Origin: an uncultured Gammaproteobacteria bacterium
GTDB lineage: Bacteria; Patescibacteriota; Patescibacteriia; UBA1558; GWA2-36-10
Reading direction: 5' to 3'
Length of the DNA stretch: 52,093 nt
NCBI GenBank assembly: GCA_964604515.1
Contig: CAZRZA010000004.1
Span: forward strand, 1-52,093
Position numbers and translations under genes: made by a program. The notes under the pieces are model-generated. The model searched no databases. It worked only from the letters and a program-made list of their open reading frames with translations, and was not told where the DNA came from. Below, one piece after another: positions 1 through 52,093 of this stretch. How positions within the stretch are numbered: the stretch's first letter is position 1; each line of letters opens with the position of its first letter.

Positions 1-1
1 A

Positions 2-1564
2 GATATTAAAAGTATTATTAATTTAAATCATTTAGCTAATAAAAAAGCTTGGTCTCTTTTTTATACTTTAAAAGTATATCAGAATCATATTCAACTAAAT
101 ATAGCTGATCAAAGATCTATAGAAAGACTATTAAAACAGATAGATGATCATACAGAATTAGCTAAATCTAAACCTATATATCAAGTAATATATACTTGGT
201 TAGAAGAATCTGGCTATTTAAAGCTCTTAACTATAGAAGATAGTCAAAAGAATAAAGAACAATTAGATTTTCTTAATCAATTCTTTAAAGAATTAAAAGA
301 ATGGGAAGAAGAATCTTTAAACAGTGATAGTATTCATAATTTTCTAGAAACTATGTCTCTAAAGTTAGAGTCAGGAGAATTAGGTAGCATACAATATGAT
401 GCTGAATCTGGTCCAGAGGTAGTTAAAGTCATGACTGTTCATGGTTCAAAGGGCTTAGAATTTAAATATGTCTTTATTACTAATTTAGTACACTTAAGGT
501 TTCCAAGTATAGAGAGAAAAGATCCTATTGAAATACCATTAGAATTAATTAAAGAAACATTACCAGAAGGTGATGCTCATTTAGAAGAAGAAAGAAGATT
601 ATTCTATGTTGCTTTAACTAGAGCTAAAGAAGAGGCCTTTTTAACTTATGCTGAAGATTATGGTGGTAGTAGAAAAAAGAAACCTTCTCGTTTTATTACC
701 GAAATTGAAATTCCCTATCAAAGTATTAGAAGTAGTAAAGAAATAGAAGAGGTAAAAGATATAGATGATGGTTCAAAGAAAGCAATACATTCTATTCCCA
801 AAACATTTTCTTTTTCTCAATTAAAAGCCTATGATACTTGTCCTCGTCAGTATTATTATTCTCATGTTATTAAGTTAAGAGGAGCTGGTAAACCATCTTT
901 TTCTTTTGGTAAGGCTATGCATAGTAGCCTGCATAAATTCTTTAAATTAATAGTAAAGAATAAAGAAGATAGTCAACAGAATTTATTTAAAGAAGAAAAG
1001 AAAATAAAAGATCCTTCTCTAAAACAATTATTAGAATTCTATGAAGAATCTTGGATAGAGGATTGGTATGAATCTGAAAAACAAAAAAAAGAATATAAAC
1101 AAAAAGGAGAAGAAATATTAACAGAATATTATCAAAAGTATAAAGGTAAGTTTCCTATTCCTTTATTCCTAGAAAAAGGTTTTAATATTAAAATAAAAGA
1201 TAATAGTCTCAGGGGTGTTTTTGATAGAGTAGATCCTATTGGTAAAGATAAATGGGAAATAATAGATTATAAAACAGGTCAGGTTAAAGATAAATTAACT
1301 TTTGAAGACAAAAAACAATTATTAATATATCAAATAGCAGCAGAAGATGTTTTTCAAACTAAAGTAAAGAATTTAACTTTCTATTATTTAAATGAAAATA
1401 CTCCTGTTTCTTTTGTTGGAACAGATAAAGAAATTGAAAAAACTAAATTATGGATAATAGATGTTATTAATAATATCAAGAAACAAGACTTCACAGCTAC
1501 TCCAGGATTTATGTGTCAATATTGTGATTATAATAAAATATGTCCTTCTGTTAAAAAGAATTAA
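2..1564 (+). CDS. UvrD/PcrA-type SF1 helicase fused to C-terminal PD-(D/E)XK RecB/AddB-like nuclease (5' truncated by window)
   Basis: Frame is open from position 2. Helicase motifs VMTVHGSKGLEF and EERRLFYVALTRA; nuclease motifs SFSQL, RGVFDRVD, IIDYKTG, QLLIY; Cys pattern CP...CQYCDYNKIC. Confidence 0.9.
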   Translation, partial: DIKSIINLNHLANKKAWSLFYTLKVYQNHIQLNIADQRSIERLLKQIDDHTELAKSKPIYQVIYTWLEESGYLKLLTIEDSQKNKEQLDFLNQFFKELKEWEEESLNSDSIHNFLETMSLKLESGELGSIQYDAESGPEVVKVMTVHGSKGLEFKYVFITNLVHLRFPSIERKDPIEIPLELIKETLPEGDAHLEEERRLFYVALTRAKEEAFLTYAEDYGGSRKKKPSRFITEIEIPYQSIRSSKEIEEVKDIDDGSKKAIHSIPKTFSFSQLKAYDTCPRQYYYSHVIKLRGAGKPSFSFGKAMHSSLHKFFKLIVKNKEDSQQNLFKEEKKIKDPSLKQLLEFYEESWIEDWYESEKQKKEYKQKGEEILTEYYQKYKGKFPIPLFLEKGFNIKIKDNSLRGVFDRVDPIGKDKWEIIDYKTGQVKDKLTFEDKKQLLIYQIAAEDVFQTKVKNLTFYYLNENTPVSFVGTDKEIEKTKLWIIDVINNIKKQDFTATPGFMCQYCDYNKICPSVKKN

Positions 1565-1565
1565 T

Positions 1566-1862
1566 ATGGCTTGGAAAGGTATCAAAGAACAATTGAATAA
1601 GAATTTAAGATCAAAAGGCATTGAAGGACAAGTACAAGAGTCTTTGGTAATAGATTTAGCTAATGATTTAATGATAGAGATTTGGGGTATAGAAATAGAG
1701 AAAAAAGCAAGAGTTGTTTATTTTAGAAATGATATTTTAACTATCGCTATATTATATAGCTATATAGAAGAAGAATTTGAATTCCATAAAGATAACTTTA
1801 TTAAACATTTAAATAAAGAATTAGGTAATAATATAATTAAAGATTTAAGATTTTTAAGTTGA
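1566..1862 (+). CDS. DciA/DUF721-like small protein
   Basis: Start moved to ATG 1566, just after the helicase stop. About 98 aa with W...ARVVYFRNDILTIAI...LNKELG..IIKDLRF pattern typical of DUF721. Confidence 0.6.
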   Translation: MAWKGIKEQLNKNLRSKGIEGQVQESLVIDLANDLMIEIWGIEIEKKARVVYFRNDILTIAILYSYIEEEFEFHKDNFIKHLNKELGNNIIKDLRFLS

Positions 1863-1887
1863 TTTATAATCTTTTTTTTGATATTAT
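1859..1887 (+). promoter_or_regulatory. sigma70-type promoter
   Basis: TTGATT-17bp-TATTAT with extended TG. Confidence 0.5.
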
Positions 1888-1894
1888 TAGGCTA

Positions 1895-2281
1895 ATGGGA
1901 CAAAAAAAATATAGTTTAATTATACTCTTAACCACTATTTTAGCTTGGTTAGCTTTTTTTATTGTTCTTAATAATTTTGATCCTCAAGAAGCCTCTGCTT
2001 TAATATTCTTTTTCTTTTACTTTACTCTCTTTTTAAGTATCTTTGGTATCTTTCTATTACTATTATCTCAAATTCGTTTCTGGAAGAATAAACAAAGAAA
2101 TATGGAAAGAGTTATAATATTAGAATCATTACAACAAGCAATATTAATTTCTTTAGTATTTACCATTGCTTTAATATTACAAGCTAGCAGAATATTAACT
2201 TGGTGGAATACCATACTATTAATAATAGTAGCGACTATGTTTGAATTTGTGATTTTAGCTTTTAAGAGTAAAAAAGTATAA
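1895..2281 (+). CDS. Four-TM hypothetical membrane protein
   Basis: Four hydrophobic segments; ATG 1895 lies downstream of the promoter; coupled to pheS. Confidence 0.7.
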   Translation: MGQKKYSLIILLTTILAWLAFFIVLNNFDPQEASALIFFFFYFTLFLSIFGIFLLLLSQIRFWKNKQRNMERVIILESLQQAILISLVFTIALILQASRILTWWNTILLIIVATMFEFVILAFKSKKV

Positions 2282-2282
2282 T

Positions 2283-3290
2283 ATGGATAAAAGATTAAAA
2301 GAATTAAAAAATAAAGTTAAAGAAGAATTAAATAATATTAAAGATAATAAGATATTGTTAGATTTGAAAACTAAATATTTAGGTCGGAAAGGTGAATTAA
2401 CCAAGATATTAAAAGAAGTCAAAAACTTAAGTAAAGAAGAAAAACCTAAAATAGGTAAATTAGCTAATGAAGTAAAAGAAGAGCTAATTAAGATATTTGA
2501 GAAGACAGAAAAGATATTAAAAGGTAATGGTTCAGATAATATTTCTTTTGATGCTAGTATGCCTGGTCAAGAAAAAGAAGTAGGCAATATTCATCCCTCA
2601 ACTACTATTCAATATGAAATAGAAGAATCTTTTCAGCAATTAGGCTTCAAAGTATATGATGGACCTCAATTAGAATCAGAATATTATAACTTTACTGCTT
2701 TGAATATACCAGAAGATCATCCAGCTCGAGACACTCAAGATACTTTTTGGGTAGAGAATAATAATATATTAAGAACTCATACTTCTAATTTACAAGTTAG
2801 AGCATTAGAAAAAGAAGGAGCACCTTTTAGAGGTATATTTCCGGGGAGAGTATTTCGTAATGAATCTACTGATTCTTCTCATGATCATACTTTTTATCAA
2901 TTAGAGGGCTTAATGGTTGATAAGGATATAAATATAGGTAATTTAATAGCCACCATGAAAGTGTTATTATCTTCTGTTTTTAAAACTAATGTTGACATTA
3001 GACTAAGGCCTGGTTTTTTTCCTTTTGTGGAACCAGGATTTGAAATGGATATTAAATGTTTAGTATGTGAAGGAGAGGGTTGTTCGGTCTGTAAACAGTC
3101 TGGTTGGGTAGAATTAATGCCTTGTGGCCTAATACATCCTAAGGTATTAGAAGCAGGGGGCATAGATAGCAAAGAGTATTCAGGATTTGCTTTTGGTTTA
3201 GGATTAACTCGCTTGGTAATGATGAAGTACAAGATTGATGATATTAGATTATTAGAAGAGGGAGACTTAAGATTCTTAAAGCAGTTTTAA
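2283..3290 (+). CDS. pheS: Phenylalanine-tRNA ligase alpha subunit
   Basis: HPARDTQDTF, LRTHTS, FFPFVEPG, GFAFGLG motifs. Confidence 0.98.
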   Translation: MDKRLKELKNKVKEELNNIKDNKILLDLKTKYLGRKGELTKILKEVKNLSKEEKPKIGKLANEVKEELIKIFEKTEKILKGNGSDNISFDASMPGQEKEVGNIHPSTTIQYEIEESFQQLGFKVYDGPQLESEYYNFTALNIPEDHPARDTQDTFWVENNNILRTHTSNLQVRALEKEGAPFRGIFPGRVFRNESTDSSHDHTFYQLEGLMVDKDINIGNLIATMKVLLSSVFKTNVDIRLRPGFFPFVEPGFEMDIKCLVCEGEGCSVCKQSGWVELMPCGLIHPKVLEAGGIDSKEYSGFAFGLGLTRLVMMKYKIDDIRLLEEGDLRFLKQF

Positions 3291-3291
3291 T

Positions 3292-5712
3292 ATGTATTTA
3301 TCACTAGAATGGGTAAAAGATTATTTAAAATTACCTAAAAAAACAGATCAAGAATTAGCCTTAGACTTAACTATGTCTACTGTAGAGGTAGAAGAGGTTT
3401 TTAAGGTACAAAATACCTTAAAAGATATTGTGATAGGTAAAATAAAAGAAATAGAAAAACATCCGCAAGCTGATAGATTGCAAGTAACTAAGGTAGACTT
3501 AGGAAATGAAGTAGAACAAATAGTATGCGGGGGCTCTAATTTATATAAAGGAATGTTAGTGGCTGTAGCTAAAGTTGGTTCTTTGGTAAAATGGCATGGG
3601 GAAGGAGAATGTATTAAATTAGAAAAAGTTAAAATTAGAGGAGTAGAAAGCAGAGGAATGATAGTTGCTAGTTCAGAAATAGGGTTAGCTAATTTATTTC
3701 CTCAAGAAAATGAAAGAGAGATTTTAGACTTATCACATTTAAGAACCAGAGCAGGCGTTTTATTATCTACAGCTTTAGAATTAGATGATACAGTAATTGA
3801 TATAGATAATAAATCTATTAATCATCGACCAGATCTTTGGGGACAATATGGTTTGGCCAGAGAATTAGCTGCTATTTATAAATTAAAATTAAAAGAATAT
3901 AAAATACCAGAATTAGAAATAAGAAAAGAAGAAAAACTAAAAGTTTCTGTGAAAGACAAAGAAAACTGTTATCGTTATTTAGGTTTAATTATTAAAAATA
4001 TAAAAGTAGAAGATAGTCCTTATTGGCTGAAGAAAAGACTATTCTCTGTTGGCCTTAAATCTATTAATAATATTGTTGATGTCACTAATTATGTCATGTA
4101 TGAATTAGGACAACCTTTACATGCTTTTGATGCTCAAGAAGTGGTGGATAATAAAATAATAGTAAAAAAAGCTCAAGAAGGAGAAGAATTTGTTACCCTA
4201 GATGGTGAAAAAAGAAAATTACCTCAAGACGCTCTAATGATAGCAGATAGTGATAAGTATTTAGCTTTAGCTGGTATTATGGGAGGATTAAATAGTGAAA
4301 TAAAGAAAAGAAGTACAGAAATAATATTAGAATCAGCTAACTTTAAGGCTTCTAATATTAGAAAAACATCTACTAAATTAGGTTTAAGAAGTGAGAGTTC
4401 TGCTCGTTTTGAAAAGTCTTTAGATCCTGTTATAGCAGAATTAGCTATTAAAAGAGCGGCGCAATTAATATTAGAATTTAATCCTGAAGCCTATATAGCT
4501 TCTAAAGTAGTAGATGTAAATAATAATCCTTTTCCTAAACTAGAATTAAAAGTTTCGGAAGAATTAATTAATAAGAGATTTGGGGTTATAATACCGACCA
4601 GAGAAATTAAAGATATACTAGAAAGATTGCAATTTGATATTAAATATAAATCTGGTAACTTTTTTATTAAAGTACCTAGTTTTAGAGCGACAAAAGACAT
4701 AAGTATTGCTGAAGATATAGTAGAAGAAGTAGCTAGAATACATGGTTATGATAATATTGACTCTAAATTACCAAGAGTAGAATTACAAAAACCTAATTTA
4801 GATATTTCTTTAAATAGAGAAAAAGATATTAAATATTATTTAGCCTTAGGTCATCAATATAATGAAATATATACTTATCCTTTTACCAATATAATTTGGG
4901 CTCAGAAATTAAATTTAGATTTAGAGAACAATCATATTAAAGTTATTAATCCAATGAGTCCCGAACAATCTTTTTTAAATATCTCTCTATTACCAAATCT
5001 TTTAAATAAAGCGGAAGAGAATTTAAGATACTTTAAAGAATTTAAGATATTTGAATTAGAAAGAGTATTTAATAAATTAAAAGATGGTAAATATAAATTA
5101 ACTAAAGATAGTAAAAATTTCCTACCAGAACAAGAGAAACATTTAACGGGCTTAGAAATTAAAGAGGGTAGTGACCAGGACTCCTTTACTTCTTTAAAGG
5201 GGACTATTAATGCTTTAGAAAAACACTGGAATATAGAGTGGCAGAAAGAAAAAACTTCATTATCTTATGCTTCTTTAGCTTATAATATTAAATATCAAGA
5301 TATAGTTTTAGGTAACTTTGGTTTATTGAATAAAGAATTAAGTCCTGATAAGAAGAATATAGCTTTTTGGGATATTAACTTTAGTACTTTAATAAAATAT
5401 ATTAATGATCATAAAGAGTATATTCCTTTAGCTAAGTATCCTAGCATAGAAAGAGATATAGCTGTTATTATAGAGAGAAAAACAAGTTGGAAAGAAATAG
5501 AAGAAGAAATATATAAAGCATCTTCTCTAATAGTTGAAGTGAATCCTTTTGATGTTTATAGTGGTCGAGGAGTAGAAGATGGTAAAAAATCATTAGCTTT
5601 TCATATTGAATTTAGAAGTAAAGATAGAACTTTAATTACGAAAGAAATAGATCAAATAATTAATAGTATTTTGAAGGTTTTGGCTCAGAAATTTAAGGCT
5701 AAACTTCGCTAA
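3292..5712 (+). CDS. pheT: Phenylalanine-tRNA ligase beta subunit
   Basis: HPQADRL, IVCGGSN, RGVESRGM, INNIVDVTNYVM, C-terminal FDX-ACB domain (KKSLAF). Confidence 0.98.
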   Translation: MYLSLEWVKDYLKLPKKTDQELALDLTMSTVEVEEVFKVQNTLKDIVIGKIKEIEKHPQADRLQVTKVDLGNEVEQIVCGGSNLYKGMLVAVAKVGSLVKWHGEGECIKLEKVKIRGVESRGMIVASSEIGLANLFPQENEREILDLSHLRTRAGVLLSTALELDDTVIDIDNKSINHRPDLWGQYGLARELAAIYKLKLKEYKIPELEIRKEEKLKVSVKDKENCYRYLGLIIKNIKVEDSPYWLKKRLFSVGLKSINNIVDVTNYVMYELGQPLHAFDAQEVVDNKIIVKKAQEGEEFVTLDGEKRKLPQDALMIADSDKYLALAGIMGGLNSEIKKRSTEIILESANFKASNIRKTSTKLGLRSESSARFEKSLDPVIAELAIKRAAQLILEFNPEAYIASKVVDVNNNPFPKLELKVSEELINKRFGVIIPTREIKDILERLQFDIKYKSGNFFIKVPSFRATKDISIAEDIVEEVARIHGYDNIDSKLPRVELQKPNLDISLNREKDIKYYLALGHQYNEIYTYPFTNIIWAQKLNLDLENNHIKVINPMSPEQSFLNISLLPNLLNKAEENLRYFKEFKIFELERVFNKLKDGKYKLTKDSKNFLPEQEKHLTGLEIKEGSDQDSFTSLKGTINALEKHWNIEWQKEKTSLSYASLAYNIKYQDIVLGNFGLLNKELSPDKKNIAFWDINFSTLIKYINDHKEYIPLAKYPSIERDIAVIIERKTSWKEIEEEIYKASSLIVEVNPFDVYSGRGVEDGKKSLAFHIEFRSKDRTLITKEIDQIINSILKVLAQKFKAKLR

Positions 5713-5736
5713 TATTAGCCAAATAATATGATAGAT

Positions 5737-5763
5737 AAAAAACAAGTTTTCTCTTGTTTTTTT
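5737..5763 (+). terminator. Weak intrinsic terminator-like hairpin after pheT
   Basis: AAAAAACAAG-loop-CTTGTTTTTT. Confidence 0.4.
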
Positions 5764-5796
5764 ATTACTTTTATGCTACTATTAATTAGTAAATAA

Positions 5797-7800
<2,004 letters not shown>

Positions 7801-7818
7801 TATATCATAAGAGGGGAC

Positions 7819-7847
7819 TTGCCAAGATTCTTTTTTTATGATATATT
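7819..7847 (+). promoter_or_regulatory. Promoter for secE-nusG-rplKA
   Basis: TTGCCA-17bp-TATATT with extended TG; followed by hairpin AAACAGC..GCTGTTT. Confidence 0.55.
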
Positions 7848-7898
7848 ATTGTTATTAAACAGCACAGAGGGGCTGTTTTAAAAAACTTAAATTATAAT

Positions 7899-8081
7899 AT
7901 GAAAAAATTATTAAATTATTTAAAAGGAGCTAAAGAAGAATTAGCTAAAGTAGTTTGGCCTACCAAAGACACTACTATTAAACATACGATAGTAGTTATT
8001 GCTATTTCTTTAAGTATTGCTATATTTTTAGGTAGTATTGATTTTTTTCTAAATAAAGTTTTAGAAACTATTATTAAATAA
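7899..8081 (+). CDS. secE: Preprotein translocase subunit SecE
   Basis: ELAKVVWP motif, single TM, upstream of nusG. Confidence 0.95.
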   Translation: MKKLLNYLKGAKEELAKVVWPTKDTTIKHTIVVIAISLSIAIFLGSIDFFLNKVLETIIK

Positions 8082-8088
8082 TAAAACT

Positions 8089-8634
8089 ATGCCTAAACAA
8101 AACCTACAACAAGGTAAACGTTGGTATGTTCTACATACTTATTCAGGCTATGAAGAAAATGTTTCTCGTAATCTAAAACAAAGAATAGAATCAATGGATA
8201 TGGAGGATAAGATTTTTGATATCCTTATTCCTTTAGAAACAAAGATTAAGATAAAGAATGGAAAAAGAAAGAAAGTACAAGAAAAGATCTTTCCAGGCTA
8301 TGTTTTGGTTTGTATGGTTGTTACAGATGCTTCTTGGTATGTAGTTAGAAATACACCTAATGTTACTGGTTTTGTAGGGTCGGGCAATACTCCTACTCCT
8401 GTTTCTGAAGAAGAGATTAAATCTTTGAAAGATAGAATGGGTAATGATGAGCCAGAATTTAAAATAGACATGGCTAAGGGTGATAATGTTCAAATAGTAG
8501 ATGGACCCTTTAAAGATTTTGAAGGTAAAATATCAGAAGTTGATGAAGCGAGAGGTAAGGCTAAAGTATTGGTATCTATGTTTGGTAGAGAAACACCTGT
8601 CGAATTAGATTTTTTACAAATTAAAAAGAATTAA
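8089..8634 (+). CDS. nusG: Transcription termination/antitermination factor NusG
   Basis: WYVLHTYSGYE, FPGYVLV, KOW motif, FGRETPVELDF. Confidence 0.98.
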   Translation: MPKQNLQQGKRWYVLHTYSGYEENVSRNLKQRIESMDMEDKIFDILIPLETKIKIKNGKRKKVQEKIFPGYVLVCMVVTDASWYVVRNTPNVTGFVGSGNTPTPVSEEEIKSLKDRMGNDEPEFKIDMAKGDNVQIVDGPFKDFEGKISEVDEARGKAKVLVSMFGRETPVELDFLQIKKN

Positions 8635-8635
8635 A

Positions 8636-8674
8636 AGAGGGAGCTTTACTTAGTCTCTAAGGTGTTTGACCTCT
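8636..8674 (+). promoter_or_regulatory. Putative ribosomal protein L1-binding leader, copy 1
   Basis: AGAGG/CCTCT stem with GA..GA internal loop; 37/39 identical to copy at 9120. Confidence 0.7.
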
Positions 8675-8688
8675 AAAATAATAAATAT

Positions 8689-9114
8689 ATGGCTAAACAA
8701 TTAAAACAATTAGTAAAATTACAAATACAAGCTGGTAAAGCTAATCCAGCACCACCAGTTGGTACAGCTCTAGGTCCCCATGGTGTTGATATTCAAACTT
8801 TCTGCTCTCAATTTAATGAAGCTACTAAAGATAGAATGGGAGAAGTAGTGCCAGTTGATTTATCTATTTATGAAGATAGAACTTTTGATTTTGTTTTAAA
8901 AACAGCACCTGCTTCAGATATGATTAAAAAGAAAATAAACCTTAAAAAAGGATCTGGTAATCCTTTACAAGAAAAAGTTGGTAAATTAACTGAAGCTCAA
9001 TTAACAGAAATAGCAGAAGCTAAAATGCCAGACCTTAATGCTAATGACATTGAAGCAGCTAAGAAGATTATAGCTGGTACAGCTCAACAAATGGGTGTTG
9101 AAATTAAGAAATAA
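8689..9114 (+). CDS. rplK: 50S ribosomal protein uL11
   Basis: [22 protein letters not shown]. Confidence 0.98.
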
Positions 9115-9119
9115 ATAAG

Positions 9120-9158
9120 AGAGGGAACCTTACTTAGTCTCTAAGGTGTTTGACCTCT
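9120..9158 (+). promoter_or_regulatory. Putative ribosomal protein L1-binding leader, copy 2
   Basis: AGAGGGAACCTTACTTAGTCTCTAAGGTGTTTGACCTCT, directly upstream of rplA. Confidence 0.7.
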
Positions 9159-9172
9159 AAAATATTAAATAT

Positions 9173-9850
9173 ATGAGTAAAAGATTAAAGGAAGCGAGAG
9201 AAAAGATAGAAGCAGGAAAACTATATGATATAGCAGAAGCTATAGAATTAGTAAAAGAAACTTCTAAAGTTAAATTTGATGCTTCTGTAGAAGTACATAT
9301 TAATTTAGGTATTGATCCTAAAAAAGGTGATCAAATAATAAGAGGGTCTGTAATACTACCAAAAGGAACTGGTAAGAAGGTAAGGATTGCTGCTTTTGTA
9401 CCTGAAGATCAAATTAAAAAAGCTAAAGATGCGGGAGCAGATTTAGTAGGAGCAGAAGATTTAATAAATAAAATAAAGAAAACCTCTAAAACAGACTTTG
9501 ATATTGCAGTAACTACTCCAGAAATGATGAAGAACTTATCTGTTATTGCTAGAATATTAGGTCAAAAAGGTTTAATGCCTAATCCTAAAACAGGAACCAT
9601 TTCTCCAGATTTAGAAAAAATGATTGGTGAATTAAAGAAAGGTAAAATTTCATACAAAAATGATGATACTTCTAATGTTCATATTATGATCGGCAAAATA
9701 TCTTTTGAGAATAAAGACTTGGTAGAAAACTTTAATACTTTTTTTGAGTCCTTAAAGAAAACTAAGCCTAATAGTTTAAAAAATACTTTTATTAATAGCA
9801 TTACCATTGCTTCTTCTATGGGGCCAGGAATAAAAGTAAAAACTAATTAA
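9173..9850 (+). CDS. rplA: 50S ribosomal protein uL1
   Basis: KFDASVE, LPKGTGK, GLMPNPKTGT, SMGPG. Confidence 0.98.
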   Translation: MSKRLKEAREKIEAGKLYDIAEAIELVKETSKVKFDASVEVHINLGIDPKKGDQIIRGSVILPKGTGKKVRIAAFVPEDQIKKAKDAGADLVGAEDLINKIKKTSKTDFDIAVTTPEMMKNLSVIARILGQKGLMPNPKTGTISPDLEKMIGELKKGKISYKNDDTSNVHIMIGKISFENKDLVENFNTFFESLKKTKPNSLKNTFINSITIASSMGPGIKVKTN

Positions 9851-9860
9851 AGATAATTAT

Positions 9861-9896
9861 AATAAAACCTACTTTAAAAGTAGGTTTTATTTATTT
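9861..9896 (+). terminator. Intrinsic terminator after rplA
   Basis: Inverted repeat AATAAAACCTACTTT / AAAGTAGGTTTTATT. Confidence 0.8.
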
Positions 9897-9905
9897 AACA
9901 AATAT

Positions 9906-9934
9906 TTGTCTTACTTAGAAAAATATTATAAACT
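9906..9934 (+). promoter_or_regulatory. Promoter for pepA
   Basis: TTGTCT-17bp-TAAACT. Confidence 0.4.
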
Positions 9935-9967
9935 AAGAAAAGTGATATTAAGTAAATAAAGAAATAT

Positions 9968-11425
9968 ATGGAATTAAAATTAAAGAAAAAAATAAACCAA
10001 GATGATCTTGATTTGATAATTATACCAGTATTAATTAATAATGTTCAAAAAGTAATAAAAGATTTAGCTTTAGAAAAGAAGTCTGATTTAGAAAATTTTC
10101 AAGGGAAGAGAGATCAATTACTTATTACAGATAATATTATAGTATTAGGAACAGGAAAAGATAAGAAATTAGAAAAAGAGGATTGGCGAATAATAGCTGC
10201 TAATATTATTTCTTATTTAAAAAAATATAAGGCTCATAGTATAGGATTAAGAGTTTCTCAATATTTATTAGGTAATAAAGATATTAATGGTTTAGGACAG
10301 TCTTTAGCAGAAGGATTATTATTAGCTAATTATTCTTTTCTTAAATATAAAAAAGAAGATAAAGATAGTATTAAAGTTAAAATAGATACTCTAAATATAG
10401 AAATAAAAGATAAAGATAAATTAAACTTTAAAAAAGGTTGGGCTAAAGGAATATTATTAGCTGAAGGAACAATGAAGGGAAGAGATTTAGTTAATGAACC
10501 AGCAGGTATAATGACTCCTACTTTTTTAGCTCAAGAAGCTTTAAATATAGCTAAAGATAATAGTAATATTTCTGTAAAAGTATTAGAAAAAAAAGAAATA
10601 AAAAAATTAAATATGAATGCTTTTTTAGGAATAGACCAGGGCTCTGATCAAGATCCTAAATTTATACATTTAATATATAAACCAAAAGGTAAAATTAAAG
10701 ATAAAATAGGTCTAGTAGGTAAGGGTATTACTTTTGATAGTGGGGGTTTAAATATTAAGCCAGGAAACTCTATGATAGATATGAAAATAGACATGGGTGG
10801 TTCAGCTACAGTAATAGGTCTTTTTTCTGTCTTAGGGCAATTAAAGCCCTCTGTAGAGGTTCATGGTATTATTGCGGCTTGTGAAAATATGCCTTCTGGT
10901 AAAGCTTTAAAGCCGGGAGATGTAATTAGTAATATGCAAGGCAAGAGCATTGAAATAGGTAATACAGATGCGGAGGGAAGAGTTACTTTGGCTGATTCTT
11001 TAGCTTATGCTCAAAAAGAAGGCTTAAAAACTATTATAGATTTAGCTACCTTAACAGGAGCGATAATGGTTGGTTTAGGATCTAATTATGCTGGTTTATA
11101 TGCTAATGATAATAAATTAAATAATTCTTTATTAAAATCAGCTAAAGTAGCAGGAGAAAAATTATGGTCTATGCCTTTACCGGAAGAGTATCAAGAATTA
11201 AATAAAAGTAATATTGCAGATATAAGGAATATAGCTAGCACTCGTTATGGAGGCTCTATAACAGCTGCATTATTTTTACAATTTTTTATTGAAGATAATA
11301 TAAGTTGGGCTCATTTAGATATAGCAGGACCAGCTTATGCTGAAAAACCTTTGAATAATTACACACCTTTGGGTGGTGTAGGATTTGGCATTAGAACTCT
11401 TTTAGAATATTTGCTTGAGAAGTAA
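9968..11425 (+). CDS. pepA: Leucyl aminopeptidase (M17)
   Basis: GKGITFDSGG, MKIDMGG, NTDAEGR, DLATLTGA, WAHLDIAG. Confidence 0.96.
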   Translation: MELKLKKKINQDDLDLIIIPVLINNVQKVIKDLALEKKSDLENFQGKRDQLLITDNIIVLGTGKDKKLEKEDWRIIAANIISYLKKYKAHSIGLRVSQYLLGNKDINGLGQSLAEGLLLANYSFLKYKKEDKDSIKVKIDTLNIEIKDKDKLNFKKGWAKGILLAEGTMKGRDLVNEPAGIMTPTFLAQEALNIAKDNSNISVKVLEKKEIKKLNMNAFLGIDQGSDQDPKFIHLIYKPKGKIKDKIGLVGKGITFDSGGLNIKPGNSMIDMKIDMGGSATVIGLFSVLGQLKPSVEVHGIIAACENMPSGKALKPGDVISNMQGKSIEIGNTDAEGRVTLADSLAYAQKEGLKTIIDLATLTGAIMVGLGSNYAGLYANDNKLNNSLLKSAKVAGEKLWSMPLPEEYQELNKSNIADIRNIASTRYGGSITAALFLQFFIEDNISWAHLDIAGPAYAEKPLNNYTPLGGVGFGIRTLLEYLLEK

Positions 11426-11454
11426 TTGACAATATTAATTATTTAAGGTATTTT
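11426..11454 (+). promoter_or_regulatory. Promoter with no sizeable downstream CDS
   Basis: TTGACA-17bp-TATTTT. Confidence 0.55.
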
Positions 11455-11460
11455 ATAAGT

Positions 11461-11673
11461 GTTTGTAGATGTACGAACTACTTGAAACCATGTTTGTTAG
11501 CCATGATTAGTATATATTAAGAATTAGATTATGGGAGGTCTAATTTTAGAGAGTATATATTATAATTTATTTTTAATTTATTAAAAATAAAACTTCTGTA
11601 TTTATTGCAGAATTAGTACATTGTTCATTAGTAACAAAAAGAGGCTATATATTTATATATAGCCTCTATTTTT
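11461..11673 (+). ncRNA. Candidate structured small RNA (about 210 nt)
   Basis: Bounded by promoter and terminator; 5-6 consecutive hairpins with G-U pairs; only a 13-codon ORF. Confidence 0.4.
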
Positions 11674-11674
11674 T
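11636..11674. terminator. Bidirectional intrinsic terminator
   Basis: AAAAAGAGGCTATATAT-TT-ATATATAGCCTCTATTTTTT between convergent units. Confidence 0.8.
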
Positions 11675-12228
11675 TAATTATATTTATTAGCTGCTGAATT
11701 ATAATCTTTATTTAGTATTTCTTCTAAAGCTAAATGGCTAGTATCTAATACTTCAGAAAGTTTATTCTTTTCTTCTTTATTAAATTTATGAAGAACAAAA
11801 GATTCAGCTTTACCTTTTTGAGGTCCAACACCTAATCTTATTCTAATAAATTCTTTAGATTTTAAATATTTTATAATAGAATCTACACCATTATGTCCCC
11901 CAGCTGATTTAGATTTAGATATTCTTAATTTATTAAAAGGAAGATCTAAATCATCATAAATTACTATAATCTTATTAGTAGGTAATTTATAATATTTCTT
12001 TAATAAAGAAACAGCATAACCAGAATTATTCATATAAGTTTGTGGTTTAGCTAATATTATTTTTTCTTTATTATATTTATAATCAGTAATTAAACTATTA
12101 CTAGCTTTATTATTCTGCCAAGTAAGATTATTCTTTTTTGCTAAAGAGTCTAAACAAAGAAAACCAAAGTTATGACGAGTATACTTATGTTCTTTTTCGG
12201 GATTTCCTAAACCAATTATTAATTTCAT
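11674..12228 (-). CDS. pth: Peptidyl-tRNA hydrolase
   Basis: LIIGLGNP, TRHNFG, KPQTYMNNSG, AGGHNG. Confidence 0.97.
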   Translation of the reverse strand: MKLIIGLGNPEKEHKYTRHNFGFLCLDSLAKKNNLTWQNNKASNSLITDYKYNKEKIILAKPQTYMNNSGYAVSLLKKYYKLPTNKIIVIYDDLDLPFNKLRISKSKSAGGHNGVDSIIKYLKSKEFIRIRLGVGPQKGKAESFVLHKFNKEEKNKLSEVLDTSHLALEEILNKDYNSAANKYN

Positions 12229-12229
12229 A

Positions 12230-13582
12230 TTATAAGTTTGTTTTTAATTTTTCTATATATAATTTTAAAGGTGTTCCTTGAAAATTAAATTTATATCTTA
12301 AATTATTTTCAATAAATTTTAAATAAGAAGCTTGCATAATAGCTTTATAATTTGTTTTAACAGCAAAGGTAGGGGGATTTATATCTACCTGCTTTATACT
12401 ATAAATATAAGGATGTTTAGTTCCTTTTCCTCTACTAGGCTTATGTTTTTTAACTACACTTTTTAATAATTTATCTAAAGCATTTTCAGTAATGGTTCTA
12501 TTTTGTTCTTTATTAACAGAAATAATAGTTTCTAATACCTTACTTATTCTATGTTTTTCTGTAGCTGAAATAAATAAGAGAGGAGCCCAGTTAAGGAAAG
12601 GAAAGAATCTTTTATAATATTTTATATATTCTTGAGCAGTATTAGTATCTTTGTCAGGTATTAAATCCCATTTATTAGCTAAAAGTATTAAGCCCTTACC
12701 TTTACTTATAATAATATCTAATAAATGTTTATCTTGAAAAGTAAGTTTTTTAGAAATATCATTCATAAACAATACTATATCTACTTTTTCTATACTTTTT
12801 AAACTTTGTTCAACACTTTGTTTTTCAAAAGCATCAACACTTTTTCTACTCTTTTTCCTTAAACCAGCTGTATCAATAAATAATATTCTTTGTTTATTAT
12901 AAGTTATTTCTATATCTTGAGAATCTCTAGTAGTATGAGCCTGAGAAGACACTACTACTCTTTCTTCACCGACTAAAGAATTGATTAGAGAAGATTTACC
13001 AACATTAGGTTTACCAATAATAGCTACTTTAACTATTTTATTATCCTCGACTTCTTTTTTTCTTTTATTTGGTTTTTTTAAACTATTTAATATTTTAACC
13101 ACTTCATCTAATAAGTCACCTGTACCAGAACCACTATGAGCTGAAATAGGAAGAGGGTTGCCTATATTTAATTTATAGAACTCAGCTATGGAGTCTCTTA
13201 ATTTTTTATTATCAGATTTATTAGCCACTAATATTATGGGTTTATTTGTTTTTTGTAATAATTTAGTTATTTCTTTATCAGTGGGCATAATACCTGTTTT
13301 ACTATCTACAATAAATAGTATTAAGTCTGCCTCTAAAATAGCTTTATTAACTTGTTCTTTAATAGCTTTATTCATTTCTTTTTGAGAATCTTCTAAACCA
13401 CCAGTATCAATAAGGTTAAAGTCTAGTTTTTTCCAAGAACAAACAGCATAATTTCTGTCTCTAGTAGTACCTGAAACAGGAGAGATAATTGCTTTTTTTT
13501 CAGAAATTAATCTATTAAAAAGAGTAGACTTACCAACATTAACTCTTCCGATAATAGCTACTTTGTATAAATTTGTGGCCAT
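12230..13582 (-). CDS. der: Ribosome biogenesis GTPase Der/EngA
   Basis: Two tandem G domains (GRVNVGKSTL, GKPNVGKSSL) plus KH-like C-terminus. Confidence 0.97.
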   Translation of the reverse strand: MATNLYKVAIIGRVNVGKSTLFNRLISEKKAIISPVSGTTRDRNYAVCSWKKLDFNLIDTGGLEDSQKEMNKAIKEQVNKAILEADLILFIVDSKTGIMPTDKEITKLLQKTNKPIILVANKSDNKKLRDSIAEFYKLNIGNPLPISAHSGSGTGDLLDEVVKILNSLKKPNKRKKEVEDNKIVKVAIIGKPNVGKSSLINSLVGEERVVVSSQAHTTRDSQDIEITYNKQRILFIDTAGLRKKSRKSVDAFEKQSVEQSLKSIEKVDIVLFMNDISKKLTFQDKHLLDIIISKGKGLILLANKWDLIPDKDTNTAQEYIKYYKRFFPFLNWAPLLFISATEKHRISKVLETIISVNKEQNRTITENALDKLLKSVVKKHKPSRGKGTKHPYIYSIKQVDINPPTFAVKTNYKAIMQASYLKFIENNLRYKFNFQGTPLKLYIEKLKTNL

Positions 13583-13587
13583 AATTA

Positions 13588-15099
13588 TTATTCTACTATT
13601 TCTTCTTCCTCTTCTTCTAATAATTCTATATCTATAGTTTTTACTATTTCAATAGTTTCATCTAAAGATTGATCTTTTCCTAATATTATTAAAAAATCTA
13701 ATTCCTCTAAAGACCCTTTTTCATTTCTGATATCCCAAGCAGAAGTAATTTTATAATTAGAATATTCTAAGGGTATATTCTTTTGGGACTTACTTTCAAA
13801 TATATTCTCTAAAGATTCTTCTGTATTAGGATTATCTTTATTATAACTATAAATACTAGTAATTAATTTATCTTGAGCTTCAGAATTACCATATCTAATT
13901 ACATTATAGTTCATTTGGCTTAAATGGTTAAATGCTTTTAAAGCTAAACCAGGTATTTCAGTACCATTTTGAATTACTATTTTACTATTTTCTTCATTTA
14001 TTTGTTTAAAATCAAAGATATTTTTTACTAAGATTATTATTTGTTCATAATTACCAGTTACTGGTTGTAGTATATATGCTCCGTCTTCAGCAAAACCAGC
14101 TTTTAAATAATTACCTGGTCTATCATCTATTGATTTAAAGATAATATCAGCAGAGCTTAACCCCTTGCTCATATGTATTAATTTAACAGCTTCCCAAGGT
14201 TCTAAATCTGTGGTGGTATATTTATTAAATAAAGAGAAAAGATTAGTAATCTTTTTAGGGTTTAAAAGAGTATTAAAAGAAGTTAATTTATCTTTAGCTG
14301 CTAAAAGTATTTTTTGTTGTCTTTTAATTCTAGAAAAGTCTGATCCTTCACCATTATTACCATGTCTTGATCTAGCATACCTCAAAGCTGTTAAACCATC
14401 CATTTTTTGTTTTCCTTTAATAAAACTTACTTCTTGATACTTATAATCTGCAGTTGGGAATTGAGTGTCGGTAAAAGAGTTTTCTATATTTATTTTTAAT
14501 CCTCCAATAGCATCTATTAATTCAGTAAAGCCATTAAAGTCAACAGCTGCAAAATAATGAATAGGCATATTTAGGGTTCGAGAAACAACATCTTTAATCA
14601 ATTCTCCTCCAGTAGTGCTTTCGTCTAATTGGCCAATAGTATAAATATGATTAATTTTACGATAATTATTACTTGTTAAAGGAACTATCATATCTCTTGG
14701 TAAAGAAAAAAGAGCTAATTCTTGGCTAGAGGGTCTGAAGCTAGCTAAGATAATAGTATCTGTTAAATAAGGACCATTATGACCTGTGCCGCCCATGCCT
14801 AAAAGAAGGAAATTTATTCTATCTTCTTTTTCTCCTATTAAGTATTTTTTAGAAGGGGAGACAATATGAGTAATCTGTCTAAGCAAATAACCATTTTTAA
14901 CTCCAGCTAAAAAACCATCATTACCAGCAGAAACTATACTGCTTAATAGAGTAAAAATAATAATAAATAGTATAAAAAAGGAAGACACCTTCTTTCTTTT
15001 GTTACTATTTTTATTTAATTTATTATAAGGTTTTTTTTCTCTTTTATCTAAATTTTCTAAAAAATTAACTTTTCTTTTTTTAAAATCAGAATTATTCAT
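13588..15099 (-). CDS. LytR-CpsA-Psr (LCP) glycopolymer transferase with LytR_C domain
   Basis: N-terminal TM, NFLLLG, TDTIIL, SLPRD, YARSRH, SDFSRIKRQQ, NGTEIPGLA. Confidence 0.92.
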   Translation of the reverse strand: MNNSDFKKRKVNFLENLDKREKKPYNKLNKNSNKRKKVSSFFILFIIIFTLLSSIVSAGNDGFLAGVKNGYLLRQITHIVSPSKKYLIGEKEDRINFLLLGMGGTGHNGPYLTDTIILASFRPSSQELALFSLPRDMIVPLTSNNYRKINHIYTIGQLDESTTGGELIKDVVSRTLNMPIHYFAAVDFNGFTELIDAIGGLKINIENSFTDTQFPTADYKYQEVSFIKGKQKMDGLTALRYARSRHGNNGEGSDFSRIKRQQKILLAAKDKLTSFNTLLNPKKITNLFSLFNKYTTTDLEPWEAVKLIHMSKGLSSADIIFKSIDDRPGNYLKAGFAEDGAYILQPVTGNYEQIIILVKNIFDFKQINEENSKIVIQNGTEIPGLALKAFNHLSQMNYNVIRYGNSEAQDKLITSIYSYNKDNPNTEESLENIFESKSQKNIPLEYSNYKITSAWDIRNEKGSLEELDFLIILGKDQSLDETIEIVKTIDIELLEEEEEEIVE

Positions 15100-15131
15100 T
15101 CAGTACTTAAATAATTTTTAAAGTTAAATAA

Positions 15132-15160
15132 ATTATACTAATAAAAGACCTTAAAGTCAA
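15132..15160 (-). promoter_or_regulatory. Promoter for LCP-der-pth
   Basis: Minus strand TTGACT-17bp-TATAAT. Confidence 0.65.
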
Positions 15161-15171
15161 TATATTAGGTA

Positions 15172-15200
15172 TTGATTTTAATTTAACATTAATATATAAT
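15172..15200 (+). promoter_or_regulatory. Promoter for lepB-hisS
   Basis: TTGATT-17bp-TATAAT, back to back with the minus-strand promoter. Confidence 0.6.
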
Positions 15201-15222
15201 CAAGCTAATAAATATAAAAAAT

Positions 15223-15879
15223 ATGGCAGAAAGTAAAAAAAGCTCCTTATCTGATGATGTTGAAAAGGGTAATAGTGATGATTTAAATAAAGAAGATTTT
15301 AATTTAAATAACTTTTCTGATTCCGAAGATAGTATTATAGGTAGATATGCTAAAAAAATAGGTTTAGTAGTATTTGAAGTAGTTAAAGTAGTGTTAATAT
15401 CCTTAGCTATAATATTACCCGTTAGAATGTATTTGATACAACCATTTTATGTAGAAGGAGCTTCTATGGAACCTAATTTCTATAATAAAGAGTATTTAAT
15501 TATTAATGAAATTACTTATCGTTTTAATGAACCTCAAAGAGGTGAGGTTATTGTTTTTAAATATCCTAAGAATCCTCGTAATTACTATATAAAAAGAATA
15601 ATTGGTTTACCAGGAGAAACTGTAGAAATTAGAGATGGTCAGGTATATATTAATAATGAAATAGTAGCAGAAACATATATAGAATTATTCTCTAGTGATA
15701 ATAGAAGGGCTATTGTTTTGGGGTCTGATGAATACTTTGTATTAGGAGATAATAGAAATAATAGCTCTGATTCTCGTCTTTTTGGGCCATTAAAAGAAAA
15801 ATATATAATTGGCAAGGTTTGGTTTAGGGGATGGCCTTTAAATAGAATGTCTACATTTAATTTACCAGAATATAATTAA
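15223..15879 (+). CDS. lepB: Signal peptidase I
   Basis: GASMEP (Ser), YIKRIIGLPGE (Lys), GDNRNNSSDSR. Confidence 0.96.
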   Translation: MAESKKSSLSDDVEKGNSDDLNKEDFNLNNFSDSEDSIIGRYAKKIGLVVFEVVKVVLISLAIILPVRMYLIQPFYVEGASMEPNFYNKEYLIINEITYRFNEPQRGEVIVFKYPKNPRNYYIKRIIGLPGETVEIRDGQVYINNEIVAETYIELFSSDNRRAIVLGSDEYFVLGDNRNNSSDSRLFGPLKEKYIIGKVWFRGWPLNRMSTFNLPEYN

Positions 15880-15885
15880 AAATAT

Positions 15886-17223
15886 ATGGCCAGAAGAAGT
15901 AAAATAAATTTAGTAAAGGGCATGAAAGATATTCTGCCTGATGAACAAAATTATTGGAATTTAATAAAAGAGAGAGTAGACAAAATAGCCTCTGTTTATG
16001 GTTTTTCTCGTTTAGACACTCCTTTAGTAGAGTATACAGACTTATTCAAAAGAACTGTTGGTGAAGAAACAGATATTATTAATAAAGAAATGTATTCTTT
16101 TACCACCAAAGGTGGTGATAAATTATCTTTAAGACCAGAAAGCACAGCTTCTGTGGTTAGGAGCTACATTGAACATGGTATGCTTAATTTACCTCAGCCT
16201 GTTAAATTATATTATTTTGGGCAACACTTTAGACATGATAGACCTCAAAAAGGTAGATATAGACAGTTTTGGCAATTTGGTTTTGAGGCTTTGGGCGATG
16301 ATGATCCGGTTATAGATGCTCAATTAATAGCTATTTCTTTTCTACTTTTAAAAGAATTAGGCCTAGACATTGAAATTCAGATAAATAGTATTGGTGATGA
16401 AGAGAGTAGAAAGAAGTACCTGAAAGTATTAAAACAGTATTATAATGATAAAAAGAATAAATTATGTACTGATTGTAAGAAAAGGTTAACAAAGAATACA
16501 TTAAGACTATTAGATTGCAAAAGTAGCTCTTGTCAGGAATTAGTAGAAGATGCCCCCCAAATATTAGATCATTTAAATGAAGAGAGCAGGGACCATTTTA
16601 CAGCTGTTTTAGAATATTTAGATGATTTAGAGGTTACTTATAATTTAAATAGTAAAATAGTTAGGGGTTTAGACTATTATAATAAAACAGCTTGGGAAAT
16701 AGTAGAAAAAGGAGATGGTGGTAAATTATTAGCTTTAGGTGGCGGTGGTAGATATGATAATTTAGCTTCTTTATTAGGAGGTAGAGAAACAGCAGCTATT
16801 GGCTTTGCTATTGGTGTAGAGAGAGTAATTTTAAGTTTACACAAGAATAAAATAGAAATACCTAAAATAGATAAACCAGATCTCTATGTAGCTCAATTAG
16901 GGTTAGAAGCTCGTAAAGCAGCTTTAAAACTTTTTGAATATTTAAGAAAAGAAGATTTTAAAGTAATAGAGAATATGTCTAAAAAAGGCTTGAAGGATCA
17001 AATGGATATTGCTAATAGAAAAGGAGTTAAATATACTTTAATTTTAGGACAAAAAGAGATTAATGATAATACTGTTTTAATAAGAGACATGGAAAGCGGA
17101 GTACAAGAAATAGTTGATATTAATAAAGTTAAAAAAGAAATTCAGAAACGATTAGCTAAAAGTATAACTAAAAGTACAATATTAAAAGTAGCTAAAAAGA
17201 AGGTAATTAAAAAGAAAAAATAA
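15886..17223 (+). CDS. hisS: Histidine-tRNA ligase
   Basis: LRPESTA, RPQKGRYRQF, VRGLDYY, GGGRYD. Confidence 0.98.
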   Translation: MARRSKINLVKGMKDILPDEQNYWNLIKERVDKIASVYGFSRLDTPLVEYTDLFKRTVGEETDIINKEMYSFTTKGGDKLSLRPESTASVVRSYIEHGMLNLPQPVKLYYFGQHFRHDRPQKGRYRQFWQFGFEALGDDDPVIDAQLIAISFLLLKELGLDIEIQINSIGDEESRKKYLKVLKQYYNDKKNKLCTDCKKRLTKNTLRLLDCKSSSCQELVEDAPQILDHLNEESRDHFTAVLEYLDDLEVTYNLNSKIVRGLDYYNKTAWEIVEKGDGGKLLALGGGGRYDNLASLLGGRETAAIGFAIGVERVILSLHKNKIEIPKIDKPDLYVAQLGLEARKAALKLFEYLRKEDFKVIENMSKKGLKDQMDIANRKGVKYTLILGQKEINDNTVLIRDMESGVQEIVDINKVKKEIQKRLAKSITKSTILKVAKKKVIKKKK

Positions 17224-17233
17224 AGATATTACT

Positions 17234-17271
17234 AAAAGTCAACCTAAATATAGTAGGTTGACTTTTGTTTT
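17234..17271 (+). terminator. Intrinsic terminator after hisS, overlapping -35 of the rpsU promoter
   Basis: AAAAGTCAACCTA-loop-TAGGTTGACTTTT; TTGACT(17258)-17bp-CATTAT. Confidence 0.75.
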
Positions 17272-17340
17272 AAAAACTGTCATTATTATATTAAGAATAA
17301 TGCTAAAATAGTGTTATTATTATAATTAATATTTAAGAAA

Positions 17341-17348
17341 GAGAGGTG
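17341..17348 (+). promoter_or_regulatory. Shine-Dalgarno sequence of rpsU
   Basis: GAGAGGTG 8 nt before GTG start. Confidence 0.75.
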
Positions 17349-17356
17349 CCTGTTTT

Positions 17357-17596
17357 GTGTCAGAAGTTAAAAGAAAAGATAATGAATCATTTGAGAGTTT
17401 AATTCGTAGATTTACTAAAAAAACATTACAAAGTGGTAAATTATTACAAGCGAGAAAGATTAGATTTTTTAAGAAAAAGAGTAATGTTAAAAAAGCAAAA
17501 TCTAAAGCTTTACGATCTCTAGGAATAGAAAAAAATATAGATTATCTTAAAAAGATTGGTAAATGGGAAGAATATCCTAAAAAGAGAAAAAGATAA
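17357..17596 (+). CDS. rpsU: 30S ribosomal protein bS21
   Basis: EVKRKDNESFESLIRRF pattern; upstream of yqeY as in many bacteria. Confidence 0.9.
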   Translation: MSEVKRKDNESFESLIRRFTKKTLQSGKLLQARKIRFFKKKSNVKKAKSKALRSLGIEKNIDYLKKIGKWEEYPKKRKR

Positions 17597-17645
17597 GAAT
17601 TTATACTCTGTTTATCAGTTTGGTAAACAGGAATAAGAGTTTATC

Positions 17646-18074
17646 ATGAATTTAAAAGAAAGATTAGATCAAGACTTAAAAGATTCTTTAAAGAGTAAAG
17701 ACAGTGTTAAAACAACAACTTTACGTCTTTTAAAGAGTAATATTAAGAATAAAGAAATAGATTTAAAGGAAGAGTTAAAAGAAGAAGAAATAATTAAAGT
17801 ATTAAGACAAGAATTAAAGAAAAGATCAGAGTCTATTAAGGCCTATCAAGAAGCAGGTCGAGATGAATTAAGAATTCAGGAAGAAAAAGAATATAAAATT
17901 ATTAATGAATATTTACCAGAATTAATGTCCGAAGATGATATTATTAAAATAGTTGAAGAAATAATAGCTACTGGTTTAGATAATTTTGGTCAAATAATGA
18001 AAGAAGTAATGATTAAGACTAAAGGCCAAGCTGACGGTGCTTTAGTACAAAAAATAGTAAAAGATAAAATTTAA
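17646..18074 (+). CDS. yqeY: GatB/YqeY domain protein
   Basis: LRLLKSNIKN, KKRSESI..Y..AGR, YLP, FGQIMK, GQADG. Confidence 0.92.
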   Translation: MNLKERLDQDLKDSLKSKDSVKTTTLRLLKSNIKNKEIDLKEELKEEEIIKVLRQELKKRSESIKAYQEAGRDELRIQEEKEYKIINEYLPELMSEDDIIKIVEEIIATGLDNFGQIMKEVMIKTKGQADGALVQKIVKDKI

Positions 18075-18082
18075 AGAAAAAA

Positions 18083-19645
18083 ATGAAATCCATGCTTATC
18101 AAAAAGAAAACAATTGTTATGTTTGTAGTTTTTTTAACAATTGTTTTTTTATTACCTCAAATAGGTTTTGCTCAAAATGAATTTGGTTTAGAAGATGTAG
18201 ACACTGCTTTGGGTGGCAATGATTTAACAGATATAATAGCTAATATTATTAATATCTTCTTAGGTCTTTTGGGTATTATAGCTACTATAATTATGCTTTA
18301 TGGTGGTTATTTATGGATGACTGCTCAGGGCGATGGTGATCAGGTTATTAAAGCTAAACAAATTATTATTAATGGTATTATTGGTTTAATAATAATAATG
18401 TTATCCTATGCTATTGTTTCTTTTGTTTTTAGTGCTTTAGTTGACGCTACCGATAATAATGGTGGATCTGGAAGTGGTAATGGTGGTGGCTCATATAGTG
18501 GTGGGGGCTTAGGAGCTGGTATTTTAGAAAGTCATTATCCTGTTCGTGATGCAACAGATATTGTTATGAATACAAATATATTTATTACCTTTAAAGAAGC
18601 TTTAAATATAGAAGATTTTATTATAACTGATTGTAATCATTTAGATTCTGAATATACAGAATGTATTGATAATGAATATATTATTTTAATGTCAGGAGAA
18701 GATAATCAATTAGAAGCAGGTGACTTAATGGTTAAGTATGATAGTGAACAAAAAGTTTTTGAATTTAATCCTTATGGTAATAGTAATACTTATTTAGATT
18801 CTGATGGAAACACAGAATATACTATGGTTTTAAATAATTTAGAAACAGTTAATGGTAACAGTGTTTTCTTTGCCGGAGCATATGCTTGGGACTTTGTAGT
18901 TTCTAATGATATTGATACTACGCCCCCTGAAATTTCTTCTATTATACCAATTAATGAATCTTCTGCTAATGCTAGAAATAGTATAGTACAAATAAACTTT
19001 AGCGAAGCTATTAATCCTAATACAGCAGCGGGCATTCAAGATGCTAATAATAATTTTACCAATATTATACTTAGTGATGGTAGTCCTATTAGTGGTCAAT
19101 ATTTAATATCTAATCAATATCAAACAGTAGAGTTTAATACTTTTGCTGCTTGCGGAGAGAATTCTTGCGGAGGAATAGTATATTGTTTACCAGGAGACAG
19201 TAATATAAACGGTATTGTTTCTGTAAATATTACAGATATGGCTGGTAATTCTTTAATAGAAGAGTATCTCTGGTCTTTTACAACAAGTAATGAAGTAGAT
19301 TTAGAAGAACCTAAGATAATCTCTAGAAGTCAGGGCGGTGATATTAGTTTAGAAAATCCATTAAAAGTAGTATTTGATAAAAGCTTATCTACCGCTTCTC
19401 TAAATTCAGATAACATTTCTTTATATATGACTGAATCAGGGGATTGGAATTATTGGTTAAATACAGATACTTGTGATGCTAGTATTAGTAATTGTAATTT
19501 AAATTGTACTGAGGGTGTAATTTGTAATAATACTATAAATATAAATCATGATAAATTTTTACCAGCAACTAATTATATTCCAGAATTAGATTCTGGAATT
19601 AAAGATTTAATGCAAAACTGTTGGTATCCTTGTGATTTAAATTAA
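18083..19645 (+). CDS. VirB2/TrbC-like pilin fused to Ig-like (Big_5) domains
   Basis: Signal peptide (GFA-Q), two-TM pilin YGGYLWMTAQG...KAK..I..GIIGLII, Gly linker, three Big_5-like repeats (NIFITF, IVQINFSE, LKVVFDK). Confidence 0.75.
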   Translation: MKSMLIKKKTIVMFVVFLTIVFLLPQIGFAQNEFGLEDVDTALGGNDLTDIIANIINIFLGLLGIIATIIMLYGGYLWMTAQGDGDQVIKAKQIIINGIIGLIIIMLSYAIVSFVFSALVDATDNNGGSGSGNGGGSYSGGGLGAGILESHYPVRDATDIVMNTNIFITFKEALNIEDFIITDCNHLDSEYTECIDNEYIILMSGEDNQLEAGDLMVKYDSEQKVFEFNPYGNSNTYLDSDGNTEYTMVLNNLETVNGNSVFFAGAYAWDFVVSNDIDTTPPEISSIIPINESSANARNSIVQINFSEAINPNTAAGIQDANNNFTNIILSDGSPISGQYLISNQYQTVEFNTFAACGENSCGGIVYCLPGDSNINGIVSVNITDMAGNSLIEEYLWSFTTSNEVDLEEPKIISRSQGGDISLENPLKVVFDKSLSTASLNSDNISLYMTESGDWNYWLNTDTCDASISNCNLNCTEGVICNNTININHDKFLPATNYIPELDSGIKDLMQNCWYPCDLN

Positions 19646-19652
19646 ATAAAAA

Positions 19653-22600
19653 ATGTTTAAATATTTTAATACAATCTTAATATCATTACTTTTACCCTGG
19701 CATAGTCTTTTTGCTCAAGAGGATAATTTTGGCTTAGAAGATGTTGATACCGCTTTAGGTAGTAATGAATTAACAGATATAATAGTTAATATTATTAATA
19801 TTTTCTTAGGATTATTAGGTATTCTTGCTGTTTCTTTAATATTATATGGTGGCTTCTTATGGATGACTTCTCAAGGTAATTCAGACCAAGTTACCAAGGC
19901 TAAACAATTAATAATCTCTGCTATTATAGGTTTGGTAATTATCCTTTCATCTTATGCTATAGCTTCTTATATTATTGGTTCTTTAAGTGAAGCAACAGGA
20001 ATAACAGAGTCTGATATTAATACTAGCACAACAGATTCTCCAGGCAGTGGAGACCCTGATGGTGGTTTGGGCTGTCCAGAGCCTCTGGATGAAGATGAAA
20101 TAAAGATTTGTTCTATTTCTCCTAGTAATGGAAGTAGTGGTTCCTATGTAACAATTAGAGGTTGGAATTTTGGAGAAATAGAGGGTAGTGTAACTTTTGA
20201 TAATAATGCTGGTAATACAACTTCAGCTGATTTAGTATCTTGTAATGGTAATGTTCTTTGGACAGATACAGAAATAAAAGTAGTTGTTCCTAATATAAAT
20301 GAAGCTACATATAGTGTTTATGTTAATAATATTGATTATACTTCTTTTGTTGTTTCAGAGGGTGCTAGTGGCCCTAATATTGCTTGTTTAACACCAGACC
20401 TTGGTCCAGGGGGAGAGTCAGTAGTGATAAGTGGGATTGGTTTTGGAGATCAAGGTGGTAATGTTACTATGAATGGTTGGGTGAATAATTTAGAAGAAGA
20501 AATAATATTAAATAGTACTTCTTGGTCTGAAAATGAAATAAGTATAAGTATTAATAATAATGCTTTAAGTAGTGATATTAGTATTAATACCGTAGAAGAG
20601 TTAAGTTCTTCTGGTGAATACTTTACTGTTTCTTGTCAAAGTGGAGAAGAGTGCTCTTCAGGATGTTGTGATAATAACTCTTGTTATTCTATAGATATTT
20701 GTATGGAAAATGATCCAGAGGGTATTTATATTAGTAATATTTATCCTCCTGATGGAGCGGGCGGAAGTTTAGTAACTATAACTGGTTCTGGTTTTGGAGA
20801 GACAGCGGGAATTGTTACATTTTATGATCAAGATTCAGGGGAGCCTGCTAATTTTCCTAGTACTATTAATAATAATTGTAGTGATTATTGGACAAATAAT
20901 ACTATTGTTGTTGAGGTTCCCCCTGATTTAAATAATGAATTATTAGACATTAGAGTTAATATTAATAGTCAAGAAAGTAATTCTGGTTCTTTTGAAAAAA
21001 ATGAAGTAATTAGACCAGGTATTTGTGGTTTAAGTGCTGATTCGGGAGTATTTGAAGACATTATTACTTTTTATGGTCTTAATTTTTCTGAAAATGATCA
21101 GGTTTTATTTGGGGGAGATGACTGGGCTGTTGATATTAATTATACCGATAGTCAAACAGTAACCGCTAGTATTCCTAATATGAGTAGTCAGAATCTAGAT
21201 GTATTTATTTCATCTAATAATATTAATAGTAATTCTTATCCTTTTACTATAGCTAGTACAGAGGGTGGTAAGCCTTTTATCACTAGTATTATTCCTGAAG
21301 ATTTTGCTAATACTTTAGAATATATAACAATTTATGGTGGTAATTTTGGTAATAGTGGTTTAGTTTATGTAATAGATTCTAATGGTACAGAACATCCTTT
21401 CGATATAGATTTAATACCTACACAATGTAATTCTAATTTTTGGCAAGATGATCAGATAATAGTAGCATTTTCTGACCAGGGATCAAAGATTAAAATTGTT
21501 AGAAATGATGATATAGCCAGTGATGAATATAATTATAATATACAAGGAGGATCAGCAGCACCTAGTATAGCTTGCATTATTCCTGATAATGGTCCGGTAA
21601 ATTCTTTAGTAAATATATATGGAAATTCATTTATAGGAGATAGTAGGATTATTTTTACCGATAATGTAGAAGCAGATTTAGGAGCATCTATTATAAATTC
21701 GCAACAAATATTAAATATTCCTGTACCAGAAGATTCAGAAACAGGAAATGTTTACTATACTAATGATATTAATAGTAATGCTCTCTTATTCGAAGTAGGG
21801 TCTTGTTCAGGGGACAGTGATTGTGATAATCAATTATGTTGTTCTGGTGATTTTGGTAATTATTGTGCAGATAGTTGTGAAATTGAGCCAAATCAATGTG
21901 AAGCCTCTTGGACTATAACTAGTGCCTCCGAAGAGTTTTCTTTGGTAGAGAGCTATGAATGTAGCAATAATACACAGTCTCCCGCTCCTTGGCCTCATGG
22001 TTTAGAAGAATATAGTTCAGAAGATGCATATTTAGATACTAATATTAGTATTAGATTTACAAGAGAAATAGAGGTAGATGATTTATTAAATATAGATAAT
22101 TTAAAATTATATAGTTGTGAAGATTATAATTCAAATTGTAATACTTTAATTAATGGTGAATATTTAAGTATAGATAATAATAAAGGAGTTTCTTTTAATC
22201 CCCAAAGTAATTTAAATCCAAGTACTTGGTATCAAGTAGTATTAGGTAGTTTTAATTCTAAGATAGGTAATGATACTTTAGAGTTAAGTAATTATCCTTG
22301 GCATTTTAAAACAGCCGGAGGATTATGTCAGATAGATAGCATATCTTTATCACCAGACTCAAGTCCAAATAGAGATATTTATTTAGGTAATGAAAAAACA
22401 TATACAGCTATACCACAATCTGCTAATTGTAATATTTGTGGCAGTGATTATAATTGGTCTTCAGTGTTACTTGGTAGCGATGATTATATTAGTACCATAG
22501 CTTCTAGTAATAATCCAAGCAATATTTTTTGGACCAAATTAAGAGGAGACATTATAAGTGATCCAGGATATACTTCTTTAGGGGTTAATGTAGAGGATTA

Positions 22601-25600
22601 TGCGGCCTCTACAGATATAATGGTTTTAGCTCCTAATTTAGAATTAATGGACTATGGACCACAATGTGATGATTCTTGTAATAATCCAGAAGTTTGGGCA
22701 GAATTTAATACAAATATAGCAGTATCCTCAGACTTACAATTATATAGTTGTAATAGTGTTGGTGATTGCTCAGGAGATAGCCTAGTTTCTTCTTGGGATA
22801 TTACAGATAATATTATTAAAATAACTAATTTAAATATACCCCTTGGTTTATACAAGGCTGTTTTGGGAGAAAATATAGAAAATGAATATGGCTATAGTTT
22901 AGGTTATGAACATAATTGGTATTTTACAGTTGGTAATCAGAATTGTGAGTTTTCTAGTATAGACATTAAACCAGATAATTATTTATCTGGAGAATTAAAT
23001 GAAATTATAGAGTATGAGGCTATGCCATATTCAGATACTGGTGTCTGTAATGGGCAGCCTTTAAATTGTGAAAATTGTTCTTGGTCTTGGTCTTTGGATA
23101 ATACTTTAGCTAATTTAAGTTCTGGTTCAGGTCCCGAGGCTACAATTACTACTTTGGCAGAAGGAGAGGTTAATATTTCAGCTAGTATTATTGACAATAA
23201 TGTAGTAGCAGGACAAGATTCATTGACCATTTCTTTGGGTACTGATGGTGATGATGAGGAGTACCCACCTAATAATCAGGCTCCAGTAATATTAAATGAT
23301 AATCCTGATGAAAGTAATACTTGTCTTAATGCTTCTATTTTTGTTACTTTTAGTGAATTGATGAATGAGCAATCTTTAAGAGATAATATGCATGTTTATA
23401 AATTAGCTGATTCAAATTATACAGAAATAAGCGGTTCCTTTATTTTTGCTAAAGATAATTATAATGGTGATGATGATAATGAAACTAGAGTAATATTTAA
23501 TCCTGATGAATATTTAGAAGCAGGAGGAGTTTATAAAGGTTTAATTGGTGAAAATGTAGTAAGTAGTGCGGGCCTATTATTATCATATATTAATCATAAT
23601 GAAGATTTGGAGCCTGGTCATTTATGGACCTTTTCAGGAGGAGAAGATTTGTGTCAAATTTCTTATATCGATATAGATCCTGAAGAATTAATCTTTACTA
23701 TACCTAATAGTTTAGAAAGTTTTACAGCTCAAGCTTATGATATTTCAGGGATAGCCCTAAATGTAGATACATATAACTGGTCTTTAATTGACACTAATCT
23801 ATTTTCTTTAGAAAATAATAATAGTCAAACAGCTAATTTATCTTCTTTAAATAATAATGGAGAAACATATTTAAATGTTCAGGTGTCTGATTCTGATCCA
23901 GCCATAGGTCAAGGCAGTTCCTTAGCTAGAGTAGAGGCTTTTCTATGTGAAAATCCTTGGCCAAGTAATAATGGAGAGTTTAATATTTTTTCTGATAATG
24001 ATTATGGTAATAATGACTTTAATTTCTCTATGTATTATTGTCAAAATGAAGGTCTAGAAGGCAGTGAATTATTACCATACTTACCAGATAGTAATTTTAT
24101 TATGCAAGAAGGTGGTGATGTTTTAAAAGAATATGTTTTTGTTATTAATCCAGCTCTAACTATGATTAATAATAATTTTGTTTATAATAGAAATGATAAT
24201 AGATCTTGGTGGCAAAAGATATTTAATTGGAGAATAATTAAAGCTCAGTCTTTTGCTGTTTATAATTTTATGATTACAGAAAATGATGGTAATCAAATAA
24301 GCTTACAATGGCAAGATGATACAGAGACATATGCTAATTCTTTTAATTTAGAACGGAGAACAGCTGGAGCATCTTGGACAGAGGTATCTGGAAATTTATC
24401 TGATTTAGCTCCTAATTTATTTGGTTATACTGATCAAGATATTTTAACTGGTATTTCTTATGAATACCGAGTTGGTTTAGGTGGCAATTATACTGATCCC
24501 ATAACAGTAACTGCGGGAGAAGATGATCCTTCTTTTGATATTATTGGTCTTAGAATTATTAGTAATATGGATCATTTATCAGCTAGAGACTGGTTTAGAC
24601 AGCAGGCTCCTAATGCTAATGCTACGGGACAATTAATAGAAGTTGCTGGTTATGAGGCTTTGAGGGTTGGTAATACTATTTATATTGCGGGTACTAATTT
24701 TAATGATACTAGTTTATATACAAATATCTATGCCCTTTCTTATAATATTGGGGCTCGTCCTTCTACTATAAATATTTATAATCAATTAATAGCTAATTTT
24801 GAATTAAATACTAATTTACCAACTATTGGTAATAGTAATACTTGTTTTGAAGAAAGTACTTTAGAGTGTTTTGATGATTATGATTGTGGGGTAGGTGATT
24901 ATTGTTTATCTACAGGATCTAAATTACATCGAGACACTAAACGTTTAAGTGATTTGATTAGTATTAAAGATAGTTTAGATAATTATGGTTCTCAGAATAA
25001 GTTTTGTAGTACAAATATGGCTCCTTGTTTTAATGATAGCAATTGTTTAGGGGATAGTAATTATTGTCAAGAATATTATCCTTCTTTAAACTCAGGTACA
25101 TTTGTTAATGGTATGACTACTACTAAATGGGGTTCTTGGAATGAAGAATTAGGCAATACCATCGGAGAGTCTTTGCCGGTTGATCCGGTTAATAAATTTA
25201 ATGGTTGTCCCTATGGTATAGATGACAGTACTTGTTGGGATGAGGGAGCACAAAATTTTATTTGTCCCCAAAACTCTCTTATTTATTTATATCAACAAAA
25301 TGATTTAACTTCATATAGTATTGGTGCTAACTTTGAGTCAGGAAGTAGCTTCACTAATGCCTTAAATGGTAATAATGGTATAGGAGTAAACAGTATCCTT
25401 AATATTATTGATTTAGATAATGTTTGTAATGCAGATACATATAATGCCGCTGGCCTACCAAGTACTCAGGTTTGTGGTGACGGTATTGTTAATGAATTAG
25501 AAGAGTGTGATGGTAATCCAGCTAATATTTGCCCAGAAAACTATTGGGAAGCATATACGGTTGGTTGTTATCCAGCAGGGTCTTTAAATAGTGTTGGTGA

Positions 25601-27653
25601 TTTAATTGAATGCACTTGGTATATAACTCCTGATAATTATGATTGTGGTGGTTATTGTGGAGATGCTGAAGTATATGATTTATATGAAGATTGTGAGGTA
25701 GGTGTCAATGAAGCTGACTTTAATTGTTTAGATGATAATAATAATTATTATTCTCCTCTTTGCCAATCTTGTTTTCCTGTTTGTGATGATGGTTCAGCTG
25801 CTGCCTCCTGTAATGATGGTTACTGGGATCCTAATAATGAGCAATGTGATGATTCTGGTAGTCCAACTGGTTTAAATAATTGGGACTGTACTAATGGAGA
25901 TAATATTTCTTGTAATAATTGTCAGGTTACTTGTAGTGGTTCTGGTATTTCATATTATGGACAATGTGGTAATACAGCTACTGAGGGACCAGAAGAATGT
26001 GATTATAGTGGTTATGGACCAATTTCAACAGCCTTAGCCAATAGTGTTAACACTCAATATGCTTGTTCTTATATTTGTGAAGATACGGGAGGATACTGTG
26101 GTGACAGCGAAGAACAAACTAGCTATGGCGAGGAGTGTGATCCAAGTAACTATACTGTTCCTACTCCTATAAATTCTAATCCTAATATACAATATGAATG
26201 CTCTAATATTTGTGCAGACGCTGGAGGATATTGTGATGATGGTAGTATTCAGACTAGTTATGGTGAAGAATGTGATACAGCTAGTTATGCTTATCCAAGT
26301 CCCAGTGAAGCTATTGACAGTAATACTCAGTATAACTGCACAGCTAATTGTAAGATAGATGGAGGATATTGTGGTGATGGAGTAGAACAAGCTAATTATA
26401 ATGAAGAATGTGATCCAAGTGGCTATACCGCACCTTCTCCTATAAATTCTAACTTAAGCACACAATATTCTTGCTCTAATACCTGCGCAGACACCGGAGG
26501 ATATTGTGGTAACAATAGTATTGAGAGCTCTGAAATATGTGAAAGTACTTTACATAGTCAACCAACTCCAGGACAATCTGGTATAGAGTGGGAGTATGAG
26601 TGTGATGCTGATAGTTGTCAGTATACGGGAGGATATTGTGGTGATAGTAATATTCAAGAAAACTATGGTGAGCAGTGTGATTTTAACAGTTATGTTTCAC
26701 CAACACCTCAAAACTCTTCAAACATTGATCAATATAGTTGCGATAATAATTGTCAGATATTTGGTGGTTATTGTGGTGACGGCAATATTGATAGTTATTA
26801 TGAAGACTGTGAAATTGGTATGAGTTGTAAAGATTATGATTCAGCATATTTAGCGGGTCAAGTTACTTGTGGTGATCCAGGAACAAGCAATGCTTGTCAA
26901 GTAACAGAAACAGCATCTTGTTGTAGTAGTGATAAGCTGCAGGCTAAATTTTTAGTAGATAATAGTTTTGAATTATGGGTTAATGGTAGTTCAATTGGCA
27001 CAGGCGATCATTGGGGTGGTTGTGATGGTGGGGGAGTTGGTGATGCCTGTGAATTTGAGATAGATGCAGCAGATGGTTTTTCTTTTGATAATTCAGAAAA
27101 TATTTTAGCATTTAAAGCTCATGACACTAGTGGCGGTTACGGTGTAATAGGTACATTTTCTTGTCAAGAACACACTTGTAAAAGTATTTGTTATAAAGGT
27201 AGTGATGCAGGAGAAATATGTAGTTCGGATGCAAATTGTTCAGAAGGAACTTGCGTGCATCCAGCAGCTGGAAAAGAAGGACAAGTATGTACAGAGAACA
27301 ATGATTGTAGAACCTATACCTTAGACAGTGGAGAGGAGGCTACTGGTAGTACGAATAGTAAACCAAGTCTTTGTTTACCAGATGACTTTGGTATTACAAC
27401 TAGACCAGACGGTCTTTGGAAATGTGTTCATGGATCTGATCCAGGAGACGGTTGGAAAGAGGCGGAGTATACAGAAAGCTCAGATTGGCAAGCACCAATA
27501 GAAGAATGGTTTAGTGGTGCTTGGGGATTATCAAGTCATCCTTCATATTGGAAGCATATGGTTCCGGGAGCAGTTTCTATCTGGGACGCTAGGGTTGAAT
27601 CAGGTTCAGATATTTATTGTCGTTATGTTCTGGTAACAGGCGCTGATCTATAA
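19653..27653 (+). CDS. Giant (2666 aa) pilin-anchored multidomain surface protein / putative adhesin
   Basis: Signal peptide, VirB2-like pilin, six IPT/TIG repeats, Big_5/Ig pairs, FnIII-like domain, GspG/pilin-like segment, CGDG..EECD repeats, C-terminal lectin-like domain. Confidence 0.8.
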   Translation: MFKYFNTILISLLLPWHSLFAQEDNFGLEDVDTALGSNELTDIIVNIINIFLGLLGILAVSLILYGGFLWMTSQGNSDQVTKAKQLIISAIIGLVIILSSYAIASYIIGSLSEATGITESDINTSTTDSPGSGDPDGGLGCPEPLDEDEIKICSISPSNGSSGSYVTIRGWNFGEIEGSVTFDNNAGNTTSADLVSCNGNVLWTDTEIKVVVPNINEATYSVYVNNIDYTSFVVSEGASGPNIACLTPDLGPGGESVVISGIGFGDQGGNVTMNGWVNNLEEEIILNSTSWSENEISISINNNALSSDISINTVEELSSSGEYFTVSCQSGEECSSGCCDNNSCYSIDICMENDPEGIYISNIYPPDGAGGSLVTITGSGFGETAGIVTFYDQDSGEPANFPSTINNNCSDYWTNNTIVVEVPPDLNNELLDIRVNINSQESNSGSFEKNEVIRPGICGLSADSGVFEDIITFYGLNFSENDQVLFGGDDWAVDINYTDSQTVTASIPNMSSQNLDVFISSNNINSNSYPFTIASTEGGKPFITSIIPEDFANTLEYITIYGGNFGNSGLVYVIDSNGTEHPFDIDLIPTQCNSNFWQDDQIIVAFSDQGSKIKIVRNDDIASDEYNYNIQGGSAAPSIACIIPDNGPVNSLVNIYGNSFIGDSRIIFTDNVEADLGASIINSQQILNIPVPEDSETGNVYYTNDINSNALLFEVGSCSGDSDCDNQLCCSGDFGNYCADSCEIEPNQCEASWTITSASEEFSLVESYECSNNTQSPAPWPHGLEEYSSEDAYLDTNISIRFTREIEVDDLLNIDNLKLYSCEDYNSNCNTLINGEYLSIDNNKGVSFNPQSNLNPSTWYQVVLGSFNSKIGNDTLELSNYPWHFKTAGGLCQIDSISLSPDSSPNRDIYLGNEKTYTAIPQSANCNICGSDYNWSSVLLGSDDYISTIASSNNPSNIFWTKLRGDIISDPGYTSLGVNVEDYAASTDIMVLAPNLELMDYGPQCDDSCNNPEVWAEFNTNIAVSSDLQLYSCNSVGDCSGDSLVSSWDITDNIIKITNLNIPLGLYKAVLGENIENEYGYSLGYEHNWYFTVGNQNCEFSSIDIKPDNYLSGELNEIIEYEAMPYSDTGVCNGQPLNCENCSWSWSLDNTLANLSSGSGPEATITTLAEGEVNISASIIDNNVVAGQDSLTISLGTDGDDEEYPPNNQAPVILNDNPDESNTCLNASIFVTFSELMNEQSLRDNMHVYKLADSNYTEISGSFIFAKDNYNGDDDNETRVIFNPDEYLEAGGVYKGLIGENVVSSAGLLLSYINHNEDLEPGHLWTFSGGEDLCQISYIDIDPEELIFTIPNSLESFTAQAYDISGIALNVDTYNWSLIDTNLFSLENNNSQTANLSSLNNNGETYLNVQVSDSDPAIGQGSSLARVEAFLCENPWPSNNGEFNIFSDNDYGNNDFNFSMYYCQNEGLEGSELLPYLPDSNFIMQEGGDVLKEYVFVINPALTMINNNFVYNRNDNRSWWQKIFNWRIIKAQSFAVYNFMITENDGNQISLQWQDDTETYANSFNLERRTAGASWTEVSGNLSDLAPNLFGYTDQDILTGISYEYRVGLGGNYTDPITVTAGEDDPSFDIIGLRIISNMDHLSARDWFRQQAPNANATGQLIEVAGYEALRVGNTIYIAGTNFNDTSLYTNIYALSYNIGARPSTINIYNQLIANFELNTNLPTIGNSNTCFEESTLECFDDYDCGVGDYCLSTGSKLHRDTKRLSDLISIKDSLDNYGSQNKFCSTNMAPCFNDSNCLGDSNYCQEYYPSLNSGTFVNGMTTTKWGSWNEELGNTIGESLPVDPVNKFNGCPYGIDDSTCWDEGAQNFICPQNSLIYLYQQNDLTSYSIGANFESGSSFTNALNGNNGIGVNSILNIIDLDNVCNADTYNAAGLPSTQVCGDGIVNELEECDGNPANICPENYWEAYTVGCYPAGSLNSVGDLIECTWYITPDNYDCGGYCGDAEVYDLYEDCEVGVNEADFNCLDDNNNYYSPLCQSCFPVCDDGSAAASCNDGYWDPNNEQCDDSGSPTGLNNWDCTNGDNISCNNCQVTCSGSGISYYGQCGNTATEGPEECDYSGYGPISTALANSVNTQYACSYICEDTGGYCGDSEEQTSYGEECDPSNYTVPTPINSNPNIQYECSNICADAGGYCDDGSIQTSYGEECDTASYAYPSPSEAIDSNTQYNCTANCKIDGGYCGDGVEQANYNEECDPSGYTAPSPINSNLSTQYSCSNTCADTGGYCGNNSIESSEICESTLHSQPTPGQSGIEWEYECDADSCQYTGGYCGDSNIQENYGEQCDFNSYVSPTPQNSSNIDQYSCDNNCQIFGGYCGDGNIDSYYEDCEIGMSCKDYDSAYLAGQVTCGDPGTSNACQVTETASCCSSDKLQAKFLVDNSFELWVNGSSIGTGDHWGGCDGGGVGDACEFEIDAADGFSFDNSENILAFKAHDTSGGYGVIGTFSCQEHTCKSICYKGSDAGEICSSDANCSEGTCVHPAAGKEGQVCTENNDCRTYTLDSGEEATGSTNSKPSLCLPDDFGITTRPDGLWKCVHGSDPGDGWKEAEYTESSDWQAPIEEWFSGAWGLSSHPSYWKHMVPGAVSIWDARVESGSDIYCRYVLVTGADL
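25965..26771 (+). repeat. Six tandem ~45-aa Cys-rich repeats (Myxococcus Cys-rich/DUF4215-like)
   Basis: Unit CGD..Q..YGEECD...Y..P.P..S...QY.C...C...GGY; DNA motif ggaggatattgtg recurs. Confidence 0.9.
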
Positions 27654-27720
27654 TAAAATATTAAAATAAATTATGTTTAATTAAATAAAAAAAGAAGAGA
27701 AAAAAGAAGTAATTAATGAT

Positions 27721-28443
27721 ATGTTTTCTGGTTTAGATACTGGGGATAAACCTAGCGCTATTCAGTCTGGTAAATTAGATATAAAAAACAATACTACTTT
27801 AGCAGAAACAGAAAGTATTATTCCCGAGAAAGAGAATAAGACGGGTATAATAAAGAAAGTAGTTATTTTCTTTATTATAGCTATAATATCTTTAGTAGTA
27901 TTTATTCTAATCTTTTCTTTCTTTAAAAAAGATAATAAAGAAGTGATTATTGAACAAAATAATACAATAGAAGAAGAGGCTATTAATAATATTAAAGAAG
28001 AGATAATTATTGAAGAGCCAATTATAGATTTAAGTAAAATAGATGATGATTCTGATGGATTAAGCAATGCAGAAGAAATAGAATTAGGAACAGATATTTA
28101 TAATCCAGATACAGATAATGATGGCTTATTTGATAGAGAAGAAGTTAAGATTTGGGGAACAAATCCTTTAGATCCAGATTCAGATAATGATGGTAACTTA
28201 GATGGTGTGGAGGTAGAAAATGGTTATAATCCATTAGGAGACGGCAAGTTACCAGGTTTAGAGAATTTTGATATAATAGAAGCTGATCCTAATTTATTAG
28301 ACAACGATGAGGATGGTTTGACTAATGCTCAAGAAATAGAATTAGGCACAGATTTAAATAATCCAGACACAGATGGTGATGGCTATTTGGATGGAGCAGA
28401 AGTAGAAAATGGTTATAATCCATTAGGAGAGGGTACTTTATAA
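27721..28443 (+). CDS. Membrane-anchored protein with bacterial TSP3-like Ca-binding repeats
   Basis: One TM; repeats DxDxDGLxxxEE.xGTD..NPDTDxDG; exact 29-bp duplication at 28213-28241 and 28402-28430. Confidence 0.85.
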   Translation: MFSGLDTGDKPSAIQSGKLDIKNNTTLAETESIIPEKENKTGIIKKVVIFFIIAIISLVVFILIFSFFKKDNKEVIIEQNNTIEEEAINNIKEEIIIEEPIIDLSKIDDDSDGLSNAEEIELGTDIYNPDTDNDGLFDREEVKIWGTNPLDPDSDNDGNLDGVEVENGYNPLGDGKLPGLENFDIIEADPNLLDNDEDGLTNAQEIELGTDLNNPDTDGDGYLDGAEVENGYNPLGEGTL

Positions 28444-28457
28444 TTAATTAAATAAAT

Positions 28458-29498
28458 ATGTTTGAAAAACCAAAAGAAAAAGAAATAGATAATAGTCAAC
28501 AAAAAGTAGAAAATGTTGCTGATAATATAGAAAATAATATAGACCCTAATGCTGAAAGTATAGACTCTAAGAATATAGAAATTCATGTAATGCCAGAAAA
28601 GTTTTTACCAAAAAATGATAAGAAAAAGATGAGTACTAAGAAAAAGATGATTATTTCAGTTATTACTTTTATTATGTTTTTGATTTTAGTTTTAGGAACC
28701 ATGCTCTATATAGCTAGTACTAGTATTAAAAAAGAAGAAGTAAAGAAAGAGGTAGAAGAAATTAAAGAAGAAGTTGTTAAAGAAATAATTATAGAAGAAC
28801 CGGAACCAGAACCAGAGCCGGAACCAGAGCCAGAGATGATAGAAGAACCAGAAGAAAATGAATTCGAAGAAAATATAAATACTGAAGAAGAATTAATAGA
28901 AGAAAGCACAGAAGTAATAATAGAAATTAATTTAGATGAGGATCAGGATAACTTAACCTTAGCTGAAGAGAGTTTATATAATACCAATCAAAATAATTCA
29001 GATACAGATAATGATGGCTATAATGATGGTTCAGAGATAATAAGTTTATATAATCCTCTAGCTAGTAGTCAAAAATTAGTAGACTCTGGTTTAGTTTCTA
29101 TTTATACAAATATATTATATAAATATAATATATTAAAACCAATGCCTTGGGTTGTACAATCATTAATAGAGGGTGATAATAGTGATATAGTATTTTTAAA
29201 TAATTCAGAAACAGGAGAATTCTTCTCTCTTAAGGTAATACCTAATATAGATGGTTTAACTTTAAATAATTTTAGAGAAATTATGGAGGCAAATTTAGAG
29301 CCGGGAGTAAGTTTAGAAAATTATAATTTAGGAAACAATCCTGCTTTAATAACCAATGATGCTTTAGCTGTCTTTATGGTTACTAATGATTATGTTTATT
29401 CTCTGGAGTATGTTTTAGGAGAATTAGATATTATTAATTTTGCTACTACTTTTGAAATGATGTTAAATAGTTTTGAATTATTAGAAGATAATGAATAA
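28458..29498 (+). CDS. Membrane-anchored protein with Glu-Pro linker, TSP3-like repeats and C-terminal globular domain
   Basis: IHVMPEKF, TM, (EP)n, DEDQDNLT..EE..Y.T....DTDNDGYNDG. Confidence 0.8.
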   Translation: MFEKPKEKEIDNSQQKVENVADNIENNIDPNAESIDSKNIEIHVMPEKFLPKNDKKKMSTKKKMIISVITFIMFLILVLGTMLYIASTSIKKEEVKKEVEEIKEEVVKEIIIEEPEPEPEPEPEPEMIEEPEENEFEENINTEEELIEESTEVIIEINLDEDQDNLTLAEESLYNTNQNNSDTDNDGYNDGSEIISLYNPLASSQKLVDSGLVSIYTNILYKYNILKPMPWVVQSLIEGDNSDIVFLNNSETGEFFSLKVIPNIDGLTLNNFREIMEANLEPGVSLENYNLGNNPALITNDALAVFMVTNDYVYSLEYVLGELDIINFATTFEMMLNSFELLEDNE

Positions 29499-29919
29499 TT
29501 TAATAGATTTAAATATAAGAGGATATAGGGTGGACTTTACTTGGTTAAAAGATTTAGAAAAAATTGTAAAGAAAAAGAGTATTGATTTAAATCAAAAAGA
29601 GTTAAATAAATATATTTCTTTAGCTTTAATCAATAAAAAAGAAATTAAGGAATTAAATAAGGTTTATAGGAAAAAAAATAAAGTAACAGATGTTCTTTCC
29701 TTTAATTTGCATAGTAAAGAAATATTAGGAGAAATAGTAATTTGTTTAGAGGAAGCTAAAAAACAAGCCTTAGAAAAGAAAAAGACTATAAAATCAGAAT
29801 TAAAGTTATTAACAGTACATGGTTTATTACATCTTTTGGGATATGATCATGAAAAGAGTAAGAAAGAAGAAAAGAGACAAGAAGAAAAGGAGAAAGAAAT
29901 ATTAAATTTATTAAAATAA
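29491..29919 (+). CDS. ybeY: rRNA maturation RNase YbeY
   Basis: LN..YR.K...TDVLSF, GEIVIC, HGLLHLLGYDH. Confidence 0.96.
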   Translation: MNNLIDLNIRGYRVDFTWLKDLEKIVKKKSIDLNQKELNKYISLALINKKEIKELNKVYRKKNKVTDVLSFNLHSKEILGEIVICLEEAKKQALEKKKTIKSELKLLTVHGLLHLLGYDHEKSKKEEKRQEEKEKEILNLLK

Positions 29920-30260
29920 TGAAATGTAGAATTTACCAAAGCTTTAAAAATGCTTATCAGGGTATTAAAATAGTATTAAAGTCAGAAAAGAATTTTCGTA
30001 TTCATCTTTTCATAACATTTATTGTAATCTTATTCGCTTTCTATAGAGATTTAGAAAAAATAATGTGGGTTGGTTTATTATTAATAATAGCTATAGTATT
30101 AGCTTTAGAGATATTTAATTCTGCAATTGAAAGGCTAGTGGACATGCTAGCTCCTAAAACACATTCTTTTGCTAAAGAAGTTAAAGATCTTTTAGCGGCT
30201 ATGGTTTTAATAGTAGTTATTTTCGCAATTATTATAGGCTTTATATTATTCTTTGCCTAA
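29919..30260 (+). CDS. dgkA: Diacylglycerol/undecaprenol kinase family protein
   Basis: SF..A..G, EKNFRIH, EIFNSAIE..VD, KD..AA; follows ybeY. Confidence 0.92.
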   Translation: MKCRIYQSFKNAYQGIKIVLKSEKNFRIHLFITFIVILFAFYRDLEKIMWVGLLLIIAIVLALEIFNSAIERLVDMLAPKTHSFAKEVKDLLAAMVLIVVIFAIIIGFILFFA

Positions 30261-30280
30261 AGTAATAATTTTGGTATAAT
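30253..30280 (+). promoter_or_regulatory. Promoter for ftsA-ftsZ
   Basis: TTGCCT-16bp-TATAAT with extended TG. Confidence 0.6.
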
Positions 30281-30301
30281 AAGTTAAGTAATATATAAAA
30301 A

Positions 30302-31540
30302 ATGGATAAAAATACTATCGTCGGCTTAGATATAGGTACTAATGCAGTTAGAATTGTTATGGGCCAAAAAACTCCAGATGGTCAATTACAAATTATTGGA
30401 GCTGCAGAAACACCCTCAGAAGGAATTACCAGAGGGAGTATTAGTAGTATTGAAGATAGTGTTTCTTCTATTTCTGAAACAATTGAAAAATGTGAAAGAA
30501 TGACCGGTACTAGAATAGATAAAATGATTGTTGGTATAAATGGTACTAATTTAAAAACTATTAATAGTAAAGGGATAGTAGCTGTTGCTAAGGCTAATGC
30601 TCAGGTAGATGAATCAGATATTTCACGAGCTATAGAATTAGCAGAAACTACTAGTTCTTTACCTAATTATGAGGTTATTCATGCTTTACCAACTTCTTAT
30701 CATTTAGATGATCAAAAAGACATTAAAGATCCAGTTGGTATGTCGGGGGTAAGATTAGAAGTTGATACACAAGTAATAATGGCTTTAACTTCTCATCTTA
30801 AGAATTTAAATAAATGTATATATAGAACAGGTGTTGATATAGAAGATATTGTTTTTTCTATCTTAGCTACTGGAGAAGCAGTTTTAACAAAAAAACAAAA
30901 AGAATTAGGAGTAGCTGTTATTAATATTGGAGAAGCTACTACCTCTTTAGCTGTTTTTGAAGAAGGTGATATTTTACATACTGCTGTTTTACCAATTGGA
31001 TCGGGACATATTACCAATGACTTAGCTATTGGCCTTAAAACATCTGTGGAAACAGCCGAGGCTGTTAAAGTAGATCATGCCCAAGCTTTATTAGAAGGTA
31101 TTTCTAAGAGAGAAGAAGTAGATTTACATAAATATTCTGATGAAGAAAAAAAAGGCTCTTATGTCTATAAAAAGGATATAGTAGAAATTGCTTCTGCTCG
31201 TATGGAAGAGATATTTAAAATGATAAATGAAGAGTTGAAAAAAATAGATAGAAATGGTAAATTACCTGCAGGTTTAGTTTTAACTGGAGGAGGTGCTAAA
31301 TTACCAATGATTATAGATTTAGCTAAAAAAGTATTTTCTTTACCAGTATTTATGGGGCTCCCTAAAAACGATTCCTTTGCTATTGATAAATTAAATGATA
31401 CTGAATATACAACAGCCTTAGGATTAGTTATTTGGGGAAATAATTATATTGTAGATAATAATAATTTTCTTTCTAATTTTTCTGCAGTTAAACAAACTAC
31501 AGAAAAGATGAGCTCTTGGTTTAAAAATTTATTACCTTAA
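30302..31540 (+). CDS. ftsA: Cell division protein FtsA
   Basis: GLDIGT, PVGMSGVRLE, HITNDLA, VLTGGGA, C-terminal amphipathic helix. Confidence 0.97.
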   Translation: MDKNTIVGLDIGTNAVRIVMGQKTPDGQLQIIGAAETPSEGITRGSISSIEDSVSSISETIEKCERMTGTRIDKMIVGINGTNLKTINSKGIVAVAKANAQVDESDISRAIELAETTSSLPNYEVIHALPTSYHLDDQKDIKDPVGMSGVRLEVDTQVIMALTSHLKNLNKCIYRTGVDIEDIVFSILATGEAVLTKKQKELGVAVINIGEATTSLAVFEEGDILHTAVLPIGSGHITNDLAIGLKTSVETAEAVKVDHAQALLEGISKREEVDLHKYSDEEKKGSYVYKKDIVEIASARMEEIFKMINEELKKIDRNGKLPAGLVLTGGGAKLPMIIDLAKKVFSLPVFMGLPKNDSFAIDKLNDTEYTTALGLVIWGNNYIVDNNNFLSNFSAVKQTTEKMSSWFKNLLP

Positions 31541-31552
31541 TTAAATTAAAAA

Positions 31553-32728
31553 ATGTCTAGAAAAAATATTAAAGAAATAGTACCACCGATAGAAACTTTC
31601 GCTAATATAAAAGTAATTGGTGTTGGTGGTTCAGGTAATTCTGCTGTTAATCGTATGGTTAAATCTAAAATACGAGGAGTAGAGTTTATTGCTATTAATA
31701 CTGATGCTCAAGCTTTACATCATTCTATTGCACCTAATAAAGTACATATTGGTAGAGAAACAACTAAAGGATTAGGAGCGGGTATGGATCCAGAGTTAGG
31801 AGCTAAAAGTGCTGAAGAAAATGAGCAAGAAATAATTAAAGCTTTAGAGGGTGCTAATATGGTTTTTATTACTTGTGGTTTAGGTGGTGGTACCGGTTCT
31901 GGTGCAGCCCCTATTATTGCTGATATAGCTCGAGAATTAAATGCTTTAACTGTGGCTGTAGTAACCAAGCCTTTTACTTTTGAAGGTATGCAAAGAAAAG
32001 ACATAGCAGCTAGAAGCTTTGATCATTTAATAGATAAAGTAGATGCTGTTATCACTATCCCTAATGATAGATTATTACAAATTATTGATAAAAAAACATC
32101 TCTTTTAGAGGCCTTCTCTATTGTTGACGAAGTATTAAAACAAGGGGTACAAGGTATTTCAGAAGTTATTACTGTTCCCGGATTAATTAATGTTGATTTT
32201 GCTGATGTTAAAGCAATAATGAATCAAGCTGGTTCAGCTTTAATGGGCATTGGTACAGCCAGTGGAGAGAGTAGAGCTGTGGAAGCAGCTAAAGCAGCTA
32301 TTAATAGCCCTCTATTAGAGTTAAATATAAATGGTGCTACTGGTGTTTTATTCACTATCGCGGGTAGTCCAGACTTAACAATGTTTGAAGTTAATGAAGT
32401 AGCTGAAATAATTACAGCTGCTTGTGATCCAGATGCTAAGATAATATTTGGTGCAGTAGTAGACGAAGAGTTAAAAGATGATATTAAAGTAACAGTTATT
32501 GCGACAGGATTTAGAGAGGCTAAAGAAAATAAGATGGAAGCAGGGGCTATTCAACCAACTATATCTAATCATGAAATATTTGCTAAGAAAGCAGAAGCAA
32601 GAACTATAAAAAAAGCTTTTAAAAAAGACCATAAAGAGGAAGAGGAGGCAATTGATGTTCCAAAGAGCAGAGAAGAAGAAGAATTAGATATGCCAACATT
32701 TTTAAGAAATAAAATGAAAAAGAGATAA
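31553..32728 (+). CDS. ftsZ: Cell division protein FtsZ
   Basis: IKVIGVGG, GLGGGTGSG, INVDFADV, C-terminal LDMPTFLR. Confidence 0.99.
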   Translation: MSRKNIKEIVPPIETFANIKVIGVGGSGNSAVNRMVKSKIRGVEFIAINTDAQALHHSIAPNKVHIGRETTKGLGAGMDPELGAKSAEENEQEIIKALEGANMVFITCGLGGGTGSGAAPIIADIARELNALTVAVVTKPFTFEGMQRKDIAARSFDHLIDKVDAVITIPNDRLLQIIDKKTSLLEAFSIVDEVLKQGVQGISEVITVPGLINVDFADVKAIMNQAGSALMGIGTASGESRAVEAAKAAINSPLLELNINGATGVLFTIAGSPDLTMFEVNEVAEIITAACDPDAKIIFGAVVDEELKDDIKVTVIATGFREAKENKMEAGAIQPTISNHEIFAKKAEARTIKKAFKKDHKEEEEAIDVPKSREEEELDMPTFLRNKMKKR

Positions 32729-33195
32729 TGTATTGCCCTGTTTGTAATAATAAGAGTAGTAAAGTATTAGACTCTCGTTTAGTAGGCGAGGGTTTTAGTA
32801 TCAGAAGAAGACGTTCTTGTTTAAAGTGTGATTTTCGTTATTCAACCGTTGAAGAAATAGAAATTTTAGAATTAGTTATTATCAAGAGAGATGGTCATCG
32901 AGAAAACTATAGTCGTTTAAAATTAATTAGAGGATTAAAAAGATCTCTAGAGAAAATACCATATTTAGAAGAAGATTTTAATTCTTTAATTAGAGAAATA
33001 GAAAGAGAAATTCAAAAGAAGGTTAAGAATAATGAAATAACATATAAGCAATTAGGACAAATAGTAATGAAGAAATTAAAGTCTTTTGATAAAGTTGCTT
33101 ATATTAGATATGCTTCAGTATATAGATCCTTTAAAGATGTTAAGACTTTTCAAAAAGAATTAAATAGACTCTTAAAAAATAAAAAGAAGAAATAA
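32728..33195 (+). CDS. nrdR: Transcriptional repressor NrdR
   Basis: CPVC..SKVLDSR..IRRRR.C..C Zn ribbon, ATP cone, DKVAYIRYASVY. Confidence 0.96.
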   Translation: MYCPVCNNKSSKVLDSRLVGEGFSIRRRRSCLKCDFRYSTVEEIEILELVIIKRDGHRENYSRLKLIRGLKRSLEKIPYLEEDFNSLIREIEREIQKKVKNNEITYKQLGQIVMKKLKSFDKVAYIRYASVYRSFKDVKTFQKELNRLLKNKKKK

Positions 33196-33196
33196 T

Positions 33197-33544
33197 ATGG
33201 ATGAAGAATTAAAAAAGATAATAGTAGATAATAAAGAAAAGTTAGATAATATAGAAGAAAAGGTTAAGAAAATACATCAGAAGCTATTTTGGAGTACTAT
33301 GGCCGGTTACTTTAAAGTTATTTTAATATTAGGACCAATTATTATCGGTATTATTTATTTATCGCCTGTTGTTAAGAAATATTTTAAAATATTAGAACCT
33401 GTTTTTCAAGCTTTACGTATTTCTCCCGAGAATAGTTTAAATATAAAAAGTATTAATAATTTAATACCTGTAAATAATAAAGGATTAGCAGAGATATGTG
33501 ATCCTAATACTAGAGAGGAATTAATAAAGCAATTTTGTCAATAA
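33197..33544 (+). CDS. Hypothetical membrane protein
   Basis: Coiled-coil N-terminus plus TM segment; coupled to both neighbours. Confidence 0.7.
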   Translation: MDEELKKIIVDNKEKLDNIEEKVKKIHQKLFWSTMAGYFKVILILGPIIIGIIYLSPVVKKYFKILEPVFQALRISPENSLNIKSINNLIPVNNKGLAEICDPNTREELIKQFCQ

Positions 33545-34618
33545 ATGGAAGAATTAAAAAAGAAAATTATAAACTTAGCTCAAGAGATAAATGAAGCAGT
33601 TCAGAAATTAAAGTTGGCAGAAAAAAGAAAAGAGTTAGAAGGATTAAAGGAGCAGATATCTGCTCCTGATTTTTGGCAAAATAAAGAAGCAGCTCAAATT
33701 TCTGCAGTATATAAGAATAAAGAAAAGGAAATAAATATTTGGCAAGACTTAGTAAATAAGATAAATGATTTACAGTTATTAATTAAAGACAAACAAGCTT
33801 TTACTTTAGAAAAGGAAATAGATAAAGATTATAAAATAATTCAGGATTTATATACTAATAATATACAGCAATTATATTTACAAGGTAAATATGATAATAA
33901 GGCTGCTTTGATAAGCATAAAAGCAGGAGCAGGAGGTATAGATGCTCAAGATTGGGCCTCTATGTTAGAAAGAATGTATTTAAAGTTTGCAGAGCATAAT
34001 AATTATACTATAAACTATTTAGCAAGATCTTCTGGTTCAGAAGCTGGTATTAAGAGTACGACTTTTAAAGTATCAGGAGAATATGCTTATGGATATTTAA
34101 AAAATGAAAAGGGTGTTCATAGATTAGTAAGAATATCTCCCTTTGATTCTGATAAAGCTAGACATACTTCTTTTGCTATGGTGGAAGCATTACCAGAATT
34201 AAAAGAAGTAGCCATAGAAATAAAAGAAGAAGATTTAAAAATAGATACTTTTAGAGCTTCTGGGCATGGAGGACAGTCGGTTAACACAACAGACTCTGCT
34301 GTTCGTATTACTCATTTACCAACTAAATTAATAGCTATTTGTCAAAATGAAAGATCTCAATTACAGAATAAATTACAAGCTTTGTCTTATTTAAAAAGTA
34401 AATTACAATTATACTATGAAACTGAACTAGAAGAGGAAAAGAAAGCTTTATTAGGAGAACATACAACAGCAGCTTGGGGTAATCAAATTAGATCTTATAT
34501 ATTACAACCATATAAGCTAGTAAAAGATCATCGTACTAATTATGAATCTAATAATGTTGAGGATATATTAAATGGTAATATTATGGAATTAATAAAAAAG
34601 CAGTTAGAGAAAAGCTAA
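33545..34618 (+). CDS. prfB: Peptide chain release factor 2 (uninterrupted ORF)
   Basis: GVHRLVRISPF (SPF), GGQ motif, WGNQIRSY. Confidence 0.97.
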   Translation: MEELKKKIINLAQEINEAVQKLKLAEKRKELEGLKEQISAPDFWQNKEAAQISAVYKNKEKEINIWQDLVNKINDLQLLIKDKQAFTLEKEIDKDYKIIQDLYTNNIQQLYLQGKYDNKAALISIKAGAGGIDAQDWASMLERMYLKFAEHNNYTINYLARSSGSEAGIKSTTFKVSGEYAYGYLKNEKGVHRLVRISPFDSDKARHTSFAMVEALPELKEVAIEIKEEDLKIDTFRASGHGGQSVNTTDSAVRITHLPTKLIAICQNERSQLQNKLQALSYLKSKLQLYYETELEEEKKALLGEHTTAAWGNQIRSYILQPYKLVKDHRTNYESNNVEDILNGNIMELIKKQLEKS

Positions 34619-34639
34619 ATTTATGATATAATATAATAT

Positions 34640-36007
34640 ATGTTTGATCATTTAACTCCAATTAAAGATATTAAGATAAAAAAAGCTAGGAATAAGGTTA
34701 TTGATTTAGCTGTTTATTTTTTTCTTCTAATTTGGGCTATATTCTTGGGGGTATTTTCTAATTTAGCTAATCATAGTCCCAAGGCTATTGCTTTGGCTAC
34801 TTTACCAGATATTAGTATCAATAGTTTGGGGGGAGAACAAAAGATAGTATCTATTTATACACCGCAATTAAATTTATTTAATTTTAATATTGAAAATAAT
34901 AAAGAAGGCACAGAATTGAATAAGTTAAGAATATATTTAAATGGTTTATATTCTTTAGAATTTTATAATTCTTTAGAAGATAATTTAAAATTATATGCCA
35001 ATGGTACTCAATTAGGTAATATTAGTATAAAAGATAAACAGGGTTACCTTTCTTTTACTAATAATAATTATCCACTATTATTAGGAGATAATTATTTTTC
35101 TTTAATATTAGAGAGTAATAATTTAACAGTAAATGATATAATACAACTTTCTTTAGAAACTAAAGAAGATATAATATTAAGTTATAATAATAATATTTTT
35201 TATCCTTCTTTTATACATCCTCTAGAAGGTAGTTTATTTTCTTTTTTAAATAAAGGTTATCTTGATATTTATAATTTAAATACTAATAATAATATACAAT
35301 TATCTAAAACAGAAATACCACTTGCTAGTTTTTTAATAGCTAGTACGGGAGAAGTAATTAATTTAAAAGAATTTATTATTAGTTCAGATTCAGAATTAGA
35401 TAATAGTACTTTTTATTTAAAAAATAATGATACTATTATTAGTACAGGTCAAATTATTAATAATAATATAGTATTTAGTTTAGATAATTTTAAATTAAAT
35501 CCCCATAGAGATTCTTCTTTTCAAATTACTGGTATTTTAGAAGAAGGAGAATATTCTTTTTCTTTAATAGATATTATTGCTCAAGGTTTCTTTTCTTCTC
35601 AAGATATTAATTTAAAACAAGAATTCTTTTTAAATAAATTAAATATTAAAAATTCTTTTCTTTCTTTTTCTTCTCAAGACATAGATAATACTACAAATGA
35701 AGATCAGAATATTATTTATAATTTAAATATTAAATCTTTAGGTAAAGAAGTTAAGTTGAATAGCCTTGTATGGGATTTTAAGGGGACTTTAAGCGATTTA
35801 AAGGTCTTAATTGATAATAAGTATCAAGATATAGAAATAGACCTTAAAGATAATAAATTAAGCATAGAAGATATTGATTTAATAATACCCTTAACAGGCT
35901 TAAATCTAAAATTAGAAGCTAAAGTATTAGAAGATTATTTACAAATATACTTATTAGAGAATAATATTTATAATCTTCCTTTAGCTGTCAATATATTAAA
36001 GAAATAA
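34640..36007 (+). CDS. Hypothetical membrane-anchored beta-rich extracellular protein
   Basis: N-terminal TM then Asn/Ile-rich beta-type repeats; TGnTATAAT at 34624-34632. Confidence 0.65.
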   Translation: MFDHLTPIKDIKIKKARNKVIDLAVYFFLLIWAIFLGVFSNLANHSPKAIALATLPDISINSLGGEQKIVSIYTPQLNLFNFNIENNKEGTELNKLRIYLNGLYSLEFYNSLEDNLKLYANGTQLGNISIKDKQGYLSFTNNNYPLLLGDNYFSLILESNNLTVNDIIQLSLETKEDIILSYNNNIFYPSFIHPLEGSLFSFLNKGYLDIYNLNTNNNIQLSKTEIPLASFLIASTGEVINLKEFIISSDSELDNSTFYLKNNDTIISTGQIINNNIVFSLDNFKLNPHRDSSFQITGILEEGEYSFSLIDIIAQGFFSSQDINLKQEFFLNKLNIKNSFLSFSSQDIDNTTNEDQNIIYNLNIKSLGKEVKLNSLVWDFKGTLSDLKVLIDNKYQDIEIDLKDNKLSIEDIDLIIPLTGLNLKLEAKVLEDYLQIYLLENNIYNLPLAVNILKK

Positions 36008-36008
36008 T

Positions 36009-36869
36009 ATGAATCAAAAAGGATTTTCTTTAACAGAACTGTTAGTAATAGTAGCTATTATTATGATTTTATCTACTATTTTTATAGTTTCTGGTACAGC
36101 TATTAGAGAGAAATCTCGTTTGAGTAAAGCGAAATCTTTTGATAAAGAGCTTTCTCTGAAGTTAGGTTATAATTTAATAGGAGAATGGACTTTTGATGAT
36201 AGTAATAACTTAGGTAAAGATACTTCTTCTTATTTTAATAATGGTATGGTGAATAATGTTTTTTCTGCGTTAGAAACTGATTGTGTAGCAGGGAAATGCT
36301 TGTCTTTTACTGAGAGTAATGATCCTTATATTAAATTAGAGTATGATGATAGTAATTTATTATTCCAAGAAACAAGTGAATTAACTATTTCGGCTTGGGT
36401 TAAGCCAGTTGATGTGGGAAGCACCAAAGCTTATATCTCGGGGTTATTCAATATTAGTGATGATTATTCTATTTTCAATGGTTGGTTATTAGGTGGAAAT
36501 CATAGTAATAATAATATTTATTTTCAGATAGCAAAAGGAAATGCTGCTAATATTTCATGGGCTGTTTACAATGATTTTTTTATTGAATTTAATTCAAAAT
36601 GGGTACATATTGCAGGTGTTTATAAGGGGGGTGAATATGTTAAATTATTTATTAATGGTAAAGAGGTTAATTCTAATCTAAATCCTGTTACTTCAATACT
36701 TATGCCAGAAAATACAAATTTTCAAATAGGAGGAGTTGAAGTCTTCGATGATGATATTTGGAATGGCTATATCGATGATATTCGTATCTATAGAGATGCT
36801 TTGAGTATAGCTCAGGTAAATAATTTGTATGAAAAAGATTTAAATAAGTATTTAGCATTGACTGAATAG
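36009..36869 (+). CDS. Type IV pilin-like protein with LamG/ConA domain
   Basis: Class III signal KG-FSLTELLVIVAII; GEWTFD, TISAWVKP, WVHIAGVY, LFING, GYIDDIRIY.DALS. Confidence 0.9.
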   Translation: MNQKGFSLTELLVIVAIIMILSTIFIVSGTAIREKSRLSKAKSFDKELSLKLGYNLIGEWTFDDSNNLGKDTSSYFNNGMVNNVFSALETDCVAGKCLSFTESNDPYIKLEYDDSNLLFQETSELTISAWVKPVDVGSTKAYISGLFNISDDYSIFNGWLLGGNHSNNNIYFQIAKGNAANISWAVYNDFFIEFNSKWVHIAGVYKGGEYVKLFINGKEVNSNLNPVTSILMPENTNFQIGGVEVFDDDIWNGYIDDIRIYRDALSIAQVNNLYEKDLNKYLALTE

Positions 36870-36906
36870 AGTATTTAAGTTTAAATAGAGGAAGTAAGTG
36901 ATTTAA

Positions 36907-38199
36907 ATGAAGAAAAGTGAATTATTTATTTTATTTAGTTTGGTATTTTTAATTACTACTTTTATTATAGTAATTAAGAAACCTATTATATTTGGTAATT
37001 CATTAGAATTATCTTTTTTTGAATATGATAAGTATTATACTTTTACTGGTCAAATAATTAAAAAAGAAAAAAAGATTAAGGGTAATAGATATTTAGTGCT
37101 TAGTGAATTTGGTAAAATATTAATATCTACTCCTCTTTATCCAGAGTATAATTTAAATGATAATTTAGAAATATCTTGTAAGTTAAAAAAAGCTGAGCCT
37201 ATTATTGATGATTATGGTTATCAATTTTTTTATGATAAGTATTTAGCTAAAGATAATATATTTATATTATGTTCTTATCCTCAAATTAAGTTTTTAAATA
37301 ATAATAATTATAATATTTTAAGTATTAAAGAATACTTTTCTAGTAATTTAAATAATTATTTAAGAGAACCAGCTTCTTCTTTAGCTAAAGCTATGCTTTT
37401 AGCAGAAAGAAGAGAATTAAATTTAGAATTAAGAACTGCTTTTAGTAAAACTGGTTTAAGTCATATTATAGCTATTTCAGGATTACACATAGCTATTATA
37501 GTATATTTATTACAAATATTATTAATATCTTTAAATAAAAGAATATCTTTTTTTCTTATTAGTTTTATTCTCTTCTTTTATTTATTTTTATTAAACTTTC
37601 CTTCTTCAGCCTTAAGAGCTTCTTTAATGATTATTATTGTTCTTTTAACTCCTTTTCTTAACAGAAATACTAAACCTCTCTATAGTCTAATATTAGTAGC
37701 CGATCTTTTAGTATTAATTAATCCTTATATTATAGTTTATGACATTGGTTTTCAATTATCTTTTTTAGCTGTTTTAGGATTACTATTCTATATTAAATAT
37801 TTTCAGAAAGTATTAATATTTATACCTAATAAGTATAAGTTAAGAGAGGTTCTTTCTGTTACCTTAGCTGCGCAAGTATTTACTTGGCCTTTAATAGTAT
37901 ATTATTTTCATATCTTTTCTTTTATTGCTCCTTTAGCTAATTTTTTAATATTACCATTTTTACCTTTTATATTAGGCTTAGCTATCTTTTTGTCTCTTTT
38001 TGGTTTTATACCATTTTTAGCTGAATTAATAGCTCGGCCTTTATTTGTATTATTAAAGATAATAGTTATTATAGTACAGTATTTAAGCAATATACCTTTA
38101 GCATATTTAGAAATACATAATTTTGATTTAAAATATTTAAGTTTATCTTTTTTATTCTTAATATTATTAACATTTATAATAAAGCCCTATGAAACTTAA
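36907..38199 (+). CDS. comEC: ComEC/Rec2 membrane (Competence) domain protein
   Basis: TGLSHIIAISGLH, SALRA, NPY...DIGFQLSFLA. Confidence 0.93.
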   Translation: MKKSELFILFSLVFLITTFIIVIKKPIIFGNSLELSFFEYDKYYTFTGQIIKKEKKIKGNRYLVLSEFGKILISTPLYPEYNLNDNLEISCKLKKAEPIIDDYGYQFFYDKYLAKDNIFILCSYPQIKFLNNNNYNILSIKEYFSSNLNNYLREPASSLAKAMLLAERRELNLELRTAFSKTGLSHIIAISGLHIAIIVYLLQILLISLNKRISFFLISFILFFYLFLLNFPSSALRASLMIIIVLLTPFLNRNTKPLYSLILVADLLVLINPYIIVYDIGFQLSFLAVLGLLFYIKYFQKVLIFIPNKYKLREVLSVTLAAQVFTWPLIVYYFHIFSFIAPLANFLILPFLPFILGLAIFLSLFGFIPFLAELIARPLFVLLKIIVIIVQYLSNIPLAYLEIHNFDLKYLSLSFLFLILLTFIIKPYET

Positions 38200-38986
38200 A
38201 TTAATTATAATTATGTTTTTGATATTTAATTATTATCCTACAGAATATTTAAAAGTATCATATTTAGATATTGGTCAAGGAGATAGTATCTTATTATCTG
38301 TTAAAGATTATAATATTTTAATTGATGGGGGACCTGATAATTCTTTATTATATCAATTAGGGGAGAGCTTACTTTGGTTTGAAAAGAGAATAGACTATTT
38401 AATTATCTCTCATTATCATGCTGATCATTATACAGGATTTATTGAATTATTGAATAAATATGAAATAGGAGAAATATTAGTTACTAATCATCAGCCTGAT
38501 AATAAATTATATAATATTTGGCTAGAGAAATTAAAAGAATATAATTACAAAGTAAGAGTTGTTGAAGAAGGGGAGAGATTTATAATAGCTGATAATATAT
38601 ATTTTGATATTATTTTAGCTCATAGTAATTATGAAGATTATAATGATAATTCTTTAGTATTAAAGTTTAATTATTATGATTTGAAATTATTATTTACCGG
38701 AGATTTAACTTCTCTTTTAGAAAAAACTATATTAGAAAAAGATTTAGAGTCGCAAGTATTAAAAGTAGGTCATCATGGTAGTAAATGGTCTTCTTCTTTA
38801 GAATTTTTAAAAGTAGTAAAACCAGAAATATGCTTAATTCAGTCTGGTCTCTATAATAAGTTTCAGCATCCTCATTTAGAGACTATTAATAGACTAAAAG
38901 AAATTAATTGTACTATATACAATACTCAAAATACGGGTACTGTTAATTTATTTAGTAATGGTTATGATTATTGGTTTGACTTTTAA
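38189..38986 (+). CDS. ComEC-type metallo-beta-lactamase-fold nuclease (separate gene)
   Basis: LDIGQGDS, LIDGG, SHYHADH, NDNSLV, LFTGD, LKVGHHGS, HPH. Confidence 0.92.
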   Translation: MKLKLIIIMFLIFNYYPTEYLKVSYLDIGQGDSILLSVKDYNILIDGGPDNSLLYQLGESLLWFEKRIDYLIISHYHADHYTGFIELLNKYEIGEILVTNHQPDNKLYNIWLEKLKEYNYKVRVVEEGERFIIADNIYFDIILAHSNYEDYNDNSLVLKFNYYDLKLLFTGDLTSLLEKTILEKDLESQVLKVGHHGSKWSSSLEFLKVVKPEICLIQSGLYNKFQHPHLETINRLKEINCTIYNTQNTGTVNLFSNGYDYWFDF

Positions 38987-39003
38987 GGTTCTTTTGTTAG
39001 AAT
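38976..39003 (+). promoter_or_regulatory. Promoter for the small-peptide operon
   Basis: TTGACT-16bp-TAGAAT with extended TG. Confidence 0.6.
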
Positions 39004-39040
39004 TAAGATATTGTTCATTAAATAAAATAAGGAGAAACAA

Positions 39041-39151
39041 ATGAAAACATGGTTGTGGTTTGCAAAGAATACTTTAGCCTTGGTAGCTATTGTTATAGCT
39101 ATTTTATTAATTATAAAAGCAGTTAATACTTTTACAATAGTACCAATATAA
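39041..39151 (+). CDS. Small single-TM protein, 36 aa (MKTWLWFAKNTLALVAIVIAILLIIKAVNTFTIVPI)
   Basis: SD TAAGGAG before ATG; not in ORF track. Confidence 0.7.
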   Translation: MKTWLWFAKNTLALVAIVIAILLIIKAVNTFTIVPI

Positions 39152-39161
39152 GGAGTAAGCA

Positions 39162-39275
39162 ATGAATGATATTGTGATATGGATAACAATGAAGTATATT
39201 ATTATATTTTTAGCTATAATGGTAATTACTGGTTTAGCAGTAGAATTATATAATAGATATGCTGAGGATGAATAA
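39162..39275 (+). CDS. Small single-TM protein, 37 aa (MNDIVIWITMKYIIIFLAIMVITGLAVELYNRYAEDE)
   Basis: SD TAAGGAG overlaps the upstream stop; terminator follows. Confidence 0.7.
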   Translation: MNDIVIWITMKYIIIFLAIMVITGLAVELYNRYAEDE

Positions 39276-39310
39276 GAAAAGGGGGTTATTAAAATAACTC
39301 TCTTTTTTCT
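39275..39310 (+). terminator. Intrinsic terminator
   Basis: GGGGGTTATT-AA-AATAACTCTC followed by T tract. Confidence 0.75.
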
Positions 39311-39338
39311 TGATTTTTACCACTAAATAACATATAAT
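39310..39338 (+). promoter_or_regulatory. Promoter for receiver-ndk
   Basis: TTGATT-17bp-TATAAT. Confidence 0.6.
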
Positions 39339-39360
39339 AAAGAAAAATTAAATAAAAAAT

Positions 39361-39741
39361 ATGGCCGATGAAAAAATAAAAATTCTTCTAATAGAGGATG
39401 AAGAAATGTTAGCTAATATGTATGAAACTAAGTTTCAGAATGAAGGCTTTAATATTGTTAAAGCTTTAGATGGGGAAGCAGGATTAAATAAAGCTAAAGA
39501 ATTCTTACCAGACTTTATTCTTTTAGATATTATTATGCCTAAAATGGATGGTTTTGCTGTTTTGAAAGCTTTGAAAGAAGATAATAAGACAAAGAATATA
39601 CCGGTTATGCTTTTAACTAATTTAGGACAAGAAGAAGACATGCAAAGAGGAGAAGATTTAGGAGTGATAGGTTATTTAGTAAAAGCTAATACCACACCAT
39701 CTGAAGTAGTAGAAGCTGTGAAGAATAAATTAATTAAATAA
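39361..39741 (+). CDS. Single-domain response regulator (CheY-like receiver)
   Basis: ILLIEDE, ILLDIIMPKMDG, MLLTN, YLVK. Confidence 0.95.
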   Translation: MADEKIKILLIEDEEMLANMYETKFQNEGFNIVKALDGEAGLNKAKEFLPDFILLDIIMPKMDGFAVLKALKEDNKTKNIPVMLLTNLGQEEDMQRGEDLGVIGYLVKANTTPSEVVEAVKNKLIK

Positions 39742-39743
39742 AT

Positions 39744-40247
39744 ATGAATAAATTAGAAAAGACTTTGGTTTTATTAAAGCCAGATGCTATTAATAGAGGT
39801 TTAATAGGTGAAATAGTAAGTAGATTTGAAAGAACTGGTTTAAAAATAGCTGGTTTAAAATTAGTTTGGTCAGATAAAGATACAGCCTTAAAACATTATA
39901 ATGAAGATTTAGCTAAAAGAAGGGGTCAAAAAGTAAGAGATTTAATGGTTGATATGATTACTTCTGGGCCAGTGGTAGCTATTGCTATTGAAGGCGTAGA
40001 AGCTGTAGAGGTAGTTAGAAAAATGGTTGGAGAAACAGAGCCTAAAAGCGCTGCTCCAGGAACAATTAGAGGAGACTATGCTCATCTTTCTTTTCAATAT
40101 GCAGATGGTAAAGGGGCTCCCGTCTTTAATTTAATACACGCTTCTTCTGACAGTAAAGATGCTAAATTAGAAGTTGGTTTATGGTTTCAAGATTTTGAAT
40201 TACAAGACTATAAACCAGAACATACTAAATATACAACTTTAGATTAA
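39744..40247 (+). CDS. ndk: Nucleoside-diphosphate kinase
   Basis: TLVLLKPDA, SGPVVA, PGTIRGDY, NLIHAS. Confidence 0.96.
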   Translation: MNKLEKTLVLLKPDAINRGLIGEIVSRFERTGLKIAGLKLVWSDKDTALKHYNEDLAKRRGQKVRDLMVDMITSGPVVAIAIEGVEAVEVVRKMVGETEPKSAAPGTIRGDYAHLSFQYADGKGAPVFNLIHASSDSKDAKLEVGLWFQDFELQDYKPEHTKYTTLD

Positions 40248-40277
40248 TTTAATTGTCTTCTTTAGAGGAATGTGCTA

Positions 40278-40425
40278 TTCTTTATATATGGTTCTTTTCC
40301 TTTAAATATATGCAATTCTACAATATTTTTTATATAGTACTTTATATAAATTAGAATCGTGGTTTTAATTTGCAAGTACTAATCCTTTTTAAAAGGGGTT
40401 CGCAAATTTAAAAGACTAGAACTAT
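40278..40425 (+). ncRNA. Candidate structured RNA or long leader
   Basis: Promoter TTGTCT-17bp-TATTCT upstream; closing stem TGGTTCT/AGAACTA around two long hairpins. Confidence 0.35.
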
Positions 40426-40462
40426 TTAAATCAACTAAAGGCTAAAATATGTCTGAAATGAT

Positions 40463-40491
40463 TTGACAAAAAGGCATCTTATCGCTATAAA
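40463..40491 (+). promoter_or_regulatory. Promoter embedded in an inverted repeat
   Basis: TTGACA-17bp-TATAAA inside ACAAAAAGGCATCT...AGGTGTCTTTTTGT. Confidence 0.55.
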
Positions 40492-40553
40492 ACGTATAGG
40501 TGTCTTTTTGTTTACACTATAGTACATTAATAATAAAAAAAAGGAGAAGAAAA

Positions 40554-41216
40554 GTGAAAAAGCTTATAGATAGTTTTGATGTTTTTGTTTTTGATCTTGA
40601 TAATACTTTAGTTTTTACTAATTTTGATTATATTTATAATTTAATTAAAAAAACTATTAATAATTTAGGGGGTATTATTCCTGATAAAGCATTAGCCAAG
40701 AAATTCTGGTATGCTGAAATAGATGGTAGGGAATGTATTTGGAATAACTTTAAATTACCTTATCATAGATTTTGGCATAAACTTAGAGAATATGATATAC
40801 CAGAAGAAAGGACAAAACGAACAGAAGTAATGGTTGGTGTTAACAGTGTTTTACAGTCTTTGAAGGATAATAATAAGAAATTAGCTATTATTACTAATGC
40901 TTATCCTCTTATTGCTATTGCTGAAATTAGACTATTAGCTATTAAATTTAACAAAGATAATGTTCTGGCTTTAGGAGACAATACTAGGTATACCCCTAAA
41001 CCTCATCGTCATAGTTTAGATTGTTTAAGAGAGGTTTATAATAATCAAACTAATTTTGTTTATATTGGAGATAGTCATGAAGATGCTCTTTTTGCTAAAA
41101 ACTCTGAAACACCATTTGTTCATTTTAATATTAATAATTCAGAATTGCCTTCTGATTTAGAATCTTTAACCAGTTTTAATGATTGGCAAGTATTTAATGA
41201 ATTATTGATAAAGTAA
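40554..41216 (+). CDS. HAD-superfamily hydrolase (phosphoglycolate phosphatase-like)
   Basis: FDLDNTL, IITN, KP, YIGDS.ED; start moved to GTG 40554 after AAGGAG. Confidence 0.9.
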   Translation: MKKLIDSFDVFVFDLDNTLVFTNFDYIYNLIKKTINNLGGIIPDKALAKKFWYAEIDGRECIWNNFKLPYHRFWHKLREYDIPEERTKRTEVMVGVNSVLQSLKDNNKKLAIITNAYPLIAIAEIRLLAIKFNKDNVLALGDNTRYTPKPHRHSLDCLREVYNNQTNFVYIGDSHEDALFAKNSETPFVHFNINNSELPSDLESLTSFNDWQVFNELLIK

Positions 41217-41247
41217 AAACCCTGTAATATTTATTACAGGGTTTTTT
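41215..41247. terminator. Bidirectional terminator between HAD and HTH genes
   Basis: AAAAACCCTGTAATA-TT-TATTACAGGGTTTTTT. Confidence 0.85.
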
Positions 41248-41248
41248 A

Positions 41249-41773
41249 TTATGAGTTTAATCTTAGCAAGAGACTTGCTAAAATATTAGTTGTCTCTTTA
41301 GCTTCCAGATCTTTTTCTAAATGTTTTTTATATAAGATATGTCTTATATTATTAAGAACAATATTTGTTTCAAAATCATTTATTCTCAAGAGAGCTAAGA
41401 CTTGTCTTTCTGGCCTATTAAGAGGAAGGCTAGAGAGATCATTCATAATATCATTAAAGGCATTATCTTTTTTACTTTCTATAACTACCCTTAAATCTTC
41501 TGAAAGAAGATCCTTTGTATTTAAATTAATTATTATACCGTCTTTTTCAAGCATAATAGTATTAATTTTACCACAGATCTTTTCCAGTTTTTTTTCACCA
41601 GGAACAACACCACTTTCCCATTGAATAAAAGAAGCTCCTGAATAAGAATAACCTAAGCTTGCCATTAGCTTTCTTCTGCTAAACTTAACTTTACTATTCT
41701 TTAAGTGAAAATATTTTTTACCAATAAATTCTATATTAGTAAAAAACATAGTTTTTATTTGATTTACTATCAT
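41249..41773 (-). CDS. Divergent XRE/Cro-type HTH protein
   Basis: SRRKLMASLGYS..ASFIQWESG..P..KKLEKI; start moved to ATG 41773 after AAGGAG. Confidence 0.6.
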   Translation of the reverse strand: MIVNQIKTMFFTNIEFIGKKYFHLKNSKVKFSRRKLMASLGYSYSGASFIQWESGVVPGEKKLEKICGKINTIMLEKDGIIINLNTKDLLSEDLRVVIESKKDNAFNDIMNDLSSLPLNRPERQVLALLRINDFETNIVLNNIRHILYKKHLEKDLEAKETTNILASLLLRLNS

Positions 41774-41801
41774 TTTCTTCTCCTTTTTTTTGTTAATGAA
41801 C

Positions 41802-41854
41802 ATTAAGTAATTTACTTAATATATCTTAATACCATGTTTATATTATTTTGTCAA
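41802..41854 (-). promoter_or_regulatory. Promoter with palindromic operator candidate
   Basis: Minus strand TTGACA-17bp-TATTAA; perfect palindrome ATTAAGTAA-T-TTACTTAAT at 41802-41820. Confidence 0.5.
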
Positions 41855-41865
41855 TGTTATATTTA

Positions 41866-41893
41866 ATAAAAAAACCTCTATGAAGAGGTTTTA
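41866..41893 (-). terminator. Terminator of rpmB
   Basis: AAAACCTCT/AGAGGTTTT hairpin with minus-strand T tract. Confidence 0.7.
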
Positions 41894-41898
41894 ATATT

Positions 41899-42087
41899 TT
41901 AAGCTGTAATTTCTTTTTTCTTCTTATTTATTGTTCTTAAACAAGAGGTACAAATATTAGTTTTTATACCAGCTATTTTTTTCTTCTGTAAATTAAGACT
42001 CATTTTTCTTTTAGTAGAAATATTAGAATGACTACGTAAATTTCCAGACATGGCTTTTCTATTACAAATTTCACAAACTTTAGACAT
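41899..42087 (-). CDS. rpmB: 50S ribosomal protein bL28 (Zn-binding type)
   Basis: MSKVCEIC...GN.RSHSN..TKR...NLQ...CTSCLRT; start moved to 42087. Confidence 0.94.
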   Translation of the reverse strand: MSKVCEICNRKAMSGNLRSHSNISTKRKMSLNLQKKKIAGIKTNICTSCLRTINKKKKEITA

Positions 42088-42167
42088 ATAGTTGATTTTT
42101 AATCTATTTAAGATATAATGTATAATGTTAAATAAAATAACATAAAAATTAATCATTGTAAAGACTT

Positions 42168-42797
42168 ATGCTTTTTAATTTATTATTCGAGAGTCCAGAA
42201 TTGTTTATTACTATAATACTGGCAATTATATATGCTATTACTATTCATGAATTTTCTCATGCTTTAGCTGCAGAAAGCTTAGGAGATGGTACAGCTAAAT
42301 TTAATGGTCGCCTTACTTTAAATCCTCTAGCTCATTTAGAGTTTTTAGGAGTTATTATGCTATTAATGGCTGGCTTTGGCTGGGGAAAGCCAGTGCCAGT
42401 TAATATTTATAATTTAAAATGGCAGAAATATGGAGAAGCTGTAGTTTCTATGGCCGGACCCCTTTCTAACTTTTTAAGTGTTATTTTATTCATAATACTA
42501 TTTAAATTATTTGCTCCTAATTTAGCTCCTAATAATTTATTATTTATTTTTTTAAGTAATTTAATAATTATTAATTTAGTTTTGGGAGTTTTTAATTTAA
42601 TACCCATACCACCTTTGGATGGCTCTAAGGTACTATTCGCTTTTTTGCCCAATAGTATGAACGAGCTGAAGAGAAAAATGACTATTAATGGACCTTGGAT
42701 TCTTTTAATTTTAATTATAGCTGATAATTTTTTAGGCTTTAATATCTTTGGCAGAATATTTTCTTACTTCATTAATTTAATAAATTACTTTATTTAA
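42168..42797 (+). CDS. Site-2 protease (M50) family
   Basis: HEFSH, GRLTLNPLAH, GWGKPVP, AGP, FNLIPIPPLDG. Confidence 0.95.
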   Translation: MLFNLLFESPELFITIILAIIYAITIHEFSHALAAESLGDGTAKFNGRLTLNPLAHLEFLGVIMLLMAGFGWGKPVPVNIYNLKWQKYGEAVVSMAGPLSNFLSVILFIILFKLFAPNLAPNNLLFIFLSNLIIINLVLGVFNLIPIPPLDGSKVLFAFLPNSMNELKRKMTINGPWILLILIIADNFLGFNIFGRIFSYFINLINYFI

Positions 42798-42806
42798 GTA
42801 ATAATA

Positions 42807-42835
42807 TTGACTATTTATTTTTTTTATGCTATTTT
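42807..42835 (+). promoter_or_regulatory. str operon promoter
   Basis: TTGACT-17bp-TATTTT with extended TG; leader hairpin TTTAAAAGC/GCTTTTAAA. Confidence 0.55.
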
Positions 42836-42890
42836 ATCAAGGACTTTAAAAGCCCAAGCTTTTAAATTTATTTAATTTAGAATAATTAAT

Positions 42891-43310
42891 ATGCCTACCG
42901 TAAATCAATTATTAAGAAAACCAAGAAAAACAAAGAAGAAGAAGTCTAAGACTCCTGCTTTGCGTCGTACTTCTAATACTTTGAAGAGAACTAAAAAAGA
43001 TTTAGACAGAGGAGCTCCTTTTAAAAGAGGTGTTTGTGTTAAGGTTACTACTGTTACCCCTAAAAAACCTAATTCAGCTTTAAGAAAAATAGCCAGAGTT
43101 AGATTATCTAATGGTATGGAAGTTACTGCTTATATTCCAGGAGTAGGTCATAATTTACAAGAACATAGTATTGTTTTAATTAGAGGAGGAAGAGTAAAAG
43201 ATTTAGCTGGTGTACGATATCATGTTGTGCGTGGAGTATATGATACTCAGGGAGTAGAAGGTCGTAAGCAAGGTAGATCGTTATACGGTACTAAAAAAGA
43301 TAAGAAATAA
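42891..43310 (+). CDS. rpsL: 30S ribosomal protein uS12
   Basis: [25 protein letters not shown]. Confidence 0.99.
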
Positions 43311-43315
43311 ATAAT

Positions 43316-43783
43316 ATGAGAGGTAAAAAAGCACCAGTAAGAGAAATTAAAGCAGACCCTAGATTCAATAGAGTTGATTTAGCTAAATTTATAAATAAAA
43401 TAATGATTAGTGGTAAGAAAACCACCGCTCAAAGAATAGTGTATAAAGCTTTTGATTATATTTCTAGTAAAACCAAACAAGATCCTTTAGAAATATATGA
43501 TACTGCTATGAATAATATTTCTCCTGTTTTAGAAGTTAAAGGTAAGAGAATAGGTGGTGCTAATTATCAGGTGCCGATAGTTGTTTCTGGTAATAGAAAA
43601 TTAACCTTAGCTCATCGTTGGTTAATAGCTGCTTCTAAATCTCGTAAAGGTATAGATATGGCAACTTCTTTAGCTAATGAGCTAATAGCTGCTTCTAAAG
43701 GTGAGGGAGAGGCAATGAAGAAAAGAGAAGATGTGCAAAGAATGGCTGAAGCTAATAAAGCTTTTGCTCATTTTGCTAGATAA
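43316..43783 (+). CDS. rpsG: 30S ribosomal protein uS7
   Basis: GKKTTA, RIGGANYQVP, MAEANKAFAHF. Confidence 0.98.
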   Translation: MRGKKAPVREIKADPRFNRVDLAKFINKIMISGKKTTAQRIVYKAFDYISSKTKQDPLEIYDTAMNNISPVLEVKGKRIGGANYQVPIVVSGNRKLTLAHRWLIAASKSRKGIDMATSLANELIAASKGEGEAMKKREDVQRMAEANKAFAHFAR

Positions 43784-43833
43784 ATAAAAGATAAACTCTT
43801 CTTGAGAGAGTTTATGCTTAAATAAAAATATAT

Positions 43834-45936
43834 ATGTCCAGGAAAACTCCCTTAGAAAAAGTAAGAAATATTGGTATTATGGCCCATATTGATGCCGGTA
43901 AGACTACGGTTACAGAGCGTATTCTTTTTTATACTGGTAAGAAACATAAAATTGGTGAAGTTCATGAAGGTGAAGCAGAAATGGATTGGATGGAGCAAGA
44001 ACAAGAAAGAGGTATTACAATTACCTCAGCTGCTACTACTTGTTTTTGGCCTATTCCAAAATGGTTAGATGAAAAAGAAGAAAGTGCTAATATTAATATT
44101 ATTGATACTCCAGGTCACGTTGATTTTACAGTAGAAGTGGAAAGATCTTTAAGAGTATTAGATGGGGGAGTTATTGTTTTTGATGGTGTTGCTGGTGTTG
44201 AACCTCAATCAGAAACAGTTTGGAGACAAGCTGATAAATACCATGTTCCTCGTATTGGTTTTATTAATAAAATGGATAGAATGGGAGCAGACTTTTATTA
44301 TGACTTAGGCACTATTCATGAAAGATTAACTAAAAATGCTCATCCTATGCAATTACCAATTGGTGCTGCAGAGAATTTTGAGGGAATTATTAATCTTTTA
44401 GAGAGAGAAGCTTGGTATTATTTAGACGAAGATGGTAAAGAATTTGAAAAGAGAGGTGTTCCCGAAGACTTAAAAGATAAAGTAGAAGAATATCGTCATC
44501 AGTTAATAGAGGCTATTGTTGAAAATGATGAAGCTTTAATGGAAAAATATTTAAATGAAGAAGAATTAGATATATTAGAATTAAAGAAGGCCTTAAGAAA
44601 AGGAGTTATTGCTAATAAGATAGTACCTATTTTTGTGGGCTCTGCTTTAAAGAATAAAGGAGTACAATTTCTTTTAGATGCTATTACTGCTTATTTACCT
44701 TCTCCTTTAGATGTTCCTCCAATTGAAGGTAATGATCCTCGTGATGAAGAAAAGATAATAGCTGTTAAACAGGCTGATGATGAACCATTTACAGCCATTG
44801 CTTTTAAAATAGCAACTGATCCTTTCGTTGGTAAATTATCATTTATCAGAGTATATTCTGGAACCTTAAAATCTGGTTCTTATGTTTATAATGCTAATTC
44901 AAATAAAAAAGAAAGAATTGGTCGTATTTTAAGAATGCATGCTAATTCTCGAGAAGAAGTAGATGAAATTAGAACCGGTGATATTGTTGCTGTGGTTGGC
45001 TTAAAAGCCACTACTACTGGACATACTTTATGTGATCCAGAAAGAAAAGTAGCCTTAGAAAGTATGGAATTCCCAGCCCCTGTTATTTTTGTAGCTGTCG
45101 AACCAAAAACCAAACAAGACCAAGAAAAGATGGGTTTAGCTTTAGCTAAATTAGCAGAAGAAGACCCTACCTTTACAGTTCGTAGTGATGAAGAAACTAA
45201 TCAAACTATTATTGGTGGTATGGGAGAGCTTCATTTAGAGGTTATTATAGATAGAATGAAAAGAGAATTTTCAGTGGAAGCTAATGTTGGTGCTCCACAG
45301 GTAGCTTATAAAGAAACAATTACTATTGATTCTGAAGGTGAATCTAAATATGTTAAACAGTCAGGTGGTCGTGGTCAATATGGGCACTGTTTATTAAGAT
45401 TAGAAACCCTAGAAAGAGGTACTGGTTTTGAATTTACTGATGAATTAAAAGGTGGTTCTATTCCCAAAGAATATGTTCCTGCTATTGAAAAGGGTATTAA
45501 AGAAACAATGGCTAATGGTATTATAGCTGGTTATCAAATACAAGATATTAAAGTTACTGTTTATGATGGTTCATATCATGAAGTTGATTCATCTGAAGCA
45601 GCTTTTAAGATTTCTGGGTCTCTAGCTTTTAAAGATGCTTTTGCTAAGGCTAAGCCAGTATTATTAGAACCAGTTATGGCTGTTGAAGCTGTTACTCCTG
45701 AAGATTATATGGGAGATGTTATTGGTGATTTAAATGCCAAAAGAGGACAAGTATCAGAAATGGAAGATAGATCAGACGGTATTAAGGTTATTAAAGCTAT
45801 TGTTCCTTTAGCAGAAATGTTTGGTTATGCTACTACTTTAAGAAGTATGACTCAAGGTAGGGCTAGTTATAGTATGGAATTTGATAATTATAAAGAAACA
45901 CCAAAGAACATTGCAGAAGAAGTGATGAAGAAATAA
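43834..45936 (+). CDS. fusA: Elongation factor G
   Basis: [43 protein letters not shown]. Confidence 0.99.
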
Positions 45937-45949
45937 ATTAAATAAAAGT

Positions 45950-45985
45950 AAAAGCACTGACATCTATCAGTGCTTTTTTATTTTT
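45950..45985 (+). terminator. Terminator after fusA
   Basis: AAAAGCACTGA-loop-TCAGTGCTTTTTT. Confidence 0.85.
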
Positions 45986-46081
45986 ATAATAATAATTAAT
46001 TTTCTATAACTTCTTTTAAATATTTAATTGACAATAGTATATATAATGTATAATATATGGGAATAAATAATTAATAAATAT

Positions 46082-46456
46082 ATGAAGAATTTTGATAAAA
46101 TTTTAGACTTAATTAGTAAAACAGGGGATAAAGTAATTGTTGTCTCTGAGAAACATAATCCTTATGTCTTGATGAGCATGAAAGAATATAGCTCTATACT
46201 ACGAGGATCTTCAACGGTTAATGAATTAAGCGAAGAAGAATTATTAAGTAAGATAAATAGAGATATTGCTATTTGGAAAGCCTCTCAAGATGATAGTGAA
46301 GATGACAAAGAACTTAAAGGATATGATTTAGAAGAGTTTAAAGTAGACAGCAAAGAGAAGAAGAATATAGAAAAATCTTCTTTGATTAAAGAAGAAAAAG
46401 GGGAGGAAGAAGAGGATAAGTATTATATTGAACCAGTAGAGGATAATATTAGCTAA
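46082..46456 (+). CDS. Hypothetical protein, Phd/YefM-like N-terminus with acidic tail
   Basis: TGDKVIVV...YVLMSMKEY pattern; own promoter TTGACA at 46028. Confidence 0.7.
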   Translation: MKNFDKILDLISKTGDKVIVVSEKHNPYVLMSMKEYSSILRGSSTVNELSEEELLSKINRDIAIWKASQDDSEDDKELKGYDLEEFKVDSKEKKNIEKSSLIKEEKGEEEEDKYYIEPVEDNIS

Positions 46457-46501
46457 TATTAGGTAAAATATAGATATAGTATTATTTTATAGTCTAGAGA
46501 C

Positions 46502-46530
46502 TTGCCAAAACTTTAAAATGGTGCTATAAT
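46502..46530 (+). promoter_or_regulatory. tuf promoter
   Basis: TTGCCA-17bp-TATAAT with extended TG. Confidence 0.7.
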
Positions 46531-46629
46531 CTTTGTGTTTTAATTAATAAATTTAATAAATAAATTAAGATAGCTGGATTACAAATCCTTATGAAATATT
46601 GAGGTGCTATCCAAAGAAAAAATAAAATT

Positions 46630-47817
46630 ATGGCAGAAGTATTTAAGAGAGAAAAACCACATGTTAATGTTGGTACAATTGGTCATGTTGATCATGGTAA
46701 AACAACTTTAACAGCAGCAATGTTAAAAGTATTAGCAGAAGCAGGTGGTGTTGCTCAAAGTAAAGATGTTGCTCAAATTGATAATGCTCCCGAAGAAAAA
46801 GATCGTGGTATTACAATTGCAACCTCTCATGTAGAGTATGAGTCAGATAATAGACATTATGCTCATGTAGATTGTCCCGGTCATGCTGACTATGTTAAGA
46901 ACATGATTACTGGTGCAGCTCAAATGGATGGTGCTATCTTAGTTGTTTCTGCAGCTGATGGTCCTATGCCTCAAACTAGAGAACATATTTTACTTGCTCG
47001 TCAAGTTGGCGTTCCTTATATTGTTGTTTTCTTAAACAAAATGGATCAAGTTGATGATCCAGAATTAGTAGATTTAGTTGAAGAAGAAATTAGAGAATTA
47101 TTAACTAAATATGAATTTCCTGGTGATAAGACACCGATAATTAGAGGTTCAGCTATTAAAGCTTTAGAAGACCCTAAGGGTGAAGGTTCTAAACCTATTT
47201 TAGAATTAGTAAAAGCTTTAGATGAATATATTCCTACCCCAGAAAGAGATACTGAAAAACCATTTCTAATGCCTATTGAAGATATATTTTCAATTGAAGG
47301 TCGTGGTACAGTAGTAACTGGTCGTATTGAAAGAGGGATACTTAAATTAAACGATGAAGTAGAAATGGTTGGCTTACAAGATACTAGTAAAACAGTTATT
47401 ACTGGTATTGAGATGTTTAATAAGCAATTAGAAGAAGGTCAAGCTGGTGATAATGCTGGATTACTATTAAGAGGTACTAAGAAAGACGAAGTACAACGTG
47501 GTCAAGTATTAGCTAAACCAGGTAGTATTACGCCTCATACTGAATTTGAAGCTGAAGTTTATATTTTAAACAAAGAAGAGGGTGGTCGTCATACTCCTTT
47601 CTTTAAAGGATATAAACCACAGTTTTACATCCGTACTACTGATGTTACTGGTGAAGTTACTTTACCAGAAGGTACAGAAATGGTAATGCCCGGGGATACT
47701 ATTACTTTTATAGTAAAGTTAATCCACCCTGTTGCTTTAGAAGAACAATCTCGTTTTGCTATTCGTGAAGGTGGTCATACTGTTGGTGCTGGTGTTGTAA
47801 CTAAAATTGTTAAATAA
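46630..47817 (+). CDS. tuf: Elongation factor Tu
   Basis: [30 protein letters not shown]. Confidence 0.99.
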
Positions 47818-47824
47818 ATAATAT

Positions 47825-47849
47825 ATCCTCCCCCTTTGGGGGAGGGTTT
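47825..47849 (+). terminator. GC-rich hairpin after tuf (partial terminator or stabiliser)
   Basis: CCTCCCCC-TTT-GGGGGAGG with short T tract. Confidence 0.6.
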
Positions 47850-47892
47850 ATATTAAGTAAATTATTAATAAGAAGTAAATTAACATAACTCA

Positions 47893-48222
47893 ATGTCTGT
47901 TAAAGAAAAAGAAGAGAATCAAAATAGAATTAGGATTAAGATTAGAGCTTATGATCATAAGGTTATTGATCAGTCTACTAAAACTATCATCGAAACAGTT
48001 GAAAGATCTGGTGCGGAGATAGTAGGACCAATTCCTTTACCAACAGAAAAGAAGAAATTCACTGTTTTAAGATCAACCTTTGTTCACAAAGATGCTCGTG
48101 ATCAATATGAGATGAGAACTCATAAAAGATTATTAGACATTATTAGTCCCACCCCTAAAACAGTTGACTCTTTAATGAATTTGAATTTACCAGCTGGAGT
48201 AGATATTGAGATTAAAATGTAA
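47893..48222 (+). CDS. rpsJ: 30S ribosomal protein uS10
   Basis: [23 protein letters not shown]. Confidence 0.98.
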
Positions 48223-48409
48223 GTAAAATATCTTTTTTACTTGAATAACCCTTATTAGGAAGTGTTTAAGGAGATAAAGATATTAAGGATTTAAAAGCGT
48301 TTCGATTTAAAATAAGAAATTAAATACTAATAAATATATTAGTGATCGCGAATTGTCCTTAAAATTATATTTTTGAGAATAATTCGCGATTTTAAATTAA
48401 AAGAAATAT

Positions 48410-49177
48410 ATGGCTAAGTTTATCTTAGGAAAAAAATTAAATATGACACAAAAGTTCCAAGAAGATGGAACTGTTGTTCCAGTTACTGCTGTACAGGCTG
48501 GTCCTTGTACAATTACACAAGTTAAAGGTGATAAAGAGGGATATACTGCTGTGCAAATTGGTTTTGGTAATAAAAAGAAGATAAATAAACCATTAGCAGG
48601 TCATTTAAAAGATTTGGCTAATTTTCGTTTTTTAAAAGAATTTAAAGTAAAGAATACTGATAATTTAGCCAAAGGAAAAACCTTTGATGTTTCTACTTTT
48701 GAAGTCGGAGACATTTTAAAAATTACAGGCGTTTCTAAGGGCAAAGGATTTCAAGGTGTTGTTAAAAGACATGGTTTCAAAGGTGGTCCCGCTTCTCATG
48801 GTCATAAAGATCAATTAAGAATGCCTGGATCTATTGGTGCTACCGCTCCAGCTCGTGTTTTTAAAGGAACTCGTATGGGAGGAAGAATGGGTACTGATAC
48901 AGTAACTGTTTCTAATTTAGAATTAATTGAAATTGATAGAGAAAACAATATCTTATATATTAAAGGTGCTGTACCTGGTGCTCGTAATGGTTTAATTATG
49001 ATTAAAACAGAAGGAGAGTTATCTTTTATTGAGAAAAAAATTAAAGAAAAGAAAAAAGAAGTAAAGTCTGAAGAAAAAGTAGAAAAGAAAGAAGATTCTA
49101 AAGATATTAAAGTTGTAGAAAAGAAAGAAGAAGCAAAGCCTGAGACTAAAGAAGATAAAACGGAAGAAAAGAAATAA
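48410..49177 (+). CDS. rplC: 50S ribosomal protein uL3 with K/E-rich tail
   Basis: GKKLNMTQ, SKGKGFQG, KGAVPG. Confidence 0.98.
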   Translation: MAKFILGKKLNMTQKFQEDGTVVPVTAVQAGPCTITQVKGDKEGYTAVQIGFGNKKKINKPLAGHLKDLANFRFLKEFKVKNTDNLAKGKTFDVSTFEVGDILKITGVSKGKGFQGVVKRHGFKGGPASHGHKDQLRMPGSIGATAPARVFKGTRMGGRMGTDTVTVSNLELIEIDRENNILYIKGAVPGARNGLIMIKTEGELSFIEKKIKEKKKEVKSEEKVEKKEDSKDIKVVEKKEEAKPETKEDKTEEKK

Positions 49178-49181
49178 ATAT

Positions 49182-49817
49182 ATGAAAGAAATAAAAGTAA
49201 AAGTATATAATTTCGAAGGTCAAGAAGTTGGAAATGAAGCTCTAGATTCTGCTTTATTTAATACAGAATTAAATAAAGAATTACTACAACAAGTATTAAT
49301 AGCTCAGGATGCTAATTCCAGAGAAGCTATTGCTCATACCAAAGGCAGAACTGAAGTTAGGGGTGGCGGTAAAAAGCCTTGGAAACAAAAAGGAACTGGT
49401 CGTGCTAGACATGGCTCTTCTCGTTCTCCAATTTGGTCTGGTGGTGGTGTAACTTTTGGACCTACCGCTAGTCGTAATTTTAGCAAAAGAGTTAATAAGA
49501 AAGTAAAGAGAAAAGCTTTGGCTATGGTTTTAACAGATAAGGCTATTAATAATAATTTAATAGTATTAGAATCATATGACTTACCACAAGCTAAAACAAA
49601 AACATTAAAATTAGCTTTAAATAAATTACCAAGTAAAGATCAAAAACAATTAATAGTAACTAAAGGAGCTGAAGAAAATATAGTTACTGCTTCTCAAAAC
49701 TTACCAAAAGTAAATACTATTAATTATGCTAGTCTAAATATTAGAGACTTATTAAAGAATCAATATCTTTTAATTACTAAAGAATTATTAGAAAGAGTTA
49801 AGAAGCATTATTCATAA
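49182..49817 (+). CDS. rplD: 50S ribosomal protein uL4
   Basis: KPWKQKGTGRARHGS, GGGVTFGP. Confidence 0.98.
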   Translation: MKEIKVKVYNFEGQEVGNEALDSALFNTELNKELLQQVLIAQDANSREAIAHTKGRTEVRGGGKKPWKQKGTGRARHGSSRSPIWSGGGVTFGPTASRNFSKRVNKKVKRKALAMVLTDKAINNNLIVLESYDLPQAKTKTLKLALNKLPSKDQKQLIVTKGAEENIVTASQNLPKVNTINYASLNIRDLLKNQYLLITKELLERVKKHYS

Positions 49818-49821
49818 ATAT

Positions 49822-50238
49822 ATGGGTTTATTCAGTAAAAAAAGTAAAAAAGACGATAAAGATCTTAAAAAAGAAGAAGGTTCTCTTAAGGTAGAAAAAA
49901 AAGCAATAAAGAAAGAAGTTAAAAAGGTAGAAAAAAAAGTACATCAAGATAATAAAACAGCATATAAAGTATTAATAAAACCTATTATTTCAGAAAAAGC
50001 TACTTTAGGTGTTGATCAAGGTAAATATGTTTTTGAAGTATCTAGTAGAGCCAATAAAGTTGAAATCAAGAAAGCTGTTAATGAAATTTATGGTCTGAAA
50101 CCAATTAAAGTAAATATTATTAATAGTTTAGGTAAAGTAGTTACTTTTGGTCGTAAAAAGGGTAGAAGAAAAGATACTAGAAAAGCTATTATTACCCTTA
50201 AAAAAGGTGAAACTATTAATATTTATGAAGGTATTTAA
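49822..50238 (+). CDS. rplW: 50S ribosomal protein uL23 with N-terminal extension
   Basis: [28 protein letters not shown]. Confidence 0.97.
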
Positions 50239-50243
50239 AATAT

Positions 50244-51092
50244 ATGGCAGTTAAAGTATACAAACCAACTACACCCGCTCGTCGTAAGACTAGTGTTATT
50301 GTTAATAAAGAATTGACCAAAAAAAGACCCAAGAAGTCTTTAATTAAAATAAGAAAGCAAAGGGCTGGTCGTAATAATACAGGTAGAATTACAGTTAGAC
50401 ATAAAGGTGGTGGAGTTAAAAGATATGTCCGTTTAATTGACTTTAAAAGAATTAAATTTGATATTCCAGCTAAAGTAGAGAGTTTAGAGTATGACCCTAA
50501 TCGTAATACTAACATTGCTTTAATAGTATATGCTGATGGTGCCCGCGCTTATATTTTAGCACCTGATACATTAAAAGTAGGTTCTAAGGTAGTATCTTCT
50601 CAGAAGAAAATAGAAGCTAAAGTAGGCAATCGTTTAATACTAAAGAATATACCAACTGGATCTGTAGTATTTAATATAGAAATGATAGCTGGTAAAGGTG
50701 GCCAATTAGCTAGATCAGCTGGTAATGGAACCACTTTAATGGCTTTGTCAGATGGTATGGCTCAATTAAGATTACCAAGCGGTGAAATTAGAATAGTTTC
50801 CGAAAATTGTTCAGCTACCATTGGTCTACCTAGCAATGCTGAATATAGAAATATTCGTTGGGGTAAGGCTGGTCGTAAAAGACACCTAGGCATTAGACCA
50901 ACTGTCAGAGGTAAAGTAATGAATCCCGTCGATCATCCTCATGGCGGTGGTGAGGGTTCTAATCCCATTGGTTTAAAACATCCCAAAACATATAAAGGTA
51001 AACCAGCTTATGGTATTAAAACTAGAAAGAAGAATAAAGCATCTAATAAGTTTATCGTTAAACGTCGTAAGAGTAGACAAACAAGTAAATAA
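50244..51092 (+). CDS. rplB: 50S ribosomal protein uL2
   Basis: [31 protein letters not shown]. Confidence 0.99.
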
Positions 51093-51102
51093 TAATTAAA
51101 AT

Positions 51103-51384
51103 ATGTCAAGAAGTTTAAAAAAAGGTCCATATACTGATCCTAAATTATTAAAAAAGATTAGTAAAATAAAACCAGAGGATGGTAAAACCATTAAGACCTG
51201 GTCTCGTCCCTCAGTTATTACTCCAGAAATGGTAGGCTATACTTTCGGTGTTCATAATGGTCGAGAACATATTAATGTTTATATCATTGAGAATATGGTA
51301 GGACATCGTTTGGGAGAGTTTTCCTCAACCCGTAAATTTATTAGTCATGGTGGTAAAATGGCCAAAAAACAAGCTAAAGGATAA
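51103..51384 (+). CDS. rpsS: 30S ribosomal protein uS19
   Basis: [21 protein letters not shown]. Confidence 0.98.
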
Positions 51385-51392
51385 TTAAATAT

Positions 51393-51851
51393 ATGATAGA
51401 AGTTAAAGCAAAATTAAGACATCTTAGAATAACACCTAAGAAAACAAGACTAGTAGCTAATGCTATTAGGGGCTTAGATGTTTTGGCAGCTTTAGATAGA
51501 CTAAATGTAGTTTTTAAGAAATCTTCACCAATTTTTACTAAATTATTACTTTCAGCTATTGCTAATGCTAAAGATAGATATAATGTTAAAGAAGAAGATT
51601 TAAAAATTAAGAGTGTTATAGTTAATAAAGGAGTGGCATTGTCTCGTTGGAAGCCAGCTGCTTTTGGTAGAGCTCATCCCTTTAAAAAACATGCTTCTCA
51701 TATTGAGGTTACCCTAACAACTAAAGAGGGCGTTAAAGTAGAAAAGAAAAAGAAAGAAAAGAAAGAAGTAGAAACAGTTGATTTAACAAAGAAAAAAGAA
51801 AAGAAAAAAGATAGTAAAAAAGTAGAAAAGAAGGTTAAAGAAAAGAAATAA
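51393..51851 (+). CDS. rplV: 50S ribosomal protein uL22 with Lys-rich tail
   Basis: RITPKKTRLVA, SAIANA, AFGRA. Confidence 0.97.
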   Translation: MIEVKAKLRHLRITPKKTRLVANAIRGLDVLAALDRLNVVFKKSSPIFTKLLLSAIANAKDRYNVKEEDLKIKSVIVNKGVALSRWKPAAFGRAHPFKKHASHIEVTLTTKEGVKVEKKKKEKKEVETVDLTKKKEKKKDSKKVEKKVKEKK

Positions 51852-51855
51852 ATAT

Positions 51856-52092
51856 ATGGGAAAAAAGATAAATCCAAGAATATTTCGTTTAGGTTTAAGT
51901 GAGCAATGGAGATCTCGCTGGTTTGCTCGTGATAATTATGCTCAATTTCTAAGAGAAGATATAGAAATTAGAAATTATATTAAAAAAGAATTAGCAATAG
52001 CCGGTATTGATTCTGTTTTAATAGAAAGAAATAGAGGAGAAATAATTATTAATATTAAAGCTGCTAAACCAGGATTAATAATTGGTCGTGGT
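51856..52092 (+). CDS. rpsC: 30S ribosomal protein uS3 (3' truncated by window)
   Basis: MGKKINPRIFRLG..W.SRWFA...KPGLIIGRG; not in ORF track. Confidence 0.96.
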   Translation, partial: MGKKINPRIFRLGLSEQWRSRWFARDNYAQFLREDIEIRNYIKKELAIAGIDSVLIERNRGEIIINIKAAKPGLIIGRG

Positions 52093-52093
52093 G

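Follow-up and report, generated by a model that had tools for sequence, protein, structure and literature searches.

A conserved extended Shine-Dalgarno sequence upstream of rpsU in a Shine-Dalgarno-poor lineage of Patescibacteria: possible translational feedback on bS21 occupancy

We analyzed the surroundings of rpsU in a window of 52,093 nt, i.e. the whole stretch of DNA under study, which lies on contig C4 of a Parcubacteria-group bacterium. The host belongs to the tiny-genome Patescibacteria (CPR), and its genes mostly lack a classical ribosome-binding site. All features described below are on the forward strand. The rpsU gene, which encodes ribosomal protein bS21, occupies positions 17357..17596 (79 aa plus stop) and was identified with Pfam family PF01165 and the bS21 chains of the PDB. 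Upstream of it, after the hisS stop codon, lies a hairpin, CAACCTA-N7-TAGGTTG followed by acTTTTgTTTT (17240..17271), which was recognized by eye only and is absent from the consensus scan. This hairpin is likely the hisS terminator, and therefore rpsU would be the first gene of a new transcript. Further, the promoter consensus scan and reading of the sequence gave two overlapping -10-like hexamers at 17315..17326. The first of them, TATTAT (17315-17320), has TG just upstream and TTAAGA 18 nt upstream, so that TTAAGA-18-TATTAT obtained 9 of 12 matches in the scan; the second, TATAAT (17321-17326), was read from the sequence. The rpsU region had 7 promoter-like sites, while shuffles had 2.9 ± 1.9; as evidence this is weak. 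We infer that the rpsU transcript starts at about 17327-17333. A search of sequencing runs for this DNA gave 14 DNA data sets and none of RNA. Downstream, another hairpin read from the sequence (CTGTTTA-N9-TAAACAG, 17608..17630, no T-run after it) stands between rpsU and the next gene in the same direction, a yqeY-like gene (17646..18074; Pfam YqeY, E = 2.5e-40) without a strong Shine-Dalgarno sequence (SD; -4.3 kcal/mol).

The bS21 reading frame matched Pfam Ribosomal_S21 (PF01165) over residues 3-53 (E = 7.3e-8, 32.5 bits, cut-off 27), and 28 bS21 sequences of the PDB matched at E up to 1 (best E 4.4e-5). One rpsU match was found in this genome. The alignment with all relatives begins at residue 1 of the N-terminus, MSEVKRKDNESFESLIRRF; therefore the GTG at 17357..17359, which is also the start in the list of open reading frames, is the right start codon. 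In 39 genomes of the order rpsU begins with GTG in 28, TTG in 3 and ATG in 8 (non-ATG in 31/39). The first in-frame starts of this genome as a whole were ATG in 579, TTG in 56 and GTG in 30 cases (n = 665). The first-pass annotation had described a C-terminal extension of bS21, and we find IDYLKKIGKWEEYPKKRKR at the C-terminus. The lineage-specific C-terminal part, GIEKNIDYLKKIGKWEEYPKKRKR, was delimited by the alignment and by an AlphaFold model and covers codons 56-79 (17522..17593). It contains conserved Y63, G68 and K69, an acidic pair and then a basic tail; in the alignment of 38 sequences G68 is invariant, and Y63 and K69 are present in at least 90%. The AlphaFold model (mean pLDDT 77.6) predicts a long helix at residues 44-67, followed by an irregular tail (68-79). 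Comparison of this model with the PDB in VIA-align returned only bS21 chains (Z 2.6-3.8, rmsd 10-12 Å), with no 7jil row among the matches, and was uninformative on the C-terminus at the platform. A tblastn search of bS21 against 50,697 phage records, meant to link it to the F. johnsoniae protein through phage bS21, gave no match.

The rpsU leader reads aAGAAAGAGAGGTGcctgttttGTG. An SD 8 nt upstream of the weaker GTG start had been reported by the first-pass annotation, and reading of the sequence confirmed it: GAGAGGTG at 17341-17348 is followed by the 8-nt spacer CCTGTTTT (17349..17356), which leads from the helix to the start codon. In relatives 2-7 nt separate the last paired base from the start. 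The complementarity reaches further upstream, and duplex prediction, the 16S tail of relatives and conservation together define an extended SD, AGAAAG-A-GAGGTG, at 17336..17348. It is predicted to form 6 + 6 bp with 16S 3'-UCUUUC-CUCCAC-5', with A17342 bulged. The helix would span -21..-9 relative to the start, with the core G residues at -11 and -12. The predicted energy of the duplex was -16.2 kcal/mol (12 bp), or -15.5 with a 19-nt window; the calculation used ViennaRNA duplexfold and a tail of 15 nt, so the values are not strictly comparable with the free_scan values of McNutt et al. 2023. There is unusually little structure in the initiation region (MFE -2.6 kcal/mol, z = +2.09). Since the leader has no stable fold, we ruled out a riboswitch-like or protein-binding hairpin. 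With Rfam, no family passed its gathering score anywhere in the window, and the surroundings of the rplK and rplA leaders had none even at E up to 1.

A search of this assembly revealed no 16S gene. Whether the 16S carries a tail complementary to the rpsU element had been singled out for checking, and relatives at the family and order level provided 12 full-length 16S genes, all of which end in the canonical tail GGATCACCTCCTTTCT; no natural anti-SD variant was present among these 12 tails. From these relatives we infer that the anti-SD of this genome, whose own 16S is unassembled, is canonical too. The same tail (...CCUCCUUUCU) is present in Bacillus subtilis, so a surrogate test in that species, which tolerates loss of rpsU, looks feasible. 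The feedback reading presented below requires CACCUCCUUUCU in this genome's own 16S. In the accessible text of one study, about half of Parcubacteria are without CCTCCT (PMC9297842).

We compared SD pairing across the genome. When the first in-frame starts were used, rpsU ranked first of 651 genes (-15.5). When any start within the first 25 codons was allowed, it was second of 656, behind a paralog of SSB, which scores -17.7 from an alternative start codon; where contig C9 ends, a truncated ORF reached -20.7. With these two sites the genome does not have essentially one gene with an outlying strong SD. Further, among all 22-nt windows of the genome, coding DNA included, 310 were at or below -13 and 41 were better than the rpsU site. 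Uniqueness of the site was ruled out by these 310 windows together with the two rival start-proximal sites, and since 41 windows beat it, in one genome alone the rpsU match is not beyond chance. The significance of the site comes from its conservation in 38/38 relatives.

The background of this genome is poor in SDs. Only 13.5% of the genes (n = 651) reached -4.5 kcal/mol, against 27.1% before internal ATGs and 20.2% in an upstream-shifted window, and GGAGG-N5-10-ATG occurred 46 times against 53 for the reversed control. The first-pass annotation had made its reading depend on SD use not being common genome-wide, and the share of genes is indeed below both controls. The usual start context (504 genes) has A in 50-65% at -11..-2, T in 61% at -1 and G in 3-11%. 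At or below -8 there were 52/651 genes (8.0%), which is above the controls (4.0-6.6%); these have well-placed ordinary SDs. Such SD-led genes are mostly small, seemingly have their own promoters and short leaders, and carry AAGGAG(A) motifs of 5-8 nt. Because about 8% of genes carry well-placed ordinary SDs, the ribosome of this lineage is probably not SD-blind, and ribosomes replete with bS21 can probably use an SD. To probe whether the anti-SD is used in elongation, we also searched for the frameshift site of prfB by pattern, and the sole match was inside an unrelated ORF.

On contig C4 3 of the 52 called genes reached -4.5: rpsU (-15.5), a gene at 36907 (-10.4) and uL22 (-5.8). The neighbours hisS, fusA (EF-G), uL11, uL1, uL3, uL4, uL23 and uL2, which had been described as starting without an SD, all missed this threshold, and so did EF-Tu. 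Among the 43 ribosomal protein genes rpsU was the strongest and the sole one below -13, while 38 were weaker than -4.5. The next was uS15 with GGAGAAAGGA (-10.4), and uS2 had a weak AAGGT (-8.0). Therefore the statement of the first-pass annotation that rpsU is the only ribosomal protein gene with a strong SD stands for a very strong or extended SD, but not for strong SDs in general, given uS15 and uS2. McNutt et al. 2023, in the accessible text, look for an rpsU that is the strongest among ribosomal protein genes and below -13 kcal/mol (PMC9976891); here rpsU was 1/43 with -15.5. EF-Tu, EF-G and the genes of the S10 and spc operons are without SD, and the rpsU SD is not a mark of general high expression.

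Conservation was assessed in relatives of the same order. We detected rpsU in 38 of the 40 relatives searched, and the extended SD was kept in all 38 (-16.2 to -20.7 kcal/mol), which settles in the affirmative the question, raised at first reading, of whether the rpsU SD is conserved. In the 39 genomes of the order the helix has 10-15 bp, with a bulge in the mRNA in 28/39 and without interruption in 4/39; the element is at normal SD distance in all 39, and the flanks vary. It was the strongest site of its 20-kb locus in 34/38 relatives, while in 4/38 a hypothetical ORF of about 100 aa outscored rpsU within 20 kb. In these 20-kb loci 15.8% of 500 other genes reached -4.5, compared with 18.6% for a mock window. 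A separate scan of named genomes, which shares several contigs with the set of 38 relatives, gave 53/57 evaluable loci at or below -13. The data directly show the element with its strength and register, how nearly exclusive it is among start sites, that it is conserved and that the background is poor in SDs.

These results bear on the view that the element is not a translation signal, i.e. that it acts on transcription close to the promoter, belongs to a small RNA or matches by chance. Chance matches do arise in coding DNA, as the 310 genome windows at or below -13 and the 41 that beat the rpsU site indicate. A fixed distance from the rpsU start in 38/38 relatives and in 53/57 loci of the overlapping set, with varying flanks, speaks against this view, and so do the absence of an Rfam family from the window and of folding from the region. 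We regard it as very improbable.

In Bacteroidia rpsU is autoregulated through ribosomes that lack bS21, as the accessible parts of three studies describe (Jha et al. 2020, PMC7797042; McNutt et al. 2023, PMC9976891; a 2026 study, 'Structure of a specialized 70S initiation complex', PMC13000457). We consider it somewhat probable, and the likeliest reading, that rpsU of this lineage is under feedback as in Flavobacterium: the long helix would exclude bS21, and bS21-free subunits would translate rpsU. The rpsU mRNA would begin, a few nucleotides after the promoter, with a 13-nt stretch able to pair with almost the whole single-stranded 16S 3' tail, and a weak GTG or TTG start would follow at normal SD distance. 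The long helix and bS21 would be unable to share the 30S platform, as shown for Flavobacterium johnsoniae. In addition, the G-rich, non-AUG initiation region of rpsU would be a poor substrate for the A-rich, SD-independent initiation of other genes. For both reasons 30S subunits without bS21 (late assembly intermediates, or subunits that have lost bS21) would translate rpsU best. As bS21 fills the ribosome pool, rpsU translation would drop, and the result would be a negative feedback that senses bS21 occupancy. On this reading the helix would form in vivo and would exclude the longer bS21 of this lineage, and feedback would result.

We also sampled the phylum. In 43/77 genomes rpsU was at or below -13 at SD distance, and in 13 more the complement was present within 70 nt; the controls gave 4.8% of 631 genes. 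Taken together, 56/77 sampled genomes have a strong complement of the anti-SD in their rpsU leader. The trait is thus phylum-wide, and therefore old within Patescibacteria. Non-ATG starts of rpsU were found in 28/43 genomes where rpsU is at or below -13 and in 9/34 where it is not. Among genomes with other bS21 types, from lineages with more SD use, 26/59 had a strong rpsU SD, which could be an ordinary SD there. SD use in genomes with the GKL-type C-terminus of bS21 was 25% against 28% for mock (18 genomes), and 40% against 31% in the others (59 genomes). The association of this C-terminus with SD-poor genomes is suggestive only, as the genomes are related and not independent, each contributed 4-27 genes and the motif was defined post hoc.

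The element could instead be a plain strong ribosome-binding site without feedback, needed because rpsU is a first gene with a very short leader and a weak start, and used by all ribosomes alike. SD pairing seems to be generally available, as about 8% of genes use ordinary SDs, and the non-ATG starts accompany a strong SD, as compensation predicts, although compensation leaves unexplained why the weak start is itself conserved (31/39 genomes). A conserved promoter-like box just upstream of rpsU fits this explanation as well. Strong rpsU SDs in SD-richer lineages also agree with it, but in the sampled clade where SDs are most clearly used (49% against 22% for mock) rpsU had no SD in 6/7 genomes. 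Other highly expressed genes and 38/43 ribosomal protein genes, including those first in their operons, do without an SD, and the other SD-led genes have AAGGAG(A) of 5-8 nt, not 12-15-bp complements that reach the last bases of 16S. Finally, a plain site does not account for a register equal to that of the proven Flavobacterium switch. We consider a plain ribosome-binding site rather unlikely.

A further alternative is a sensor of free, mature 16S 3' tails, i.e. an assembly checkpoint that would couple bS21 synthesis to nearly finished 30S subunits with no need for steric exclusion. The complement extends to the end of the tail (CUUUCU-3'), whose last nucleotides are present only once the 3' end has been processed, and bS21 is among the last proteins to join 30S according to the accessible text of PMC9976891. 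Further, in 13/34 other genomes of the phylum the complement lies 20-60 nt upstream of the rpsU start, beyond normal SD reach, where it could be a standby or titration site. Within the order, however, the element is at normal SD distance in all 39 genomes, as expected for productive initiation, and we find such a checkpoint quite improbable.

Feedback by bS21 occupancy remains the reading we prefer, and we asked how much of the Bacteroidia mechanism it shares. In the accessible description of the Bacteroidia pocket, Tyr54 of bS21 (with Ile55) stacks on A1534 (Jha et al. 2020, PMC7797042), and the C-terminal helix of bS6 (Trp100, Arg103, Lys107) binds the last two nucleotides (PMC7797042). Alignment of bS21 with 7jil_z was confined to residues 5-50 of both (E = 0.24). 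Residues 54-55 here are S-L, and the conserved Tyr, Y63, is followed by L inside the predicted helix 44-67, 9 residues past the Tyr54 position. For bS18, residues 29-93 of 7jil_w were mapped to 6-70 here, which are of equal length and were assumed to be ungapped. The Bacteroidia-specific Lys/Arg37, Phe50, Asn56 and Gln58 correspond to V14, Q27, S33 and Y35 (0/4), and 2/12 mapped positions are the same, namely Tyr32 (Y9) and Arg65 (R42). The Pfam domain of bS6 is followed by about 50 further residues, a K/E-rich extension with no Trp.

One family of the phylum (f24) also bears on this mechanism. PF01165 was found in 0/15 of its genomes, and the ratio of GGAGG-N5-10-ATG to the reversed control was 0.72-1.53 in 15/15, that is, equally little SD enrichment by a crude motif count (both tallies include one unpublished genome, G190, on which no claim rests). 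Since these genomes without detectable bS21 also lack SD enrichment, low SD use in this phylum probably needs no bS21. Sequestration of the anti-SD by bS21, bS18 and bS6, the mechanism named in the first-pass annotation, therefore finds no support in the bS18 residues, in bS6 without Trp, in family f24 or in the ordinary SDs of about 8% of genes. General anti-SD sequestration is not supported here, nor is it needed by the feedback explanation. The broader proposal that this lineage has the same feedback circuit fared better: an SD-poor lineage with a canonical anti-SD, the extended complement, its register and its presence in 38/38 relatives all agree with it. The hallmarks are conserved in the order and recur in the phylum, with a different bS21 tail and without the pocket residues, which suggests that competition of a long SD helix with bS21 is independent of the Bacteroidia-specific pocket.

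A bolder version, which we think unlikely, is that the trait is an ancient, phylum-wide sensor of bS21 occupancy. It would act by steric exclusion alone without hiding the anti-SD, it and the longer bS21 C-terminus of the YLKKIGKLDE type would have evolved together, and the roughly 8% of SD-led, small and mostly unknown genes would be a regulon favoured when bS21-free subunits abound. If true, minimal cells would possess a ribosome-composition switch tying the state of ribosome assembly to expression of accessory genes. Bacteria offer no clearer case of a 'specialized ribosome' than the Flavobacterium bS21 circuit, which has been described so far within Bacteroidota only. Our literature search found no report of an extended rpsU SD in Patescibacteria or CPR; the supplementary rpsU SD maps of the Flavobacterium papers might include other phyla. 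Feedback of this kind offers an evolutionary reason for retention of the anti-SD in SD-poor lineages, and a testable handle on translation control in organisms that are so far not cultivable on their own and possess very few regulators.

Of the known systems, F. johnsoniae and the other Bacteroidia are the closest, as far as the accessible parts of the sources describe them. In F. johnsoniae rpsU pairs in a 13-bp helix at -20..-8, G-11, G-12 and G-15 are essential, and the helix clashes with the C-terminal helix of bS21 (PMC13000457). The register is nearly equal here (-21..-9). Both genomes are SD-poor with a canonical anti-SD (here taken from relatives) and A-rich initiation regions; as in Bacteroidia, rpsU tops the ribosomal protein genes at -13 or below, and mock windows contain SD-like sequences more often than the regions before starts do. 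The lineage studied here belongs to a different phylum, its rpsU start is mostly GTG or TTG, and the 13 consecutive pairs of F. johnsoniae are replaced by a helix with a one-base bulge in 28/39 genomes. Its bS21 has about 80 aa with DYLKKIGKLDE and a basic tail, in place of 64 aa with Tyr54-Ile55, and the residues by which bS18 and bS6 hold the tail in Bacteroidia have not been kept. In F. johnsoniae a strong SD is confined to essentially one gene, while here there are about 8% of ordinary SDs and one or two comparably strong sites. The circuit is proven by experiment in Bacteroidia and predicted from sequence here.

Classical translational feedback includes S15 on rpsO, L1 on the L11 operon and IF3 on infC, which has an AUU start. 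In these cases the mRNA carries a structured mimic of an rRNA site, to which the free protein binds, or a factor proof-reads the start codon. The feedback proposed for rpsU would likewise be negative and act at translation initiation on the gene's own mRNA, with an unusual start codon as in infC. Unlike in the classical cases, the leader is unstructured and complementary to rRNA, and the sensor would be the ribosome lacking bS21.

Chlorobia offer a parallel outside Bacteroidia that was observed computationally: in the accessible text of PMC9976891 rpsU is the winner below -13, most mRNAs have no SD, bS21 lacks Tyr54 and the mechanism is unproven. There, 11 other tail-contacting residues are conserved or conservatively substituted (PMC9976891), while bS18 here keeps 2/12, and 0/4 of the Bacteroidia-specific ones. 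Chlorobia share their phylum with Bacteroidia; this Patescibacteria lineage does not. In Francisella tularensis, bS21 paralogs change the choice of mRNAs by ribosomes (PMC9578407, PMC13374519). Several paralogs are present in that species, against one rpsU match here, and the accessible text of these papers describes no extended-SD logic. The two systems would nevertheless have in common, as we propose for this lineage, that the set of translated mRNAs shifts with the amount of bS21 on the ribosomes.

The genome under study (647 kb in 33 contigs, 28% G+C, 94.5%-complete) carries the bS21 gene rpsU at 17357-17596 on the forward strand of contig C4, whose positions 1-52093 make up the window. 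The gene starts with GTG and its product of 79 aa was identified as bS21 by Pfam (PF01165, E 7.3e-8); the N-terminus was alignable from residue 1 with those of 38 relatives. The closest named relatives by bS21 were 'Parcubacteria group bacterium', then Doudnabacteria, Moraniibacteriota and Paceibacterota, therefore the first-pass annotation was right in placing this DNA in the CPR. A 7-bp hairpin without a T-run (CTGTTTA…TAAACAG, 17608-17630) lies between rpsU and yqeY, and surface-protein genes are found downstream in the window (18083-28443).

The sequence upstream of rpsU is aAGAAAGAGAGGTGcctgttttGTG. As the 16S gene is absent from the assembly, we took the anti-SD tail from family- and order-level relatives, in which all 12 full-length 16S genes end in GGATCACCTCCTTTCT. 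In the leader, positions 17336-17341 and 17343-17348 are predicted to pair with this tail (12 bp in all, -16.2 kcal/mol), leaving A17342 as a bulge. Such a leader could serve to sense 16S tails that are mature and unoccupied, an explanation which we consider improbable. Two overlapping -10-like boxes at 17315-17326 lie directly 5' of the SD complement. Because of their position, the 5' UTR is probably only about 24-30 nt long and starts almost at the complement. No fold was predicted in the initiation region (MFE -2.6 kcal/mol, z +2.09).

A genome-wide comparison of pairing energies had been suggested in the first-pass annotation. We scored positions -20 to -2 against the 15-nt 16S tail in a set of 665 genes obtained with a simple ORF caller (code 11, 90% coding). 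At first in-frame starts rpsU ranked first of 651 genes, at -15.5 kcal/mol. The share of genes that reached -4.5 was only 13.5%; it was 27.1% for internal ATGs and 20.2% when the scoring window was shifted upstream. On contig C4, 3 of 52 genes reached this value. Start contexts were usually rich in A, had T at -1 and contained 3-11% G, as had been noticed from the sequence. A Pfam scan of all 403 called proteins of up to 300 aa gave 43 ribosomal protein genes, a count that misses a few small ones since proteins below 60 aa were not called. After rpsU the strongest were uS15 (-10.4), uS2 (-8.0), uL6 (-7.1, probably from a wrong start) and uL22 (-5.8), while the remaining 38 of 43 were weaker than -4.5. 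The claim that rpsU is the only ribosomal protein gene with a strong SD holds for a very strong or extended SD; that of uS15 is less strong and that of uS2 is weak. The uS15 gene (contig C1:62513-62854, minus strand; locus L016:5513-5854) is the only other one with a clear SD, taGGAGaAAGGAaaaaatATG; its product has a C-terminal acidic/basic extension of about 25 aa. A nearly identical leader of about 45 nt (…GAGGGAgCtTTACTTAGTCTCTAAGGTGTTTGACCTCTAAAATA…) precedes both rplK (uL11) and rplA (uL1), at 8634-8688 and 9117-9172. The leader is a candidate for a duplicated autoregulatory site bound by L1; neither copy matched an Rfam family at E up to 1.

Other strong sites were present in the genome. 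Fifty-two of 651 genes (8.0%; controls 4.0-6.6%) scored -8 or below, with good AAGGAG(A) motifs at -12 to -9. They were short (median 115 aa vs 242), most had no Pfam family, and the motif [AT]GT[TA]CAT occurred about 21-38 nt upstream in 16 of the 52, as against 3 of 599 other genes. They look like a class with its own promoter or leader, represented in the window only by the gene at 36907-38199. When any start within 25 codons was allowed, rpsU came second of 656, behind an SSB paralog (contig C8:404-811, minus strand; locus L032:407-811) at -17.7. There, the fourth codon of the called ORF is an ATG, and AGAAAGGAAAGTGATCC, whose end lies 2 nt from it on the 5' side, forms a near-complement of the 16S tail of 15-17 nt, in a register unlike that of rpsU. 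A truncated ORF on the minus strand, running off the left end of contig C9 (first ~40 bases), is preceded by tatatattGAGAGGGGGTGAAATGATG, which is stronger than the rpsU site (-20.7). A complete scan of the genome in 22-nt windows gave 310 that reached -13, the published criterion, and 41 better than rpsU. Because of these windows and the rival start sites, the rpsU element seen in this genome alone is not beyond chance.

Conservation was assessed in 40 relatives. PF01165 was present in 38 (24 of the same family and 14 of 16 of the same order), and we analyzed 20 kb around each rpsU. The SD complement was kept in 38 of 38 (-16.2 to -20.7 kcal/mol; consensus AGAAAG-N-GAGGTGA(T)), as the proposed conservation check asked. 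In the 39 genomes the helix had 10-15 bp; one mRNA base was bulged out in 28, the pairing was continuous in 4 and other irregularities occurred in 7. Starts of rpsU were GTG in 28, TTG in 3 and ATG in 8, whereas first starts across the genome under study were ATG in 579, TTG in 56 and GTG in 30 (n = 665). The element could be a constitutive strong site that offsets a weak start on a short leader; we regard this as unlikely, though less so than a sensor of free 16S tails. Among 500 other genes in the relatives' loci, 15.8% reached -4.5 (mock window 18.6%) and 1.2% reached -13. In 34 of 38 loci no site was stronger than that of rpsU; the four exceptions have a hypothetical ORF (about 95-108 aa) whose AAGGAGGTGA scores better. 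A scan of named genomes gave 61 loci, with rpsU at or below -13 in 53 of 57 evaluable ones; of the four misses one was a false hit to an archaeon, and there is overlap with the 38 relatives, several loci being on contigs already counted.

In the whole phylum, PF01165 was detected in 242 of 301 sampled genomes, and 80 rpsU loci from 67 families were taken (77 usable). At SD distance, rpsU was at or below -13 in 43 of 77. A complement of this strength lay 20-60 nt upstream in 13 of the 34 remaining genomes (4.8% of 631 control genes). These complements are GGAGGTG-like and too far from the rpsU ATG for a normal SD (e.g. loci L100, L102, L103, L104, L105, L109, L110, L167, L179); in L102 a TTCTT/AAGAA hairpin lies between the complement and the ATG. 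Where bS21 ends in …LKKxGKL…, as in the genome under study (18 genomes, 16 families), SDs were not enriched (25% vs 28% mock) and rpsU was at or below -13 in 17 of 18, compared with 40% vs 31% mock and 26 of 59 for other bS21 types; this grouping was defined after the data were seen, on related genomes with only 4-27 genes each. A clade with bS21 starting xIQVTRKD (L117, L127, L129, L143, L147, L158, L160) used SDs clearly (49% vs 22% mock, 125 genes), and its rpsU had no SD in 6 of 7 genomes.

In Bacteroidia, according to the consulted parts of three papers (PMC7797042, PMC9976891, PMC13000457), the 16S tail is held by bS21 (Tyr54, Ile55), bS18 and an extension of bS6. Residues 29-93 of Flavobacterium johnsoniae bS18 (7jil_w) match residues 6-70 of our bS18 at equal length. 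Taking the match as ungapped, the equivalents of Tyr32 and Arg65 (Y9 and R42) are unchanged, while the four Bacteroidia-specific positions are V14, Q27, S33 and Y35. Our bS6 (C1:19692-20168, minus strand; L014:692-1168), which probably begins 13 codons downstream of its called GTG start, has a lysine/glutamate-rich C-terminal extension of about 50 aa after the Pfam domain, without Trp. Only residues 5-50 of bS21 were alignable with F. johnsoniae bS21 (7jil_z). In our bS21 the conserved Tyr is residue 63 and falls within a predicted helix (44-67), after which come an acidic pair and a basic tail; a fold search with the structure model was uninformative. By the bS18 residues and the bS6 extension, the tail-holding pocket is not conserved. 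SD enrichment without bS21 was gauged by a crude count of GGAGG-N5-10-ATG against the reversed pattern (46 vs 53 in the genome under study). In family f24, where PF01165 was found in none of 15 genomes, the ratios were 0.72-1.53 in all 15; in family f13 of the same class (0 of 3) they were 1.8-2.2, within the spread seen among neighbours that have bS21 (1.1-3.2). By this measure, low SD enrichment appears to occur in Patescibacteria even without detectable bS21. The earlier proposal that bS21 hides the anti-SD is not supported, given the pocket residues and the similarly unenriched f24.

The best-supported account of the rpsU element, and one we hold to be somewhat probable, is feedback by bS21, the helix being too long for bS21 to be bound at the same time. 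The leader:16S helix would exclude bS21 from the same subunit, and the leader would be poorly served by normal A-rich, AUG-based initiation. Such feedback would need no hidden anti-SD. Our literature search returned no report joining bS21 with Patescibacteria, or rpsU and SD with CPR. In the portion consulted, Tsurumaki et al. 2022 (PMC9297842) describe CPR bS21 as larger and often absent in Parcubacteria, and the CCTCCT motif as missing in about half of Parcubacteria.

The same Bacteroidia papers (PMC7797042, PMC9976891, PMC13000457), in the parts consulted, state that rpsU is the one gene to retain an extended SD, which reaches up to 13 bp and has its mode near -20 kcal/mol, and that ribosomes lacking bS21 translate it faster; the published survey names only Bacteroidia and Chlorobia. 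The 13-bp helix spans -20 to -8; G-11, G-12 and G-15 are essential in it, and there is a steric clash between it and the bS21 C-terminal helix. Like the published elements, the one described here is the strongest site among the ribosomal protein genes and lies below -13 kcal/mol, and its helix lies within one nucleotide of that register (-21 to -9).

Follow-up and report, generated by a model that had tools for sequence, protein, structure and literature searches.

The DNA analysed here, referred to as the window, is a stretch of 52,093 nt (contig CAZRZA010000004.1 of assembly GCA_964604515.1, forward strand) from an uncultured, ultra-small marine bacterium, which GTDB places in the Patescibacteriota (Patescibacteriia; UBA1558; GWA2-36-10) and whose record carries the name Gammaproteobacteria bacterium. 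Between yqeY and ybeY, at 18083-29498, lies a cassette of four genes, g1 to g4 (Table 1). The original prediction described four closely set genes of one orientation at this site, and the open reading frames match it exactly, all on the + strand. The intergenic gaps from yqeY through g4 measure 8, 7, 67 and 14 nt; g4 and ybeY share 8 nt. A promoter and terminator scan found no terminator-like site inside the gaps between the cassette genes and promoter-like sites at background level (98 against 83.8 expected). In the literature searched, no published description of a pilin–adhesin fusion cassette was found.

Table 1. Position and composition of the cassette genes, their parts and their flanks.
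Feature	Position (nt)	Strand	Length or residues	Description
yqeY	17646..18074	+		upstream flank, 8 nt before g1; YqeY, 138.3 bits
g1	18083..19645	+	520 aa
g1 signal peptide			aa 1-31
g1 mature pilin module	18176..18454	+	aa 32-124	VirB2-like pilin hairpin; co-varying unit
g1 linker			aa 124-140	Gly-rich
g1 ectodomain			aa 148-273, 284-401, 412-515	three Ig-like (Big_5-type) domains
g2	19653..27653	+	2666 aa
g2 signal peptide			aa 1-22
g2 mature pilin module	19719..19997	+	aa 23-115	pilin hairpin, followed by TIG/Big_5 Ig-like stalk
g2 conserved central module	24525..25448	+	aa ~1625-1932
g2 cysteine-rich repeats	26048..26819	+		~45 aa each, at least 5 copies, period 135-138 nt (repeat search)
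g2 variable C-terminal tip	26850..27650	+	aa ~2400-2666
g3	27721..28443	+	240 aa	single-pass; TM aa 47-68; acidic linker
g3 TSP3 repeats	28042-28425			four predicted calcium-binding repeats
g4	28458..29498	+	346 aa	single-pass
g4 N-terminal part				predicted cytoplasmic N-terminus, motif IHVMPEKF (aa 42-49); basic stretch; TM ~aa 64-90
g4 C-terminal part				Glu/Pro-rich spacer; one weak TSP3 repeat; conserved C-terminal domain, aa ~200-346
ybeY	29491-29919	+		YbeY, 120.5 bits
ybeY + dgkA	29491..30260	+		downstream flank; ftsA, ftsZ next

The g1 and g2 proteins both open with a signal peptide and a two-TM pilin segment followed by ectodomains, as had been proposed. The T4SS_pilin family PF18895 (cut-off 26.6 bits) matches g1 at 37.3 bits (aa 47-115) and g2 at 36.4 bits (aa 37-107), and Ig-like or TIG domains are found in both (Big_5 at 61.1 bits in g1; TIG at 69.1 bits over three stretches and Big_5 at 49 bits in g2). 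A genome-level scan with PF18895 gave 41.2 bits for g1 and 43.6 bits for g2. TrbC (PF04956) stays below its cut-off of 27.9 bits, with 26.2 bits in g1 and 16.9 bits in g2, and the Mycoplasma ICE pilin-like model NF045849 matches more weakly (30.3 and 28.5 bits, cut-off 40). The apparent link of the two proteins to VirB2, as read from sequence, rests on a single Pfam family. The N_methyl motif (PF07963, IPR012902), the class III signal of type IV pilins, has no match in g1 or g2. An example of the type IV pilin-type N_methyl motif is present elsewhere in the window, at 36009-36869.

The AF2 model of g1 (pLDDT 84.8) contains a signal helix (residues 8-27) and two further helices (residues 48-79 and 85-124) joined by a short loop, the two-helix hairpin expected of this N-terminus; past the hairpin, a disordered Gly-rich linker leads into three beta domains. 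The pattern of VirB2, TrbC and TraA, a signal peptide and two hydrophobic helices with a short loop, is present in g1 by the AF2 model and in g2 by sequence. Six hairpin residues (W78, M79, T80, G83, A91 and K92) are fully conserved, or conserved to at least 90%, across 85 g1 homologues. At least 188 proteins are homologous to g1 at E≤1e-3, and PF18895 is combined with PF13205 in 117 of 120 among the matches listed. Because the signal peptide is predicted to be cleaved and two membrane helices follow, the large C-terminal domains would lie outside the cell, which agrees with the topology first proposed.

The g2 protein contains 113 cysteines in total. The Cys-rich Ig/TIG content of g1 and g2 is consistent with extracellular placement. 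A homologue search collected 83 giant relatives of g2, 72 of them carrying PF18895, with VWA (13/83), LamG (11/83) and C-type lectin (1/83) as extra modules. DUF4215 (PF13948), which had been anticipated in g2 itself, gave no match at E≤1 in the eight g2 pieces searched; precomputed Pfam annotation assigns PF13948 to 20 of the 83 relatives. The stalk and the central module are kept in 16-19 of 19 orthologues and the C-terminal tip in 2-3 of 19. All 19 order-level orthologues have the central module, and in three of these its match ends ~40-45 aa from the C-terminus; the AF2 model of the module has a pLDDT of 79.8 and a pTM of 0.78. A suspected resemblance of the module to a type IV pilin head found no support, as there was no PDB fold match at E≤0.001 nor any PDB sequence match with E under 0.07; a Pfam scan of 20 members placed none in a family below E 0.005. 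An ESM Atlas look-up of the g2 tip and the g4 C-terminal domain returned scores that were all below 0.9. A diversity-generating retroelement behind the variable tip was rejected: no reverse transcriptase was found in the genome, which is 94.5% complete, and no template-like repeat was seen.

The last two genes had been described as encoding single-TM proteins with acidic linkers and TSP3-like repeats. This is clear for g3, in which TSP3_bac (PF18884) scores 78.9 bits over 4 stretches (cut-off 25), and weak for g4, which at 16.7 bits falls under the same cut-off. Of 30 g4-like ORFs, 26 carry the g4 motif IHVMPEKF, which occurs in just 1 of the 475 ORFs of the present genome. The repeat region of the model for Myxococcus CglD, a TSP3-repeat protein, matches g3 at 50.9 bits, far under the CglD cut-off of 400; the repeats alone are common to both, and g3 and g4 differ from bacterial TSP3 proteins such as CglD in being small single-pass proteins.

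The cassette is a class-wide core operon. Adjacency of g1 and g2 was observed in 31 of 32 fetched loci, namely 19 of 20 at the order level, where the twentieth (L034) is another pilin protein, and 12 of 12 further class loci. The g3 gene is kept in 17/17 assessable order loci, and one to three copies, or g4-like copies, are present in 12/12 class loci; g4 is found in 15/15 assessable order loci and 12/12 class loci. Upstream of g1, yqeY is conserved in 19/19 order loci and 6/11 assessable class loci, and YbeY follows the cassette in 13/14 and 12/12, respectively (assessable order loci; class loci). The expected co-occurrence of the four genes thus holds across order and class. The g1 ectodomain was present in 88 of 151 sampled class genomes.

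Such fixed, class-wide synteny directly upstream of ybeY-dgkA-ftsA-ftsZ would also suit a general coat of envelope or S-layer type, or a scaffold at the division site, in which host attachment has no part, the pilin module is a membrane foot and g4 ties the structure to a cytoplasmic partner. The conservation of the cytoplasmic g4 motif agrees with such a function, as does the best Foldseek match of the whole g1 model, the S-layer protein SbsC, and calcium-binding repeats are common in surface layers. However, the search returned generic tandem-Ig matches only, at low TM (0.17 for SbsC), the SbsC match reflects tandem Ig domains only, and the synteny with division genes may be historical. The lineage-variable g2 tip and the VWA, LamG and lectin swaps among its relatives form a pattern usual for a ligand-binding adhesin, not for a lattice. 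A coat or scaffold is an improbable function for the cassette.

The remainder of the genome encodes a T4SS core on contig C1 (C1:10817-18317), comprising PrgI (40.5 bits), a VirB4-like P-loop_TraG protein (94.8 bits) and a 304-aa pilin-like protein. This is the sole VirB4-like match of the genome, and the original statement that VirB4 is missing from the window was confirmed. A Pfam search of the genome for TrbL/VirB6 gave nothing at E≤0.01. PF18895 has nine matches in the genome; one free short pilin, assigned to class A, has 127 aa and is encoded at C9:64-447, on another contig than the cassette. The class-A pilin profile matched no solved pilin at E≤1, and tblastn with the class-A pilin against plasmids gave no match. 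Among the best 150 of 394 PF18895 matches from 41 related genomes, 48 by hand count fall in ORFs of at least 400 aa.

T4SS genes are absent from the window, and none lies in or beside the cassette in 31 related loci. This lack of an adjacent T4SS gene, together with the fixed position of the cassette among housekeeping and division genes, counts against a pilin reading. The hairpin might instead be a mere membrane anchor, with g1 and g2 acting as ordinary tethered adhesins that never polymerise and are independent of any T4SS. In five of the 88 g1-positive class genomes neither a protein query nor PF19044 at its cut-off detected a VirB4, but these five retain free-pilin arrays, and the result could be taken either way. 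A Gly-rich tether with a long rod would be just as effective if fixed in the membrane, and the size of g2 disfavours frequent incorporation into a filament, its 2550-aa cargo probably being too large for a frequent subunit of a thin pilus. On the other side, a plain anchor has no need of the conserved loop residues of the hairpin. One clade (SH-aLRT 95) unites the pilin domains of g1 and g2 with 21 of 84 free pilins, so that the fused hairpins nest among the free pilins, in a quick tree of 87 columns with many open forks whose free-pilin regions were drawn from the best PF18895 matches and whose related genomes are not independent. In the same tree the g1 and g2 pilin domains do not split into two orthologue clades.

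The two domains co-vary by genome. The pilin domains of g1 and g2 are 67.3% identical within genomes (n=20) and 49.2% between genomes (n=380); across 31 genomes the values are 57.0% and 41.2%, and the observed value was reached by 0 of 2000 shuffles. The class-A free pilin, picked blind to g1 and g2 of its own genome, is nearer to these than to others in 13 of 14 genomes (56.6% vs 46.0%). The within-genome excess peaks in the N-terminal segment of the mature module (50.8% vs 31.8%) and is absent from the signal peptide (22.8% observed vs 23.5% expected), and its onset coincides exactly with the predicted signal-peptide cleavage site. A mature segment that varies in step with g2 and with one free pilin, behind a signal peptide that does not, speaks against a plain anchor, which is unlikely but deserves serious weight. 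A complex prediction of three class-A free pilins with the g1 pilin module scored 0.00, was made without controls and counts neither way.

The likeness within genomes could also be a by-product of gene conversion among paralogues and silent on co-assembly. In the present genome, g1 and g2 are 64% identical in local alignment and 69% over the hairpin core, and their DNA contains a direct repeat of 274 nt with 74% identity (18177-18450 vs 19723-19996). Identical residues share identical codons at a frequency of 0.58 against 0.49 expected, rising to 0.72-0.76 against 0.48-0.55 in three genomes (L015, L022 and L026), and gene conversion may account for some of the co-variation. The synonymous sites of the pilin modules are nevertheless mostly randomised. 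No codon excess is found in L020, L023, L028, L029 or L032; in L020 (genome G004), codon identity is 0.43 against 0.45, yet within-genome identity is 66.7% against 52.9% to the best other g1, and the free pilin, g1 and g2 group together (support 99). Moreover, the similar tract begins at the cleavage site in both protein and DNA, a functional, non-random boundary, and the free pilin lies on another contig. Conversion as the whole cause is accordingly improbable.

The reading that best accommodates the established domain content, hairpin model, class-wide synteny, pilin co-variation and variable tip, and to which we give roughly even chances, is that g1 and g2, as modular VirB2-like pilins, assemble together with a free pilin and display an adhesin, aided by predicted calcium-binding anchors. 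The idea of minor pilins bearing an adhesin as cargo draws partial support from the hairpin, the predicted outside topology, the co-occurrence and the pilin co-variation, and loses its DUF4215 component. The Sec signal peptide would be cut after A-Q, leaving a mature two-helix module in the membrane with, as the topology suggests, both ends outside and the C-terminus continuing through the flexible Gly-rich tether into an extracellular rod. The rod would consist of the three Ig-like domains in g1 and, over ~2550 aa in g2, of the TIG/Ig stalk, the conserved module, the Cys-rich repeats and the lineage-variable tip. Lineage-specific residues are common to g1, g2 and the class-A free pilin, and co-assembly of the three through the mature pilin module is therefore proposed. 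On this view g1 and g2 are either minor subunits, probably at the tip, of a pilus made by the contig C1 VirB4/PrgI machinery, or partners of the free pilin in a membrane oligomer at the pilus base. VirB2/TrbC pilins undergo head-to-tail cyclisation, which is impossible for g1 and g2 because of their C-terminal extensions. With an N-in/C-out orientation, acidic or Glu-Pro spacers and TSP3 repeats, g3 and g4 would act as calcium-dependent, wall-spanning partners. Assembly into a polymer, reliance on the T4SS, calcium binding and contact with a host are all putative properties of the cassette proteins.

VirB5 sits at the pilus tip of Gram-negative T4SSs. The contact role proposed for g1 and g2 matches that of VirB5 tip adhesins and of PrgB-type adhesins in Gram-positive systems, but the two proteins are related to neither by sequence or by domains, and their adhesin is covalently part of the pilin. 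Stand-alone conjugative pilin subunits have ~70-130 aa, counted as precursor or as mature protein, as opposed to the 520 and 2666 aa found here. The VirB2-like pilins of Patescibacteria T4SSs (PMC10633639, PMC12102498, PMC12857230) share PF18895 and the signal peptide plus two-helix hairpin with g1 and g2, and free-pilin arrays and a VirB4/PrgI core occur in the same genomes. The pilins described in the available sections of that work are small and arrayed near virB4, whereas g1 and g2 are fused to 400- and 2550-aa ectodomains, lie away from T4SS genes and are conserved, not diversified. T4SS and VirB2-like pilins are essential for epibiotic growth of the one genetically tested Patescibacterium, as stated in the accessible portion of Wang et al. 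(2023, PMC10633639). The survey of Quinonero-Coronel et al. (2025, PMC12102498) detected no adhesins such as PrgB, as far as its available text goes, and according to the excerpted review (PMC12857230) Gram-positive T4SSs otherwise lack both VirB2 and VirB5. The g1 and g2 proteins would supply the adhesin otherwise missing from Patescibacteria T4SS loci.

A similar logic applies to PilB and PilC of Streptococcus sanguinis, in which a linker connects a small pilin carrier to adhesive modules (vWA, lectin/LamG); models in the part of that report available place modular type IV pilins such as PilB at the tip of the pilus (PMC8179133). Relatives of g2 carry vWA and LamG, as modular type IV pilins do. 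Type IV pilins, however, have an unrelated pilin fold and assembly machine and an N-methyl signal, which g1 and g2, with cargo up to ~2550 aa, do not have.

A bolder version, which we regard as possible and hold only tentatively, is that Patescibacteria build T4SS-type pili with built-in adhesins: g1 and g2 would load first, cap the pilus of the co-evolving free pilin, replace the missing VirB5/PrgB-type adhesin and put the lineage-specific tip on the host, with g3 and g4 forming a calcium-stiffened, wall-spanning collar and the g4 motif coupling it to an intracellular partner. If true, the cassette would define a new class of modular T4SS pilins and would be the means by which an entire bacterial class recognises its hosts, and the 'modular pilin' principle would extend from type IV pili to conjugation-type pilins. 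Fusion to a pilin may be how host-dependent cells mount adhesins on secretion pili, and the variable g2 tip would be likely to help determine the host range of this large uncultivated class. The conserved pilin–adhesin pair, co-evolving with one free pilin, is a testable candidate for the contact part of the T4SS. The T4SS and giant-protein locus on contig C1 also contains an 835-aa ORF with no Pfam family. Some 7 kb from the T4SS genes there, at C1:25147-33626, a second g3-like TSP3 anchor adjoins the only other giant Cys-rich protein of the genome (2580 aa).

The four genes of the cassette, g1–g4, lie on one strand between yqeY and ybeY, separated by 7, 67 and 14 nt. The gene g1 starts 8 nt after yqeY, g4 overlaps ybeY by 8 nt, and the window scan found no terminator-like site in the gaps of the cassette. 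The surroundings are housekeeping genes, comprising PheST, GyrB, NusG, L1, PepA, Pth, Der, an LCP protein, signal peptidase I and HisRS upstream, dgkA, ftsA and ftsZ (the last assigned by likeness) downstream of YbeY, and NrdR, RF1 and ComEC also downstream. The genome, of which the window is one contig, measures 647 kb and is 94.5% complete. The signal peptidase I gene (Peptidase_S26) precedes hisS-yqeY-g1 and occupies the same position in many relatives, with likeness matches in 9 order-level and 6 wider class loci. A true modular type IV pilin, combining an N_methyl motif with a lectin-like Laminin_G_3 domain, is encoded directly 5′ of ComEC and a metallo-beta-lactamase-fold protein.

Coordinates of the cassette and related features (plain numbers, window; C1, C9 and C17, other contigs of the same genome; L, cassette loci of relatives; G, other sampled genomes)
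Feature	Position	Strand	Description
g1	18083-19645	+	ORF, 520 aa
g1 signal helix	residues 8-27		AlphaFold2
g1 two-helix hairpin	residues 48-79 and 85-124		AlphaFold2
g1 Gly-rich linker	residues 124-140		disordered, AlphaFold2
g1 three beta domains	C-terminal to linker		AlphaFold2
g2	19653-27653	+	ORF, 2666 aa
g3	27721-28443	+	ORF, 240 aa
g4	28458-29498	+	ORF, 346 aa
g4 motif	28581-28604		aa 42-49, IHVMPEKF
Signal peptidase I	15223-15879		Peptidase_S26
Modular type IV pilin and downstream region	36009-38986		pilin 286 aa
VirB4/PrgI genes	C1:10817-18317		T4SS core
VirB4-like gene	C1:13963-16664		gene product 673 aa; range takes in the 226-aa ORF before it
Anchor and Cys-rich protein pair	C1:25147-33626		Cys-rich protein 2580 aa
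g3-like TSP3 anchor	C1:32895-33626		243 aa, single-pass
Free-pilin arrays	C9:64-1960; C17:11791-12571		contig ends
Extra g2/g3 gene, Cys-rich	L023:13412-14206; L025:5707-6465; L033:11977-12702		241-264 aa, single-pass
Extra g2/g3 gene, secreted	L016:15588-18119; L028:820-4236		843-1138 aa
Pilin-module matches, other classes	G346:C6:19216; G243:C17:36180; G379:C1:806926; G217:C30:7936; G328:C21:85099		1100-1700-aa frames

Both g1 and g2 carry a T4SS-pilin-type N-terminus, with PF18895 (T4SS_pilin) scoring 37.3 and 36.4 bits, respectively (cut-off 26.6), together with Big_5 in g1 and TIG plus Big_5 in g2. TrbC stayed under the Pfam cut-off in both proteins, and the DUF4215 repeats expected in g2 gave no profile match; g2 does have Cys-rich repeats of ∼45 aa. 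The AlphaFold2 model of g1 (pLDDT 84.8, alignment of 85 homologues) contains the pilin hairpin, and Foldseek matched the whole model to generic tandem Ig domains only. Because a signal peptide, predicted to be cleaved, is followed by two membrane helices, the C-terminal domains of g1 and g2 are most likely placed outside the cell. The stalk and central module (aa ∼1625–1932) of g2 are kept in 16–19 of 19 orthologues, and its C-terminal 270 aa are common to just 2–3 of the 19. The central module is confidently modeled (pLDDT 79.8, pTM 0.78); its fold matches nothing in the PDB at E≤0.001, its sequence has no PDB match under E 0.07, and in none of 20 members scanned does a Pfam family score under E 0.005.

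PF18895 matches occur in 41/41 related genomes searched. By hand count, 48 of the best 150 matches (of 394) are held by frames of ≥400 aa, which are typically paired, ∼500–1000 aa with 2200–4600 aa, ∼1.6 kb apart. The predicted co-occurrence of the four genes was borne out: the order YqeY-g1-g2 is found in 19 of 20 fetched order-level loci (the twentieth has a different pilin protein), and among assessable loci g3 is present downstream in 17/17, g4 in 15/15 and YbeY in 13/14. All 12 of the more distant class members examined have g1 beside g2, together with YbeY, a g4-like gene and between one and three TSP3 anchors, and YqeY lies 5′ of the cassette in 6 of 11 such loci. In some relatives an extra gene is inserted between g2 and g3. 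The g1 ectodomain was detected in 88 class genomes out of a sample of 151 (84 of 137 genera). Across the phylum (201 genomes sampled), the matches listed that reach it are all from this class. A few long pilin fusions of other kinds were seen outside the class in that sample, where pilin modules match within 1100–1700-aa frames of other classes, so pilin fusions extend beyond this one. Database relatives of g1 number at least 188, with PF18895 and Big_5 in 117 of the 120 listed; g2 has 83, of which 72 contain PF18895, and their VWA, LamG, lectin and PF13948 modules are variable. The g2 relatives are named only as 'hypothetical', 'Ig-like', 'VWA' or 'LamG' proteins and come from MAGs labeled Komeili-, Falkow-, Buchanan-, Magasanik-, Uhr- and Kerfeldbacteria.

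The TSP3 repeats proposed for g3 and g4 hold for g3 (four TSP3_bac repeats, 78.9 bits); g4 has a single weak repeat of 16.7 bits, under the Pfam cut-off. Neither protein has a signal peptide. Each contains one hydrophobic stretch, preceded in g4 by a strongly basic segment and followed in both by acidic or Glu-Pro spacers, and an N-in/C-out topology is therefore predicted from these features. N-terminal to the basic stretch and TM of g4 is a predicted cytoplasmic motif, [IV]x[VTSAIH][MI]Pxx[FY], found in 26 of 30 g4-like ORFs of related loci and in 1 of 475 ORFs (≥150 aa) of the genome; a putative cytoplasmic partner is implied.

An HMM built from the g1/g2 N-termini recovers free pilins, the best of them at E 6e-47. 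In a quick tree search over 87 columns, one clade (support 95) unites all g1 and g2 modules with 21 of 84 free pilins, and g1 and g2 do not separate into orthologue clades. The g1 and g2 modules are more alike within genomes than between them, at 67.3% versus 49.2% identity among 20 genomes and 57.0% versus 41.2% among 31, where the observed value was reached in 0 of 2000 shuffles. The free short pilin that groups with these modules, chosen in each genome by likeness to other genomes' fusions, is nearer to its own g1/g2 in 13 of 14 genomes. This matching shows no excess in the signal peptide (22.8% versus 23.5% expected) and has its largest excess in the mature N-terminal segment (50.8% versus 31.8% expected); the g1-g2 column profile has the same pattern. 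The DNA repeat shared by g1 and g2 begins at the first mature codon. Identical residues use identical codons at 0.58 versus 0.49 expected. Recent gene conversion, a reading that concerns the co-variation only and overlaps the others, therefore explains little of the overall co-variation and is unlikely to be its source, though it may have contributed in three genomes.

The original prediction, of cargo-bearing minor pilins showing a long adhesin on a T4SS-pilin-derived filament or membrane platform with TSP3 partners, is confirmed in its observations and partly supported in its interpretation. The chances appear even that the pair g1/g2 represents modular pilins of the conjugation type, which would co-assemble with one free pilin to show a giant, variable-tip adhesin, with the TSP3 anchors as partners. 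A role of g1 and g2 as plain membrane anchors is possible at lower probability, and an envelope-coat role of the cassette is improbable. Small VirB2-like pilins and pilin arrays, essential in one strain and with no adhesin detected, are described for Patescibacteria in the available text of three papers (PMC12102498, PMC12857230, PMC10633639), which, supplements aside, does not mention pilin fusions. No description of such fusions came up in full-text searches on Patescibacteria/CPR pilins, supplements aside. From the accessible portions of the sources, the closest design precedent for g1/g2 is the modular type IV pilins (PMC8179133), and the Pam pilus (preprint PMC13278184) is a different, donor-strand system.

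On contig C1 the genome encodes its T4SS core, made up of a VirB4-like ATPase, a protein of the PrgI family and a pilin-like protein of 304 aa. The VirB4-like gene is preceded by a separate ORF of 226 aa, whose TraC-type match is faint and which is possibly the split N-terminal part of that gene. VirB4 was detected in 144 of 151 class genomes; five g1-positive ones have no VirB4 match, PF19044 included, and keep their free-pilin arrays, a pattern that fits the rival models alike. Since the free short pilins of the present genome sit at the ends of C9 and C17, assembly has probably split their array, which may extend further. Only two ORFs of the genome exceed 2500 aa, g2 and a Cys-rich protein on C1, which is preceded by the g3-like TSP3 anchor and lies ∼7 kb from the VirB4/PrgI genes.
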